The notes under the pieces are model-generated. The model worked only from the letters and a program-made list of their open reading frames with translations, had not been told where the DNA came from and did not search any database. 64,000 nucleotides of DNA from Candidatus Bathyarchaeota archaeon (GTDB lineage: Archaea > Thermoproteota > Bathyarchaeia > Bathyarchaeales > Bathycorpusculaceae), in the NCBI GenBank assembly GCA_963811105.1, contig CAWEPZ010000011.1, forward strand, positions 1,248,001 to 1,312,000, in the 5' to 3' direction. Positions 1 through 64,000 of this stretch are shown in pieces. The position numbers and the translations under genes were made by a program. How positions within the stretch are numbered: the first letter of the stretch is position 1; each line of letters begins with the position of its first letter.

Positions 1-561
1 TGGTTCTGTGGAAATAACGACTATTTTTTCTTTGGGGACTTTGTAAATTCTAACAATCTCATCCCGCATCCACTCAGATTTAACGCTGATTTTTTTTGCT
101 TCGTAACAACCCAACCATTCAATACTTTCTATTGCCATATTATATGGAGTATTTAGAGCCTTTGACCTATGATCTTCTAGGCTTTCTACGGAATAAACGA
201 ACGGTATTCCAAGTCCACTTTTTAAGGTGACTGCTGCTGGAATGAAATGCCAATCATAAACGTCTATGAGGTCAATTTGTTTGTCGGCCTGATAGTAAAT
301 GTTGGCTGCCGCTCTTTCAATTTCTTGGTTTAATGTTAAAACCCACGTTAAAACCCCGACATGAGTTCGAACAGGGTTTGATACCCTTACGGTTTTTACT
401 CCTGTGGGCTCTTGCTCTACACCAGTTATATGATCATTATAGGTTACAACGTTAACCTCTACATTTTTGGTAGCCAGTTGAGTCGATAGGGCTTTTATGT
501 ATTCAGAGAGTTTGCCCACCACTCTTGGCGGGTACTCCCATGAGAAAATAACTATACGCAT
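1..561 (-). CDS. Glycosyltransferase family 4 protein (glycogen synthase-like); 3' end lies outside the window
   Basis: Manual translation from ATG at 561 gives MRIVIFSWEYPPRVVGKLSEY..., the typical GT4 N-terminal motif. It lies next to GH57. Confidence 0.85.
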   Translation of the reverse strand, partial: MRIVIFSWEYPPRVVGKLSEYIKALSTQLATKNVEVNVVTYNDHITGVEQEPTGVKTVRVSNPVRTHVGVLTWVLTLNQEIERAAANIYYQADKQIDLIDVYDWHFIPAAVTLKSGLGIPFVYSVESLEDHRSKALNTPYNMAIESIEWLGCYEAKKISVKSEWMRDEIVRIYKVPKEKIVVISTEP

Positions 562-568
562 GGTCCCA

Positions 569-820
569 CTACGTGAAAAGCGAGCAGACCTTAATTATTC
601 CTCTTGCATTAAGATAATACCGTTTTTTTCCCTCATTATCAACGAAGCTTTCAGCGAAACCCTCAGACTTGTACGTGTCCAAAATGTTTTCAATCTCATT
701 TGGGTCTTTCTCCATGAGTCTCGCTACTTCCTCGCCTCTTCTTGCCAAATCAGCAGCTGTGGCACATAAATTATGGAGGGTTTGCAGCACCTTATCAGGG
801 TATGGAAGCTCGTCTCTCAT
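569..820 (-). CDS. Small hypothetical protein, possible winged-helix
   Basis: 83-aa ORF packed between GH57 and GT4. Helical pattern ends in a wing-like KKRYYLNARG segment. Confidence 0.6.
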   Translation of the reverse strand: MRDELPYPDKVLQTLHNLCATAADLARRGEEVARLMEKDPNEIENILDTYKSEGFAESFVDNEGKKRYYLNARGIIKVCSLFT

Positions 821-885
821 TTTAACGCACCTAACCGTGAAAACAACACGGCAACTTATCTTATAAACGCATACCTGATATCTTC

Positions 886-2433
886 CTAAAAAAGCTGAGT
901 TGCAGTCTGAATTTGTTTATTTAAGATGACATACCGCTTTTTTGAGAAATCAAGCATTGTTTTTCTTAGAGTTTCACCTTCTTGTTCTGAAGCCTTTATC
1001 TCTCTGAAGTCTGACGCTAGTTTTTGGTACTTAAGCGAGTTTTGAGCCCAGCTTTCAAAGTCTCCATTATAAACGTGAAATTCTATGGCTTTAATGTTAA
1101 CTTCTTTGATTGCTTTATTAAATCCTTTTAGGCTCCAAGCCATGATTCCGGTGTAATATTCTTTTCCAAAACCAGTATAGAATAGAAAAGGCTCGTTAGC
1201 CGTTAATATCGTCATCCTTACCCTAGCTTCAAAATCGTTTAGAAGTGTTTGCGCTACCACAAATGCATCCATAGGTGATTCATATGGGCTAAAGTAAGTG
1301 TGAATTTCCCCAGGTCCACCGCCTGCGGTGAACATGTAGTACAAGTGGTCGCTTGTTTGGAAGTCACGCCAAAGCTTGAGAAAATCAGGATCATCCGCTT
1401 CTTTTACCAATGGCTCCAATCGCCTCAGTGTTGTATAGTATGCCCATTGCATCACGTTGCCAAGCCACCCCGATTGGTCTCGTTGGGTATCTGCCCAAGA
1501 AACAGTACCGCCTGCTTCAGGGACATCAATTTCTCCCGCGGGGGGATGCGTAGCCACAACTTCAGAGGGCGTTGCCATACTCAACTCCTTACAACGTAGT
1601 ATCTCTTCAGGAAGGTGTTGTAGGAAGCTATGTATACCTGTTTCGGGCCAGTGATGTTCGCCAAAGGTTTCATAGTCAGGGAATATTGTGATGCATTCGC
1701 CAGGTGTAGATGCTAACCAGCCTGCGTATTTATCTGCGGTCAGGGGCCATTCAGGCCACCATCGTGCTGAAAACCTAAACCCTATGTCATCTGTAAGTTT
1801 ATAATTACGCAACAATACGCGAATTTTCTTTGAGCCTTTTGGTGTGTAGATGTGGTTAGGTGATTTCTCGCCAAGGATTTTCTCTACGCCTTCAGTGTAA
1901 ATGCCTTTGTATCCTAAGGATTCAACGGTTTTAGCGATGGTATTGTTGTACAAAAGTTCGGTGTTTTCGAAAATTGTCGGTGTATAGCCAAGCAAGTCCT
2001 TTATGGTTTGCTTGTGCATTTTTACCTGTTCAATAAACTCTTCTTTGTCAGGGTATAGGCTGGCGATAGAATGATAGTAAGTCTGGTCTAAAAATTCAAC
2101 ACATCCCGTATTCGCTAGCTGCTTAAATGTGTCAAGGAGGTCCGGGGCAAACATTTCACATTGCTCAAGGAACACTCCCGACATACTAAATGATAATTTG
2201 ACCTTCTTACGGTCCCGCTTGTGCTTGTCCGCCAGGTCAAGCAGTATCTGATTCGAAGGAAAATAACATTTACGTGCAGCACGATTAAAGATTTCACGGT
2301 CAACCTCATGGTCAAAATAATAACTGAATAATTCTTCCTTTTTTAAGCGTCTGAAAACTTTGCCTTCCCAAAATAAGTTCCGCTTAAGCCTATGAGGCTG
2401 GTGAACCTCAAAGACAAACACAACATCGGTCAT
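886..2433 (-). CDS. Glycoside hydrolase family 57 (alpha-amylase type) with C-terminal DUF5752-like domain
   Basis: GH57 motifs FEVHQP, TYYHS, ENTEL and DYETFGEH. Confidence 0.92.
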   Translation of the reverse strand: MTDVVFVFEVHQPHRLKRNLFWEGKVFRRLKKEELFSYYFDHEVDREIFNRAARKCYFPSNQILLDLADKHKRDRKKVKLSFSMSGVFLEQCEMFAPDLLDTFKQLANTGCVEFLDQTYYHSIASLYPDKEEFIEQVKMHKQTIKDLLGYTPTIFENTELLYNNTIAKTVESLGYKGIYTEGVEKILGEKSPNHIYTPKGSKKIRVLLRNYKLTDDIGFRFSARWWPEWPLTADKYAGWLASTPGECITIFPDYETFGEHHWPETGIHSFLQHLPEEILRCKELSMATPSEVVATHPPAGEIDVPEAGGTVSWADTQRDQSGWLGNVMQWAYYTTLRRLEPLVKEADDPDFLKLWRDFQTSDHLYYMFTAGGGPGEIHTYFSPYESPMDAFVVAQTLLNDFEARVRMTILTANEPFLFYTGFGKEYYTGIMAWSLKGFNKAIKEVNIKAIEFHVYNGDFESWAQNSLKYQKLASDFREIKASEQEGETLRKTMLDFSKKRYVILNKQIQTATQLF

Positions 2434-2655
2434 AAATTTCAGCCTCTAAGCAGAATATTAAGAACCACATTTATTTCTAATTTGCCTTTTATAGAATAAA
2501 AATGCTTTTCACCTCTAACGATACTTAATCATTTTACCGGTCGAATTTAGCAAAGTTTAATCAGTTGTTGCTATTCCCTTGAATCATTGATTAGATTGCA
2601 TTTTAACGTAAGTCTTATATTACAAAACCTAATTTAGTGTCCGTTGTGACCTCAG

Positions 2656-3726
2656 ATGGCTCAAACTAGACCTCCATTGTACATGGTTACTTGGCGTTGT
2701 ACTCGAAGATGTGTAGGGAACTGCGTCTATTGCAGTTATGTTCCCAAATTTGCTAAAGACAGCGAGGTGGACACTGCTACAGGTAAAGAAATTGTAGATC
2801 AAATGTATGATTTTGGTGCAAAATGGTTCGGTATTAGCGGTGGCGAACCATTAGTCAGGGAAGACATTTTTGAAGTTATTGCACACGCTAAAGAGATTGG
2901 GATGGAAGTTAGCTTAATTACAAGCGGCTTCGCTTTTGATCAAAAACGTTTAGACAACCTTGCAAAGTATGACGTTCATACAGCAGTCAGCATAGATGGT
3001 AACAGAGAAGCAAACGACAAGATTAGAGGACAAGGAAGTTATGACAAAGCCATTTTTGCTATGAAGAAACTTTCAGAAAAAGGCTTGCTGGACTGCATCG
3101 TAACAACTATGACCAAATACAACATTAACTCACTAGAACATACTTGTGAATTAGCGGCTGAATTTGGCGGCAAAATGGTTGTTTACCACAATCTTGTACC
3201 AGTGGGAAGAGCGAGCGATAACATGGTTGATTTAGCACCCACAGCTGACCAATACGAGGTAGCACTAAACAACCTTTACGACTACGAACAAAAATACTCG
3301 CACAACAAATCAAACAAAAAGTTCAGAGTTAACGTTTACTCACCATTCTACGCAAGAATTGTAAAGCAAAGAAACCCAAGTAAATTCTGGGATTGGTTCA
3401 CCAATGACTTCCTAGGCAAATGCACCATTGGCGGAGACTACATCGGTGTCACAGAAAACGGTGACTTCAGACCCTGCGGCTTCCATGAAGGATACAGACT
3501 GGCAAACATAAAAGACAAAGGCTTGAAGCAAACCTGGGAGGAACTCCAACGCAACGAATTACATCTCAAACTCAGAGACAGAACTAACTTGAAAGGCAGA
3601 TGCGGCGTTTGTGAGTACCGAGAAATCTGTGGCGGATGCAGAACACGCGCTGAATTCTACACGGGCGACCTGTTCGAATCAGACCCAGCCTGCAGCTATA
3701 TACCCAAATTGCTACGTGAGAAATGA
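2656..3726 (+). CDS. Radical SAM/SPASM domain protein (NirJ/Ahb/PqqE-like)
   Basis: CVGNCVYC (CxxxCxxC), SGGEPL, and a C-terminal CGVC...CGGCR...DPAC SPASM motif. Confidence 0.9.
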   Translation: MAQTRPPLYMVTWRCTRRCVGNCVYCSYVPKFAKDSEVDTATGKEIVDQMYDFGAKWFGISGGEPLVREDIFEVIAHAKEIGMEVSLITSGFAFDQKRLDNLAKYDVHTAVSIDGNREANDKIRGQGSYDKAIFAMKKLSEKGLLDCIVTTMTKYNINSLEHTCELAAEFGGKMVVYHNLVPVGRASDNMVDLAPTADQYEVALNNLYDYEQKYSHNKSNKKFRVNVYSPFYARIVKQRNPSKFWDWFTNDFLGKCTIGGDYIGVTENGDFRPCGFHEGYRLANIKDKGLKQTWEELQRNELHLKLRDRTNLKGRCGVCEYREICGGCRTRAEFYTGDLFESDPACSYIPKLLREK

Positions 3727-3811
3727 TCGCCTAATTTTTTCTTTATTTTTCCCTTTATCGTAAAGTTAAATAGCTAATTTATTAGTTAGAGATTTACTTC
3801 GTGTGAGAACA

Positions 3812-5101
3812 ATGTTAGATATCAAGCTTATCCGCGAGAATCCTGAACTAGTAAGAAATAATTTGGCAAAGCGTGGCAATCCTCAATGCATCCAGATGCT
3901 GGAGGATTTAATCGCTGTAGACAGAGAATGGCGGTTGAACCTTACGAAATTGAACGAGTTGCGACACCAGCGAAAACAAGTAACCATAGAAATTGCCAAA
4001 CTGAAAAAAGCCGCCAAGGAAGCCGACGACGAAGTCCGCAAAGCGCAAGATGTCGATGTTAAAATAAAAGATATCGAAAAAAACGTAACTTTGGAAGAAG
4101 AGAAAACCCATGATTACCTCATGCGACTTCCGAATCTATTAGACGAGACTGTTCCGTTTGGAAAAGATTCCAACGACAATGTTCAAATAAAAACATGGGG
4201 TACAATCCCACAATTTAATTTTCCGGCAAGAAATCACATCGATTTAGCTTTGGATTTAGGACAAATTGACATGGAAAGGGCTGGAAAAATCTCCGGCGCA
4301 AGATTCTTCTACCTAAAAGATCAAGTGGCCTTGTTAGATTTGGCATTGATGAGTTTTGCAATTGAGAAACTAGTAAAAAAAGGTTATACCCCGATTATTC
4401 CGCCTTACTTGATGAAGCGTGAAGCCTATGAAGGAGTAACCGCAATGGGCGATTTTGCTGAGGTGTTATATAAAGCGGAAAATGAAGATCTTTACTTGAT
4501 AGCTACTTCGGAGCATCCGATGGCTGCTATGTACATGAATGAAGTGTTAAAGGAACAGGATATGCCGTTGAAACTTGCAGGAATGAGTACTTGTTTTAGA
4601 AAAGAAGCTGGAGCACATGGCAAAGATACACGAGGAATATTCCGTACCCATCAATTCAATAAAATTGAGCAATTTATCTTTTGTAACCCAGAAGACTCAG
4701 CTAAACTGCATGAGGAACTGCTGCAGAACGCTGAGGAAGTGTTTCAAGAGCTTGGATTGGCATATCGAGTTGTCAATGTTTGTACAGGCGACATTGGAAC
4801 TGTAGCAGCCAAAAAATACGATATTGAAGCTTGGATGCCAGCGCAAAACGGCTACCGCGAGGTTGTTTCATGCAGTAACTGCACTGATTACCAAGGAAGA
4901 CGATTGGGAATTCGTTACAGGGAAAAAGAGGGAGCAGCACCAAAGGGTTTTGTTCACACCTTAAACTCGACAGCTGTAGCTACAGGTAGAACCATAGTTG
5001 CCATATTAGAGAATAATCAGCTAGAAGATGGAACAATTAACATACCAGAAGTATTAAGAAAATATATGGGAAACAGAATGAAAATAGACAGAAAACGCTA
5101 A
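3812..5101 (+). CDS. serS: Serine--tRNA ligase
   Basis: MLDIKLIRENP start, N-terminal coiled coil, LIATSEHP, FRKEAG, HQFNKIE, EVVSCSNC and TLNST. Confidence 0.97.
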   Translation: MLDIKLIRENPELVRNNLAKRGNPQCIQMLEDLIAVDREWRLNLTKLNELRHQRKQVTIEIAKLKKAAKEADDEVRKAQDVDVKIKDIEKNVTLEEEKTHDYLMRLPNLLDETVPFGKDSNDNVQIKTWGTIPQFNFPARNHIDLALDLGQIDMERAGKISGARFFYLKDQVALLDLALMSFAIEKLVKKGYTPIIPPYLMKREAYEGVTAMGDFAEVLYKAENEDLYLIATSEHPMAAMYMNEVLKEQDMPLKLAGMSTCFRKEAGAHGKDTRGIFRTHQFNKIEQFIFCNPEDSAKLHEELLQNAEEVFQELGLAYRVVNVCTGDIGTVAAKKYDIEAWMPAQNGYREVVSCSNCTDYQGRRLGIRYREKEGAAPKGFVHTLNSTAVATGRTIVAILENNQLEDGTINIPEVLRKYMGNRMKIDRKR

Positions 5102-5151
5102 AGCTTTTAATATTTCTATGAGAATGTTGAGGCACGTTTGGAGAAATAACT

Positions 5152-5787
5152 TTGTCTTCGAAAACTAAACATATTCGCGATAAATGGCGCGGAAAAGGAT
5201 GGTATATGGTAGTTGCACCATCCTTCTTTGGCAACGTTGAGTTAGGTGCTATCCCAGCTCAAGAACCACAACAATTAATCGGCAGAGTTGTTGAAGCCAC
5301 ATTATATGACATAACAGCTGATTTTTCGCATCACTTTTTGAAAATGTTTTTCCAAGTAAACGAAATTGACCAAAAAACCGCCAAAACACTTTTCAAAGGT
5401 CATGAATACTCACGAGATTACCTCAGAAGCTTGGTTAGAAGAAGAACCACAAAAGTTGATTCCTTAATCAACCTAACCACAAAGGACGGATACAAGCTCA
5501 GAATTGCAGTTTCAGCACTGACTCTTTCCAGAATAAAGACGTCACAAGAAAAAATCATACGCAAAATGATGGATAAAACAATCCATGAAAAAGCTAATGC
5601 ATTATCACTTGACCAGTTCGTTCAGGAAATGGTTCTTGGAAAAATCGCTTCAGACATCTACAATCAAGCTAAAGAGGTTGCACCGCTTAGGCACGTTGGC
5701 ATAAGAAAATCCAAATTACTTGCAGCACCAAAGACAGCGCCGGTTAAAGAAGCCCCTGTTCTACAAACTACAGAAGCTCAAGTATAA
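5152..5787 (+). CDS. rps3ae: 30S ribosomal protein S3Ae (eS1)
   Basis: DKWRGKGWY, GRVVEATLYD, DYLRSLVRR and PLRHVGIRKSK. Confidence 0.96.
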   Translation: MSSKTKHIRDKWRGKGWYMVVAPSFFGNVELGAIPAQEPQQLIGRVVEATLYDITADFSHHFLKMFFQVNEIDQKTAKTLFKGHEYSRDYLRSLVRRRTTKVDSLINLTTKDGYKLRIAVSALTLSRIKTSQEKIIRKMMDKTIHEKANALSLDQFVQEMVLGKIASDIYNQAKEVAPLRHVGIRKSKLLAAPKTAPVKEAPVLQTTEAQV

Positions 5788-5882
5788 CCTAACCTATTTT
5801 CTTTATCTTCTTTTCGTGGGGCAAAATACTTTAGAAGGCAATGGGAACTAAAATTCTTAGATAAACATTTGGAGCTACGTAA

Positions 5883-6341
5883 TTGTCAGCAAAAGCAGGA
5901 GTCCATGAGAAAGGAAAATTCACGGTTCAAGACACAATAAATAACATAAAAAAAGACCCCAACTACTATAAAGCTGGTGCAATAGGGCTTTTTATCGGCG
6001 TGGTTAGAGGAGAAACCTTTCAGGGAGAAAAAGTCGAAAAGCTCAAACTTGAAGCCTATGAGGAAAAAGCCAACCAAGTTCTGGGCAAAATATGTGATGA
6101 TTTATCTGAAAAGCCCGGAATTGTTAATGTTCAAATTCACCATTTACTCGGGGAATTCAACGTTGGAGAGGACCTTGTCTATGTTGCGGTTGCTGGTTCT
6201 CACCGAACTGATGTTTTTCCAGTCCTACGGGAAGCTGTAGAGAGATACAAAAGTGAAGCCCCAGTTTTCAAAAAAGAACACGTCAGAGATGAGAAAGGTT
6301 CTAAAGTTGAATATTGGGTTTCAGAAAAACACAACCATTGA
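5883..6341 (+). CDS. moaE: Molybdopterin synthase catalytic subunit
   Basis: GAIGLFIGVVR, LEAYEE, HLLG...VAVAGSHR and KSEAPVFKKE. Confidence 0.92.
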   Translation: MSAKAGVHEKGKFTVQDTINNIKKDPNYYKAGAIGLFIGVVRGETFQGEKVEKLKLEAYEEKANQVLGKICDDLSEKPGIVNVQIHHLLGEFNVGEDLVYVAVAGSHRTDVFPVLREAVERYKSEAPVFKKEHVRDEKGSKVEYWVSEKHNH

Positions 6342-6355
6342 TGGCATGAAAGACC

Positions 6356-7273
6356 ATGATCACGGCTTTAGCAGGTGGCGTTGGCGCCGCCAGATTTCTA
6401 ACTGGCTTATTGAGGCTTGTTAGAGAGGAGGACGTTTCAGTGGTTGTAAATACTGGCGATGACATGGAAATGTTTGGTTTGCATATTTCACCAGACATCG
6501 ACATTGTAACTTACACGCTCGCAGGCATTGTGGATGATGAGAAGGGTTGGGGAATAAAAGGCGACACGTTCCAGTGTCTGGAAATGCTTAAAAAATATGG
6601 TTTAGAAACATGGTTTGCCCTAGGCGATATGGATTTTGCAACGCATATCTTCCGAACCGATTTATTGAAAAAAGGTTTTACGCTTTCACAGGCAACCAAA
6701 GAAATTTGCCGCGCCTTAGGGCTTAAATTAAACATTTTGCCCATGACTGACGACAAGTTTGAGACTTGGATAAAACTTGAAGAAGGCTCTGTTCATTTTG
6801 AAGAATACTTCGTGAAAAGAGCTTCAAAAGACAAAGTTTTAGGCGTGGACTTTGTTGGCGCTGATAATGCGAAACCATCCCCTAATGTAATAGACTCAAT
6901 TATGGACTCTGAAAAGATAGTTATTTGCCCCAGCAACCCCATAGTTAGCATTAGCACCATTCTTTCAATTGAAGGAATAAGAGAAGCGTTAAGAAAAACA
7001 AGCGCCGAAGTTATTGGAGTGAGCCCTATAGTTGCCGGCGTCCCAATTAAGGGTCCAGCAGATAAACTACTGCGTGCTTTAGGCTATGAAGTTTCAGCTT
7101 TTTCTGTTGCCAAACTTTACGATGATCTTCTCGATACATTTGTGATTGATGCCAAGGATGTTCTGGAAAAACAGCTGATTGAACAGCTTGGAATAGAAGT
7201 GAAAGTTACAGATACAGTGATGAGGACTTTAAGTGATAAGGTTCAATTGGCAAATGCTGTACTTGAAAACTAG
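6356..7273 (+). CDS. cofD: 2-phospho-L-lactate transferase (F420 biosynthesis)
   Basis: LAGGVGAARF, VNTGDD, ISPDID, LGDMD, PMTDD, CPSNPIVSI and KGPADK. Confidence 0.95.
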   Translation: MITALAGGVGAARFLTGLLRLVREEDVSVVVNTGDDMEMFGLHISPDIDIVTYTLAGIVDDEKGWGIKGDTFQCLEMLKKYGLETWFALGDMDFATHIFRTDLLKKGFTLSQATKEICRALGLKLNILPMTDDKFETWIKLEEGSVHFEEYFVKRASKDKVLGVDFVGADNAKPSPNVIDSIMDSEKIVICPSNPIVSISTILSIEGIREALRKTSAEVIGVSPIVAGVPIKGPADKLLRALGYEVSAFSVAKLYDDLLDTFVIDAKDVLEKQLIEQLGIEVKVTDTVMRTLSDKVQLANAVLEN

Positions 7274-7671
7274 CTTAAAAACAACCTCTATATAGACTAA
7301 TTATTAGACTAAATACTATTTTGAGAGCTTAAATAAACTACAAAAACGAAAGACTTCTCAGAAGGGTTTGCAAATAAAAAAAACAAAAAATCATCATACA
7401 AAGCCAAAGCGCTATGGTGAGACGTTCATTTGTAAAACGCTGTTCAACACGTTTGGTAAAGGGTAGAATTATGAAGGAAGAAATGAATCGTAAAAGGAAA
7501 GCGAAGGGCAGAAACGCGGATCTTGTAGATTGGCTCTTAGCGATTGATTCAAGCTTTATATAAAAAAATTTCAGAAGCAAATTTGCGAAAAAGCTATGAG
7601 CATGAAGCTACCTGTAAGAGGCATTAATAGAAGGGCTATATGCGAAATAGCCCAATAATGTAAAAAGGAGA

Positions 7672-8349
7672 TTGAGATTAGTGGAAAGAAAAAGTTACGA
7701 TTGGTTTGAGCAACGCCGTAAAACCAGAGGATTAGAACTAGCCCATGACCAGATAACAAAAGCTTTTGACACCGTAACTTGGCTACATAAAGCAACTAAA
7801 AGCTTTTCAGAGAAAAACTTTAAAGAAGCAAAAAAATACATTGAAAACTTGTACAAAACTGAAGAAGGCGTTGACCAGCTTCGAACAGATGTCTTTATGG
7901 AGTTGTCCAAAGGGGCTGCCCTTGTCGCGGATTATCGAGAAGACTTACTGCATCTTGTTAAACGATTAGATACACTCGCAGATCACACAAAAGACGCTGC
8001 AAGGTGCCTTGAAATGCTTGCTGACGCAGATATCCCACAGGAATTATCTGACAAAACCGTTATTATGACTGAAAAACTTGTCGAGACAGCTCAAACATTA
8101 AGAAGCAGTATAGAAAAAATCTCATCAAACCCAACTGAAGCCATAAACGAAGCAAAAAAAGTCGGAGAAATAGAACACGCAATTGACGTTGAATACCTTA
8201 AGACTAAAAGCTTGTTCGTAAAGTACGGGGCAAACATAAACTGTGGAGCCATGGTAATATTCAATGATTTAATCGAATTTATTGAGCAAGCTTCAGACAT
8301 GTGTGCTGACACAGCCGACTACATCATTATACTCTCAAGTAGAGAATAA
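7672..8349 (+). CDS. DUF47 / PhoU-like phosphate transport regulator
   Basis: Two helical repeats carrying E-x3-D motifs (EEGVD, EHAID), REDLLHLV...D and SDMCAD. Confidence 0.8.
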   Translation: MRLVERKSYDWFEQRRKTRGLELAHDQITKAFDTVTWLHKATKSFSEKNFKEAKKYIENLYKTEEGVDQLRTDVFMELSKGAALVADYREDLLHLVKRLDTLADHTKDAARCLEMLADADIPQELSDKTVIMTEKLVETAQTLRSSIEKISSNPTEAINEAKKVGEIEHAIDVEYLKTKSLFVKYGANINCGAMVIFNDLIEFIEQASDMCADTADYIIILSSRE

Positions 8350-8438
8350 GCATCAACTTTTCTTAATTTTTAACTTTTTATGCCTAATTGAATTCTTTAT
8401 ATTCTCAAGGGGTTGCTGAAAATCCGGCTTTTTGTCAC

Positions 8439-9446
8439 TTAGGAAGCACTCATGTTTTTTTCTTTGCCACTAACCAACAGTACCAACCCAAGGAAAACAA
8501 AAACTAAACACCACAAATTCACATTATGTGGTGGACCTATCATTTCGTACCATACGTTGGGATGGGGTGCGTATCCTCCTGTAAGATAAAAGTAGAGCAA
8601 GTTAAAAATGAAGTAACCACCGAAAGCCATCATTGTAACACCCAAACCTCTCAAAGATGGTTTGCTGCCTTGCATCTTTGGGGCTGGAAAAGTAAGCTTC
8701 AAAATAAACAGGGCTAATGCCAACAGCCCCAAAACTGTTATAATAAAACTTGCGAAGTTTATTGGCCCAAATAGGAAGCTCCATCCATATTGGCCTCGAG
8801 CACGGTCAAACGGAACCATGTTTCCTAGCCACGCCATAGAATAACTGAACCAAAAAACCACTAGGACATAAGTAAATGCAGTTAGAGAACTCCATTTAAC
8901 GATATCTTGAGTTAAACCAACTACGACTTTCGATCTGAGTTTAAACAGGACAATCGGGATAGTCGTAACCGTCGCAAGTGTGGGGATAGCGGCCACGTAC
9001 AGCAAAATCAAAGGTGGAGTATGGTCAAAATAGAAGACGCTTCCATTAGCGAAATAATAAGCAAAAGCTGTGATTGTAGAAGGAATTAGAGATAAGAAAT
9101 ATATTCCCTCCAAAGTTAAGGCAGCACCAACTTTCCCTTTTACCACTGAAAGGGCATTCTCTTTTTTCCACCAAAACAGAGCAGCCGCATAAAATGCAAA
9201 AAAGCCTGCCACCGCACGAATAATCAAACCTAATGTTCCGGCAACTCCTTCACCGGAGTAATATAAGACCATCCACCACAGGGGTCCCTGCGAAAGCTGC
9301 TGGTAAACATAAGAGTTTGAAATGTAGCTAATGCTACCGATTATTCCTTCAATTGCCCAATATAACGCTAACCCAAAGTAAACTGAAACAGCAATTAAGA
9401 TGCCCAGCGGGATAGTTTTTTTCATCAGGCTCACACCAAGGCACAA
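8439..9446 (-). CDS. Multi-pass membrane hypothetical protein (start possibly 9425)
   Basis: 335-aa ORF with about 8-9 hydrophobic segments. Confidence 0.75.
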   Translation of the reverse strand: MCLGVSLMKKTIPLGILIAVSVYFGLALYWAIEGIIGSISYISNSYVYQQLSQGPLWWMVLYYSGEGVAGTLGLIIRAVAGFFAFYAAALFWWKKENALSVVKGKVGAALTLEGIYFLSLIPSTITAFAYYFANGSVFYFDHTPPLILLYVAAIPTLATVTTIPIVLFKLRSKVVVGLTQDIVKWSSLTAFTYVLVVFWFSYSMAWLGNMVPFDRARGQYGWSFLFGPINFASFIITVLGLLALALFILKLTFPAPKMQGSKPSLRGLGVTMMAFGGYFIFNLLYFYLTGGYAPHPNVWYEMIGPPHNVNLWCLVFVFLGLVLLVSGKEKNMSAS

Positions 9447-9659
9447 TTATGGGATGCCGCTTATAGTTCTACTCAAGGAACAGTTTGTTCCTAACTTGGA
9501 ACAGCGTTTTTTGCTAAAATTTTGACTATTTTATCATTTCCTTGGATTTCGGTTATTGCTCTTGAATGCTTTCAAATCTTACTTTTTCTTAAGATCGTTT
9601 CCATGAGGTTAGGGCTTTATGGTTTTGGTTAAAATATCTGAAGGTCCAATTGGAAGCGT

Positions 9660-10227
9660 ATGTTAGAGTACCTTGTATTTGTTGCAGCTTTTGGGTCAAT
9701 GCTTGCAACCTTCGTTTACATACGTTCCATGTTCAAGGGTAAAACGAAACCAAATAGAGTAACTTGGTTTATGTGGTCAATTGCTCCTTTTGTAGCGACA
9801 ACCGCAGCCGTATCCAACGGTGTAGGTTTAGCAGTCATACCAGTATTCATGTCTGGGTTTACCCCATTTTCTAGTGTTTACGGCTTCATTTTTTAACAAG
9901 AAAGCATACTGGAAACTGACCTCGTTTGATTATCTTTGTGGAATATTATCAGGTTTAGCTGTTGTTCTTTGGTTTTTAACCAATAATCCAAATTTAGCGA
10001 TCATCTTTGCAATTATCGGCGATGCACTCGCGGCTATACCAACTCAAACTAAGGCATGGCACAATCCAGAAACTGAGTCTGCCTGGCCTTTCATTGTAGG
10101 AGTATTTAGTCCCATGACAAGTTTTCTTGTAGCCACAACATGGGGGTTTTCTGAGTTGGCTTTCCCTATCTATCTGATAGTAATAAACGTATTACTTGTT
10201 TTTTCAGTGTCTAAGAAAAAGTGGTAA
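9660..10227 (+). pseudogene. Frameshifted small multi-TM membrane protein (PQ-loop/SWEET-like pattern)
   Basis: ORFs 9660-9896 and 9874-10227 join into one protein if one T is removed from the T-run at ~9867-9870 (GFTPF-LVFTASFF). Two repeats: YIRSMFKGKTKPNRVTW and PTQTKAWHNPETES. Confidence 0.75.
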
Positions 10228-10276
10228 TTACTTCCTTGGTATCGATGCTTAGAAATAAATTATACAGAGAAGTTAG

Positions 10277-10354
10277 TGGCGGGCCCGCTGGGATTTGAAC
10301 CCAGGATTCCCGGCTCCGCAGGCCGATGCCTTGTCCGTACTAGACTACGAGCCC
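10277..10354 (-). tRNA. tRNA-Arg(GCG)
   Basis: Reverse complement folds as a cloverleaf: acceptor GGGCTCG/CGGGCCC, anticodon arm TCGGC-CTGCGGA-GCCGG, T-loop TTCAAAT, encoded CCA. Confidence 0.95.
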
Positions 10355-10632
10355 AGTTCTTTTTTGCCCAAAAAATGGAGGGCAGAATAGTAAACACTTT
10401 GCTTAAACTTAAAAATAGTGGTCTGGACGACATTTCTTATGTTGTTTTTATGCTGGTTATTTTGACTGTTTTTAAATTGGGGAAAGAAGTTTCGTCAATA
10501 AGACAGTTCAAGGGAAAAATAGTTATCATAACTTATTTCAGCTTAGGCATTTGGACATGCAAGTTTAGTGCTAAGAAGACAAATATTAAAATTTAGAAAA
10601 AAATAGTTAGAAACTTGGCTTTTTAACCAAGT

Positions 10633-13221
10633 TTAAGGTCGTTTTCTAAGCAGAAGCATTCCTACTATAACTATGGCGACAATTATTGCGATTGTCGAGA
10701 TAGCAAAGTATAGTTCTATTGGCTGTTGGCTGCTTTGTGAGTTTATTGTTGGTGTCGGCGAAGTGGCCGGAGAATTAACTACTGTCGCGTGAGTTTCTGC
10801 GTATGAGCTGCCGTAGGAGTTGCTGCCCATGAAGGTTGCAGTAATCTTGTAATCACCTGCAATAGTAGGTGTCCAAGTGTAGCTAAAAGTGCCGCTTACG
10901 TCACTTGTTGTGTCGCCGATGTGTACAGGATTGTTGTTTGGATCAATTGCGTCGATTGAAACTGGTACTCCGTTTACGTTGGCAGGTATTAGTTGTTGCG
11001 CATATAGGTGATCCATCCATGCTGACATTGAATCGTCTGAGACACAAGGTGTGCCTGGCTGAGCTGGCGATTGATCAAGAACAGTGCCTGAGATGACTGC
11101 TTTTTGTCCTGCAGTTATTTGCATTTGTGGTGCTGAAACAGTAGTTGCGCTTTGTCCTTTACCAAAGACGTAAGTGTAGCCATCATATGCATTCGAAGCG
11201 GTAAGGTAGCCGTCAGAAACTTGTCCCGCAGACATAGCTCCGGTAATGTTCCATACTCCTTGACCTGATGTGGCGTTTATGCAATGCATTGACCAGCCTC
11301 TGGTGATTGGTTGGCTTGGTGTGTGTTCAGTTGTGTAAGTGAAGAGTTTTCCATCAGCAACTATGCCACCGGAGTTGAAAGAGTATGTGGATATGTTGCC
11401 TTGGTCAGTGTAGGGTGTTTCAAAGGGTGGAGCTGTAGCAACATAGTGCCAAGCTACTTTTCCATCTGCCCAGTTAAACGCGTAGACGCCATCATAGGAT
11501 TCACGGTAAAAGAGACCGTAAGCTGATTGCACAGCATATGCACCGAAACTGGATTGCCCCCAGGGATAATCCATCGATTGGCCTGTCCAAACTAGATTGC
11601 CTGTCTGCAAGTCAAAGCCCTCGTAGTGTCCATTCAGCATTAGCACTGCTATTTTTCCGTGGTCCGCTACGTTGCATGATCCGCTGTAAGTCCCTTCGTT
11701 CACTAATTTGCTCCACAATACGTTTCCTGATGTTAAGCTAGCTGCTGTAATGTTGGTTGCCGAAGCGACTTGAGTAGCCAATGACGTAACTGAACTTACG
11801 GTTACAGCTACACCGGCTTGGAAATCAGTAGTTGCAGGTAGGCTGCTCCATGGCCAAGTCACATTATTCAAGACCGTTAATGCGTAAGGAACTGCGTAGC
11901 CAGCTGATCCTGCACCTACAGCTCCTGTTACAGTCCAGTTGATCAAGTGATATCTATTAGAACCTTGACTGGCGCCAAGGTCTTGCACTGAGTAGAAGTA
12001 ATTGTTTGCATAGCAAGTACCAGACGTTAGTGGGGCGATTGAAACGTTCTGCACAACGCCCCCTGTGTTAGGATTGAAGGTTATCCATCTTCCGTTACCG
12101 ACGAATAGTAGGTTTACTGATAGGGTGGGTGCTGAGCTTGCTGCTCCGACTTCTTCGGTGCTGCTGCCGCTTACGAGGCTTATGGGCAAGACGATGTTAG
12201 GTGCTGCTGCTGGTGGAGAGACTGTAGGTCCGAAGGTTGTTTGTGTTTGGTATGTTGGCACGGGTTGTTCCCAGTATATTTGTCCAGTGCGCAGGTCCCA
12301 GCATTGCCATATCTGTTGAGACACGCCGTTGAAGACTTTTGTCAGTGTTTGATAGCATCTTCCAGCGTAGACTACTAGTGGATTGCCACCGCCGTTTTGT
12401 AGAGATTGGTCACCTAGAGGTCCACCGATTATCCCTGAAATGTCGCCTTGTCGTCTCCATTCTACGTGTGCAGTGTTTGGTGCCTGAACGTAGGGTATGA
12501 AATTGTAGTTGCTCATGTACGGGTTAGTGTTGTCTGGCCAGCCGTTGCCACCTCCTTCTATGCCTGTGCCTGGGGACCATCCGATGATTGAAGCCCATTC
12601 TCGGTTGTTTGGTGATACTGGTCGTGTCCAGTAATCAGTTGGAAGAGCTGCTACAGGCCAAGAAGCGACCAAGTCGTTCTGAACAGTAAGTGTAGTTACT
12701 GGAGATGTTGTAGGTTGGTAGTAAGCTGATTGTGCGATGCTGACTGTTTGCGCTCCCATAAAAGTTCCTGAGGCCACGGAGTAGTTTCCAGCTGGATAAT
12801 AGCCGCCTGGGAAGTTGAATTGCAGTTTCCATGAGCCAACTTGGTCGACTTTGTAGTTGAACCATGCAGTTGTATCACCTGGGTAGGAGTTCATAGGACC
12901 AACTGTTGTTATCGTTCCGTCCGGTTTTGTTATGGTTACCGTGTATCCTGTAAACCAGCGACCCACGAAGAGAGGTGGTTCAATCCACATGTTTACTAGC
13001 AGTTGTTGATCGAGGCCTATTGGGTTAGGCGAACAGCTCAGAAATGCGTTTACAGTAACTGATGTGTCAGGAGTTACGCCGCTAGGAAGAGTTTGTGAAG
13101 CTCCACTCTGTAAATTTTTGTATGTTTGTGCTTTTGCGGGCATCATTATTGCGATAGTTGAAGCCATCAATAGAGATATGATGAGTACAGCTAAAGCTTT
13201 ATTTTTGGTTGGTAGGTTCAT
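10633..13221 (-). CDS. Secreted, membrane-anchored PQQ-binding-like beta-propeller protein
   Basis: Signal peptide, repeated DLxTG...W blades, Ig-like ends, S/T/P linker and a C-terminal TM helix followed by RKRP. Confidence 0.85.
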   Translation of the reverse strand: MNLPTKNKALAVLIISLLMASTIAIMMPAKAQTYKNLQSGASQTLPSGVTPDTSVTVNAFLSCSPNPIGLDQQLLVNMWIEPPLFVGRWFTGYTVTITKPDGTITTVGPMNSYPGDTTAWFNYKVDQVGSWKLQFNFPGGYYPAGNYSVASGTFMGAQTVSIAQSAYYQPTTSPVTTLTVQNDLVASWPVAALPTDYWTRPVSPNNREWASIIGWSPGTGIEGGGNGWPDNTNPYMSNYNFIPYVQAPNTAHVEWRRQGDISGIIGGPLGDQSLQNGGGNPLVVYAGRCYQTLTKVFNGVSQQIWQCWDLRTGQIYWEQPVPTYQTQTTFGPTVSPPAAAPNIVLPISLVSGSSTEEVGAASSAPTLSVNLLFVGNGRWITFNPNTGGVVQNVSIAPLTSGTCYANNYFYSVQDLGASQGSNRYHLINWTVTGAVGAGSAGYAVPYALTVLNNVTWPWSSLPATTDFQAGVAVTVSSVTSLATQVASATNITAASLTSGNVLWSKLVNEGTYSGSCNVADHGKIAVLMLNGHYEGFDLQTGNLVWTGQSMDYPWGQSSFGAYAVQSAYGLFYRESYDGVYAFNWADGKVAWHYVATAPPFETPYTDQGNISTYSFNSGGIVADGKLFTYTTEHTPSQPITRGWSMHCINATSGQGVWNITGAMSAGQVSDGYLTASNAYDGYTYVFGKGQSATTVSAPQMQITAGQKAVISGTVLDQSPAQPGTPCVSDDSMSAWMDHLYAQQLIPANVNGVPVSIDAIDPNNNPVHIGDTTSDVSGTFSYTWTPTIAGDYKITATFMGSNSYGSSYAETHATVVNSPATSPTPTINSQSSQQPIELYFAISTIAIIVAIVIVGMLLLRKRP

Positions 13222-13367
13222 TTTTTCTTTTCCTCTTAAGATTTTTTTGAGAAGGTAGGAGTAACACTTAGTATTTAAAATTTGGGCATGTTGATGTTTT
13301 TATTATCAAAAGCCTAGATCAGATGCTCACAAAAGTTGAGAATGCATATTAACTGTCTCGTCACATT

Positions 13368-14516
13368 TCATAGCGAGGAGTTCCAATAGTAGATTTTTGT
13401 GTAGTTACCTTCCAGCAGAAAAATTGGATCATCATATACGATATCTAGGTTTGGAAAATAGCGGGTCAGCAAAGTCTGGGTTGTATTCCAAATTTGTGGC
13501 GATTTATCATCTGGCCCCCATAGACCCCATATTTTATCATCCGGGCTGCGCATCCCCCAACCATAGTCTTTAGGCAGAATTAGGACGTTTTGGGCTGAAT
13601 ACCCTTTAGAATTTGCATTGGATTGGATTTTACTCCAGAATTGTTTGATTGCATCGAAATGTTCTTGCCTCAAATCTCCAAAGCTATTCCCTGTAATTGT
13701 CGGATAATTAAAGACTATTACATATTTGGCGCCGTTTTCATAAGCCAGCGTCATATCGTCGTATAGTTCCTGCCCAGTTTCCAAATAAGGCTCTTTATCG
13801 TAAGTCCATGTCATTATTGCTCCCCAACTCTTGTTCTGAACTTTAGCGGCGCCTCTAACCAGAGCGATGTCTTGTGCGCGACTATTGTTCCAACCAAATT
13901 GTGAAAATAGAATATCATATCCACATTGATAATCAAACCAGTAGAGAGCGTAGTCTGAAGTAAATGTTGTAAGAGGGACAGGTCTGGTTTTGATGGTTTC
14001 TAACCCAGGCATGGTACGCCAGCTGTTTATGAGGAGATTAGCCATTTCATCGTAGTTTCCTGGTTTGTATGAAGCGAGGATGCTTGTATTAGTATCTAGT
14101 AGGCTACCGGCTGGTTCATCAAAAAAGTAAATGCCAAGAAAATAGCTGCCCCACCGTTGTTTTGCTGTATCAAGCCATGGGACCTGCCAGGGCTGGTCAA
14201 ACTTGCCAAAATAGGCAATTATGTGCAGTCCTTGGTTTACAGCGTAATCGCATATTTCATTTAGCGCCGTTTCGTTTTTGCTTACCGGTCCTGAATCCAC
14301 AACTATGAGATTTGTGTAAGTTTTCACTTTTTCTATAAGCATTTTTGCTTCTACCGTTGTATTAGAGCTAAAAGTAACGCCGACATAAACGCCGTTTTTA
14401 TTGCCTTGGATCGATGAATTTGAGGCGGGTCTCAGCGCTATGAAAAGAGCAATAGCAATTATTATGATTAGTGCAACTGCGACAACCCGCTTCACACTCT
14501 GGTACCCCTTAAACAT
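13368..14516 (-). CDS. Membrane-anchored extracellular hypothetical protein, possible TIM-barrel glycoside-hydrolase-like fold
   Basis: N-terminal TM anchor, [19 protein letters not shown] and RGAA...WG motifs. Confidence 0.7.
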
Positions 14517-14540
14517 GAGGGCAAGACAATCATATGTACC

Positions 14541-16154
14541 TTAGCAATTTTGGCTTCTATTTAATGCTCTTTGCAGTGCAGCAACCACGTTTTGTTTACC
14601 CATGGTCAACACATAAGGACCCAGACGTGGACCTTGAGGCGCCCCCATCAAAATCTTATACAGGATCTTGAAGAAACTGCTGGGTTGGATGCTGTTATCT
14701 TTCGCTGAGTTATAGATGGCGTTTTGAATTTTGTCTGGGTCAGTTTCAGCTTCAAGCCTTGTGATTAATTCAGCAATTGCTTTCTTCTCTTCATTGGTAA
14801 GGGTCACATCGGTTTCTTTGATTTCTTCAAAGTCTCTAATCCAGTTTGAAGCGAACTCGATGCGTTGCATCAAGTTGGCATCCAGAGCTTGACCTTTTTG
14901 CAGGTAACCGTAGCTTTGAAGTTTCTCAATCACGTAATCCTGTTGGCATTCTTTAGGCGCCATTTTGACGAGAAACGCCATTAAATTATATGGCACGTGA
15001 ATGCTTATCTTCGCTGGCGGCTTCATGACACAACAGTATTCGAACAAACCTCTAAGCCGCGTAGCTTCTTTTTCGCCGATTTGCTTCTTGCCGAAATAAA
15101 CATCCTCAAGAGAATCAAGCTCATTCATGTAAGCTGGAATATCAGACACGTCCAAAGATCGGGTACCAACAAACCGTTTAAGCATCAGCAAGAGCAACGA
15201 TTGTGGAGAACCATATTGGAACCAAACCTGCGGGGTGAAAACATTGCCTGCTGATTTGGAAATCTTCTTTCCACCTTTGTCAAGGAACATCTCGTATTTA
15301 GCGTGGGAAGGCGGTTCGAAACACAGAACTTCACGGCATATTCGATCGTTGATTTTTACTGAATCAGCGATGTCTTTGCCGTAAGCTTCAAACCGGATAT
15401 CTAAGGCTTTCCAACGAGCGGCAAACTCGCCCTTCCATGTGAGTTTTCCCTCGCCCTTTTTGATGTCTGCTTCGCCTTCATGCCCGCAGCCTGCAATCAG
15501 TTGACCGCGGATTTCTAGCCCTTCACATTTATAGTGGACTTTGTCAGTTTTAGGGTTAAACGAGTAAGCCCTTGTTGTGTAGATGCGTCCGCATTTTTCG
15601 CAAACCGCAAAATAGGGCAATACTTCAGTGTAGGTGTCTTGTCCGACTTCTTCTTTTACTATTTGTCCGACTTGTTTGGCGTTAGTGAGGATAGTTCTAA
15701 CTTCGTCTAGTATGATTCCTTTCTCATAAACTTCTTTAGCTGAAAAATAGCGGTATTCAATTCCACATTTATCTAACGATTCAAGCAGAAGCGAGCTCAT
15801 GTGTTTGCCATAGCTTTCATGGCAACCAAACGGGTCAGGAATACTTGAAACAGGAAATCCAAGATATTTTCCTAAGCCCTCGTTTGAGAGCCCTGCTGGC
15901 ACCTTGCGTAGACCGTCTTTGTCATCACAATAGGCGACTAATTCCGAGTTAAATTTTTGGTCATTGAGGGCAAGCGTAACGGTGTATGAGCGTGCAGCGT
16001 CGCCTAGGCTGCCGATGTGTGGGAATCCGGAGGCGCCAAGGCCCATTTCGGTTCTGATTTTATCTGTGCTTCTGCCAAGTGATTGCTCCCTTTCAATAAC
16101 TTTTTTGGCCATCAAGTCATACCATGTGCCGCGTCCAATAGTTTCTTCACTCAT
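14541..16154 (-). CDS. lysS: Lysine--tRNA ligase, class I
   Basis: GASGFPHIGS (HIGH-like), DDKDGLRKVP, Zn-binding Cys pairs, FEAYGKD, KISKSAGN and GPRLG. Start taken at MSEETIG. Confidence 0.95.
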   Translation of the reverse strand: MSEETIGRGTWYDLMAKKVIEREQSLGRSTDKIRTEMGLGASGFPHIGSLGDAARSYTVTLALNDQKFNSELVAYCDDKDGLRKVPAGLSNEGLGKYLGFPVSSIPDPFGCHESYGKHMSSLLLESLDKCGIEYRYFSAKEVYEKGIILDEVRTILTNAKQVGQIVKEEVGQDTYTEVLPYFAVCEKCGRIYTTRAYSFNPKTDKVHYKCEGLEIRGQLIAGCGHEGEADIKKGEGKLTWKGEFAARWKALDIRFEAYGKDIADSVKINDRICREVLCFEPPSHAKYEMFLDKGGKKISKSAGNVFTPQVWFQYGSPQSLLLLMLKRFVGTRSLDVSDIPAYMNELDSLEDVYFGKKQIGEKEATRLRGLFEYCCVMKPPAKISIHVPYNLMAFLVKMAPKECQQDYVIEKLQSYGYLQKGQALDANLMQRIEFASNWIRDFEEIKETDVTLTNEEKKAIAELITRLEAETDPDKIQNAIYNSAKDNSIQPSSFFKILYKILMGAPQGPRLGPYVLTMGKQNVVAALQRALNRSQNC

Positions 16155-16225
16155 AACTACTGCCTTCAGAGACATGACTGTGCAGGGAAATAATAAAATG
16201 TTTAGAGCCAAAAAGGCTCATTGGG

Positions 16226-16564
16226 TTATTTTCTTCTTAGTGCAGCCGCAATAGCTATGAGACCTAAGACAAGCAGTATCAGCGCCACTGAGTATAACCA
16301 GCCGAAGCCGAAGACATACCACGCTGCGCCAAGAACAATCAAGCATCCTCCCATTGCCATTGTGCTAAACGCGCTACGCTCATACTTCCGCGGGTTTACA
16401 TTTCGCATTGCTGCTAAAGCTACAATCCAGATCCCGAAGAGCCCAAGTATCAAGGGCACAAATAGGGTCCAAGACAAAATGTTAGTGGCTACAAGCAATA
16501 TAGCGACAACTATGATTATGAAGAATACGCCTATGGAAAGCAGTTGCCTTCTACTTTCAGACAT
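16226..16564 (-). CDS. Small four-TM membrane protein
   Basis: 112 aa, four hydrophobic helices, last gene of the SPFH cluster. Confidence 0.8.
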   Translation of the reverse strand: MSESRRQLLSIGVFFIIIVVAILLVATNILSWTLFVPLILGLFGIWIVALAAMRNVNPRKYERSAFSTMAMGGCLIVLGAAWYVFGFGWLYSVALILLVLGLIAIAAALRRK

Positions 16565-16579
16565 TCATATGCCTTCTTC

Positions 16580-17563
16580 TTATGCTATTGTCGTACCGCA
16601 TTCTGGGCAGAACTTGGAGCCTGCAGGAATATCGTGACCGCATTTCGGACATTTTATGGTTGCTGCCGAGGGTGGAGTAAGTGAGGTTCCGCATTCAGGA
16701 CAGAATTTTGATGTAGCTGGAACATGTGCGCCGCATTTCGGACATATTACTAGTGCGGCTGTGGGGGCTTGTGCCTGAACCTGACCTTGCTGATTCATAA
16801 TTTGAGGTATCAGCACCATTCCTGTGCCTAAACCTGCACCGCCACCGCCTGATTGGCCAAGTGAGGCGGCTGCGCTCTTAACTGTTTCCATGCGTAGAAC
16901 TGTGTCAGCTGGAGTTCCTCCAGTTTTGAGCCAAAAGAGTCTTTCTCGGTATTCTGGTGTTGTGTCGATGCCTTCGAATCGCAGGTCAGTTAGTTCGATG
17001 CCTAAGCGTTTGAAGTAGTCTAGGACTGAATTCTTAACGATAATCGATGTTTCTTGGAGACGTGTGAAGACAGTTACCAGGTCATAGTGGGAGAGTTCTG
17101 CAATTATTTTTTCGTTTAGGAAGCCTCGAAGGAAGTTGTTTACATCTTCCGTTGTAAAGGCGTTTTGTCCACCGACAACTTCGTTAACGAATAATGTTGC
17201 GTCTTCGATTTTGAATAGGAATTGCCCGAACACTTGAAGTGGAGCTAACTCTGTTGTTTGTGCCCTTGTGCCCCATTTGCCGTTGAAAACTTTGGTGCTG
17301 ATGAATAGAACCGCTGCTTTAAACGGTTTGTTGCCGCCAAATCCTGCTATGCGTGTCAGCAAACTGGTAAGTAATGGCAAATTCAATGTTGTCAGTGTAT
17401 GCCTGCCAGCTCCAAAAACATCATAGGCTTTTCCATCTCGGAAGAACACCGCCATTTCGTATTCATGTACGATTAATTGTGCGCCCCATGTGATGTCTTC
17501 GTTAGGGTACTTGTAGATTATTGCATCTGGACCTGCATTAGTCCATTCTATTACTTGTGGCAT
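16580..17563 (-). CDS. SPFH (band 7) domain protein with C-terminal double zinc ribbons (YdjI-like)
   Basis: QLIVHEYEMAVFFRDGKAYDVFGAGRHTLTT N-terminus, Gly-rich linker, and two CPKCG...FCPECG repeats. Confidence 0.9.
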   Translation of the reverse strand: MPQVIEWTNAGPDAIIYKYPNEDITWGAQLIVHEYEMAVFFRDGKAYDVFGAGRHTLTTLNLPLLTSLLTRIAGFGGNKPFKAAVLFISTKVFNGKWGTRAQTTELAPLQVFGQFLFKIEDATLFVNEVVGGQNAFTTEDVNNFLRGFLNEKIIAELSHYDLVTVFTRLQETSIIVKNSVLDYFKRLGIELTDLRFEGIDTTPEYRERLFWLKTGGTPADTVLRMETVKSAAASLGQSGGGGAGLGTGMVLIPQIMNQQGQVQAQAPTAALVICPKCGAHVPATSKFCPECGTSLTPPSAATIKCPKCGHDIPAGSKFCPECGTTIA

Positions 17564-17564
17564 T

Positions 17565-18101
17565 TTAATTCGCTCCTAAGATTACTTCATTACGTTTATC
17601 AAACGTATCTTCCAAACTTTCAAGTTTGTCAGTTACATTTTGAACCCTCGTTTTTAGGTCTGCAGTATTCCCAGTCGATAGGTCTGCTTTAAAGGAGTCG
17701 ATTTCAGTAGCCAATGCATTGATGCCTTCAAGAAGCTTATTGTCGAAATCTATCATGTTGTCAAGGTTTTCCTCTTTAACTTTGACAGCATCAAAAAAGC
17801 CGCTGTAACCATAAGAAGCATGATTAACTTTCTCAACTACGCGATCCATCTTTGCTAATAGACGATCCATATCAACCATAACGTCGAAGTAACGACGGTC
17901 AGCCAACTTTTGTGAGATTTCTCTAAGATCATTTTTGGCCGTGGACAATTGAAAGGTCAGATGATTTCTGACTAATCTGTCACTTTCACGACGAATTTCT
18001 TTCTCTTTGTAGCCGCGAAAACCTGGAACAAAAGCGGCTATGCGCTCAGAAAGGCGCATTTGACCTTTTACGTCTGAATATACATCGCTTTTCTCACTCA
18101 T
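17565..18101 (-). CDS. Conserved alpha-helical hypothetical protein
   Basis: PGFRGYKEKEIRRESD and YGYSGFFD motifs, heptad-rich, 1 bp upstream of the SPFH gene. Confidence 0.8.
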   Translation of the reverse strand: MSEKSDVYSDVKGQMRLSERIAAFVPGFRGYKEKEIRRESDRLVRNHLTFQLSTAKNDLREISQKLADRRYFDVMVDMDRLLAKMDRVVEKVNHASYGYSGFFDAVKVKEENLDNMIDFDNKLLEGINALATEIDSFKADLSTGNTADLKTRVQNVTDKLESLEDTFDKRNEVILGAN

Positions 18102-18176
18102 TTTACATATCCGCCTTTTTTTAATATTCGTTGTAAATAAGGAGTCGCTTTTAAAGTTTTTCAGAGCAAAACATAC

Positions 18177-18923
18177 TTAGAATCTTGAAGCAGGTATGTC
18201 GCCTTTTAAAGCTGTTCCAGCGGTTCCTTCAATTAATAACTGGTAATCTTTACCTTTGTAGTCGTATTTTATGAACCAGACAGGGGCATGCAGATAAACA
18301 ATTTGTTTGAGGGTAACTTCCGTGTTTATTTCAACTATTCTATCTACATCTTGTTCAAGAAGGAAACGGTGGTGATCCTCGATTCCTTGCTTAGCAATGT
18401 TTAGGGCATCTTCACGGTCTATTTCGCTGTTTAAGAGCTTTGCAAAGCCTTCGATTTTGCGAAAGTCAAAAGGGATTTTTCCTTCTAATGGAATGTCGTA
18501 TTCATGTGTGGGGAAGTCTGAAGCTTCCCGTGCCAAAACTAGCCAATCATATTCCTTGGAGATTGTGCCTTCCTTAACTATGGCGGGAGCTATGCGTTCA
18601 AATATCCCTTTGTAAGTGCTCTTAGCCTCTGCAGAAACCACCCAGAAGGGTAAATAAACCAATTCTTTTGAATCGATCTTTGATTTCTTAGCCAGATCGC
18701 CTGGTTTTAAAAAGCCGCCACTCATCCAAGAATGAATCCGATCATCTATACTTTTCTCGTCAAACTTGTTAAGAATAAGCGAATGCTCAAATGTGAATGT
18801 TTGACCAGTTTCGATAACGGTTGTAAATCCACAGTATTTGCATGTAGCAATTATCTCTCCTGGTTTAAACTCGACTGGAGCGCCGCAGTGGCTACAACGG
18901 ATTTCTTGGGCTACCGCATTCAT
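18177..18923 (-). CDS. Zinc-ribbon protein (YdjG-like)
   Basis: CSHCGA...TCKYCG, LVYLPFW and APVWFIKYDYKGKDY...G. Confidence 0.75.
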   Translation of the reverse strand: MNAVAQEIRCSHCGAPVEFKPGEIIATCKYCGFTTVIETGQTFTFEHSLILNKFDEKSIDDRIHSWMSGGFLKPGDLAKKSKIDSKELVYLPFWVVSAEAKSTYKGIFERIAPAIVKEGTISKEYDWLVLAREASDFPTHEYDIPLEGKIPFDFRKIEGFAKLLNSEIDREDALNIAKQGIEDHHRFLLEQDVDRIVEINTEVTLKQIVYLHAPVWFIKYDYKGKDYQLLIEGTAGTALKGDIPASRF

Positions 18924-18925
18924 GG

Positions 18926-20308
18926 TTAAAGCCTCAAATGTTCACGTTTCAAGATTTCTCTTGCAACGATTACTCCTGATGCTGAAGCTTGAATTAAGCC
19001 TCGTGTTACGCCTGCGCCATCGCCGATGGTGAACATATTTTGGATTTTGGTTTCCAATGTATTGGTTAGTTGGAGGTGGGATGAATAGAACTTGACTTCA
19101 ACGCCGTACAATAGCGTTTCCGGTGAAGCAACGCCAGGCGCGATTTTGTCTAGTGCTTGAAGCATTTCCCGTATGTCAGCCAAGTAGCGGTAGGGTAGAA
19201 CAAAGCTTAAGTCGCCTGGAGTGGCATTTTTCAACGTCGGTGTTACGACGCTGTGAGATAACCGTTCGGGTGTGGACCGACGTCCATGATTTAGGTCGCC
19301 TAAACGCTGAACCATTACGCCTCCACTTAAGAGATTTGAAAGGCGGGCAACATATTTGCCATACGCGATAGGTTCTTTGAATGGCTCAGTAAATGAGGTG
19401 CTGACTAGGATAGCGAAGTTGGTGTTGTTCGTTCTTGTTTCAGCGTGGCTTCCGCCGTTAACAGTTAAGACACCATCGTACGATTCAGTAGTGACTTCGC
19501 CGTATGGGGAAACACAGAAGGTACGAACCATGTCGTCAAAATCGCGTGAGAAATACACCAATTTAGGCTCGTAGAGCGCTTTTGTCAGTTTTTCCATGAC
19601 AGAAGCCAAGAGCTCAACCCTCACGCCGATGTCAACTGGGTTGTTTACAGTTTTTAACCCGCGGATTTGCGCTTCGGTTTGGAGCCATTCTGCCCCGCTT
19701 CTGCCAGGAGCGATTATCACGTATTTAGCGAGGAATTTTTCACCGGTTACGGTTTCGACTCCTTGGATGTTGTGGTTTTCAGCGATTAATCCCTTCACTT
19801 CGGTTTTCGGTAGAAAAGTGATTTTGCCGTTGAGTTCTTTGCGCATTCGCTGGAGGGTTTCAAGACACTTGTCAGTTCCCATGTGTCTTACTTCTTGCTT
19901 GATAAGTTTTAGACCTGCAAGTGATGCTTGGTGTTCAATTTCGTCTATTTCCTTGTTTTCTCCGCCGTAGACTTGTTCGCTTGCGCCGAATTTGAGGTAG
20001 ATACTGTCGACGTATTTTACTAGGTCGTGGAGTTCTTGAGTTGAGATGTACTGGTTTAGCCACCCGCCGACTTCGGTGGACAAAGTTAGTTTGCCGTCAC
20101 TGTAAGCACCTGCGCCGCCCCAGCCAGAGAGAACTGAACAGGGTTCGCAGTGGACACATTCAAAGCCTCGGCTTGAAGGGCATTTGCGTTTGTCAATGTC
20201 TAGCCCGCGATCTAGGATTAAGACGTTAAGATTTGTTTTCTCGGTTAGTTCTAGCGCTGAGAAGATGCCTGCTGGTCCTGCTCCTACAATTATTACATCA
20301 TATTTCAT
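18926..20308 (-). CDS. NAD(P)/FAD-dependent oxidoreductase (uncharacterized FAD-dependent dehydrogenase family)
   Basis: YDVIIVGAGPAG, GWGGAGAYSDGKL, VRTFC and GDGAGVTRGL. Confidence 0.9.
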   Translation of the reverse strand: MKYDVIIVGAGPAGIFSALELTEKTNLNVLILDRGLDIDKRKCPSSRGFECVHCEPCSVLSGWGGAGAYSDGKLTLSTEVGGWLNQYISTQELHDLVKYVDSIYLKFGASEQVYGGENKEIDEIEHQASLAGLKLIKQEVRHMGTDKCLETLQRMRKELNGKITFLPKTEVKGLIAENHNIQGVETVTGEKFLAKYVIIAPGRSGAEWLQTEAQIRGLKTVNNPVDIGVRVELLASVMEKLTKALYEPKLVYFSRDFDDMVRTFCVSPYGEVTTESYDGVLTVNGGSHAETRTNNTNFAILVSTSFTEPFKEPIAYGKYVARLSNLLSGGVMVQRLGDLNHGRRSTPERLSHSVVTPTLKNATPGDLSFVLPYRYLADIREMLQALDKIAPGVASPETLLYGVEVKFYSSHLQLTNTLETKIQNMFTIGDGAGVTRGLIQASASGVIVAREILKREHLRL

Positions 20309-20473
20309 GGGCACTCTCTCCGTTGGAACCCAAAAGTAGATGCAATAAGTGGCATATATCTGTTAGTGCGTTTAGGTATAAATGCAGATTCACTGTGCCT
20401 TTTTGCTTTTGTCGCATAGGTGTTTTTAAGATATATCTAAACAACATTTATAATAGAAAAAAATCAGTAATAT

Positions 20474-20983
20474 ATGAAGAAAAAGATGACTGACAATTCA
20501 AAAACTGAAAACATTGATGCATTTATTTCTGATTTCTCGCGCTTCTACATACTTACCATACTCTACGAAGGACCAGCTCATGGTTATAGTATAATAAGCA
20601 GGTTTAAAAAAAGAGTCAAGAAAGAAGTAAGCCCCAGCCTAGTTTACCCCTTTCTACAACAGCTTGAGGAGAAAGGTTTAGTTAATCACACAAAAAGGCC
20701 AGTAGGCGAAAAAGAAAGAAACATTTTTGAGTTAACACAATCAGGAAGAGAGTTATGCACTGAACTTTTCAAACGCTTTGCAGAGCTAGTATCAATCGCC
20801 ATAGAACCCAGCCTCTACGTTTGCGCCCACTGCGGATGCAAAGTCTACGAAGGCGGCTACAGAGAAATCATCGATAGCAAGGATACTGCATTCTGCTGCA
20901 TACATTGCGCCGACTCTTATAAACAGTCAAAGAATCTGGCTAAACAATTAAATGCCTCTGAAAAACAAGAAAAGTATAGCTGA
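20474..20983 (+). CDS. PadR-family transcriptional regulator with C-terminal Cys-rich (TRASH-like) domain
   Basis: HGYSII...SLVYPFLQQLEEKGLV...FELTQSG, then CAHCGC...FCCIHC. Confidence 0.85.
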   Translation: MKKKMTDNSKTENIDAFISDFSRFYILTILYEGPAHGYSIISRFKKRVKKEVSPSLVYPFLQQLEEKGLVNHTKRPVGEKERNIFELTQSGRELCTELFKRFAELVSIAIEPSLYVCAHCGCKVYEGGYREIIDSKDTAFCCIHCADSYKQSKNLAKQLNASEKQEKYS

Positions 20984-21025
20984 AGTTTTTCTTGAATTAA
21001 TATAAAAAGAGCCTTTTGAAGACCA

Positions 21026-21304
21026 CTAGTCTTTTATCGCTTCTATGAAACTCATAACGTTCCAGAGCTTAACCCGTGTGTAGGCCGGCATATTTGGGTC
21101 TTGCAAAATCTCATCGAGAAGAGAAACAGCATTTGAAGCACGCACCGCCGGTGTAAATTCACCGCTTTGCAATGTGTTTATTGCATCCTTTGCTGAGCGT
21201 CTAATGTTTCTAGGCGTTGTACTGTCTTCAGAAATTTCCGCAAGGACTGTTAACGCTTGCTGAATTTTAGCTTCATATTCTTCGGCTTTTTTCTTTCGAA
21301 CCAT
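21026..21304 (-). CDS. UPF0147 family protein
   Basis: DSTTPRNIRR, DEILQDPNMPAYTRVKLW. Start at MVRKKK rather than the longer ORF call. Confidence 0.9.
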   Translation of the reverse strand: MVRKKKAEEYEAKIQQALTVLAEISEDSTTPRNIRRSAKDAINTLQSGEFTPAVRASNAVSLLDEILQDPNMPAYTRVKLWNVMSFIEAIKD

Positions 21305-21383
21305 AAATATATACGACCTATTGCAGTTTTTTGCAGCAAGCCAGTTATATAAGTAATCATACGTATTTACTTTGGGGTCCTGA

Positions 21384-21749
21384 TTGGAAGAAAAAAAAGA
21401 TAACACTCCTATTAAGCGAATGGCTGATTTGCTAGTGAAAGGCGCTACTTTAACCGACTTGTCCTGTCCAGTTTGTGCTTCTCCATTATTCAGGCTGAAA
21501 GATGGCACATTGTGGTGTGAAAAAGATGAAAGAAAAGTGGTAATAGTTAAAGATGGAGAAACAGAACCGCCAAAACCTTCCGCAAACACATCATACGATA
21601 AGTTAGAATCAACCTTGTTAACGAAAATCCAAGGGCTCGAAAGCAAAATCGAAAAAACTGACGACCCCGAAGAGCTACAAAAGCTAAGCTGCACAATTTC
21701 TCAGTTACTAAATACACTTGAAAAAATAAAACAAACAAAGAAAACCTGA
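21384..21749 (+). CDS. UPF0148 / Sjogren autoantigen p27-like zinc-finger protein
   Basis: MADLLVKGATLTDLSCPVCASPLF...WC. Confidence 0.85.
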   Translation: MEEKKDNTPIKRMADLLVKGATLTDLSCPVCASPLFRLKDGTLWCEKDERKVVIVKDGETEPPKPSANTSYDKLESTLLTKIQGLESKIEKTDDPEELQKLSCTISQLLNTLEKIKQTKKT

Positions 21750-21759
21750 GCGAGACTCG

Positions 21760-22269
21760 TTGGTTCAGGGCTTCTATGAAAATTTCCCCTCAAGCATTCA
21801 TTTGCTTGATACCTTTAGTTCGGTTCTCTCAAACAAACTGCTTCAGCAAAAGTTAATTCATATATTTTTTGAGACAAACAGAAATGAATTTAGTTTTGAA
21901 GAAGTCGCTGACCCAACCATACCTGACGCTAAGGTGATTTTTGAGTTCGGATTAGCAGATGGGGTAGGGTTCAATTACATTGATGAGGAAGAAACAAAAA
22001 AAGCATTTAACCTTCTGTCGAAAGAGAATTTGCATACAATAGATTTCTTTTGCTCCATTCGCTACTACAAATACAAAGCAGAAAAAAAGACCCCGCTAAA
22101 ATTTGATTATTATCTTTTCAGAACAGTCTACGCCAAGGATAAATTTGAAATTCAAGTTCATCATGAGAGGGGACCAAGATACATTTCACCCAAAGATTTG
22201 GTGGCATTTATTTTCAATAAGATAAATGAGGATTCAAATAGAAAGATTTTGAAAAAGCCAAACGACTAA
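21760..22269 (+). CDS. Conserved hypothetical protein
   Basis: 169-aa ORF co-oriented with the UPF0148 gene; PLKFDYY and HERGPR motifs. Confidence 0.7.
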   Translation: MVQGFYENFPSSIHLLDTFSSVLSNKLLQQKLIHIFFETNRNEFSFEEVADPTIPDAKVIFEFGLADGVGFNYIDEEETKKAFNLLSKENLHTIDFFCSIRYYKYKAEKKTPLKFDYYLFRTVYAKDKFEIQVHHERGPRYISPKDLVAFIFNKINEDSNRKILKKPND

Positions 22270-22360
22270 TGGCTATGCAACAAAAGTATTTATTTAAACC
22301 TCGCTTGGAGGTGAGCTAAAATGGAACTTTTAGCAGGTTTTCTGACTCAATTGAAGATCT

Positions 22361-22462
22361 CAGAACTTTATTTAACTTTTGTTGACTTTTGCTGACTTCT
22401 ATTGACTTTTATTGACTCAACCTGCAACCACCACAAACCCTAAATCATAAAAGCAACCCAAA
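22361..22462 (+). repeat. Phased 10-bp tandem repeat plus conserved tail, copy 1
   Basis: cagaacttta/tttaactttt/gttgactttt/gctgacttct/attgactttt/attgactcaa, with the tail GACTCAACCTGCAAC-N13-AAATCATAAAAGCAACCCAAA starting in the last unit. Confidence 0.85.
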
Positions 22463-22675
22463 ACACAAAGAAAAAAGTCTACACCAAAAACCCGTTAATA
22501 ATGTCAAGACAAAAAAATTAATTTAATGCCGCAATGAAGGCGAGATTTCTTATCTATTGAAAGGTCAGCCAAATAATGTGCATCCACCTCATTTTAGAGC
22601 CGAAACTTATATTTCTCTCAACCTAATAAAAGCAAAAGTCACAGCAAAAATAACCCCTAAAAAGGAGTAGATACA

Positions 22676-23647
22676 GTGATTCCAATTGAAGTTTCTTCGT
22701 TAAAAAAGTGCTACGGAAGCTTGAAAGCCGTAGACGGCATTTCATTTACAGTTAATCAAGGCGAAGTTTTCGGTCTTCTAGGACCTAATGGCGCAGGCAA
22801 AACCACAAGCATTGAAATCTTGGAAGGATTGCGGGAGAGAGATGGAGGCGACGTGAAGGTTCTTGGTTTTGACCCATGGAAAAATGGATACGAACTTCAC
22901 AAGAAAATCGGCGTTATACCCCAAGAATTCACTTTCTTTGAAAAAACAACTCCTCGGGAAGCCATAATCTACTACGCTGACCTCTTCAGCATTAAAGTAG
23001 ACCCTGACGAGATCTTAAGAGATGTCCTGCTTGAAGAATCAGCTAAAATCAATTTTGACAGTCTCTCTGGTGGCCAGAAACAAAAAACTGGGCTTGCACT
23101 CTCACTTGTTAATTCCCCAGAGTTACTTTTCCTTGACGAGCCTACAACGGGATTAGACCCCAATGCACGAAGAGCAATCTGGGAAGTCATACGAGGATTA
23201 AAAGCGAAAGGCAAAACAATCATTTTAACAACACATTACCTAGATGAAGCTCAACAATTAGCTGACCGAGTAGCAATCATGGATCATGGTCACATAGTTG
23301 CCATGGGAACATCTGAGGAAATTATCAAAGAACACGGATCAGGCGAAAGATTGGAAATTCACGGAAGCCAAAAGCTAGCAGACTACATCAAAGCAAATAC
23401 AGATTTGCAGGTTGATTACGACGTAGCCCGAGGAGAAATATTAATGCCACTAAGAAAAAAAATTGATGCTTTAGCTGCGTTAGCGGCTGCGGAACAGTCA
23501 GGAATGGACTGGGGAGAAATTCAAACACGCCAAGATAGTTTAGATGACGTTTTTGTTAAGCTTGTCAGCGGACAAGTTAACGAAAAAGGAGAAATCGCAG
23601 GCCAACAAAACGAGGCAACCATTACAAAAAATAAGCAGAGGGCCTAA
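22676..23647 (+). CDS. ABC transporter ATP-binding protein (ABC-2 exporter type)
   Basis: GPNGAGKTT, LSGGQKQ, LFLDEPT and TTHY. Confidence 0.95.
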   Translation: MIPIEVSSLKKCYGSLKAVDGISFTVNQGEVFGLLGPNGAGKTTSIEILEGLRERDGGDVKVLGFDPWKNGYELHKKIGVIPQEFTFFEKTTPREAIIYYADLFSIKVDPDEILRDVLLEESAKINFDSLSGGQKQKTGLALSLVNSPELLFLDEPTTGLDPNARRAIWEVIRGLKAKGKTIILTTHYLDEAQQLADRVAIMDHGHIVAMGTSEEIIKEHGSGERLEIHGSQKLADYIKANTDLQVDYDVARGEILMPLRKKIDALAALAAAEQSGMDWGEIQTRQDSLDDVFVKLVSGQVNEKGEIAGQQNEATITKNKQRA

Positions 23648-23649
23648 AA

Positions 23650-24759
23650 ATGGTAAGTGGAAAAAGAATTGCTACAGATTTCAAAGTTTTCAGCCGTGGC
23701 TACCTAAGAAATAAATTTGGATTATTCTTCGGATTAATTTTCCCAGTGATTTTGATCTTGATTTTCGGAGCTATCTTTTCCGGAGGTAGCAATGGAACCA
23801 TAAATGTCTACACACAAAACAACGATAATGGACCTATTTCCTCAAACTTTTTGACGGCACTCAACCAATCAAGTACAATCAGAGTTATAACTGTAAATAC
23901 CACTGACTTTTCAAAATATCTAGCTGATCACTCAGCCTCTGATGGCATTATTATTCCCCAAAACTTCTCTGCTGAATACTTAGCGGGTCATCCAGTGAAC
24001 TTGACAGTTTATGGTAATCCAACCTCAAGTTCAAGCGGCATAGTAAGTGGAACGGTGGGCGGATATGCAAACTACTTCAATCTAAACTACTTCCAACAAA
24101 AATACAAAGATACAACGCCACCAATCATAGGAATAGCATCAGCAACCGTTAATACTCAACAAACAAAATACATCGACTTCCTAATCCCAGGCTTAATCGG
24201 CTTTTCAATACTCACCAGCCCAATGTTCTCATTGGTGAACATTTCTTCAGAATACAAAAAGACAAAACTGTTCAAGCAGCTATCACTCACCCCGCTAACA
24301 AAGATGGAGTGGCTAACCTCAAAGGTGCTGTGGTACATCGTTTTAACAATCGCTGGCTTCCTTCTAATGGTTGGTGTCGGAGTCTTTGCTTTCGGTGCAC
24401 ACGTCACGTTAACCGTGGGATTAATACCCTTTCTCGTCTTGGGTCCAATGCTTTTCGCAGCGCTCGGTATGCTTGTTGGTACAGTAACAAAGAATCCTGA
24501 AACCGCAGGCGTAATAGGCAACATAGTTACGTTCCCAATGATGTTCCTTGCTGGCACATTCTTCCCCATTAGCATCATGCCAACCTACCTGCAAAGCATC
24601 GCACATATATTGCCGTTATTCTACATTGTTGAAGGATTAAACAACGTCATGGTCTACGGAAATACCACGGGAGCATTAATTGACCTTGCAGTCGTAGCGG
24701 TCCTAACAGCCATAATCTTCGGGTTAGCAGTTAAACTATTCAAATGGAGAGAAGACTAA
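23650..24759 (+). CDS. ABC-2 type transporter permease
   Basis: TM1, an extracellular loop, YIDFLIPG, FLAGTFFP and five further TMs. Confidence 0.92.
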   Translation: MVSGKRIATDFKVFSRGYLRNKFGLFFGLIFPVILILIFGAIFSGGSNGTINVYTQNNDNGPISSNFLTALNQSSTIRVITVNTTDFSKYLADHSASDGIIIPQNFSAEYLAGHPVNLTVYGNPTSSSSGIVSGTVGGYANYFNLNYFQQKYKDTTPPIIGIASATVNTQQTKYIDFLIPGLIGFSILTSPMFSLVNISSEYKKTKLFKQLSLTPLTKMEWLTSKVLWYIVLTIAGFLLMVGVGVFAFGAHVTLTVGLIPFLVLGPMLFAALGMLVGTVTKNPETAGVIGNIVTFPMMFLAGTFFPISIMPTYLQSIAHILPLFYIVEGLNNVMVYGNTTGALIDLAVVAVLTAIIFGLAVKLFKWRED

Positions 24760-24783
24760 ACTCCATTTCCCCTTTAGTTTCTC

Positions 24784-25389
24784 TTATTGAAAACTAATAG
24801 ATTTTAACAAACTTAACACTTTTGAATACAAAGCTTCAGCGACTTCATTCTTGGGTTTATCGCCATCAATAAGAACAAGCTCGCCTTTCTCAACGTACTT
24901 CATATACACTTCTCTCACTTTCTGCTGAGTTTCCAAAGTTTCCATCACAGACTTCTGTCGCCGCAAACGCCCCAGCACCCGCTCTGGCGATACATCGATA
25001 AATATAGCGAAATCTGGCTCAAAGGCACGAGCATTGATAGTTTTAATCCAATCCACGCTAAGACCAGCGCTACCCTGATAAGCTAAAGACGAGTAAACGT
25101 AGCGATCACATATAACCAACTTTCCTTCATCCAAAGCAGGCAATATTTCATTTTTCATATGCTCAATACGATCAGCAGCGAAAAGCAAAGCTTCAGCTTC
25201 AGTTGGAAGACGTTTTTCTTCATATAGACAGCCTTCACGGATGAAAGTACCTATTTTGCCGTGGCTTGGTTCAGCAGTACACAACACAGAATAAGTTCTA
25301 GAAAGCTTGTTGGCAAGCAAATTTGCTTGTGTGGTTTTTCCGCTTCCATCCAAACCTTCGATAACGATGAAAATGCCTTTCTTACTCAT
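24784..25389 (-). CDS. tmk: Thymidylate kinase
   Basis: FIVIEGLDGSGKTT, LLFAADR and CDRYVYSSLAYQ. Start at MSKKG. Confidence 0.95.
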   Translation of the reverse strand: MSKKGIFIVIEGLDGSGKTTQANLLANKLSRTYSVLCTAEPSHGKIGTFIREGCLYEEKRLPTEAEALLFAADRIEHMKNEILPALDEGKLVICDRYVYSSLAYQGSAGLSVDWIKTINARAFEPDFAIFIDVSPERVLGRLRRQKSVMETLETQQKVREVYMKYVEKGELVLIDGDKPKNEVAEALYSKVLSLLKSISFQ

Positions 25390-25464
25390 TTTTTGACCTG
25401 GCTGGTTAGCGTTAGACATTATAGGGAGATACATAAATATAACTTGCAACTGCGAGGCTCGTTT

Positions 25465-26748
25465 GTGCCTAAAGCTTACTGGGGAGAAGTAAAAGATCCT
25501 GTACACGGGTACGTGTACATTACGGAAGCAGAAAAAAACCTTGTTGATTCATATCCAATGCAAAGGCTTAGGCGTCTGCGACAGCTGGCAGGTTCAGAAT
25601 ACGTTTACCCGGGCGCAAATCATACACGCTTTGAGCATTGCCTTGGCGTCATGTTTTTGGCAGGCCAAGTTTTGGATAACCCACGCATTTCACGGGTTGT
25701 AAGTGATGGAGAAGTTGATGTGTGTAGGATTTCAGCGCTGCTTCATGACGTGGGACACGGACCGTTCTCTCATGTTTTTGAGCACTTGTTGATAAAAGAA
25801 TTAGAGAAGACACATGAGGACATCACTTCATGGATTATTGAGAAGAGTGAAATTGCTGATAAATTATCAAAGATGGGGTACAATCCTCAGGAAGTATCAA
25901 AACTTGCGGTTGGCAAACTGCATAAACCGGGCAAAGCATTTCTTGACCAAATAATAAGTAGCGCCGTAGATGTTGACAAGCAGGACTTCATAGTTAGAGA
26001 CACCTATCATACTGGCGCTGAGTATGGTTTCATTGATGTTTACCGCTTGATTCATGCGCTTGACACTTTGGGGGAAAATTTAGCTGTTGAACTTGGTGCA
26101 TTATCCGCTTTGGAAGCCTTTATGATTGCTAGAATTGAATCGTTTAAGAGCATTTATTTTCATCGTGTCGGCAGAGCGGCGCAGATTATGTTGGCAACCG
26201 CCATGGAAAAAGCAAACAACGAGTTAGGGTTGACCTCGTTTAAGTCGCCTGAAGAATATTTAGCGTGGGATGACTATACAGTCTGGTCAGAACTTAAAAA
26301 ATGCGAGACATCAAAAGGAATTATTAGTGACCTGGAGCGTCGCAAAATGCTGAAGTGTGCTTATGAGCGAACCTTCTATGAGAAAGATACCATGATATCA
26401 AATATTTTCGGTCGAGAATCATACAGACAACAAATGCAGAGCGAAATAGCTAAGGAAGCAGGCGTAAAAATTGAATCGGTCATAATTGACGTGCCCACGG
26501 TGCCCTCCGTGCCTTATCATCACGCCGTACTCATGGAGTCAATGGAGATTCCAGTATTCACAAGAAGAAGCCAATCGGGGGAGAAAATGCAGCAGCGGCT
26601 GAGTGAAATTTCAAAAATTTTTGAAACATTAAAAGGTTTCATGAACATACTGCGCGTCTACACTGACGTGGCTGACCGGGAAAAAGTAGAGAAGGCAACT
26701 GCAAAAATCTTGGGCAAAGTACCTTCTGCAGCAAAAATTTCTTTTTAA
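25465..26748 (+). CDS. HD-domain phosphohydrolase (dNTPase/SAMHD1-like)
   Basis: DPVHG, QRLRRLRQL, HTRFEH, LLHDVGHGPFSH, DVDKQD and YFHR. Start at GTG 25465. Confidence 0.92.
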   Translation: MPKAYWGEVKDPVHGYVYITEAEKNLVDSYPMQRLRRLRQLAGSEYVYPGANHTRFEHCLGVMFLAGQVLDNPRISRVVSDGEVDVCRISALLHDVGHGPFSHVFEHLLIKELEKTHEDITSWIIEKSEIADKLSKMGYNPQEVSKLAVGKLHKPGKAFLDQIISSAVDVDKQDFIVRDTYHTGAEYGFIDVYRLIHALDTLGENLAVELGALSALEAFMIARIESFKSIYFHRVGRAAQIMLATAMEKANNELGLTSFKSPEEYLAWDDYTVWSELKKCETSKGIISDLERRKMLKCAYERTFYEKDTMISNIFGRESYRQQMQSEIAKEAGVKIESVIIDVPTVPSVPYHHAVLMESMEIPVFTRRSQSGEKMQQRLSEISKIFETLKGFMNILRVYTDVADREKVEKATAKILGKVPSAAKISF

Positions 26749-26821
26749 ACTTTTTTCTTAAATACTAGTGACACTCTAAGAAGAAAAGAGGAAATATTTC
26801 ACAGCAGTTGAAGGGACGCGT

Positions 26822-27337
26822 ATGGAGAATAACGCTCAAGACAAGAAAGTTATAAGCGTGAGAATAAGAAGGAAACCAGAACCAAAAGTGGAGCCAAACA
26901 TACTTTTTGCTCCACAGGACATTCACAAATTCGTAACTGAATTTGTTGCTTCCTGGATAAGAGGAGACATCACCATCCATTTCCCAACGGCGGCTGAATT
27001 AGCAAAACAAACCCCGCTGAGCATTGCTTTTCCAACCGACCCATCAGTAAATGCTGAACTGAAAATTAAGGAACACTACGTTGACTTATTATCGGTTATT
27101 GCAGGAATAAAACCCTCATCTGCTAGCGAGCAAGAAAAAGCAATTTCAGAAGTCTTCAAAATGCTGCTCATGTTCCGGTCCGCAAACAGAATTCAAGGCA
27201 AAATCATTTCAAATGACTTAGAAAAAAGAATCGAAGAACTTGAAAAAACCTCGAAAGACCAGGGTAAACTTGTTGAGCAGATAACTGGATTTTTATTCAA
27301 ACCGAAAAACACAATTAAGAAAACCCAAACTAGCTAA
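26822..27337 (+). CDS. Hypothetical protein with C-terminal coiled coil
   Basis: 171-aa ORF with no recognisable motif. Confidence 0.65.
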   Translation: MENNAQDKKVISVRIRRKPEPKVEPNILFAPQDIHKFVTEFVASWIRGDITIHFPTAAELAKQTPLSIAFPTDPSVNAELKIKEHYVDLLSVIAGIKPSSASEQEKAISEVFKMLLMFRSANRIQGKIISNDLEKRIEELEKTSKDQGKLVEQITGFLFKPKNTIKKTQTS

Positions 27338-27407
27338 AAGTCAGATTGCTGAAGGGTAAGGTTTATTCGAAGGTAAAAGCATTCTGCTTGATGCTTCTAA
27401 ACAAAGC

Positions 27408-27485
27408 GCTCCGGTAGTATAGTCCGGTCAAGTATACTGGCCTTTCGAGTCGGCGACCCGGGTCCAAATCCCGGCCGGAGCACCA
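27408..27485 (+). tRNA. tRNA-Glu(TTC)
   Basis: Acceptor GCTCCGG/CCGGAGC, anticodon loop CT-TTC-GA, T arm CCGGG-TCCAAAT-CCCGG, encoded CCA. Confidence 0.92.
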
Positions 27486-27662
27486 ATTATTCATGCCTTC
27501 TAATTTGGATTTTTCTGAGTTTCCTTAAATCTGATCTGTGTTTCGGGGTTTTTGCAGTAAGATCAGCCCATAAAGCAAGAAAGTAGGTCTTAACGTAAGT
27601 TCTCCAGTAAGCAAGCCAAGCTGTCGCTTGTGTTGAATTAAAAAAAGGATTTTGGAGTTTGC

Positions 27663-28306
27663 TTATGCCTGCAATGGTTTTCCACAGGTTGAGCAATAGG
27701 TGACATTTGCCTGTACTGGCGCGTTGCACTTTGGGCAGTATCTAGTTGCTTGCGTCGTTTGGTATGGCGGCTGTGCTGGAGTGGCATAAGTGTATGGTTG
27801 TGAGGAGCTCTTTATTGAGAAAAAGCCAATAATTGCAAAAATCCATGCGATAAATATCAGCTAGAAACCACCTAGAATTATCGTTAGTATTGCTCCAATC
27901 CACAGTAAATTCCCAGCAGTCTCAAAGGAGTGTTAACCTATTTTTAGCAGGCAAAGAGAACGCTCGTCTAAAGTACATTGCCGATAAGACGTAAAACACA
28001 AAGACAACCGCTAGTGCCGCGAACAACGCAAATAAGCCAAATCCTACTCCCGCTAATCCCGATGTAAAAACGCTGAATACTCCGCCTATTACTAATAAGG
28101 GAATACCAGCTGCGAGTGCAACCAACACAATGATACCAAAAATGAGACACCATAACGCGTTCTGGTATATGCCTTGTACTTTGTAGTCATTAGAAAACCC
28201 TTTCATTCAATGAAAACCAATATTATGCTTACGATGCTTGCTATTGGAAATATAAGCAGTATTGAGCCTATGCAAGCCAAGTTTTTATTTGATTCCAGCT
28301 GCTCAT
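27663..28306 (-). pseudogene. DUF996-family membrane protein with C-terminal zinc ribbon, disrupted
   Basis: Pieces in different frames: LESNKNLACIGSILL / MKGFSNDYK...YFRRAF / FETAGNLLWIGAILTII...(TAG)...RYCPKCNAPV..YCSTCGKPL. At least 3 frameshifts and one stop. Confidence 0.8.
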
Positions 28307-28455
28307 TTTATTTTTACCTTATTAGACCCGCTTTTATATTATTGACAATAAAAGCTTTGTCAATCATATTAGCGATTGCCAGTTAAGGAGAACTTTTCAT
28401 ACAAACAGAACAATAAAATAAACCCATTCAAATAAATAATAAAGGAGAACCGCAC

Positions 28456-29988
28456 TTGACCGCGAGTCTAAATTCAGCTTACAAAGAACTTTTATCGAAA
28501 ACCAAAGATACAACGGTTCTTGGTACAGCCCAAGGCATAATACACTGGGATATGGAGACCATGATGCCGCCAGGAGCCATAGAACAGAGAAGCGAGCAAC
28601 TTGCATTAATGAGCCGAATTCAACACCAACTAGCCACTGACCCAAAAATAGGAAACTTGCTAAACACATTAAAATCAAGCTCAGAATTCCAACAACTAAG
28701 CCAAGAAGAAAAACGCAACGTATACCTAATCAACAAAAGCTACATAGAACAAACAAGTTTGCCAGAGAAACTTGTAGCTGACATTGCCAAGCAAGAAGCT
28801 ATAACGGTAAACGTTTGGAAAAAAGCTAAAGCCCAAAAGAACTACAACCTCTTCAAAACTGACTTTCAAAAACTTTTAGATCTGAGCAAGCAAGCCGCAG
28901 AAATCCTAATGAAAGTCAAGGAAACCAAGACTCCATATGAGGCGTTGATGGACAGTTTTGAGCCTAAAATGACCGCTGAGGAGATTACGAAGACTTTTAA
29001 GCAACTTCAACGTGGCATAAAACAACTAATAATTAAAATTCAATCAAGCCTGGACAAACCAGATACAACCATACTTTTTCAGTCGGTTCCAATAGAGAAC
29101 CAACGTCAAATCGCACAACTCTTAACCCGAACCCTAGGTTATGATACAGCTTCGCCTGAGGCGCATGGTCGAATTGATGAGACAGAACATCCCTTTTCTA
29201 CAGGCTACTATGACGATGTTCGAATAACTACGCATTATCACCTAAATAATTATGCAAGTTCAATTTTCTCTGTGCTTCATGAAAGCGGACATGCACTCTA
29301 CGAGCTGAACTTGAATCCAAAATGGAAATATCAACCTATTGGGTCGACGTGTTCCTATGGCATACATGAATCTCAATCGCGTTTCTATGAAAACGTAATT
29401 GGACGCTCCAAAGAATTCTGGACAAGCTTTCTTCCTCAAATCAAAAAAGTAGCCCCACCCTTTGCAAAAATTCAATTAGACAAGTTTATTCAAGCAATTA
29501 ACAAAGTTGAGCTGTCAAAAATACGAATCGAAGCTGACGAAGTGACATACAACCTACACATCATAATACGATTTGAAATTGAAAAAGATCTCTTCTCTGA
29601 AAAAATCTCAGTCAACGAGCTACCACAAGTCTGGAACCAGAAATACTCCGATTATCTGGGCGTAAAAGTTCAAGATGATTCTGAGGGAGTAATGCAGGAC
29701 ACCCATTGGGCAAGCGGATTATACGGTTATTTCCCAAGCTACGCGCTAGGCAACATTTACAGTGGACAAATAACTGCGGCGATTAACAAACAGTTGCCTG
29801 AGTGGCGCAAGCATGTGGCATTAGGAAAATTAGACCAGGTTAATGGCTGGCTAAAAACAAACATTCATCGTCGAGGGAACCTCTATGACCCAGAAGAACT
29901 TATAGAAAAAGCAACTGGAAAAGGCTTGGATTCTGAACCATACTTAAAATACCTAAACGAAAAATACGGTGACCTTTACAGTTTTTGA
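28456..29988 (+). CDS. Carboxypeptidase M32
   Basis: HWDMETMMP, HPF, DVRITT, HESGH, HESQS, IRIEAD, QDTHW and GYFPSY. Confidence 0.96.
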   Translation: MTASLNSAYKELLSKTKDTTVLGTAQGIIHWDMETMMPPGAIEQRSEQLALMSRIQHQLATDPKIGNLLNTLKSSSEFQQLSQEEKRNVYLINKSYIEQTSLPEKLVADIAKQEAITVNVWKKAKAQKNYNLFKTDFQKLLDLSKQAAEILMKVKETKTPYEALMDSFEPKMTAEEITKTFKQLQRGIKQLIIKIQSSLDKPDTTILFQSVPIENQRQIAQLLTRTLGYDTASPEAHGRIDETEHPFSTGYYDDVRITTHYHLNNYASSIFSVLHESGHALYELNLNPKWKYQPIGSTCSYGIHESQSRFYENVIGRSKEFWTSFLPQIKKVAPPFAKIQLDKFIQAINKVELSKIRIEADEVTYNLHIIIRFEIEKDLFSEKISVNELPQVWNQKYSDYLGVKVQDDSEGVMQDTHWASGLYGYFPSYALGNIYSGQITAAINKQLPEWRKHVALGKLDQVNGWLKTNIHRRGNLYDPEELIEKATGKGLDSEPYLKYLNEKYGDLYSF

Positions 29989-30167
29989 GGAATCGGTTTC
30001 TTAGTTAGTTCCTTGTATATGAATATGACGAAATAGGCAACGATTGAGCCGAACCACAGGTAAATGCCCGTGTAACCTACAATTGCGTTATAGTTGTTGG
30101 CGCCATATAGGAACAACAAAAAGCCTACAATGAATACGCCTAAACAAGCCCAGTCAGTCCAAGACAT
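29976..30167 (-). CDS. Small two-TM membrane protein
   Basis: MSWTDWACLGVFIVGFLLFLYG..., two hydrophobic helices. Confidence 0.65.
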   Translation of the reverse strand: MSWTDWACLGVFIVGFLLFLYGANNYNAIVGYTGIYLWFGSIVAYFVIFIYKELTKKPIPQKL

Positions 30168-30384
30168 CGTCGCTGCCTCGTAATGAGGCATTCAATGAAA
30201 CGTTAAGATATATAGATTTACCGATATGACCCCATTAAGATAGTGCGACAACCACCGAAAAGAAATAAAAAACCAAACAAATATTTAGTAATAAAATTAC
30301 TTTACTATCTTTGATAGATTTTTTTCATCTCTTCCGACATTCTTATATACGTGATAACGTAAAGAGAGCGCTGAGGCAATAATA

Positions 30385-31824
30385 ATGTCGGGAGCAGAAG
30401 CTAAAAAGCCAGAAACAAAAGAAGAATTTGTAAAAATGCTAATTGAAGCAGCAAAAAAAGAAGTAAACTCAAAAAATAAACCGTCAAAACCGACAGTTGT
30501 TGGAACAGCAAAAGAAATGGGCATTCACAGAGACACACTTTATTCTTGGCTTAAAGAGTTCAATGTCGATTTCAAAGAAATCGTTGATCGCATGCCGACA
30601 ATCGCTGACGATGTAGAAGAAGATTCAGGACCCACCTACCTAATCGGCGAATCATTATTAGGGGAAGGAAACGAAGTTGCGCACATTGATCTGATGATAG
30701 GCGACAAAAATGGACCGATCGGACAAGCATTCGCTAATGGTATGTCACAATTATCAGCCGGTCATACACCAGTTCTTGCAGTAATTAGACCTAATCTGCC
30801 GCCAAAACCACATACGCTAATAGTGCCAAAAGTCACCGTCAAAAACATGGAGGACACAGGCAAAATTTTCGGGCCAGCTCAAGCAGCAGTCGCAAAAGCA
30901 ATTGCTGACTCAGCCGAAGAAGGAGTTATCCCAGCAAACAAGCTTGACAGATGGGTTATTATTTGCAGTGTCTTCATTCATCCAAAAGCTACTGATTTTC
31001 GCAAGATATATCAATACAACTATGGTGCAACAAAAATGGCTCTACAACGAGCGCTAAAGAACTACCCTTCCCTAGAAAAGATCATATACGAAAAAGACCG
31101 CTCAAAGCATCCAATTATGGGATTCAAAGTTCCACGTCTATGGAGACCGCCATATCTACAAATCTCGCTTGATGCACCCTCACTTGAGAACGCCAAGAAA
31201 ATCCTATCTCAACTACCAGGCAGCGACAGAATCATCATTGAAGTTGGCACACCCTTAATCAAACGCTACGGAACACGAGTTATCAACGACCTAAGAACAG
31301 CCGCTAGAGACTTCTTTATGGTAGCAGACCTGAAAACTCTTGATGTTGGAAAAGTTGAAGCAGACATAGCTTACGAAGACACCGCTGACGCAGTAGTTGC
31401 AGCAGGATTAGCACCGCCAGAAACACTTGACGCATTTGTACATGAAGCTAAACGGCTCGGAATATATGCAGTTATAGACATGCTAAACGTTGAAGATGTA
31501 CTTGGGAAACTTAAATCGCTAAAAGACTTCCCGGATGTCGTCATATTGCATAGGGGTATTGACCAAGAAAGCGGACGAACCTGCGGTCTTGAACGTATAA
31601 AGATTATACGTCAAGCATTCATCGGCAAAAAGTTCCTAATTGCAGTCGCAGGCGGGATAGTGCCAGAAACAGCTAAAGAAGCATTAGAACAAGGCGCAGA
31701 CATACTCATAGTCGGCAGATACGTAACCCAGTCAAAAGACATAGAACGTGCGATACGAGACTTCCTTGAACTTACACCAAGCATGCGCGAAGACATCGAC
31801 CTCTTCAGAGTCCACACAGAATAA
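30385..31824 (+). CDS. fae-hps: Bifunctional formaldehyde-activating enzyme / 3-hexulose-6-phosphate synthase with an extra N-terminal HTH-like domain
   Basis: Fae: [39 protein letters not shown]. Hps: [35 protein letters not shown]. Confidence 0.93.
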
Positions 31825-31868
31825 ACCAAGTCAAACCAAAAGTTCGACTTAATCTTTTTTCTTTTTTA

Positions 31869-33098
31869 TTAACGAAATATTTTTAGCGTTATGAAGGCAG
31901 CTAAGAAAACCACAGCGGCAATAACGAAAGTTGGAAGATAATTCAAGTTATGAGCAAGGAAAGGCCCAAGGAAAGCGCCTATTGCTGCTCCTATGCTCAC
32001 CGTTCCATCGAAAAAGCCAGCTTTTCCTTCAGGTATAAGTTCCATTGAAAGTGAAAGCATCATTATGTAATACATTGCATAAACGAAGCCTATGCATACC
32101 AAAAGAATGCAAGTTATGATTGTGGGTGCAATAGCAAGCGAAATAGCCGCAACCAAAGTGAAAACAAGAAGGCTTCGTAAAAGAATGAATCTGGGCATTT
32201 GTTTTCTTATATCCATTGAGTTTGCTCGCTCACGAATCAAGAAGTAACCTGCTGTTGCACCAACAGAGTTGAGAATGTATGCCAAATACACAAATTGTTC
32301 TTGTCCGCTAAAAACGTCTTTAAGATAAATTGGCAGAGGCGTAAAAAACAAGCTTGTGGCGAGAGCAAACAAAACTATTGCCAAAGCAAATCCTCGAAAG
32401 CTGTCTTCTTTGAGGGAGCCATTCCAACGCAATCCGTCCATAAGTCTAGAAGAACCTTCAACCCCACGATGCATATTGTCCAGCTTCCTTTCTATGCCTA
32501 CCAAGCGTCTTTCAAAAACTATCAATGGATCAGCTATGAGTGCTAATGCCAGAACGAATGCAACTACGCTTAAGGCGCTACAAAGATAGAAAGAATAGTT
32601 TGACAAAACAGCAAAGCTGAGAGATGATGCAAACAAGAACATGCCTGCAGCTAAACCAATAATAAAACCAATTTCAGTAAGCCCCTCATAAAACCCGAAA
32701 GATTTCTCCCAGTCATTGCGACTATAGTGCTCTGTTACAAGCACGTTTTTGGGTGATTCATGCGCCACATGTAGCATCTGCATAACAACATACAACGCAA
32801 CAAAAACGATTAGATTCTGGGCAAACGGAAGTGTCATAAGGAAAAGAAACACAGCCATTGAGGCGAAAGAAAGAAGAATAAATGCTTTGTAGTGGCGTGT
32901 TTTGTCGCAGAGGTATCCCCAAAGAAAAGAAGCAGGGATAGAGCAGAATATAGCTATGGAAGTCATAACACCTAAGGCAAGAAGGGGCCCACCTAAGATG
33001 TTGGTGTTATTGAAAACTACCACGTACAATGGTATGAAAACCGTTAGCAACCCGAACGCCATGTCGTGGAAGAAGAACCCTAGCCGCCACATAGGCAA
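31869..33098 (-). CDS. MFS transporter
   Basis: About 12 TMs; motif-A-like WGYLCDKTRHYK. Confidence 0.9.
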   Translation of the reverse strand: MPMWRLGFFFHDMAFGLLTVFIPLYVVVFNNTNILGGPLLALGVMTSIAIFCSIPASFLWGYLCDKTRHYKAFILLSFASMAVFLFLMTLPFAQNLIVFVALYVVMQMLHVAHESPKNVLVTEHYSRNDWEKSFGFYEGLTEIGFIIGLAAGMFLFASSLSFAVLSNYSFYLCSALSVVAFVLALALIADPLIVFERRLVGIERKLDNMHRGVEGSSRLMDGLRWNGSLKEDSFRGFALAIVLFALATSLFFTPLPIYLKDVFSGQEQFVYLAYILNSVGATAGYFLIRERANSMDIRKQMPRFILLRSLLVFTLVAAISLAIAPTIITCILLVCIGFVYAMYYIMMLSLSMELIPEGKAGFFDGTVSIGAAIGAFLGPFLAHNLNYLPTFVIAAVVFLAAFITLKIFR

Positions 33099-33238
33099 AG
33101 GAGCACTTCAAAGTTAAATTAAAACTTTTACCTGAATTATCTTAGTTTAGAAAAATGTGCATAGAACAGAATATTTTTCATAAATCCTTAATAGAGAGAG
33201 CAGCCAATTTCATTCTCCGCTGGAGAGTTAGTCAGCAA

Positions 33239-33634
33239 ATGGCAAAATTTAAAGTAATAGTTTCAGACCCAGAAGCAGGAACGTCTAAAGTTGTCGAGCT
33301 TGAAGAAGCACGCGCAGCCCCATTTATCGGTAGAAGACTTGGAGAAATAATAGACGGCACAGTGGTAGACTTACCAGCTCATAAAGTGCAAATATTGGGC
33401 GGTTCTGACAAAGACGGCGTTCCCATGAGGGGAAACGTTCACGGTGGTGTCCGCAGAAGGGTTGTGCTTAGTGGCGGAGCAGGCTTTAGCCCAAAGAAGA
33501 AGGGTGAAAGAAGACGCAAAACCGTGCGTGGGAGCACAATAACAGATGAGATTGCACAAATTAACATGAAAATCGTTGAAAAACCATTGGGCGTAAAAGC
33601 CCCTGAAGCTAAACCTCAACAACCCACGACATAA
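33239..33634 (+). CDS. rps6e: 30S ribosomal protein S6e
   Basis: MAKFKVIVSDP, GGSDKDGVPM and GERRRKTVRG. Confidence 0.96.
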   Translation: MAKFKVIVSDPEAGTSKVVELEEARAAPFIGRRLGEIIDGTVVDLPAHKVQILGGSDKDGVPMRGNVHGGVRRRVVLSGGAGFSPKKKGERRRKTVRGSTITDEIAQINMKIVEKPLGVKAPEAKPQQPTT

Positions 33635-33720
33635 GCACCAAGTTTGGCAGAGTTCATGCTTAAAACTTATAAACTGCCAAAGTTTATTCTTTCACAATTC
33701 ATCAGGTTTATGTGAATAAC

Positions 33721-34971
33721 ATGAGTAGCACGAACAAAGCCTTGCCTAAGCAGCCAGAAGTCAATATTGGCACTATAGGTCACGTTGATCATGGAAAAAC
33801 AACCTTGGTGCAAGCATTAACCGGAGTCTGGGCATCGCGACATAGTGAGGAACTCAAAAGAGGCATCACCATAAAGCTTGGTTATGCAGACATGCCTATT
33901 TACAAATGCCCAAAATGTGAACCGCCAAAAAACTACACCATAAAGCCTTACTGTGAAACCTGCAATTCAGAGGCAGAATTTGTTCGAGCCATAAGTTTTG
34001 TCGACGCACCAGGTCACGAAGCATTAATGGCCACCATGCTTTCTGGCGCCGCTATTATGGACGGGGCAATACTAGTTATAGCAGCCGATGAACCGTGTCC
34101 TCAACCACAGACCCGGGAGCACCTTGCGGCTGCAGAAGTTAGCGGCATTAAGAATATTATTATTGTCCAGAACAAGATCGACATTGTCGATGGAAAAAGA
34201 GCTCAGGAAAGTTACAAGGAAATTAAGAACTTTATTAAGGGAACAGTTGCAGAAAAGGCACCAATTATTCCAATCTCAGCCCAGCGTGGAATAAACATTG
34301 ACATCTTGCTCACAGCTATTCAAACAATTATTCCGACACCCCAAAGGGACGAAACCAAGCCACCGCTAATGTACATTATACGTTCTTTTGACGTTAACAA
34401 GCCTGGAACCACCATTGAGAATCTTGAAGGCGGTATAATAGGCGGAACCATCGCTCAAGGAAAATTTGTTGTAGGAGAAGAAATAGAAATTCGCCCGGGC
34501 ATCAGCATCGAAAGAGAAGGCAAAACCGTTTACGACCCATTAATCACCGAAATAGTAAGTCTGAATGCTGGCGAACAAAGCGTCAAAGAAGCCACTTGTG
34601 GAGGATTGATTGGAGTTGGAACTTGTCTTGATCCTTCCTATTCAAAGGCAGACGGTTTAACAGGCAGCATCGCTGGAAAAGCAGGAATGCTTCCGCAAAC
34701 ATTAACAGAGCTAACTTTAGAAACACACGTTTTAGAGAGAGCCGTAGGAACAAAGGAGCTTTTAAAGGTTGAAAAATTCAATCCTGAAGAAGTTCTGTTG
34801 CTTCACGTAGGCGCTGCGGTTAACGTTGGAAAAATATTGGCAATAAAACAGAATGTGATTAAAGTTAAGTTGACTAGGCCAATTTGTGCAATGCCTGGTT
34901 CCAGAGTTGCCATCAGCAGAAAAATTACTGCCCGTTGGAGACTTATTGGGTATGGGCTAATAGTAAAATAA
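33721..34971 (+). CDS. eif2g: Translation initiation factor 2 subunit gamma
   Basis: QPEVNIGTIGHVDHGKTT, RGITIKLGY, DAPGHE, QNKID and RWRLIGYG. Confidence 0.97.
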   Translation: MSSTNKALPKQPEVNIGTIGHVDHGKTTLVQALTGVWASRHSEELKRGITIKLGYADMPIYKCPKCEPPKNYTIKPYCETCNSEAEFVRAISFVDAPGHEALMATMLSGAAIMDGAILVIAADEPCPQPQTREHLAAAEVSGIKNIIIVQNKIDIVDGKRAQESYKEIKNFIKGTVAEKAPIIPISAQRGINIDILLTAIQTIIPTPQRDETKPPLMYIIRSFDVNKPGTTIENLEGGIIGGTIAQGKFVVGEEIEIRPGISIEREGKTVYDPLITEIVSLNAGEQSVKEATCGGLIGVGTCLDPSYSKADGLTGSIAGKAGMLPQTLTELTLETHVLERAVGTKELLKVEKFNPEEVLLLHVGAAVNVGKILAIKQNVIKVKLTRPICAMPGSRVAISRKITARWRLIGYGLIVK

Positions 34972-34976
34972 GCAAC

Positions 34977-35414
34977 TTATTCTACGGGTTTTATTATTCC
35001 ATTTTTCTTTAGAAAATCTTGAGCTTTTTGAAGCGTATCCTTAGCATTTTTGAAAGTCAATTTTTCCATGGCGTGCTGATAGTCAAGCCAAATATAACCT
35101 ACGTGTTCAAAAGATAGCTCAACTTTGTTAGTGTTTGCTTCCATTAAGTAGAAAACGACTTCTTTGTGAACTTTTGAACCTTGCCTGCGGTAAAAATAAG
35201 TAATTGCTTCCCTAAAGCCATCTATAAATTTGGCATCGGTTATGCTTGTTTCCTCTTTTAGTTCCCTTACAACCGTTTCTTTTTCTTTTTCATTAGGTTC
35301 AACATTGCCCTTCACAAAATCCCAATGCCCCGCAGCATAGTTAAGAAGAAGATAGTTTGTCAAGTCACCTTTTTTTATGAATACTACTGCCCCGCAAGAT
35401 TTTTCATTAATCAT
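34977..35414 (-). CDS. Nudix hydrolase (Ap4A hydrolase type)
   Basis: EKSCGAV, GHWDFVKGNVE...RELKEET and LSFEH. Confidence 0.92.
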   Translation of the reverse strand: MINEKSCGAVVFIKKGDLTNYLLLNYAAGHWDFVKGNVEPNEKEKETVVRELKEETSITDAKFIDGFREAITYFYRRQGSKVHKEVVFYLMEANTNKVELSFEHVGYIWLDYQHAMEKLTFKNAKDTLQKAQDFLKKNGIIKPVE

Positions 35415-35547
35415 ACATTCACCTGACTGCTTGTCAATTCATTTACTCAACGTATTTAAAGCCTAGTAATTTTAAGGCTATACATTGCGAGACTCTATGA
35501 AATATCTTAAGCCTGCAAACAGGTTTACCAGAATAGGAGCATACCAA

Positions 35548-35970
35548 ATGTTGGCTTCACCCCAAAAAAGTGAACGGTTAAAAGTTATCTTAGATTCAAA
35601 CGCATTGTTTATTCCGCTTGAGTTTAAACTTGACATTTTTGCTGAAGTTCAACATTTGTTGAATCGGAACGTTGATTTTGTTTTGCTATCGCCAGTTAAA
35701 CATGAACTTGAATTATTATCCACTAAGGATTCGCCTAAAACCCGAAGAGAAGCTAGTTTCGCATTAAAGCTTGGCGAAAAATGCAAATATGTTAAAATTG
35801 AAAACTATGGACAGACGACCACTGATGATATTATAGTTAAAGTTGCTAAGGAGTGGAATTCTCCCGTGTTTACTAACGACAGTCAACTACGGAGGAGGCT
35901 AAGAGATATAAGTGTGCCAGTGATTTATGTGAGACAAAAATCTCGTTTAGAGATTGACGGATTGATATAA
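35548..35970 (+). CDS. PIN-domain protein (Fcf1/Utp24-like)
   Basis: VILDSNAL, TDDII, VFTND...LR...VPVIYVR; conserved position before rpoE'. Confidence 0.88.
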   Translation: MLASPQKSERLKVILDSNALFIPLEFKLDIFAEVQHLLNRNVDFVLLSPVKHELELLSTKDSPKTRREASFALKLGEKCKYVKIENYGQTTTDDIIVKVAKEWNSPVFTNDSQLRRRLRDISVPVIYVRQKSRLEIDGLI

Positions 35971-35972
35971 CT

Positions 35973-36554
35973 ATGTTTAAGCTCATAACGCTGCAGGATA
36001 CTATCCGCATTCCTCCTGAGACTTTTGGTAACCCATTAGAGAAAGTTGGTCGGGAACAGGTTAAGCAGAAATATGAAGGAGTTGTAGATGAGGAATTAGG
36101 ATATGTAATTGCAGTCACAAGTATAGAAGTTAGCCCCATAGGTAAGATAATTCCAGGTGACGGAGCTACTTTCCATAAAGTTTCATTTTCCTTGTTAACG
36201 TTCTATCCGATAATTCAGGAAGTTGTCGAAGGAGACGTAGTTGAAATTGCAGACTTCGGCGCTTTCGTACGAATAGGACCAGTAGACGCTCTGCTTCATG
36301 TGTCACAACTTATGGATGACTACATCTCTTATGACGAAAAGCAAGGAGTACTGCTTGGAAAAGAGACTAAACGTAAACTCACAACGGGCGACCAAGTACG
36401 AGTTAGAATAACAGCGGTTTCGCTTGGCAGAGCTGGAAGCTCGGGAAAAATTGGCGTTACAGCAAGGCAACCATTTCTAGGTAAACTGGATTGGTTAAAG
36501 GAGATACCTGTTGCGCCTGAAAAGAAGTCAGTGGAAGGCAAAGAAAAATCATAG
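35973..36554 (+). CDS. rpo7: RNA polymerase subunit E' (Rpo7)
   Basis: IRIPPETFG, PGDGA, and an S1 domain FGAFVRIGPVDALLHVSQ. Confidence 0.96.
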   Translation: MFKLITLQDTIRIPPETFGNPLEKVGREQVKQKYEGVVDEELGYVIAVTSIEVSPIGKIIPGDGATFHKVSFSLLTFYPIIQEVVEGDVVEIADFGAFVRIGPVDALLHVSQLMDDYISYDEKQGVLLGKETKRKLTTGDQVRVRITAVSLGRAGSSGKIGVTARQPFLGKLDWLKEIPVAPEKKSVEGKEKS

Positions 36555-36573
36555 TAAACAGGAGTGAATTGGA

Positions 36574-36759
36574 ATGAGTGAGAAATCGTGTTCTAACTGT
36601 CATTTTATAACTAAAGAAAATGTTTGCTCAAAGTGCAGGTCTACAAGTTTTAGCGAAGATTATAGCGGCTTAGTCGTTATGTTTGATCCGGATACCTCAG
36701 TTATTGCAAAAGCCATGAACATAAAAGAGAAAGGAAGATACGCGCTAAAAGTACGCTAA
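36574..36759 (+). CDS. spt4: Transcription elongation factor Spt4 (RpoE'')
   Basis: CSNC...CSKC and GRYALKVR. Confidence 0.93.
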   Translation: MSEKSCSNCHFITKENVCSKCRSTSFSEDYSGLVVMFDPDTSVIAKAMNIKEKGRYALKVR

Positions 36760-36823
36760 TCCTTTAGACATTGCATAATAACTCTATATAGAGCTAAAAT
36801 AGAGGAGCAGTAAAGTTGAAAAA

Positions 36824-37372
36824 ATGACCGTAGTTTACACTATAACATCTGCTCTTCGAACGAAATTCAAAGAACCTTTTGGCACCTTAATTCAAGGCTC
36901 ATTTGACCAAACAATGGCTAAATTGGAAACCCTAATAAAAAAAGAGAAGCCGTCGAGGGTAATTTCAGTGGGAGACGTGGTTTCCAACAATTTGCATAAA
37001 CATAGCATAAACCCACAATTGACGATTATTGATAACAAATTTTTGAGAAAACAAGTCATACCGGAAAAAGTTTCTCTTGAGAAAACAATCCAGGTGAAGA
37101 ACCCTCAAGGAACAATTACCCAGGAAGCGATTATAGCGGTTAAGCAAGCATTAGAAGAAAATGAGCATATTCATATTGTTGTAGATGGCGAGGAAGACTT
37201 ACTCACACTTATAGCTGTTTTGTACGCTCCAGAGAACGCTGTGGTAATTTATGGACAGCCATATTCAGGCATAGTTGTTGTAAAAGTTACGACGCAAAAA
37301 AGGGCTGAGGCGGAAAACTTCCTGGAAGCAATGAAACCCTTCGAAAAGCTAAATAGGAAGAAAACTGTTTGA
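36824..37372 (+). CDS. GTP-dependent dephospho-CoA kinase (DUF359)
   Basis: VGDVVS, NPQGTIT, DGEEDLL and YGQP. Confidence 0.9.
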   Translation: MTVVYTITSALRTKFKEPFGTLIQGSFDQTMAKLETLIKKEKPSRVISVGDVVSNNLHKHSINPQLTIIDNKFLRKQVIPEKVSLEKTIQVKNPQGTITQEAIIAVKQALEENEHIHIVVDGEEDLLTLIAVLYAPENAVVIYGQPYSGIVVVKVTTQKRAEAENFLEAMKPFEKLNRKKTV

Positions 37373-37395
37373 AATTACGCCTTAAGTGAATATTA

Positions 37396-37707
37396 ATGCA
37401 AATCAAAATAGAAACAACCAAGAACAACCCGCTTCTAAAGCGCAAAGAAGTAGGCTTCACCATTTTTCAAGGTCCTAAGGAGAAAACTCCTCCAAGGTTA
37501 GAAGTCAAAAAAGCCATTGCCATTGAAATGAAAATTGCTGATGAAGTAGTTTTTGTTAAGAGAATGCATACAAAAACCGGAACAAGCATCACACAAGGAG
37601 AGGCTAACGTCTACCAAACAGTTGAACAGGCAAAACTAGTTGAGCCTGAATACATCAGGAAACGCAACAGCCCACCTGAAAAACCTAAGGAAGAGGCTGC
37701 AGCTTAA
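37396..37707 (+). CDS. rps24e: 30S ribosomal protein S24e
   Basis: NPLLKRKE, TKTG and EPEYIRKRN. Confidence 0.95.
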   Translation: MQIKIETTKNNPLLKRKEVGFTIFQGPKEKTPPRLEVKKAIAIEMKIADEVVFVKRMHTKTGTSITQGEANVYQTVEQAKLVEPEYIRKRNSPPEKPKEEAAA

Positions 37708-37991
37708 TGTCTAAAAAACCACCAGTAGCAAAGAAAGAAGAACCTCCCGTTGCGCCAGCAACAACAGCGGGATCAGGAGCGGCGCCAGCACCAAAAAAAA
37801 TAGAGAAGGGAAAGAGGGAAAAGAAACACAAAGAGGAAAAAGGAGTTCGCGCCATGTACAAAAATGAAGGCGAAAAAGTTACCAGGGCGCGTCCAACTTG
37901 CGAGCGATGTGGACCTGGATACTTTATGGCAGACCACCATGACAGGTATACTTGCGGTCACTGTGGTTTTACTCGTTACAAGCAGAAATAA
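37707..37991 (+). CDS. rps27ae: 30S ribosomal protein S27ae (eS31) with N-terminal extension
   Basis: CERCGPGYFMADHHDRYTCGHCGFT. Confidence 0.95.
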   Translation: MSKKPPVAKKEEPPVAPATTAGSGAAPAPKKIEKGKREKKHKEEKGVRAMYKNEGEKVTRARPTCERCGPGYFMADHHDRYTCGHCGFTRYKQK

Positions 37992-38037
37992 ACAGTTTTA
38001 AATTCTCCCTTGTGCGATTAGGTTCTGATGACCACTA

Positions 38038-38466
38038 ATGCTTAGGGTAAATGTAGTAATAACCAACATATCAGCCGAACGCTTCTGGGACGTAAGAAAA
38101 CCGATTCCGCCCATTCAGATAAACACTAACATTAATGTTGTGGGTATGGAGAAGAAGCAGGATGAATCTTTGGAAGTTCCTTTTGTTTTGTCAATTGGGT
38201 TTAATCCATCTATCGCTCAAATGAACCTAAAAGGAATGGCTTACGTTAACGGCGAGCGAAACGAAGTTGATAAAGCGCTCAAAGACTACGAACAGAAGAA
38301 GCCGCCGCCACAAATAGTTATTCAATCAATATCAAATGTGGTCTTCATTGAAGCAGTACTAATATCTAGAATACTTAATATTCCACCGCCGATTCCGCTA
38401 CCGCAGATTCCTGAAACAGGCAAACAGCCAAGTTCCAAGCCTGAAGGAAGAGACTACTCCGCGTAG
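38038..38466 (+). CDS. Hypothetical protein, possible SecB-like fold
   Basis: Four predicted beta strands, then helices, ending NIPPPIPLP. Confidence 0.65.
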   Translation: MLRVNVVITNISAERFWDVRKPIPPIQINTNINVVGMEKKQDESLEVPFVLSIGFNPSIAQMNLKGMAYVNGERNEVDKALKDYEQKKPPPQIVIQSISNVVFIEAVLISRILNIPPPIPLPQIPETGKQPSSKPEGRDYSA

Positions 38467-38580
38467 GAATGGCTGACTTGGTCGTTAGTGAGCTTAATTT
38501 TTGAATCCCCAATTCCATTGTTCACGTTTGGAGTACTAAAAATCCATCGTAGCGAAATCATAAAATCACATTGAATGTGT

Positions 38581-38691
38581 TAGACTTTTTTAGACCTTTT
38601 CAGTCTTCTCCAGACCTTTCCAGACGTTTCTAGACCTTTTAGGACTCAACCTACAACTGAATCAAGTTTTGAATCAAAAAAGCAACTCAAA
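38581..38691 (+). repeat. Phased 10-bp tandem repeat plus conserved tail, copy 2
   Basis: tagacttttt/tagacctttt/cagtcttctc/cagacctttc/cagacgtttc/tagacctttt/aggactcaac, with the tail GACTCAACCTACAAC-N13-GAATCAAAAAAGCAACTCAAA starting in the last unit. Confidence 0.85.
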
Positions 38692-38756
38692 TTAAACTGA
38701 ACTAAAAATGAAAAAAAAGACTGTTGTCTGTTCTTCTTGAGACTGAAAATACACTC

Positions 38757-40256
38757 CTACTGAAACCCTTTGAATTTCCTTGCTGCCGCATCAGCAATTC
38801 TTAATTCGATTGGGAATCCGAAATATCGGTGTTTCCACCGGTACTTTGCGATTCGATTCAATAAACTATATGCGATTTTGTAAGCAAGGTCGTGCTCCAT
38901 TATTCTTGATTGAGGATAGAAGGCACATCGTGTAACTGCGGAAATCGTATGCAACTTATCAACACGCTCTTTGTCATGCCATGGCGGGTCAAAATGAAAA
39001 ACTTGTATGCTTCCCCATTCTACGAGTGATTGTGGCGCTTCGAATTGTGGTGGCAAAAATTGCATAACTGTACTTGGAAATGGTGTGTAAACAAATATGC
39101 CATAATGTTGGGTTTTAGGATTTACCTGTCGCATTTTGTCCATTAAATTAAAAGTTTGATTCAAATCTTCATCTGTTTCGCCAGGAAGACCACTCATCCA
39201 TGATACGAAGGGTTCGATGGAAGGTGCCCAGCGCCGTAGATTTTCAACCGATTGCATCATTTGTTCTGCTGTAACATCTTTGCAAATTAGTCGTTGTAGC
39301 CGGTCTGAACCTGATTCTCCCCCAAAATCTAACTCAACGCACCCAGCTTTCTCTAAAAGCTCAAGAAAATCTTTGTCGTAGGTGGATAAGTAATCAAACC
39401 GACAATTGCCGCGCCATTGAATGGCTAGTTTTCGTTCTAAGATTCCTCGGCAGATTTCCTCAACGCGTTTTTTGTCGACAAAAACATTATCATCTATTGG
39501 GTCAATTATCTTTATGTTTGGAAACTTGCTAAGTATATACTCTATTTCATCTACTACGTGCTTAGCACTTTTGCCTCTCCATTTATTTTTGTTGAAAATG
39601 GTATTGTAACAGAAACCGCATCTGTGTGGGCACCCACGGCTTGTCTGAATATGAAAACGGCCGGATTTTACCGACGGATACTTATCCATTTGTAGTAAAT
39701 CGTAAGGCAAATCTATTGGTTGAGCATCCAAATCCATCACTTTGCCGTCTGGGTTGCTTTTGAGTAACCCGTCAGAATTGTAAGTTATTCCTGCAACTTT
39801 TTCGAGTGGTTCGTTTGAAGTGAGTGCATTTGCCAAATCTTTAATGATTAGCTCACCTTCTCCACGAACAACAATATCCACAAAGTCGTTGCGGGCTGTT
39901 TGTTCAGGTAATAAAGTTGGGTGTACCCCTCCCCAAACAATTGGGCATCGAGGACTTTGAGTTCTTACGTAACGTGCAAACTCCAAGGCATATTTAATTT
40001 GTAGTCCAGTCATGCAACTTATCCCTACAAAAACAGGATTACCCACTGCATAGTTGCGATAATCTTGAAGTCTCATGTCAAGAATGCGTACTGCAAAACC
40101 TTCTTCCTGCAGTGAAGCAGCTATGTACAAAAGCGAAAGAGGAACCTGCGGATCGGGAGCTTTAAATTTCCCTGGATATACTAGCAAGACATCTTTCCCA
40201 TTGGTACCAGTGTAGATATTGCAAAAATGGGTCAGACATGTCTGTTGACTAAACAA
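38757..40256 (-). CDS. B12-binding radical SAM protein (class B methyltransferase-like)
   Basis: PLSLLYIAA, WGGVHPT, GEGE, TSRGCPHRCGFC and GGESGS. Confidence 0.92.
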   Translation of the reverse strand: MFSQQTCLTHFCNIYTGTNGKDVLLVYPGKFKAPDPQVPLSLLYIAASLQEEGFAVRILDMRLQDYRNYAVGNPVFVGISCMTGLQIKYALEFARYVRTQSPRCPIVWGGVHPTLLPEQTARNDFVDIVVRGEGELIIKDLANALTSNEPLEKVAGITYNSDGLLKSNPDGKVMDLDAQPIDLPYDLLQMDKYPSVKSGRFHIQTSRGCPHRCGFCYNTIFNKNKWRGKSAKHVVDEIEYILSKFPNIKIIDPIDDNVFVDKKRVEEICRGILERKLAIQWRGNCRFDYLSTYDKDFLELLEKAGCVELDFGGESGSDRLQRLICKDVTAEQMMQSVENLRRWAPSIEPFVSWMSGLPGETDEDLNQTFNLMDKMRQVNPKTQHYGIFVYTPFPSTVMQFLPPQFEAPQSLVEWGSIQVFHFDPPWHDKERVDKLHTISAVTRCAFYPQSRIMEHDLAYKIAYSLLNRIAKYRWKHRYFGFPIELRIADAAARKFKGFQ

Positions 40257-40383
40257 TCCGAAGAAACCTCATTAGTGAATTATCTGGAATAGTTTTTAAT
40301 CTTTCGTAATTTCATAGAATGAATTTTAGAAAAAGAAAACGCTAAGAATTGTGTATGGAAAAAAGAAACAAATCAAGGAAAGG

Positions 40384-40788
40384 TTATTTCAATGGCACGT
40401 ACATTGATGAGCGCGATGCGCCTATACCTGGAGTACCATGCCTAACAGGCTTGTTAGTAATTGCAAATTCCCCAAGGTAATGCCCAATCATTTCAGGTTT
40501 CATTTCGACTGCAACGAATTCCTTGCCGTTGTGGATTTGGATTTTTACTCCAACCATCTCGGGCAGGATGATAAGGTCGCGTACGTGAGTTTTAAGGTTG
40601 ACTTCTTGGCCTTGTTTTTGGGCTTCTTTAGTTTCCCGCAGTTTCTCCAGCAGTATGCGTTGTTCAGGGGTTAAGCCACGTTGCAGGCTTCTTCTTTGTC
40701 GTGATGGAAGCAGATTTATGAATTCGTCCATAGACATGCCTATCAAACTATTCAAGCTGTGTCCGCGGTAACTAAATTCTTTGGGCAT
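40384..40788 (-). CDS. rps19p: 30S ribosomal protein S19 (uS19)
   Basis: [22 protein letters not shown] and [12 protein letters not shown]. Confidence 0.97.
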
Positions 40789-40842
40789 TTTTCATCTTCA
40801 CCTTAAACTCATTCTTAAACGCTATAAACCTTCTGTCAATTC

Positions 40843-41583
40843 TTAGCGAATTGCGCGCTTCTTTTTCTGTCCTGGGCCTCTTGCGGCGATCAATCCGACT
40901 TTCTGTCCTGGTGGAGCACCGTGTGAAGTTGTCGTGCATCTGCGTGCGCTTCGTTTGCTGCTACCGTATGGGTGGCAAGCTGGAACCATTTTGCGGCCGC
41001 TTGTTCTCGGGTATTTGTGTCCTTTAGCTTTCATTAAATGGAACATCGAGCCTGCTTTTAGGAAAGGCTTATCAATTCTTCCAGCTGCGGAGACTACGCC
41101 GACAGTTGTTAAGCAGTAATCATCAACGTATCTTGTTCGTCCAGATGGCAAGCGTATCATTGTGCCTTGTGGGGTGTGACCGACAACGGTAGCATATGTG
41201 CCTGAGGACTTTGCCATTTTTCCTCCATCACCTGGACGGAGTTCTAAATCGCAGACTATGGTTCCTTCAGGTACTTTTCCTAAAGGAAGAATGTTGCCTA
41301 TTTCAGCTGGAGCTTTTCCGCCGTAGCAAATTTGTTGTCCAATGAAGACTCCTTCAGGGGTAACGGTGTAGCATGATAGACCATTTTCAAATTTAATCAG
41401 AGATATTGGTGAACCGCTACCAGGATTATGCATAAGATTTTCTATTTTGCCTGACAAAGATGCGTCGAAAGATTGTTTGGGCGCTATAGTAGGGTACTTT
41501 GCAGGAGCAACTCGTTTGTGAGTCGAAGCCCGCCAGTTTTGGCCACCGCGACCACGTCTTTGTACACGAATTCGTTTTCCCAT
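40843..41583 (-). CDS. rpl2p: 50S ribosomal protein L2 (uL2)
   Basis: MGKRIRVQRRGRG, ELRPGDGGKMAKSSG, KPFLKAG and APPGQKVG. Confidence 0.96.
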   Translation of the reverse strand: MGKRIRVQRRGRGGQNWRASTHKRVAPAKYPTIAPKQSFDASLSGKIENLMHNPGSGSPISLIKFENGLSCYTVTPEGVFIGQQICYGGKAPAEIGNILPLGKVPEGTIVCDLELRPGDGGKMAKSSGTYATVVGHTPQGTMIRLPSGRTRYVDDYCLTTVGVVSAAGRIDKPFLKAGSMFHLMKAKGHKYPRTSGRKMVPACHPYGSSKRSARRCTTTSHGAPPGQKVGLIAARGPGQKKKRAIR

Positions 41584-41603
41584 AAGTCATGCCTTCTAAT
41601 AAT

Positions 41604-41864
41604 TTAGAGTATTCCTAGTTTGATTGCGACATCAGAGGCTCTGAATTCAGGAGTAAGCTTGACAAAGGCTTTTTTCACGCCTTGAGGGGTAATAAGCAAG
41701 TTGACTTTGCTTACTTTAACTTCGTAGAGTTCTTCAACCGCTTTTCTTACATCGCTTTTGCCAGCTTTCAAGCTGACTATGAATATGAGTTTGTTGTCTC
41801 GTTCAACCATTAAGCTTGCGGATTCTGTCATTAATGGGTAAGAAATAACTTCATTCGAGTCCAT
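41604..41864 (-). CDS. rpl23: 50S ribosomal protein L23
   Basis: PLMTE, NKLIFIV and KKAFVKL. Confidence 0.96.
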   Translation of the reverse strand: MDSNEVISYPLMTESASLMVERDNKLIFIVSLKAGKSDVRKAVEELYEVKVSKVNLLITPQGVKKAFVKLTPEFRASDVAIKLGIL

Positions 41865-42655
41865 TATTCAGTTTCTCCTTTGCTGTATAGTTTACCTAAG
41901 GATTCAATTGCTCCATTTGTCCAAAGTGTTAAACGTCCTGGATGAGTCCCTGGCGCTAACATTTCAGTGTTAAGGTTAGTGACCGTAGTGACTTCAACTC
42001 CTGGAACGTTGCTTGCAGCATTGGCTAGACTTTTACTCTCAACTACAACAATTAGTGGTCCAACAGCTTGCTTCATTTTTCTGCCTCGATGCTTGCCTTT
42101 GCCCGCACGGACATTTCGGCTATCTCGCACTCGGGTAATATCTTGTATGACACCTAAGCGTGTAAAAGCTTCCTCAACTTCTTTAGCCTTGGTTAAACCC
42201 TCTATCGCATTGTCAATTATCAACGGTATCTGAAGAACATCAGCAATTCTGTGACCACGCGAAGCTACTGTATCTTTCTGTGCAGTAGCTGCAATCGCTG
42301 AAAATAACGCCAATTTAGCTTCTTTCTTTGGGATGCTTCTGAGAATTTTCTTTTCGGCTCTTGGCGGATGAGGCTGTCTTCCCTTAACTGTGCTTGGTGC
42401 AAAAGCTGCTCGACCGCTGCCGCCTTTTATGCGGGGAACTCTTGCTATCGCCATGCCTGTTCCACGTGATTCTGCGGTTGTTCTTTTTCCAGCCATGGGG
42501 TCTCTTCCTTGCGGTTGAATTCTACTGGATTGGATGGCTAAGACTGCACGCTTTATGACGTCTGGTCTTAGCGGTGTGGAGAACACGCGGGGAAGATTGA
42601 TTTTTCCTGTTGGTTCTCCTTGTAAATCGAAAATTTCTGCTGTTTTTGATGCCAT
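41864..42655 (-). CDS. rpl4p: 50S ribosomal protein L4
   Basis: RPDVIKRA, AGKRTTAESRGTG, RAGKGKHRGR and LAPGTHPGRLT. Confidence 0.97.
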   Translation of the reverse strand: MASKTAEIFDLQGEPTGKINLPRVFSTPLRPDVIKRAVLAIQSSRIQPQGRDPMAGKRTTAESRGTGMAIARVPRIKGGSGRAAFAPSTVKGRQPHPPRAEKKILRSIPKKEAKLALFSAIAATAQKDTVASRGHRIADVLQIPLIIDNAIEGLTKAKEVEEAFTRLGVIQDITRVRDSRNVRAGKGKHRGRKMKQAVGPLIVVVESKSLANAASNVPGVEVTTVTNLNTEMLAPGTHPGRLTLWTNGAIESLGKLYSKGETE

Positions 42656-42666
42656 GGCTATTCAAC

Positions 42667-43680
42667 CTATTTTCCTTGTGGAGATTCTAGCGACACATAA
42701 GTAACTTGTGGCGCTGCCTCTGGGATTTCCGTTGGTGGACGTGCAGGAACACGCAAACGAATTTGGCGTTTTTCTGTTCCTGGAATACTGCCTTCCATCA
42801 GTATATATGGGCCTTTTACTTCGCCATATCGGATGTATCCGCCTTTAACGGTCACTTCTTTGCCGTTTTTACCGATTTTTAGTATGCGTTTATTGAATTC
42901 TATGCGTTGGTGATAACCCATTTGTCCAGCTCTTGGGATAGAGTACATGAGGTGGTGCGGGTTCCATGGTCCCAAGGTGGCGATCCCTCGTTTTGTTTTT
43001 CTTCCCTTATGCTGTAGGCAGGTTACTCCCCAACGTTTAACTGGACCTTGGAAACCTTTGCCCACCGTAATTCCTCCTATGTCAATGTATTGGCCATCTT
43101 TGAAGACTTCTTCAGGCGTCACGGTTTTTCCTAAAAGTTGTTTAGCATATTCGAATTGCTGCACTATTGTTCCGCCGCCTAGCTGGATTTCGCATGCTTC
43201 AGGCTTCTTCTTTGAAAGACTGGTTTGCGATGGTTGGGTGGCGGTGATAACTCGAACTACATTTGTTTGTTCGAGGTTTTGCTGCAATTTTTCAAGCATG
43301 GCTTCAGTGTTAAAGGCATCGGGCAAAACCAGAAGTCGACCAAGTATGGCTGGTGGATCTTTCATCCATGCTTCTGATATGTCTTTAAGCCCATATGGCG
43401 TTTTAGTGTATGTTCTAATGCCACAAACAATGATAGGTGGCGTTTCTAGTATAGTTGCTGCTCGCATTACTTCTTTACCAAAATTAGGTGAACGTCTACG
43501 GTCTTCGATTGTAAACACATAGGTCATTCCTGCTTTGTACGCTGAAAAACCTAAAAGCTTTGGAGAATCTGACTTGATTTCTGGCCAATATCGGATTCGG
43601 GCTGTTGGTTTTTTAGCGCGATGCCTAGGTAAGTAGGCTAATGAACCATGTTTTGGAGCATGAGTTTTACGATGTCCCAT
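42667..43680 (-). CDS. rpl3p: 50S ribosomal protein L3
   Basis: YKAGMT, GKGFQGPVKRWG and AGQMGYHQR. Confidence 0.97.
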   Translation of the reverse strand: MGHRKTHAPKHGSLAYLPRHRAKKPTARIRYWPEIKSDSPKLLGFSAYKAGMTYVFTIEDRRRSPNFGKEVMRAATILETPPIIVCGIRTYTKTPYGLKDISEAWMKDPPAILGRLLVLPDAFNTEAMLEKLQQNLEQTNVVRVITATQPSQTSLSKKKPEACEIQLGGGTIVQQFEYAKQLLGKTVTPEEVFKDGQYIDIGGITVGKGFQGPVKRWGVTCLQHKGRKTKRGIATLGPWNPHHLMYSIPRAGQMGYHQRIEFNKRILKIGKNGKEVTVKGGYIRYGEVKGPYILMEGSIPGTEKRQIRLRVPARPPTEIPEAAPQVTYVSLESPQGK

Positions 43681-44050
43681 TGTACTTCAGCTTCGCGCCT
43701 TTAGCAAATATAAAAAGGAGTTATAAACGTTACCATCAGAAATGAGAAAGCGAGTGCCATTGCTATCTGAATGATGTTTGAGCCTTTATCTATTCAGGTT
43801 AAACCAATATCTTGTGTGCCCTTATGCTTTGCGGTCGAAATTTTTAAGATTAGAATTATGGATGTAAAAGTTGCGACTTTCCTTTGAAATTTTTTTTCCA
43901 GATGCTCACTATTACTTTTGATTAGTCAATTTTTGGAGCCTAACTTAATTATCTTAATTTGTATTGGGCTAATGACACTGCAGTCCAATATCGCCTGTTC
44001 TCTTTGGCTGGAAATCTTTTTTACTCTGCTAAGGCAATGGTTCTATTCAA

Positions 44051-44174
44051 GCCGGGGTGGCGGAGTGGTTATCGCGCCAGCCTCGAGAATTGTAAAAAAG
44101 AGGGCTAAGACCGAAAGGCAAGATAGCTGGTGGGCTTAGTGCTCGCAGGGGTTCGAATCCCTTCCCCGGCGCCA
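44051..44174 (+). tRNA. tRNA-Ser(CGA) with 37-nt intervening sequence in the anticodon loop (44088-44124)
   Basis: Acceptor GCCGGGG/CCCCGGC plus G73-CCA, anticodon stem CCAGC/GCTGG, CT-CGA-G, long variable arm TGGGC-TTAGT-GCTCG, T-loop TTCGAAT. Confidence 0.92.
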
Positions 44175-44401
44175 TTTTACCATTTAGAGCCAGGATGAAC
44201 TTGTTATACCAAAATAACCTATATGCTGCCTTATTTACTTATTGCCTTAACACTTTCAATGGCACTCGCGCTATCTGAATTCCCTTCAAATAAGCAAATT
44301 TTATATAAAGGCACAGTCTAAAAAGGAAGATAGATAAACCCCGAAAATCGGGTAGAAAAAAATTTTTCTAAACAAAGTTGTATCCTATTGAAGGTTAAGC
44401 C

Positions 44402-44836
44402 ATGATCTCGGACATTTCCAAAGGAACAGGAACAAAACTCTCCAGAAACGCCATTATACTTGCTATAATGATGATTGCGAACGTCGTGATAATCATCCTC
44501 TTAACTCCAATCGGCTTTGAGACCCGCCCGATATCCTCCTTGAAGACGCTCGGCTACATCGCGATTACTACCATTTTTGTCGGTCTCGCACTGGATCTGA
44601 CGTCAATCGTCCTCCTTCTCTTCAAGAGAGTTAGAGTCAGGTTGGCTTCGAGTCTGACGATCATCAGCTCGGTCCTCTTCTTCCTGATCATTTCGGTAGA
44701 TCGAACCGGTTCTTTCTTCTCGGTACCAACCCCTCCTGCAATTAACACCCTCGAATACCTCTTCACTGCCATACTAATCATAACTGTCTTCATAGCGTCA
44801 TTGGTTTACAGATGGAGTAAGACCTCTTCAAGCTAA
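44402..44836 (+). CDS. Four-TM membrane hypothetical protein
   Basis: 144 aa, LLTPIGFETRP motif, four hydrophobic segments; more C-rich codon usage than the core genes. Confidence 0.75.
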   Translation: MISDISKGTGTKLSRNAIILAIMMIANVVIIILLTPIGFETRPISSLKTLGYIAITTIFVGLALDLTSIVLLLFKRVRVRLASSLTIISSVLFFLIISVDRTGSFFSVPTPPAINTLEYLFTAILIITVFIASLVYRWSKTSSS

Positions 44837-44925
44837 TGACTTCAGTCGAACTCCAAACACAGAACACAGACAGGCCAGCATTTCGACAAATCGGACGGAA
44901 CGCTTTCTTGGATAGTCCTTGAACG

Positions 44926-45078
44926 CTCGATAGCCTCAACTTAGAGAAGCTCGGATTCAAGCATTCAGTACTCGCAGACACAGGCAGACCGTCTTATCAT
45001 CCCTCAGACCTTCTCAAGCTCTACGTTTACGGATACCTCAACCAGGTAAGATCAAGCCGGAAACTGAGAAAGAATTGA
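44926..45078 (+). pseudogene. IS1182-family transposase N-terminal fragment (DUF772 region)
   Basis: Translates LDSLNLEKLGFKHSVLADTGRPSYHPSDLLKLYVYGYLNQVRSSRKL, then stops. Confidence 0.85.
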
Positions 45079-45079
45079 T

Positions 45080-45499
45080 CTAAATTATTTCTGATTCATC
45101 TGTTGTCATAACAGAAAATTTAATTTGTTTGACTGGTTTGTTGGCCTTCAGCCCATCAATCAATTCCTTTAATCGGCTGGTCGGGCCTTTAATTACCATA
45201 ACCTCAAGACAACTAGTATCAGTCAGATGAGAATGAAGATAAGCCGTAATCATATCGCTGAATTCGTGTTGAAGTCTAAACAGTTCCTCGTTCTTTTCTT
45301 CTTTATTATAAAGAACCGAGATAGTGGCGATTACATTGCCTTTTTGTTCATCGAGCTTTTTGTATTCGGTTAAGTAACTTCGGAGCGCTTGTCTGAGGAC
45401 TTCGGATCTAGTTGCAGATTTTTGCTCTCCTAGCACTGCATCTAATTCTTCAAGCAACTCCGTAGGCAATGAAAGACTGATAATGCTCATTTTTGTCAC
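45080..45499 (-). CDS. nikR: NikR-family metal-responsive regulator
   Basis: RHH N-terminus IISLSLP...RSEVLRQALR; C-domain QHEF...LHSHL...CLEV (His/His/His/Cys ligands). Confidence 0.88.
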   Translation of the reverse strand: MTKMSIISLSLPTELLEELDAVLGEQKSATRSEVLRQALRSYLTEYKKLDEQKGNVIATISVLYNKEEKNEELFRLQHEFSDMITAYLHSHLTDTSCLEVMVIKGPTSRLKELIDGLKANKPVKQIKFSVMTTDESEII

Positions 45500-45625
45500 C
45501 TTTCATTATGTTTTATTGTTCCAGTTTAATAAATTGCTCAGCTAAGATGCGTTTATGTCTCGAGGTATTCACTGGTAATTATTATCAGAGGGCTGTTAAA
45601 TCTCAGTTCCTCAGAAAAAACGCTT

Positions 45626-45657
45626 AGTTATTAAAAAAATGGCAAAACTTAATAACT
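45626..45657. promoter_or_regulatory. Putative NikR operator
   Basis: Perfect inverted repeat AGTTATTAA-N14-TTAATAACT (equivalent to TTATTA-N16-TAATAA), about 38 bp upstream of the SBP start codon. Confidence 0.7.
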
Positions 45658-45694
45658 TCTCAAGGCTATGGGCTTTTAGGAAGGAAGTGTTTTC

Positions 45695-46633
45695 ATGAGG
45701 AAAAGAACTTACGTAATAGTCGTAGTTTTGGTAGCAATAATCCTCGCAGGAACTGCTTTAACGTTATATTTTTCAAATAGTACAACGCCCGGCACAAGTT
45801 CAAAATTAAAAGTTGTTGCAACATTTTATCCATTGTATGATTTTGCACAAAATGTAGGGGGCAACAGAACTGACGTCTCAATCCTTGTTCCTGAAACTGT
45901 TGATGTGCATGCTTTTGAACCAACGCCATCTTCAATAGCAGAGGTCTCAAGTGCAGACGTGTTAATTTACGACGGAGCTGGACTAGAACCATGGATTCAA
46001 GACGTAATTAGTGCAGCTGGAAACACAAAACTTATCCAAGTAGACTCAAGCCAAGGAATCAACCTCCTTCCAGTACCATCACAATTTCAAAGAGGTAACC
46101 AAACAATTGACCCTCACATCTGGCTTGATCCCTTAAACGCAAAACAACAAGTAAACAATATTCTTCGAGGATTAATCAAGGCTGACCCTGCTGACAGCCA
46201 GTATTTCACCCAAAATGCACAAGCTTATGACGCTAAATTCGACAACTTGAACTCTTTAGCAATAAACGCCACTACAGACACAGCAACAAAATACTTTGTA
46301 ACCTTCCATGAAGCCTTCGCCTACTTCGCACATCAATATAACGTTACACAGCTTGCGATTTCAGGCCCATTCGAGGAAGAACCAACACCCACTGATATCC
46401 AGAACGTAATTAATGCAATTAACCAATATCACCTAAGATATGTAGGCTATGAATCGCTTGAAAACCAAGCAATATCCCAATCTATCAGCAGCCAAACAAA
46501 CGCGACTCTCATCAACATGAACCCCATCGAAGGGCTGACAACACAAGAAAAAGATAGAGGAGACAACTACATAACTCTCATGCAACAGAACATAAATAAT
46601 ATTCATTTGGCGTTGACTAATGTCGGAACCTAA
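45695..46633 (+). CDS. znuA: Metal ABC transporter substrate-binding protein (cluster A-I, ZnuA/TroA-like)
   Basis: VVATFYPL, VHAFEPTP, DPHIWLDP and HEAFAYF. Confidence 0.9.
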   Translation: MRKRTYVIVVVLVAIILAGTALTLYFSNSTTPGTSSKLKVVATFYPLYDFAQNVGGNRTDVSILVPETVDVHAFEPTPSSIAEVSSADVLIYDGAGLEPWIQDVISAAGNTKLIQVDSSQGINLLPVPSQFQRGNQTIDPHIWLDPLNAKQQVNNILRGLIKADPADSQYFTQNAQAYDAKFDNLNSLAINATTDTATKYFVTFHEAFAYFAHQYNVTQLAISGPFEEEPTPTDIQNVINAINQYHLRYVGYESLENQAISQSISSQTNATLINMNPIEGLTTQEKDRGDNYITLMQQNINNIHLALTNVGT

Positions 46634-47381
46634 ACCAATCGTCGAAATACGCGATCTAAGCGTCAAATATCCAAACGGAGTTATGGCTCTCGAAGGCATA
46701 AACTTAGACGTAAATCAGAAAGACCTGATTGCGCTCATAGGACCTAATGGCGCTGGAAAATCAACACTCCTAAAAGTCATTTTGGGATTAACAAAAGCTA
46801 CAAGCGGCTCAATCAAACTTTTCGGGAGCCCGGACTTAGGTAAAAATCTAAAATATGTCGGTTATGTGCCGCAAAGTGCGCAAGCAAGAGACCCAAACTT
46901 GCCCTTTAGTGTTTATGAGACAGTTATGCTTGGAAGAACTCCAGTTGCAGGGTTATTTCATGGAATGGGCGATAAAGACAGGCAAAAGGTTGAGGAAACG
47001 CTCAAACTCTTTGGAATATATGAGCTTAAAGATAGAAAAATTGGTCAACTCTCAGGTGGTCAATCACAACGTGTTTTCCTGGCAAAAGCGATGGTTGCGG
47101 AGCCCAAATTGCTTTTGCTTGATGAGCCAACTAGCGGGGTAGATACGTCTTCGAAAAAAGAGTTCTATAATATTCTGGATCGCTTAAACAAGGAGCGTGG
47201 GATAACTGTTATTTTATCTTCTCATGACATAGGTGTAATAACAAAGATAGCAAACAGAGTTCTTTGTGTAAACAAGTCACAGTTCTTCTGTGGAGAAAAC
47301 GAAGACTTCTCTGCAAACGTTGAGATTCATAAAATGTACGATCACCCTGTGGAGATTATGGATCATCATGACCATCCTTGA
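46620..47381 (+). CDS. znuC: Metal ABC transporter ATP-binding protein
   Basis: GPNGAGKST, GYVPQ, LSGGQ, LDEPT, SHD and a His-rich C-terminus. Confidence 0.92.
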   Translation: MSEPKPIVEIRDLSVKYPNGVMALEGINLDVNQKDLIALIGPNGAGKSTLLKVILGLTKATSGSIKLFGSPDLGKNLKYVGYVPQSAQARDPNLPFSVYETVMLGRTPVAGLFHGMGDKDRQKVEETLKLFGIYELKDRKIGQLSGGQSQRVFLAKAMVAEPKLLLLDEPTSGVDTSSKKEFYNILDRLNKERGITVILSSHDIGVITKIANRVLCVNKSQFFCGENEDFSANVEIHKMYDHPVEIMDHHDHP

Positions 47382-48207
47382 TGTCCTTTCTTTGCTTCAA
47401 GCACCTTTTATACAACGTGCATTCATCATAAGTATAATTATTGCTATTCTCAGCTCTATCCTAAGCATTTTTATTGTTTTAAAGAAAATCTCATTGATAG
47501 GTGATGGGCTGTCTCACACAGCCTTTGGAGGATTAGCCCTTGGATACTACCTCAGTGTTTTTCCTATTTGGATAGCGGGAATTGTTGTGGTGTTAGGGTC
47601 TATTGGGATCAATAAGGCTTTACGTTCGACAAAGATTTCAGGTGACGCTGCAGTTGCTGTTTTTCTTCAACTTGGTCTTGCAGGAGGCATAACCTTGTTG
47701 AGCCTTGCAAGGGGCTTTGGCGTTAACCTTGAGAGCCTGCTTTTTGGAAGCATCCTGATAGTAAATATGGACCAAATTATAACGGCGGCGGTTGTTGCAG
47801 CAATAGCCCTTGGCATAATTTTTGTATTCTTCAAAGAAATGGTTTACATTACTTTTGATGAAACTCAGGCCCGAGCTGCAGGAATCAAGACATGGGTTTT
47901 TGACTATCTTCTGAGCATTCTCGCCGGTGTGGTTGTAATTATTGCTATACCGATAGTTGGTGTACTCTTAATTTCAGCATTACTTGTGTTACCTGCTTTA
48001 ATAAGCACTCAAATCACAAAATCTTTTAAGCAAACTGTCATCCTTGCACCAATAATTGGCCTTATCACGGTGATATTCGGCATATTGGCATCCGTAATTT
48101 TAGACGCAGCTCCTGGAGGAACAATTGTCCTTGTTGGCTTAGCGATTCTTGCAATAGTTTTTGTGGCAAAAAGAATCCAGAGTGCTATGAATAATCCAGA
48201 AAAATGA
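47368..48207 (+). CDS. znuB: Metal ABC transporter permease
   Basis: GDGLSHTAF, LLFGSIL, TFDE, VGVLLISALLVLP and PGGTIV. Confidence 0.92.
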   Translation: MTILDVLSLLQAPFIQRAFIISIIIAILSSILSIFIVLKKISLIGDGLSHTAFGGLALGYYLSVFPIWIAGIVVVLGSIGINKALRSTKISGDAAVAVFLQLGLAGGITLLSLARGFGVNLESLLFGSILIVNMDQIITAAVVAAIALGIIFVFFKEMVYITFDETQARAAGIKTWVFDYLLSILAGVVVIIAIPIVGVLLISALLVLPALISTQITKSFKQTVILAPIIGLITVIFGILASVILDAAPGGTIVLVGLAILAIVFVAKRIQSAMNNPEK

Positions 48208-48311
48208 GGCTGAATGTAGTAGAAGAATCTTAAAAATTAACAAACACTTAGAAAAAAAGTATGGAGAACACACTGCTGAAAAAAAGCGGTTTCGAACCTT
48301 AGACAGTGTGA

Positions 48312-48450
48312 GTCTCTACCGGGCTCATCCCCAACCAAGCATTTTCCTTATTTTCAAAGCGGCTTACTAGTAAATTGGGGTTCGAATCTCTTCCCCGGCG
48401 CCATTTTTTAGAGCTGATTTCAAGGCTATTTTTTAGAATCAAGTATAATT
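48312..48450 (+). repeat. 139-bp direct repeat, copy 1 (contains att copy 48377-48404)
   Basis: Matches 50518-50656 with 8 substitutions by manual alignment. Confidence 0.92.
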
Positions 48451-48601
48451 TAACCCTATTTAGCATTTCTTTCAAAACAATCCAAATTTGAGAAGGATTT
48501 CTTAATAGTAAAAATTCGCGAATTCGCAACTTAGTTCAATTTAAGGCAAGATCGTTCGATTAGAATTTAGTCGGTGAAGCCGCTGGGTCCCAGACCCAAA
48601 T

Positions 48602-48731
48602 GAGAGTGTATAAAAACTCAAATTAAGTTTTTGAAATTGCGTCTATATCTGAAAACACACCATGAAGCTCCCACCAAATCACAATAAACTTAGTAATTTT
48701 CTGAAGTTGAAATCAGTTTTTACACAGTCTC
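48602..48731. mobile_element. MITE-like element (130 bp) with IS1182-type terminal inverted repeats
   Basis: GAGAGTGTATAAAAACT ... AGTTTTTACACAGTCTC, a 15/17 inverted match, with no ORF inside. Confidence 0.7.
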
Positions 48732-48909
48732 AAAAGGGTTCGAAACCTTTCAAGATTAGTTGGCACGCTGTTATATTTTTTGCCCTGCTATTTTCTTGAT
48801 TAAAATTTAATAAAACCCAAACCAAAATTTTTCATGTAATTCTGTATATATATATTGGATAAGGGTATTATTTAGTTAAATAAGGTTTATTTTTTATAAG
48901 GTTAAAGTT

Positions 48910-50461
48910 ATGCCCGTTAACCCAAATAATTCTAAAGTTTCAAAAGAGCCCACCAAAGCAGCCGTTGTGCATAAGAGCTTGCTTGGAATTAAGAAAAAGT
49001 ATGATGCTCTTTTTAACCAAAACATTAACGGATTGGCTTACTGCAAAACAATATTCGATGACAGCAATCAGCCCATTGATTATGTTTTTCTTGAAGTTAA
49101 CAATGCATTTGAGAAGCAAACGGGTCTAAAAAAAGAAAACGTTGTGGGTAAACACGCAACCCAAATAATTCCAAACATCAAAAATTCAGCTTTCGATTTT
49201 ATAAACATCTACGGTAAAGTTGTGCTTACTGGAGAACCAGTTGAAACCTACCAAGAAGACCTAAAACGTTGGCACTCTGTCTATGTTGTCAGCCCAAAAA
49301 AGACCTTTTTCCTCTCTCTGTTTACAGATATAACAAACCGCAAGCAAGCTGAAGAAACATTAGCTTATCAGGCTGATTTATTGTCAAAGGTTCATGAAGC
49401 GCTTGTTGGCATTGATGCAAACTACATAATTACGTATTGGAATAGTGCTGCTGAAGAAATATTTGGCTGGACAAAAGAAGAAGTACTTGGAAAAAACTCT
49501 GAAGAATTACTGCAAACAAAAATTGAAGGCTCCTCACGCGATGAAGGAATAACTAAGTTGCTGGCGCCGGGTCATTATGAAGGCGAAGTGCAGTATTTAC
49601 GCAAGGATGGTACATACTTTTTTGCTGATGTTAATGCCGTCACCATAAAAGACGCTAATGGGAAACTGCAGGGCATTATGACTGTTGCTCGAGACATTAC
49701 TGAACGTAAGCAGATGGAAGCTAAACTTGAAAGATATAGCAGGCACTTGGAGGATTTGGTTGAGGAGCGAACTAAACAGCTCAGTGATGGTGAACGGTTA
49801 GCTGCTATCGGTCAAACTGCGGGCATGGTTGGACATGACATACGCAATCCTTTGCAGGCTATCACCAGCGATGTCTACTTGGCTAAAACAGAGTTGGCTT
49901 CGACATCTGAAAGTGAAGAGAAAAAAGAACGCATTGGAAAGCTTGGATGAGGTTGAAAAGAACGTAGAGTACATCAACAAGATTGTGGCGGACCTACAAG
50001 ACTATGCGAGATCCATCAAGCCAATGGTACAGGAAACTGACCTGGAGGCGATCATTGAAAATTTGCTGCTAAAGAATGACGCCCCCAAGAACATCAAAGT
50101 CTCTTCCAGCGTAGAGAATGACTCAAAGAAAATCGTGGCTGACCCTGATTTGTTAAAACGGATTCTGTACAACTTGATGACGAATGCTGTGCAGGCTATG
50201 CCGGAAGGCGGAAAGCTAAGCGTCCACGCTTACAGAGACGGCGGCGACTATGTCATAACGGTGAAGGATACAGGTATGGGCATACCAAAAGAAGCGAAAA
50301 GCAAGTTGTTCACGCCGCTGTTCACCACTAAAGCTAAGGGTCAAGGCCTCGGCTTAGCTGTCGTTAAACGGATGACTGAAGCGATAGGCGGCACAGTATC
50401 ATTTGAGAGTCAAGAAGGCAAAGGAACAACTTTCACAGTACGTTTGCCGACTTTGAATTGA
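48910..50461 (+). pseudogene. PAS-PAS sensor histidine kinase, frameshifted
   Basis: PAS/PAC motifs and H-box GHDIRNPL in ORF1; N, G1, F and G2 boxes (NAVQA, DTGMG, FTTK, GLGL) in ORF2. One extra A in the A6 run at 49921-49926. Confidence 0.85.
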
Positions 50462-50517
50462 CATTCAAACTTAGAAAACTGTTTTTGCTTAGTAGACTCG
50501 AACTCGAAACGGTTAGG

Positions 50518-50656
50518 GTCTCTACCGGGCTCATCCCCAACCAAGTATTTTCCTTATTTTCAAAGCGGCTTACTAGTAAATTGGGGCTCGAATCCCTTCC
50601 CCGGCGCCATTTTTTAGAGCTAATTTAAAGGTTATTTTATATAATCAAGTATAATT
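50518..50656 (+). repeat. 139-bp direct repeat, copy 2 (contains att copy 50583-50610)
   Basis: See copy 1 at 48312-48450. Confidence 0.92.
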
Positions 50657-50770
50657 CTGCCGCCAAGTCTATCTGTGAGAGTGAAGGGAGTAAGAGGTCC
50701 TGTGGCGGATGGAGAACTGCCAAAATGTAAAGAATTTGGAATAAGGATAGCAAATCAACTAAATCCCTAA
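50657..50770 (+). pseudogene. C-terminal fragment of a flavodoxin-like protein
   Basis: Translates LPPSLSVRVKGVRGPVADGELPKCKEFGIRIANQLNP*, starting exactly at the repeat end. Confidence 0.6.
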
Positions 50771-51069
50771 ATCCAAATCATAGAAAAAGAGATAATTTAG
50801 GACTTATTAGAATTGACGGTCTCTATGATTCTAGACGTTGTTTGTGGTATGGAAATTGATCAGAAAAACTCAAAACGGGAAACAGAGCATAAAAATAAAG
50901 TTATCGAATGAATCGCCCGATCAGTACGGCTGTTTTTTTGTTTGGATTTCTCCTAATTCTTTTTTTAATATCCTGTACATTTTTTAAGCATATTCTAAAT
51001 TATTAGGTTAAGACAAAAAAAATTGAAAAATGGAAAGAAAATGGCGATTTCTTAACTTTAGTAGTCGAG

Positions 51070-52686
51070 TTATTTCATTATTGCTTTGAGGTCTTCGTCT
51101 GCTGTTTTAATCGGCATGATGTTGAACTTCTCAACCAGTACCTTTAGTATGTTTGGCGTTATGAATGCGGGCAAGCTTGGTCCTAACCGAATGTCTTTGA
51201 TGCCGAGATACAGCAAGGACAGCAAAATAGCAACCGCCTTCTGTTCATACCACGAGATCACCAGTGAGAGAGGCAAATCGTTGACACCAACTCCGAAAGC
51301 GTCTGCCAAAGCCTGCGCAATTTTTACGGCTGAGTACGCGTCATTGCATTGTCCGACGTCGAGTAACCGTGGGATGTCATCGATTGTGCCTAAGTCTTTG
51401 TCGAAAAAACGGAATTTGCCGCATGCCAACGTTAGGATGATGGTGTTGCTTGGTGCTTTCTCCACGAATTCTGTGAAGTAGCTGCGTCCAGGTTTTGCAC
51501 CGTCACATCCACCCACTAAAAGGAAGCGTTTAATATGCCCGCTTTTGACGGATTCAATGACTTTGCCTGCTACACTTAAAACAGCGTTTCTACCGAATCC
51601 GACCAGAACGGTTTTGCCTTCTACGTCGTCTGTGAAGCCTGGCATCGCTAATGCTTTGTTAATGACTGGTGAGAAGTCTTTGCCTTCGATGTGTGGTACG
51701 CCTGGGTAACCGACCGGTCCAGTTGTGAAGATGTTGCCTTTGTAGCTTTCGACGGGTCGTTGGATGCAGTTGGTTGTCATGAGTATGGCGCCTGGGAACT
51801 GGGCGAATTCTTTCTGTTGGTTTTGCCATGCGGTGCCGTAATGACCGTAGAAATTAGAGTACTTCTTGAGTCCGGGGTAACCATGGGTAGGAAGCATTTC
51901 GCCGTGAGTGTAGATGGTGATGCCTTTGCCCTGCGTTTGCTTTAGAATCTCTTCTAAGTCGATTAGGTCGTGTCCTGAAACAACGATAGCTTTGCCCTTT
52001 TTGTGTCCCAACGGCACTTTTGTGGGAACTGGATGTCCATAGGTTTCCGTGTTGCCTGCATCGAGAAGTTCCATGGCACGGATGTTGATTTCACCGCACT
52101 TCAAAACTAAACCCACAAAATCGTTTACTCCAAGCGATTTGTCAAATGGAGCCACTAATCCTTGATGGATGAAATCGAAGACTTTCGGGTCTTTTTTGCC
52201 TAAAAGATACGCATGGTAAGAGTAAGCTGCAACTCCTTTTAACCCATAAGTTAGAAGCCACTGCAACGAATGAAGGTCCGGGTCAATTGTCGTGTCGGAG
52301 TTTATTCCGTGTTGTTTGCCCTGTGCAACTAAGTCTGCCATGGTGTTTTCCAACGGCAAATAAGTTGCTTTGACGCCTAATTTTTTATGCAGTTGGTCGT
52401 GTAGTTCAGCGGTTTTTTTGATGTAGGCAATGATTGCTTCTGGATCAAAATTCACGTTAGTTAAGGTTACGAAGAGTGCTTCAGCGGTGAAGACGTTGAT
52501 TTTTTCGTCTTTGAAGCCAGCTTCGTCTGCTTTTATAACAAGTTGGCTTAGTTCCCTTAGCTTGTAAACTAAGAGGTCTTGAAGGTTCGCAACGTTGGCT
52601 GTTTTGCCGCAGACCCCAGCGATTGTGCAGCCTGTGCCTTTGGCTGTTTGTTCGCATTGGTAACAGAACATTTGATTCTGACTCAT
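51070..52686 (-). CDS. hcp: Hybrid cluster protein (hydroxylamine reductase)
   Basis: MFCYQCEQT...GC...GVCGK, SGHDL, YTHGEMLP, TTNC, GGCDG, ACGKFRF, GQCND and WYEQKA. Confidence 0.97.
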   Translation of the reverse strand: MSQNQMFCYQCEQTAKGTGCTIAGVCGKTANVANLQDLLVYKLRELSQLVIKADEAGFKDEKINVFTAEALFVTLTNVNFDPEAIIAYIKKTAELHDQLHKKLGVKATYLPLENTMADLVAQGKQHGINSDTTIDPDLHSLQWLLTYGLKGVAAYSYHAYLLGKKDPKVFDFIHQGLVAPFDKSLGVNDFVGLVLKCGEINIRAMELLDAGNTETYGHPVPTKVPLGHKKGKAIVVSGHDLIDLEEILKQTQGKGITIYTHGEMLPTHGYPGLKKYSNFYGHYGTAWQNQQKEFAQFPGAILMTTNCIQRPVESYKGNIFTTGPVGYPGVPHIEGKDFSPVINKALAMPGFTDDVEGKTVLVGFGRNAVLSVAGKVIESVKSGHIKRFLLVGGCDGAKPGRSYFTEFVEKAPSNTIILTLACGKFRFFDKDLGTIDDIPRLLDVGQCNDAYSAVKIAQALADAFGVGVNDLPLSLVISWYEQKAVAILLSLLYLGIKDIRLGPSLPAFITPNILKVLVEKFNIMPIKTADEDLKAIMK

Positions 52687-52780
52687 ACTTTTCACCTTGG
52701 TTAACTATAATGGCTTCAATGCAGATAGGGTTTACCCCGAACATGCGAGGGATTACAGAAAAACATTCACAGATGCCGGG

Positions 52781-53407
52781 TTAGATTTCCCGTTTAAAAT
52801 AATGCTCCAGCAACCTGCGCATACCCCGCCGCATAGTCTCAGAAAGCGTCGAGGTGCTAATTCTAAGCTTCGTCGCAAGCTCCTCCATACCAATTTGCCG
52901 CGGATAATCAAAAAACCCACTCTTCAGAGCTAACCAAAAAATCCTCTCCTGGTTCTCGGTTAAGACACCGATTTGCTGCTCAAACTTGCCGATTTTACGC
53001 ACGTTAACTTTGTGCCCAGCTTTTTCTAAGTCATCTATTATGCCTTTGTAGGCTTCAAAAGTCGGCACCATGAAGCTGTAGGTTATGATGTTCTCGTGCA
53101 TGCTTTTGCCCGACACCAAAAAAGCGTCGTGTGCCAAAATTGTGTTGCAGACTTCGCAGCCTTCGCTCTCCAGCCAAACCGCTGATTTGCCTTCCACATG
53201 GCCTTTAGCTGCCAGTTCTTTGGGGACTTTGTGGGCTTGGTCTTCGCCGACATCCATTAGGTGCCGCACGCAGCCGCCGCTTGAGCTGCGCACGTCAACA
53301 ACTTTTAGGTGGCTAAACCCCAAGGAAGCAAGTTTCTTTACCATTTTACACTGCTTATTTTCAACTTCAATTACAACATGATAAGGTTCACGCCAAGCAT
53401 CGACCAA
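52781..53407 (-). CDS. Transcriptional regulator with C-terminal bacterio-opsin-activator-type HTH (HTH_10)
   Basis: LTENQERIFWLALKSGFFDYPRQIGMEELATKLRISTSTLSETMRR; CxxC in the sensor domain. Confidence 0.88.
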   Translation of the reverse strand: MVDAWREPYHVVIEVENKQCKMVKKLASLGFSHLKVVDVRSSSGGCVRHLMDVGEDQAHKVPKELAAKGHVEGKSAVWLESEGCEVCNTILAHDAFLVSGKSMHENIITYSFMVPTFEAYKGIIDDLEKAGHKVNVRKIGKFEQQIGVLTENQERIFWLALKSGFFDYPRQIGMEELATKLRISTSTLSETMRRGMRRLLEHYFKREI

Positions 53408-53872
53408 ACCAATCAGCCTCGTCTGTCTAAACTCAAAAACAAGCAGTTAAACATACGTCTATTCGACCAACCATAAATTGGTTTTCTGATAGTTTTTTTA
53501 CAAAGAAAAACTGGAGCTTGAACTGCTACTTAATCCAAAAGGTAATTGGTAATTAGATTAACATATTGTCTATGGGTTGGTAGATCTATAGTGTAATTTT
53601 GTGACGAGTTTAACCCGAAACTTTTGCATCAACTCTTAGGAGAATACTGGTAATGATGATTAAAGCTGTTGAACGTGAGACTTTCTTAATTAGCGTCTTC
53701 TGAACTTCAGATGTGAATTTTGCCGGTTCTGCACTTAAACTGCGTAAGTCTCTATGGTTCTGTATTCAAAGGGTTCAAGACCTATATACCCTCAAGCGAT
53801 TAAAGCAAACTCACAGAAGAAACCCCCTGTAAGAAGAGGAGTCGGTATGTTTACTTCAAAATAATCCCGGGT

Positions 53873-53913
53873 TTACTAGTAAATTGGGGTTCGAATCCCT
53901 TCCCCGGCGCCAT
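53873..53913 (+). repeat. att copy: TTACTAGTAAATT plus a perfect 28-bp tRNA-Ser 3' end
   Basis: GGGGTTCGAATCCCTTCCCCGGCGCCAT at 53886-53913 is identical to 44148-44175. Confidence 0.93.
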
Positions 53914-53947
53914 CAACTTACTTTTGGACAAATCCCCGGCTAGCGGG

Positions 53948-54740
53948 TTATTTGGGCTTTTTGAAGATTTTGCTCTTGTCGTAATCGCAAACGTATTGGA
54001 ATCCTGCTTCTAGCAGTTTGCGTGCCTCTTCAAGTGTTCAAGCGACTTTGACAACATAATCCTGATCGCCGAAGTCTATCAATTGGGTATATCGCATCGT
54101 ATTCTTGATGTTCTTGTGACCAAGCGTTCGCATAAAGTGAAGGATATCTTTAGTTCTGTGGTTCTCCATAGTGGCTTTCCAGTGTCGCATAGTATGAAAA
54201 GTTATTCTTAACAGTCGCGGGTTTTTACTTTTATCGGCAGCTATTTTTCTGTTGCGCTCGAAAAGTCGAGCTGTTGTCGCTAGTTTGCTCCTCCAAAGAC
54301 GAACTTGTTTCTCTTTGGCAGGTCTTCTATTCGTTCCAGTAGTGTGAGGTTCTTAGGATTCTGGGATTGCTATGTTTTTCGGGTGTTATCCTTACGGTTC
54401 TTTTTTCAGCATCGATGTCTGTCCATTCTATTTGCCAGCCTTCGCCTCGCCTTGCACCTGTTTCTTTCAGCAGCTGGGTAGATGTGCCTGTCTATTTTCC
54501 TAATGAGGCGATTAAGTAGTCGATTTCACTTTCTGTCGGTATGAAAGATAGCTTTTCGACGGCTTTGATTCTGGGTGGATTCCATGTTCCGCCTAGTGAA
54601 TTGAGGGTTCTTAGGAATCTTCTTAGGCACTGAGCGTATTGAACCAGACTTTCTACGGGTGTGAAGAATAAGACGAAGTCAGAGTTTAGAAAGCGGATGA
54701 TGATTTCGATGTTAACCTTGGAACAGTGAAATTTTCGCAT
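53948..54740 (-). pseudogene. Tyrosine recombinase/integrase, disrupted
   Basis: LLKETGARRGE (R), TPEKHSNPR (K), ITFHTMRHWKAT (HxxR), LGHKNIKNTMRY (H, Y). In-frame TAG and TGA stops and a deletion/frameshift. Confidence 0.9.
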
Positions 54741-54805
54741 CCATCACAGGCCTAACCGGAATTATTATCGGGCTATTTGTAGGGAAAAACCTTGATTCTT
54801 ACCAG

Positions 54806-55138
54806 GTGGAACCAAGCTTAATGGCGAGGGGCAAACCTTGTACAGTTGAAGATGAAAGGCAACTTCGACAATTCTTAACAGAAAAAAAGTCTAGGCGTTC
54901 TATTGCAAAGATTCTGGGCAAATCCCTGACTTCTGTGCAGATGAAAACATCGCGCTTAGGCTTAGTAGTTGTTGATGGCGTGTTTTTTTCACTCCCATCA
55001 ACAACTACCTTTGATAAGTTAATTTTGCCAATTGAGTTACCTTCAATTGAGCAAGAACTAAAGATCTTGGTTGCAGCTTTGAAATATCTTGAAACGCCGA
55101 ATTTAGATAAAACTGATGTTTTGCGTTTACGCGGCATA
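54806..55138 (+). pseudogene. Truncated HTH-type element protein, fused in frame to a DUF3800 remnant
   Basis: MARGKPCTVEDERQLR...RSIAKILGKSLTSVQMKTSRLGL; sequence character changes abruptly at ~55139. Confidence 0.55.
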
Positions 55139-55766
55139 GACCTCGGTTTTTCTGAAAAAGCAACAAAATATTTTATAGTAGCTTACGTAGAATGCGAGAC
55201 ACCGGTAAGACTCCGAACAGAGCTAAGACGCCTTCTAAAACGTCTACACCAAAAAGAAAGATACTCTAAGAGCCGAAACGAGCTCAAATTCTCAAGAATG
55301 GATGAATATTGCAGAAAAAGCGCCCTAACAAAAAATAATCGAGTGTGACGCTTCACTAGGCGCCGTCGTTTTAGAGAAGGCACGTGTAAAAGACGAACTA
55401 AGGAAAGATCCGCCAATTCTCTACAACTGGTTTCTAGTCCACAACATAATGCTCTCGCTTATTCCCCAAATCACCGCTGGAAACAAAATACAGATAAACT
55501 TCGACAAAAGCCTCCCAATGTAGAGAATAAACCAATTCAATTCATACGTAACAAACAAGGCCAGCTACCTCTTATATGAAACAGGAAACAGCCCCCCACC
55601 CAACTGTATTTTATTAAATCACGTAGCTTCTGAAAAAAAAGAATTCTGCCTGCAAGCAGCCGACGCAATAGCAGGAGCATACTTCCAAAAATATGAAAAA
55701 CAAAACGATGAATATGTCAAAATCATTGAGCATAAAGTTGGTTACTTCAAATATCTCTGGAAATAA
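55139..55766 (+). pseudogene. DUF3800-family protein, N-truncated and frameshifted
   Basis: DLGFSEKATKYFIVA, NELKF, then in other frames ...LYNWF...FDKS...CLQAADAIAG...KYLWK*. The start of the DESGD motif is missing. Confidence 0.75.
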
Positions 55767-55773
55767 CAGAAAC

Positions 55774-55843
55774 GCGACCCCTATCCTAATACTCCAATCC
55801 CACAAACGCGCAGGCATCATTGCCTCGGATAGGACTTACTCGC
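55774..55843 (+). ncRNA. Putative structured RNA downstream of the DUF3800 gene
   Basis: Nested pairing GCGA/TCGC and CCTATCC/GGATAGG, with an inner hairpin AGGCA-TCAT-TGCCT. Confidence 0.6.
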
Positions 55844-56104
55844 AATAAAACAATATTACCTTAAAATTATTTAAGCCTTATTCTTCATGAATCCACTTCC
55901 CCTTCTTCATTAATCTTAATCCTTTGGTAACCCCTAAGGTAACCCCTTCAAAGCTGAGGCTGTAAAATTCTGCAAACAAAAGCACAGATGCCACGCGAAC
56001 CCGCGTTTGAACCCTCGGATATAGAATAGTGAAATTACTTTGAGGGTTCTTAAGCTTCAATGCCTTTACTGTCTATAATATGAAATAGTAAAAAGAGGAA
56101 TAAT

Positions 56105-56353
56105 ATGAGTAAATCAAGGCAAGGTGGCAGTTACGAGGGAAAACGTGGTCATGGCAAGGGTTTTAAACGTTGTCCAGTCGAGTTGGGAGAAGAATTAGAA
56201 GCAGAAATTACGGAATTGAGCTCAAAAGGGGAAGGCATAGCTAGAAATCAAGGCTTTCCAATTTATGTTGCCGACGCAAAACCTGGAGACCGAGTAAAAA
56301 TAAAGATAACCAGAATAACCGACAAAGCAGCAAACGCACAAGTAGTCAAATAG
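56105..56353 (+). CDS. Single TRAM-domain protein (archaeal RNA chaperone / cold-shock type)
   Basis: PVELGEELEAEITELSSKGEGIARNQGFPIYVADAKPGDRVKIKIT. Confidence 0.9.
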   Translation: MSKSRQGGSYEGKRGHGKGFKRCPVELGEELEAEITELSSKGEGIARNQGFPIYVADAKPGDRVKIKITRITDKAANAQVVK

Positions 56354-56651
56354 ATCGCGCTCAGCAAAAACGCGAACTAACATTTTTGAAAAATCAACGT
56401 GTACAGTTTAAAACTAAATAGTTAGTTAGAAATCGCGTTGCAATTTCTAAACGGGTTTAAATCCCTGTTTGACCATATCTACATTACAGAGCGAGCGGTT
56501 TTAGAACAGTAGAAAATGTTTAGTCTCCAGTCTCTTACTGTTCAAATCATCTTATTCAACGTGACTGAGATTTGGGCATTTCCTGCGAATCACAAAAACG
56601 CTTACTATGCTAAAAAAGACTATTAATGAATAAAATTATGGAGAGAATAAC

Positions 56652-58292
56652 TTGGCATATTTAACTCAAACCCAAAGTGGTCAACCTGTACTCATTCTGA
56701 AGGAGGGGACCTCTCGAAGCAGAGGGAAAGAAGCCCAGAGAAACAATATAATGGCCGCACGAGTAATTGGCGAAGTACTCAAAACAACCTTAGGCCCAAA
56801 GGGCATGGACAAAATGCTCATCGACAGCCTAGGCGACATAACAATAACAAACGACGGCGCTGCAATCCTAAAAGAAATAGACGTCGAGCACCCAGCAGCA
56901 AAAATGATGGTTGAAATCGCCAAGACACAAGACGACATGGTGGGCGACGGAACAACAACCGCCGTGGTGTTGGCCAGTGAACTTCTCAAGAAAGCTGAAG
57001 AATTATTGGATCAGAACATTCACCCAATCATACTTGTCAGTGGATACCGCAAGGCATCTCAAAAAGCAATCGAAATCATAGAGAAAATCGCGGTGCCCAT
57101 CGACGTGGAAGATCAAAAAACAATGATGAAAGTCGCCTTGACGTCCATGGGAAGTAAAGCCGTGGGTGGTGCTAAAGAGCACTTTGCAGAAATCGCCATA
57201 GAAGCTGTAAAGCAGATATCCGAGAAACGTGGAGACAAGACAATAGCAGACATAGATAACATACAGCTGGTGAAGAAGACGGGAAAAAGCCTCATCGAGA
57301 CGCAACTCGTCAGAGGCATAATCGTTGACAAAGAAGTCGTCCATCCAGCGATGCCCCGAAAAAAAGAAAACGCGAAAATCGCACTTTTAGATTCTGCATT
57401 GGAAATTGAGAAAACCGAAATGAGCGCCGAAATACGCATACGCGATCCGAACCAAATGAAAGCTTTCCTCGACCAAGAGGACAGCATGCTCAAAGACATG
57501 GTGACCAAGATCAAAGCTTCAGGCGCCGCTGTTGTGTTCTGCCAGAAAGGATTAGACGACATGGTTCAACACTACCTATCTAAAGAAGGAATAATGGCTG
57601 CCAGACGTCTCAAGGAGTCAGACATGGAGAAACTCGCAAGAGCAACAGGCGGAAGAGTTACCTCCAATTTGAACGATTTGAAGACGACAGACTTAGGTTT
57701 TGCCGGCTTGGTCGAAGAGCGCAAGATCGGCGACGACAAAATGATCTTCGTTGAAAAATGCAAAGATCCTCACTCAGTAGCCATACTGATACGAGCAGGG
57801 CTTGAACGAATGGTGGATGAAGCTGAAAGAGCAATTATCGACGCGCTTTCAGTTGTTTCAGATGTTGTTGAAAACAGCAAAATCGTCGCAGGCGGAGGAG
57901 CCGCAGAAATCGAAGTTGCAAAAGAACTGCGCAAATACGCCAACAAAGTCGGCGGAAGAGAACAATTAGCCGTTGAAGCATTCGCAGATGCAATGGAAGT
58001 AATCCCACGTACACTCGCAGAAAACGCTGGGCTAGATCCAATAGATGTACTAGCGGAACTAAGATCAGCACACGACAAAGAAACCGGCAAATACATGGGC
58101 ATAAACGTTTTCACGGGAAAAGTGCAGAACAGCATCGACAACGGCGTAATCGAACCAATCGCCGTTAAAGAACAAGCAATCAAATCCGCAGCAGAATCAG
58201 CAGCCATGATACTACGCATTGACGATGTCATAACATCCAAAGCGCCAAAAGGCGGACCAGCCGGTCGGAATGCCCGGCGGTCCCGAAGGTGA
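56652..58292 (+). CDS. ths: Thermosome (group II chaperonin) subunit
   Basis: [30 protein letters not shown] and ILRIDDVI. Confidence 0.96.
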
Positions 58293-58454
58293 AGAATAAA
58301 AATCGCCCAATTCTTTAAAAAATAACCGTTGTGCGTGTTTAAAAAGATCTAGCCCTGTTTAGGGGCTATGGATGAAAAAGTTACCTTGAATATTAACCCA
58401 GTTAATAGTGGTTTTTTTTGAAAGTAGGATCTTTGTAATTGTTGTTAAGGGGTG

Positions 58455-60122
58455 TTAATATTCTGGTGGCATGCCGCCGTAGCCACCGCCTGGCATTCCG
58501 CCAGGAGGCATGCGTGGAGCTTTCATCTTTCCAGAGGCGATGACATCATCGATCCTCAGTATCATTGTGGCCGCTTCGTTGGCTGACTTGATTGTCTGTT
58601 TCTTAACAGCTAAGGGTTCGTAGACTTCTAGGTCTTTCATATCTCTGATTTTTCCTTCCAAAACGTTGACACCTGCCCATTTTTCGCCCTTCTCATGGCG
58701 GGTTCTGAGCTCTAATAGAAAATCTATAGGGTCAAGGCCTGCGTTTTCGCCCAATGTTAATGGCACAATTTCCATGGCTTCGCCGAAGCTTCGGATGGCA
58801 AGTTGTTCTCTGCCTGGTAGCGTTTCAGCATAGCTTCTTAGTGCTTTAGCGATTTCCATTTCTGGAGCTCCCCCTCCCGCAACGATCTTGGGTTCCTGAA
58901 CTACGTCTCGGACTACGCATAAAGCATCGTGAAGTGATCGTTCAGCCTCATCAACAAAGCGTTTATCCGCACCTCGTATGAGAATAGCTACTGCATGGGG
59001 GTTTTTGCATCCTTCGATGAAGACCATCTTGTCGTTGCCGATCTTCCTCTCCTCAACGATTTCTGCAAAGCCTAGGTCGCTTTTTAAGAGGCTTTCTATG
59101 TTAATAACAGGCTTTCCGCCGGTGGCTTTTGATAGTTTCTTCATATCCGACTCTTTGACTCGTTGTACGGCTAAGACTCCTTTCCTAGCCAAGAAGTGCT
59201 TGACCATGTCATCTATGCCTTTCTGGCACATAACGACGTTGGCACTTGAGGAAACTATCTTTTCAACCATTGTCTTAAGCATTTTCTCTTCTTCTTGTAG
59301 GAAAGATTGTATCTGTTCTGGACGTTCAATGTTGATTTTAGCGTCGAACTCGGTCTTTTCAATCTCAAGTGCACTTTCCAATAATGCTATGTTTGCTTTT
59401 TCCACCCGTTTAGGCATGTCTGAGTGCACAACTTCCTTGTCAATAACTAATCCCTCGATGAGTTTGGTTTCAGTCATGGATTCGCCTGGCTTTTTCTCCA
59501 CCATAATATCGTCTAAGTCTACTGTGTAGTTTTCTCCAACTTTTTTGGCTACATGTAAAACGGCATTAACTACTATGTCTGCAAGTTGTTCTTTGTTCGT
59601 AGCCACCAGCTTACTGGCCATAGAGGTTGCCGCAATCTTTACCAAAAACTCTTTTCCTGTAGGTTTAACGGAAAACGCGATTTTTTCAAGGGTTTCAAGA
59701 GCTTTATCGGCTGCTTTGCTGTATCCTTCGACAATTAGGATGGGGTGTATGCCCTTGTTTATCAAGTCTTCAGCTTTTCCTAAGAGTTCGCCGGCAACTA
59801 TCACCGATGTGGTGGTTCCGTCTCCCACTTCCGCGTCTTGGGTCTTAGCTACTTCAACCATCATTTTAGCAGCTGGATGGTCAATATCCATCTTATCAAG
59901 GATAGTCCGTCCATCACTGGTAATGATTACATCGCCAGAACTATCCACCAACATCTTATCCATGCCTTTGGGGCCTAACGAACTTTTTATGGCTTCCGCG
60001 ATTGTTTTTGCTGCCATAATGTTGTTGCGTTGGACATCCCTGCCCTTAGATCGTCCAGATCCTTCCCTCATAATTAGAACAGGCACGCCACCTGTTTGCG
60101 AAGACAAAAAATATTCCTCCAT
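58455..60122 (-). CDS. ths: Thermosome (group II chaperonin) subunit, second paralog
   Basis: [25 protein letters not shown] and a GGMPGGGYGGM tail. Confidence 0.96.
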   Translation of the reverse strand: MEEYFLSSQTGGVPVLIMREGSGRSKGRDVQRNNIMAAKTIAEAIKSSLGPKGMDKMLVDSSGDVIITSDGRTILDKMDIDHPAAKMMVEVAKTQDAEVGDGTTTSVIVAGELLGKAEDLINKGIHPILIVEGYSKAADKALETLEKIAFSVKPTGKEFLVKIAATSMASKLVATNKEQLADIVVNAVLHVAKKVGENYTVDLDDIMVEKKPGESMTETKLIEGLVIDKEVVHSDMPKRVEKANIALLESALEIEKTEFDAKINIERPEQIQSFLQEEEKMLKTMVEKIVSSSANVVMCQKGIDDMVKHFLARKGVLAVQRVKESDMKKLSKATGGKPVINIESLLKSDLGFAEIVEERKIGNDKMVFIEGCKNPHAVAILIRGADKRFVDEAERSLHDALCVVRDVVQEPKIVAGGGAPEMEIAKALRSYAETLPGREQLAIRSFGEAMEIVPLTLGENAGLDPIDFLLELRTRHEKGEKWAGVNVLEGKIRDMKDLEVYEPLAVKKQTIKSANEAATMILRIDDVIASGKMKAPRMPPGGMPGGGYGGMPPEY

Positions 60123-60337
60123 ATATCACTACAAGCGTGATTCAGTTAAGGCTTTCCTAGTTTTGCTCCGAACCTAATTCTGCACTACTCTGAGTCTATT
60201 TCTAAACAACAAAGTTGCTTTCGCCATGCGTATCTTCCAGCTTTAGCAAGGCTTGACGCTGAAGTTGAAATACTGAAAATAGTTCTTGCATACGGACTTT
60301 CGCCCTAAATCAGGCTAGTAGCCTCTATTTCTCCTTC

Positions 60338-60520
60338 CTATTTTTTGGCAGGTGCTATATGATAGTTTTCGTATATTTCCGCTTGGGTAAGCCCGTAAAA
60401 CTCTGCGTATCCCTGCACGCGTGCTTTCTTGTTTTCAAGGCATTCAGGATTAATACAGATGTACTCGCCGCATACACCCTCTATTCGCTTAAGAATTTTA
60501 TCGCAAGCAGGACATTTCAT
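60338..60520 (-). CDS. Small zinc-finger protein
   Basis: MKCPACD...YICINPEC, 60 aa. Confidence 0.6.
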   Translation of the reverse strand: MKCPACDKILKRIEGVCGEYICINPECLENKKARVQGYAEFYGLTQAEIYENYHIAPAKK

Positions 60521-61066
60521 AATTACACCAAGGTTACTCCTATTCACAGTCATGTTGCCACGTCCATATATAGCAATTCACCAAAGTCATCGTCGGACCG
60601 TCACCATACCCGGGTGAAAACGCAGCCTAAAGCTGAAGAGCTTGCCCTACCTATTTTCCAGTGGTTTCTTGACTCTTGATGATTTTAGTTCTTAGACCCG
60701 ACCCCATTTCAGAGTGCATAAAACCTTGACTTTACAACAGAATTATGCTTGCGCTCAAATTCTTTTCTATCGGTTAGTCGCTATTTCTCACCTTTTTTCA
60801 TGCTTTCAGTACCCGTTCAATGATTGACATAACCAGTTTTCTAGGTAACTTACCCTTATCAAATAAGGGGCTATATGGACTACTTAGAATGTTTGTGATG
60901 ATTCTTTGTTACTTAGGAAAAACTGAAATGTTGATTGTGCATATTAGATAATCGGCGAGTTCTTAGTGAGTAAACCTAGACTTTTCAGCTTAGCACATGT
61001 GCACCTCGAAAGTTTAAGGTCGAAAGGAAAAATAAAAGATGAATTACAGATGGGGGAATAGAGGTT

Positions 61067-62245
61067 ATGAGTGCTTCCCAAGAGCTTGAGAAGAATGCAA
61101 CCAACTACGCGTTGGAAGCAGTACGCTTGGACAAGCAAGGCTCAAGGGGCATGGCAATAACCATGTACCAGAAATCCATAGAAAGCCTACTGCAACTTGT
61201 TAAACTCTATCCTGAATACGGCTTGAACAAAGTATACGTTCAAAAAGCGATCATCTACCAAGAACGCATAAAGGCGATACAAGGCGCCGTAGGTGTATTG
61301 CGTGATCAAACTCACGCAGAAGTTAGAAACGGCGGGAGTGAGGGTGAAACCAAAAAGAGTGGAGGCGGCAAGTCCAGTTACGAAGAACTGTTAGTCACAG
61401 AGAAGCTCAATGTGAAATGGGCGGAAGTCGTTGGACTGGACCCAGCAAAGAAGGCGGTGAAGGAGGCAATAATCTATCCTTTTCAGAGACCCGACCTGTT
61501 TCCATTAGGATGGCCACGGGGAATATTGTTCTTCGGGCCGCCAGGTTGCGGGAAAACATTGCTGGCAGCAGCTGTTGCTACGGAAATAGACGCTACTTTC
61601 GTCTCAATTGACGCGGCCTCTGTAATGTCAAAATGGCTGGGTGAAGCTGAACAGAATGTTGCACGCCTGTTTAGTCAAGTAAGAAAATCATCGTTGGAAG
61701 GAAAGCCTGCAATAGTCTTCGTCGATGAGGTTGACTCTTTGATGGGAAAACACGCAAATGAGGTAGGCGGCGAAATCCGTGTTCGCAACCAGTTCTTGAA
61801 AGAGATGGACGGTATCGTAGACAAGGGCAAGAATCTTCACGTGTACGTGATTGGAGCGACCAACAAGCCTTGGGATTTGGATTGGGCTTTTATAAGAAGA
61901 TTTCAGAAAAGAATTCTGGTCCCACTGCCTAACCGCGATACACGATTGATGATGTTCAAGCTCTATACTGCCAGTCTTCAACTTGCTCCAGATGTTAAGT
62001 TGCGGGAACTCGCGAGACTTTCAGAGGGATTCTCGGGAAGTGATATAAGGGATTTCAACCAGTCGGCACAGCTGAAACTCATCGGCGAGTTCTTTGAGTC
62101 AGGTAAAGCAAGCGACCGAAGGGTCAAGCCAAGGCCGTTGTCGATGGAGGATTTCAGGCAGATACTCGAGGAAAGAAAGCCCAGTGTATCCCCTGGCATG
62201 CTGGCGCTTTACGACAGATGGTTTGAAGCATTTAAGGCTCTCTAG
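61067..62245 (+). CDS. cdvC: Vps4/CdvC-like AAA ATPase with N-terminal MIT domain
   Basis: MIT pattern YALEAVRLD...AITMY..., GPPGCGKT, SKWLGE, FVDEVD, ATNKPW and RRFQKR. Confidence 0.9.
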   Translation: MSASQELEKNATNYALEAVRLDKQGSRGMAITMYQKSIESLLQLVKLYPEYGLNKVYVQKAIIYQERIKAIQGAVGVLRDQTHAEVRNGGSEGETKKSGGGKSSYEELLVTEKLNVKWAEVVGLDPAKKAVKEAIIYPFQRPDLFPLGWPRGILFFGPPGCGKTLLAAAVATEIDATFVSIDAASVMSKWLGEAEQNVARLFSQVRKSSLEGKPAIVFVDEVDSLMGKHANEVGGEIRVRNQFLKEMDGIVDKGKNLHVYVIGATNKPWDLDWAFIRRFQKRILVPLPNRDTRLMMFKLYTASLQLAPDVKLRELARLSEGFSGSDIRDFNQSAQLKLIGEFFESGKASDRRVKPRPLSMEDFRQILEERKPSVSPGMLALYDRWFEAFKAL

Positions 62246-62397
62246 AAGAAGGATGATGCTAAAAGAGTGTGTTGAAGTGTTGGGTGGATAGGTTTAGCTC
62301 GCTTCCACCAAAAGGGTTGATGCAACCTATTTTCATAAACGGAACAAATCCCAGATGAACACCCAAAACAACATCTAACGCAATGTAGATGCTGTTT

Positions 62398-62539
62398 TCC
62401 GCAATCTTGAAGAGCTGTTTGCGGAACTGGAAAAAAATTGAGCGAGAAAGACATCGCGTACTTCAAGAGCTTGAAAGAAAACGAAATAGTCAGATGCCTT
62501 AATACTCTGGGCAGGTGGATTCGCAATAATTGGGGATAA
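62398..62539 (+). pseudogene. Gene fragment, DUF6794-like
   Basis: RNLEELFAELEK / LSEKDIAYFKSLKENE...LGRWIRNNWG*, with a frameshift in an A-run. Confidence 0.45.
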
Positions 62540-62623
62540 GGGTGAGGATCTCTTGATTTTTTTAATTTAAACCTTATAAGTGTAGTAACTATTACGATTT
62601 TTTAAAAGTGAGTTGAAAAGGAC

Positions 62624-62692
62624 ATGTTTGAGGAAGAGGAAGAAGGGGAAGAAGAGTTAACCGAAGAGGATTGGGAAGAAGAGGACTGGTAA
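62624..62692 (+). CDS. Putative 22-aa ultra-acidic micropeptide
   Basis: MFEEEEEGEEELTEEDWEEEDW*; TATA-like AAACCTTATAAG about 45 bp upstream. Confidence 0.45.
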   Translation: MFEEEEEGEEELTEEDWEEEDW

Positions 62693-63052
62693 ATATATGG
62701 AAACTATGATTGTTTGCATATTTCCATGCTTTATTTGTTCATGCCAAAATAGTCAAAAAGGCAGTTAGGCAAAAAATACATTATAAAAAGCTAATGATGC
62801 TATAGCGGTGAATGATATTGGACACGAAATATTCTTTGACGCGACCGTCTCGTCGCTTAACGTCTTCTCTTTAGTCGTTGTAGAATGGAAATCGCTGCTA
62901 AAGCTTGTTTATCCCCCTAAGAAGCCTTCTTCAAGCCAATTTTATGTATCAGAGAAAAATAGGGAACGTACGGGAAGCTTCCCTATACTGGTAACGTAAG
63001 GCTTTTGTGAAGGGTATTTAGGCATCTGCTACATTATAGGAAGAGATGTTTA

Positions 63053-63613
63053 ATGCCGAAGACTAAAGCCATAATTAAGATTCAGAACATTGTTGGCTCG
63101 GCCACTTTAAATCAGAAAGTTGACTTAAACGCGGTTGTGAATAGTTATCCAACCGCAGAATATCGTCCGGACCGGTTTCCCGGATTAGTATTTAGGCTTA
63201 AGAGACCGAAGACAGCCACGCTGATTTTTAGCTCTGGTAAAATGATTTGTACAGGAGCAAAATCAGGACAGGAATTCCGCAAAGCAATCATGAAAGTTAT
63301 TAAAGAACTGAAAATGGGCGGAATAATCATTGTTAGCAAGCCGGACTTGAAGGTTGTGAACATCGTTGCTTCTGCAAGTCTAGGCGGACAGATAGATTTG
63401 GAGAAGACAGTTTCCACGCTAAGAAAAACGATGTATGAACCAGAGCAGTTTCCAGGCTTGATCTACAGGATGGACGAGCCTAAGGTGGTCATACTGATAT
63501 TCGCAACCGGGAGCCTTGTTTGTACCGGGGCGAAGAAAGAACAAGACGTTTATGACGCAGTGCATAAGCTTCATATAATATTAGAGGAACAAAACCTCAT
63601 ATTCTACGAATAA
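63053..63613 (+). CDS. tbp: TATA-box-binding protein
   Basis: Two repeats: NIVGS...YRPDRFPGLVFR...IFSSGKMICTGAKS and NIVAS...YEPEQFPGLIYR...IFATGSLVCTGAKK. Confidence 0.97.
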   Translation: MPKTKAIIKIQNIVGSATLNQKVDLNAVVNSYPTAEYRPDRFPGLVFRLKRPKTATLIFSSGKMICTGAKSGQEFRKAIMKVIKELKMGGIIIVSKPDLKVVNIVASASLGGQIDLEKTVSTLRKTMYEPEQFPGLIYRMDEPKVVILIFATGSLVCTGAKKEQDVYDAVHKLHIILEEQNLIFYE

Positions 63614-63734
63614 AACTTCATATGTCAATCGCCTATGGAAAACAAGGAATTATTATCTTTAATCGTTGAGTAAAATGATGTGGATAAAGCTGTTCATAAG
63701 TTTCTTGAATGTAAAAATTGTTGGGTAGAGTATT

Positions 63735-63914
63735 ATGGAAAACTTTGAGAGATTAAGTAATGAAATTCTCGTTAGAACCTGCTCCTGCGGCATCGTATTC
63801 GAAACGTATGATCCAAAAAAAGTGTACCATTCAAATAAATGTAGGGCAAGTTACGTTAGGAAAAGAAATGGAACCATGACAGCCCAAAGAAGGAAACTAA
63901 AGCAAAAGAAATAG
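63735..63914 (+). CDS. Small basic Cys/His zinc-finger-like protein (59 aa, below the ORF-track cutoff)
   Basis: MENFERLSNEILVRTCSCGIVFETYDPKKVYHSNKCRASYVRKRNGTMTAQRRKLKQKK*. Confidence 0.55.
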   Translation: MENFERLSNEILVRTCSCGIVFETYDPKKVYHSNKCRASYVRKRNGTMTAQRRKLKQKK

Positions 63915-64000
63915 AGGATAAAGTACTGGGCAAGGTTTAGCTGTTAATTTAGACCTTAGTTTACGCAATAACATAAGTTTAAATGAATTTATGAGCAAAG

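Follow-up and report, generated by a model that had tools for sequence, protein, structure and literature searches.

A probable accretion array of three small integrase-less elements at the 3' end of a tRNA-Ser gene in a Bathyarchaeia genome

Gene capture in archaeal chromosomes was reportedly described by She et al. in 2001 and rested on SSV-type integrases that are split on integration. Among known systems, accretion arrays of bacterial cis-mobilizable elements (CIMEs) come closest to the locus described here. Parts of PMC5704250 describe CIMEs as bounded by att sites, free of integration and transfer genes, and stacked one after another at a target gene's 3' end, the att junctions between them being chimeric. 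In the same parts they are treated as decayed bacterial ICEs and IMEs moving with a conjugative helper, and are linked to gene capture in the literature (PMC5704250). For tRNA islands, the Islander procedure as presented in part of PMC4383910 requires an integrase for each island and recorded tandems of at least three only 4 times in 2168 genomes. For archaea, parts of PMC6563490 and PMC8371274 report integrated elements that lack an integrase and repeated use of a single att site in tandem. The literature searched, including portions of PMC11697101 and PMC10848311, contained no description of arrays of the present kind for Bathyarchaeia.

The window (the whole 64-kb stretch of DNA analysed) belongs to a soil archaeon, a Bathyarchaeia MAG. 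A tRNA-Ser(CGA) gene with a 37-nt intron is located on the plus strand at 44051-44174. Rfam matched it at 44051-44171 (47.6 bits) and ARAGORN called it as tRNA-Ser(cga), intron 37 nt, when introns were allowed; the default ARAGORN run missed it. The last 27 nt of the gene (J0, 44148-44174, plus strand) form the recombination core, and the sequence left of J0 aligned with the tRNA of relatives. A preliminary description of this DNA had reported that the tRNA 3' end recurs at 48377, 50583 and 53886, and its coordinates and mismatch counts were exact when the repeat was read as a 27-mer (GGGG...CCA; 0 mismatches at 44148 and 53886, 1 at 48377 and 50583). Searched as a 28-mer, the tRNA end was present four times on the plus strand of the window (44147 in the tRNA, 48376, 50582 and 53885), and none of 100 shuffles contained any match. 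The three displaced copies, all on the plus strand, were designated J1 (48377-48403, mismatch C13T), J2 (50583-50609, mismatch T5C) and J3 (53886-53912, perfect). Four direct copies of the 27 nt, the first of them in the intact tRNA, are the repeat pattern of a tRNA-targeting integrative element.

The motif TTACTAGTAAATT occurs exactly three times in the 64 kb (48364, 50570 and 53873), each time abutting a core copy; the chance expectation was 0.25 and 0 of 100 shuffles reached three. At the corresponding place the tRNA itself has GCTTAGTGCTCGCA; its lack of the motif had been noted from the letters alone. Right of the tRNA and of the first two copies TTTT(ACCA)TTTAGAGC is held in common, and the likeness is larger than first claimed: between copies 1 and 2 a stretch of 159 nt is 90% identical (48292-48450 versus 50498-50656), and over it J1 and J2 are attP-like, with arms on both sides. 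Among 55 distinct junction contexts, upstream conservation was confined to the 15 nt adjoining the core. An attC-like hairpin was not detected in the junctions; for four 90-nt strands, 137-198 of 200 shuffles folded equally well or better (z = 0.5 to 2.1). A reverse-strand tRNA suspected by eye in the arm upstream of J1 and J2 received no ARAGORN or Rfam call, and an att-like match beside an integrase on contig C14 proved to be an unrelated tRNA.

In the sister species G039, G013, G011 and G001 the tRNA directly adjoins the flank found here behind J3, and the 9.7 kb at 44175-53912 is therefore an insertion at the tRNA end. The empty site was found in G039, G013 and G011; in G001 the alignment covered the tRNA but ran only ~45 nt into the flank. 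The insertion point is base-exact and the tRNA is regenerated, in line with the preliminary account. Left of the core, J3 carries the arm where the relatives carry the tRNA body, and by its flank alignment J3 is the original tRNA 3' end, displaced and still followed by the ancestral flank. The core bases at positions 5 and 13 are T/C in J0, T/T in J1, C/C in J2 and T/C in J3. These differences fit a scheme in which all three entries were made at the tRNA side, the crossover fell between positions 5 and 13, and E2 brought a C5/T13 core; a core of that kind is present in G105.

The three segments between the core copies were designated E1, E2 and E3, and all are read on the plus strand. E1 (44175-48376, 4.2 kb) is composite. 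Its left arm (44175 to ~44240) is followed by orf144, encoding a 144-aa, 4-helix membrane protein (44402-44836), an IS fragment with a DUF772-like transposase (~44927-45074), and NikR (45080-45499, minus strand), ZnuA (45695-46633), an ABC ATPase (46620-47381) and an ABC-3 permease (47290-48207), these last four from Pfam. The right arm, delimited from repeats (48292-48376), ends in TTACTAGTAAATT. Positions 44148-44875 were 90% identical to a one-gene element of ~1 kb behind tRNA-Ser(GGA) in G004, and in G038 the third element matched 45089-48204 at 84% identity. The IS fragment has further copies elsewhere in the genome, and public reads continue differently after 45066.

E2 (48404-50582, 2.2 kb) consists of a left arm (48404 to ~48602), a MITE-like repeat of 130 nt (48601-48730), a PAS/HATPase_c sensor kinase present as two overlapping ORFs (48910-49950 and 49829-50461; Pfam) and a right arm (50498-50582). 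The homologue in G003 is in a single frame. The frame break may be an assembly error, because contigs of two public runs had a one-letter gap within 49822-50448. E3 (50610-53885, 3.3 kb) has a left arm at 50610-50656, a hydroxylamine reductase/hybrid-cluster protein (prismane/Hcp; 51070-52695, minus strand; Pfam, and NCBIfam with 802.8 bits), an HTH_10 regulator (52781-53407, minus strand; Pfam), and as right arm TTACTAGTAAATT at 53873-53885. Genes of the array lie on both strands, and the regulators NikR and HTH_10 lie inside the cassettes. The Pfam results agreed with the cargo as first described, and the spacings between successive core copies (4229, 2206 and 3303 nt) with the small segment sizes. 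The stretch from the tRNA to the last copy likewise contained no integrase: neither Pfam (ORFs of 60 aa or more) nor a family HMM (all frames of 40 aa or more) gave a hit, and the HMM detected no integrase remnant inside E1-E3. The elements have att sites on both sides and are without integration and transfer genes, as CIMEs are.

The only integrase homology in the window is a broken gene on the minus strand at 53951-54605, delimited as a pseudogene in three frames at 53951-54743 (stop-to-stop frames, Pfam family scan, tblastn with the G039 integrase, and family HMM). Truncated and frame-broken, it lies beyond the last att copy, as originally stated; it represents residues 205-424 of a 424-aa orthologue, with the N-terminal ~204 residues missing. 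The intact orthologue stands at the same place in G039 (L064:12227-13501, minus strand). Unlike an SSV-type (class I) archaeal integrase gene it is not split, and its stop side is 36 nt from the tRNA end at 12191. The broken integrase is a remnant of an older element, to which a 210-aa HTH-like ORF (54716-55348, plus strand; of a family with many genome matches, several beside integrases), DUF3800-like fragments (55524-55766, plus strand) and a DUF3800-X RNA (55772-55845, minus strand) were also assigned. Right of 54607 there is nothing in common with the relatives' loci, and the lost distal att of the older element was not found at 55800-56100 by eye or by profile.

Integrase orthologues of at least 76% identity (over a 104-aa C-terminal query) were all located behind tRNA-Ser(CGA), and paralogues behind Cys, Arg and Phe/Val tRNAs. 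The family comprises Zn-ribbon-bearing tyrosine integrases. In the genus its members lie directly behind tRNA genes; IMG/VR viral contigs carry the family as well, and one such contig also encodes terminase, portal and capsid. The proposed check for an intact cognate integrase elsewhere was negative: no intact enzyme of the tRNA-Ser(CGA) type was found in the window genome, and in five other array-bearing genomes (MAGs, 85-97% complete) 0 of 30 integrase loci adjoined the Ser(CGA) core. Viral contigs scanned for arm plus core gave 0 matches. Integrase-bearing remnants seem to use other arms, 'tcaaca/cttactttt' on the integrase side and 'ctttcact' in C1:110606 and G055. On that account recognition of the palindromic arm by the Ser(CGA) integrase is only a supposition.

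The signature search recommended in the preliminary description was productive. The palindrome-plus-core junction was present in 22 of 120 genomes of the genus (one per species, related genomes not being independent), on 38 metagenome contigs and on 11 stretches in genome_contigs. At least two core copies were found in 24 of the 120 genomes, the window genome having the most, five. Complete elements (n = 28) measured 0.9-21 kb, the smallest (0.9-1 kb) being below the 1.3 kb of an integrase gene. Their cargo was very varied. Across the family it includes genes for metal uptake, for hydroxylamine reductase, for sensor kinases and for ATP-citrate lyase/aconitase/isocitrate dehydrogenase, besides toxin-antitoxin and defence-like genes and a 21-kb contractile injection system. 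Content and order both differ among species; the NikR-ZnuABC block holds position 1 here and position 3 in G038. The arms recur: a left arm of ~200 nt was 81-83% identical among E2, G058 and G048 beside unrelated cargo, standing behind tRNA-Ser in the latter two, and a right arm of ~110-150 nt with core was 86-92% identical among C1 of the window genome, G076, G070 and G016. Pfam Phage_integrase was found in 0 of the 28 elements. With the family HMM (frames of at least 40 aa) all integrase homology lay behind terminal copies, except for a fragment inside a single element, L104, where a Zn-ribbon ORF and the last 34 residues look like an integrase that has lost its middle. Several cassettes have TrmB-like regulators, but three of these were only 27-29% alike, so that they do not amount to a conserved core gene.

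At least some of the cargo is native chromosomal DNA. The hcp/HTH_10 pair is single copy in the genome, inside E3, and in six relatives it lies among the orthologues of C11:428.8-438.1 kb, ~865 kb from the array, and no att copy is close to it. The ancestral site (C11:432.7-433.3 kb) showed no scar. Hcp was 88-90% identical to that of G001 and G010-G012, and L3 was 91-93% identical to the same four genomes. Between the orf144 module with its arm and its G004 counterpart, which stands at another tRNA-Ser, identity was 90%, and for the L3 gene region 84%. For the znu block the G038 element gave 84%, versus 70-78% for four chromosomal copies in relatives. A NikR-ZnuABC paralogue is located on C2, ~8 kb from a degenerate arm-plus-core unit; such units occur at six further sites of the genome, away from tRNA-Ser and integrases.

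The locus is best read, with a probability of about 0.68, as an accretion array of three small, non-autonomous, CIME-like integrative elements at the tRNA-Ser(CGA) 3' end. E1, E2 and E3 would have entered there by site-specific recombination through a tyrosine integrase, every entry regenerating the tRNA end and pushing the earlier end downstream. The resulting attP-like junctions would read, in order, right arm ending in the palindrome TTTACTAGTAAA, 27-nt core, and left arm of the next element. The elements belong to a Bathyarchaeia family with only the arms in common, its cargo running from one gene to the 21-kb contractile injection system. A recombinase was presumably supplied in trans by a member of the Zn-ribbon-bearing tyrosine integrase family; the tRNA-Ser(CGA)-specific member is the dead gene behind the array, left by an older, integrase-bearing first occupant of the site. 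That the elements entered in sequence, that the recombinase acted in trans, and which integrase it was are inferred here, and the 9.7 kb could have entered as a single composite and not in three steps.

With CIMEs and streptococcal ICE/IME accretion arrays the locus shares a tandem stack of att-bounded, integrase-less elements at a target gene's 3' end. It differs in its archaeal host, in having no visible conjugation genes, in elements as small as 0.9 kb, in cargo that is largely ordinary chromosomal genes, in that only 1 of 28 elements shows signs of descent by decay from a parent with an integrase, and in a shared signature, the 12-bp palindrome adjoining the core. As in Islander tRNA islands, a regenerated tRNA and a displaced 3' fragment have the same orientation and the crossover is in the T-arm region, but 0 of the 3 islands would pass the integrase requirement. 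Compared with archaeal gene capture, the units are small and share a specific arm. The label integron-like, used at the outset, held in part. Integrase-less modules of varied function, each ending in a conserved recombination signal, are stacked at one site with content differing by genome, as in integrons. The strict analogy failed: no IntI stands beside the insertion point, the array integrase being at the far end, behind the last junction, and dead in the window genome; its G039 orthologue scored 58.9 bits on TIGR02249 (cut-off 265) and 36.5 on NF011946 (cut-off 435). The junctions are direct repeats of the tRNA end with no attC hairpin. Integron cassettes, furthermore, are promoterless and lie in one orientation behind a common promoter, whereas here both orientations occur and regulators are part of the cassettes.

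A wider reading, offered tentatively, is that Bathyarchaeia may have a cassette system of their own, in which the 12-bp palindrome TTTACYRGTAAA and the 27-nt tRNA-Ser end would allow any chromosomal block to be excised as a circle and re-inserted at tRNA-Ser by provirus integrases. Blocks as small as one membrane protein gene, but also rTCA-cycle genes or a 21-kb injection machine, might then travel, and tRNA-Ser might be a genus-wide exchange point for adaptive modules, a functional integron analogue built from lambda-type parts. It is unlikely that each segment was instead an integrase-bearing provirus or element that integrated itself and later lost its integrase and mobility genes, which would make the array a graveyard rather than a non-autonomous family. 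Decay does occur, as the integrase remnant of L104 (Zn-ribbon ORF and last 34 residues) and the IS fragment in E1, lying between two modules found separately elsewhere, indicate; the element behind J3 is itself decaying, and parts of PMC8371274 explain integrated archaeal elements without an integrase by its loss once integration had taken place. Yet no Pfam integrase was present in any of 28 complete elements and a remnant in 1 only, sizes fall to 0.9-1 kb where an integrase gene takes 1.3 kb, both arms are kept beside unrelated cargo across species, and integrase-bearing remnants have different arms. The cargo, moreover, consists of ordinary chromosomal genes with orthologue-like identity (Hcp 88-90%, L3 91-93%).

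Another alternative is chromosomal shuffling, in which the junction unit (arm, tRNA-like core, arm) is a dispersed repeat and homologous or occasional site-specific recombination between its copies moved native blocks to tRNA-Ser with no cell-to-cell transfer or cassette life cycle: hcp/HTH_10 resembles the organism's own copy moved ~865 kb, degenerate arm-plus-core units stand at six other sites, and the C2 paralogue of NikR-ZnuABC is ~8 kb from one. This is nonetheless quite improbable, given the base-exact insertion with a regenerated tRNA, the 90% match of the orf144 module and arm to G004 against 84% for the L3 gene region, the znu block nearer to the G038 element (84%) than to the relatives' chromosomal copies (70-78%), and the ancestral hcp site without visible scar. 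An assembly chimera or mis-joined repeat is scarcely credible. The MAG has an estimated contamination of 4.3%, and in several relatives the contig ends shortly after the L3 gene or the tRNA; against this, the array lies inside a 1.5-Mb contig, its repeats are short and non-identical, the same architecture recurs in independent MAGs and contigs of many projects, and public contigs match parts of E2 and E3 at 97-99% identity.

Bathyarchaeia are among the most abundant uncultured archaea of soils and sediments, and to our knowledge little is known of gene exchange in them. The palindrome with the tRNA-Ser core is a sequence signature by which dozens of small elements without an integrase were retrieved from several species and from metagenomes, with metabolically meaningful cargo. 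If moved in trans, these elements would offer archaea a way to shuffle ordinary chromosomal modules, resembling CIME accretion in form and integrons in function. The intact G039 enzyme and the 27-nt attB make a testable integrase/att pair. Were the elements only decay products, the locus would still be a clear, datable hot spot of genome variation.

The public run search returned 24 runs, each with no more than 0.32 of the sampled words. In the short Logan contigs of four runs no junction-bridging or element-crossing contig, circle or alternative allele was seen, and no metagenome contig was near-identical to E1-E3. In run X2, E2 and E3 were covered at 97-99% and 45306-48060 was almost uncovered, a gap that carries no weight as evidence. 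Loose contig ends were found at 44191, 45066 and 50448, where the same sequences occur in other contexts too.

The locus at tRNA-Ser(CGA) is well supported as a real accretion array of integrase-less elements, which are members of a family that is widespread in Bathyarchaeia and recognisable by a short palindromic arm. The tRNA gene (44051-44174, +; Rfam, 47.6 bits) bears an intron; it was missed by ARAGORN in the default run and identified as Ser(cga) with a 37-nt intron when introns were allowed. As the preliminary description had stated, its last 27 nt (GGGG...CCA; the core, J0, 44148-44174) recur in the same direction at 48377 (J1, 1 mismatch), 50583 (J2, 1 mismatch) and 53886 (J3, perfect), giving core-to-core spacings of 4229, 2206 and 3303 nt. 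Shuffles of the window yielded zero matches to the core repeat. The arm reported ahead of the copies was also recovered: TTACTAGTAAATT, which contains the palindrome TTTACTAGTAAA, is found exactly three times in the 64 kb, always abutting a core copy, with 0.25 matches expected by chance and three reached in 0 of 100 shuffles. The right-hand sequence TTTT(ACCA)TTTAGAGC does follow the tRNA and copies 1 and 2. With their surroundings the latter two copies are 90% identical over 159 nt (48292-48450 and 50498-50656), and are thus complete attP-like junctions that have an arm on either side.

Three elements are stacked between J0 and J3, and their cargo was assigned using Pfam. E1 (44175-48376) encodes a 144-aa membrane ORF without a family (orf144), NikR, ZnuA, an ABC ATPase and an ABC-3 permease; E2 (48404-50582) holds a single sensor kinase (PAS/HATPase_c), which appears as two overlapping ORFs; and E3 (50610-53885) carries a hydroxylamine reductase/hybrid-cluster protein (Hcp; NCBIfam, 802.8 bits) and an HTH_10 regulator. 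All three are integrase-free, as had been claimed, both by Pfam and by a search of every stop-to-stop frame of 40 aa or more with a family HMM. The E2 kinase homologue in G003, a genome of the genus set, is in one frame, and contigs from two public runs differ from the window by a gap of one letter within 49822-50448, so the frame break may be an assembly error. Within the E2 left arm region lies a MITE-like repeat of 130 nt with inverted ends (48601-48730), of which the G076 genome has a 94% identical copy and a second at 79%; it is present in G119 too.

E1 probably arose by fusion of two elements, since its modules have separate relatives and an IS transposase fragment lies between them. The core, left arm and orf144 (44148-44875) are 90% identical to an approximately 1-kb one-gene element behind tRNA-Ser(GGA) in G004; for the region of L3, a chromosomal gene on the left side of the locus, the two genomes share 84% identity. 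The NikR-ZnuABC part (45089-48204) shares 84% identity with the third element of G038 and 70-78% with the copies on the chromosomes of four relatives. The product of orf144 (44402-44836, +) is a four-helix protein, and its DNA, taken with the upstream sequence, has counterparts at 87-91% identity in G004, G013 and G016, the last with two copies. An IS1182-like transposase adjoins the orf144 homologue in G076, and in the window and in G016 a fragment of this IS is in the adjoining position.

Sites lacking the array were found in three sister species (G039, G013 and G011), in which tRNA-Ser(CGA) runs straight into tcaacatacttttggacaaa..., the sequence to the right of J3 in the window, and an integrase gene. 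In the alignment the right flank of J3 corresponds to the relatives' tRNA flank and its left side is the palindromic arm; the window's tRNA matches the relatives on the left and diverges straight after the core. In G001 the flank after J3 aligns for its first ~45 nt only. From this flank alignment and the tRNA-flank joint in the relatives, 44175-53912 (9.7 kb) entered at the tRNA end, with an integrase-bearing element already present.

At core positions 5 and 13, J0 and J3 read T and C, J1 T and T, and J2 C and C. Each newcomer would have recombined with the tRNA-side site, with the crossover between positions 5 and 13 (T-loop); had E3 and E1 brought T/C cores and E2 a C/T core, the J0-J3 pattern would result, and the C/T variant is present in a junction of G105. 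The core differences are consistent with sequential entry; mutations after entry, or arrival of the whole as one composite, would account for them too.

The integrase beyond the last copy was rightly called a pseudogene: 53951-54605 (-) corresponds, over three frames, to residues 205-424 of a 424-aa integrase, and the first ~204 residues are gone. Beside it are a 210-aa HTH-like ORF (54716-55348, +) with no Pfam, PHROG or NCBIfam family, DUF3800-like protein fragments (within 55524-55845, +) and a DUF3800-X RNA overlapping their end (same interval, -; Rfam, 60.9 bits). With tblastn, the HTH-like family shows many matches throughout the genome, several of them immediately next to integrase genes; the ORF may encode a regulator typical of integrase-bearing elements. 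Together, the pseudogene and its neighbouring pieces are the remnant of an older integrase-bearing element. The corresponding gene is intact in G039 (424 aa; Pfam Phage_integrase; L064:12227-13501, minus strand), open up to the contig end in G013, broken in G011, truncated in G008, and both broken and truncated in the window's genome. Farther right are a TRAM-domain ORF (56105-56353) and two convergent thermosome (Cpn60/TCP-1) genes, 57% identical, at 56652-58292 and ~58500-60100.

Hcp and the HTH_10 regulator have a single copy in the window's genome, that of E3. Among the fetched hcp/HTH_10 loci of six relatives no att copy was found within ~6 kb, and in each at least one flank maps to C11:428.8-438.1 kb of the window's genome, about 865 kb from E3. 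Hcp identity to G001, G010, G011 and G012 (88-90%) is close to that of L3 to the same genomes (91-93%), so the hcp block either is native to the window's genome or was acquired from a near relative. Whichever its origin, a common chromosomal module has become part of the array, and cargo can be native.

The architecture is a family trait and not a one-off. In the genus set (120 genomes, one per species), arm plus core with at most 2 mismatches was found in 22 genomes and the core alone in 107, with at least two copies in 24; the window's genome has the most core copies, five. Exact arm-plus-core scans matched 38 metagenome contigs and 11 stretches of species genomes, and no viral contig. In 55 distinct junction contexts upstream conservation was limited to the 15 nt beside the core (tTTTACTaGTAAAtT); the contexts were chosen by this motif, which partly explains its conservation; the lack of conservation farther upstream is free of that bias. 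Many left arms start with TTTTACYAGT, which repeats the right arm in the same direction. Right arm plus core (~110-150 nt) is 86-92% identical among contig C1 of the window's genome, G076, G070 and G016, and the E2 left arm (~200 nt) shares 81-83% identity with its counterparts behind the G058 and G048 tRNAs; the cargo that goes with these conserved arms is unrelated.

Behind tRNA-Ser(CGA), G038 has elements of 5.4 kb (cupin/DinB/SDR/OYE/MBL), 2.6 kb (TrmB/Rieske) and 3.6 kb (NikR-ZnuABC); G058, 8.6 kb (Alba/CDC48/TBP) and 21 kb (contractile injection system); G076, 7.2 kb (TrmB, orf144 homologue, IS, Band_7) and then an open-ended element; G048, 7.1 and 6.0 kb; and G090, a single 3.3-kb element followed by the ancestral flank. 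The 21-kb att-bounded element (G058:C7:317472-338653; fetched loci L055:12473 to L056:13654) comprises a whole injection system, with sheath, tube, baseplate J, gp25, spike, PA14 fibre-like protein and AAA ATPase. Elements on metagenome contigs span 0.9-8 kb and carry toxin-antitoxin pairs, a PLD nuclease, a nitroreductase, an esterase, a BlaR/BlaI-ABC-HtrA set, HNH nucleases, a PRPP synthetase and a lone histidine kinase. On one metagenome contig (L112:3424-10333), two tRNA-Ser cores, the second without the palindromic arm, enclose genes for two ATP-citrate lyase subunits, isocitrate dehydrogenase and aconitase. In L018 (G004:C33; 1572, 4029) and L097 (663, 1572) the second core copies follow tRNA-body-like sequence instead of the arm, and hence represent duplicated tRNA-Ser genes or halves.

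Degenerate arm-plus-core units with no tRNA-Ser nearby were located in the window's genome at C11:147562, 153768, 158882 and 974433, C13:172213 and 174451, C2:429044, and C1:110606 and 113887. Some have a left arm, and the neighbours are PAS kinases, ABC transporters and radical-SAM genes; an integrase pseudogene follows the C1:113887 unit, as in the array.

Complete elements, with two bounding copies and a Pfam run, numbered 28: three each in the window's genome and G038, two each in G058, G048 and G042, one each in G076, G090 and G119, and 13 on metagenome contigs. Phage_integrase was detected by Pfam in 0 of the 28, using ORFs of at least 60-70 aa after removal of those overlapped >40% by longer ones. 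Inside elements the family HMM matched only in L104, where a Zn-ribbon ORF and the final 34 residues of an integrase look like the two ends of a gene that has lost its middle. At least one relative is accounted for by the decay of an autonomous element, and others may have arisen this way too.

The closest described kind is the bacterial one of CIMEs (cis-mobilizable elements) and accretion arrays, as presented in portions of PMC5704250. For archaea, passages of PMC6563490 and PMC8371274 already report that a single att site can be used repeatedly in tandem and that integrated elements may have no integrase. Islander, in the part of PMC4383910 consulted, demands an integrase per island, and tandems of at least three were found 4 times in 2168 genomes. 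The portions of the Bathyarchaeia literature searched gave no account of such arrays; supplementary tables may list integrated elements. The likeness to integrons does not hold in the strict sense, as the tRNA-Ser array lacks their defining features. The intact G039 integrase, with an N-terminal Zn-ribbon and a Xer-like catalytic domain, scores under the cut-off of every named family (integron integrase, 58.9 bits against 265; XerA, 69.5 against 220); its nearest solved structure is XerA (E = 3.5e-7).

Movement of the accreted elements in trans, and the enzyme responsible, can be proposed only tentatively. Orthologues of the integrase (at least 76% identity, 104-aa C-terminal query) lie behind tRNA-Ser(CGA) in G008, G013, G039 and G062, and paralogues (44-56% identity, full-length G039 protein) behind tRNA-Cys, Arg and Phe/Val. 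The gene is unsplit by integration and so not SSV-type. Intact paralogues (31-39% identity) are on C14, C6 and C8 of the window's genome, where no intact Ser-type integrase was found. At 30 integrase loci in five other array-bearing genomes, the Ser(CGA) core was beside none and 12 adjoin tRNAs (Cys, Pro, His, Ala). Integrase-bearing remnants appear to have other arms (a 'tcaaca...' side; a 'ctttcact' arm in C1:110606 and G055), so the integrase behind the array and the palindromic arm are only a candidate pairing. Six IMG/VR contigs also carry members of the family, in one case alongside terminase, portal, protease and capsid genes. On the IMG/VR contig L126 (3310-9290), three tyrosine integrase genes lie within 6 kb, the last convergent with a tRNA.
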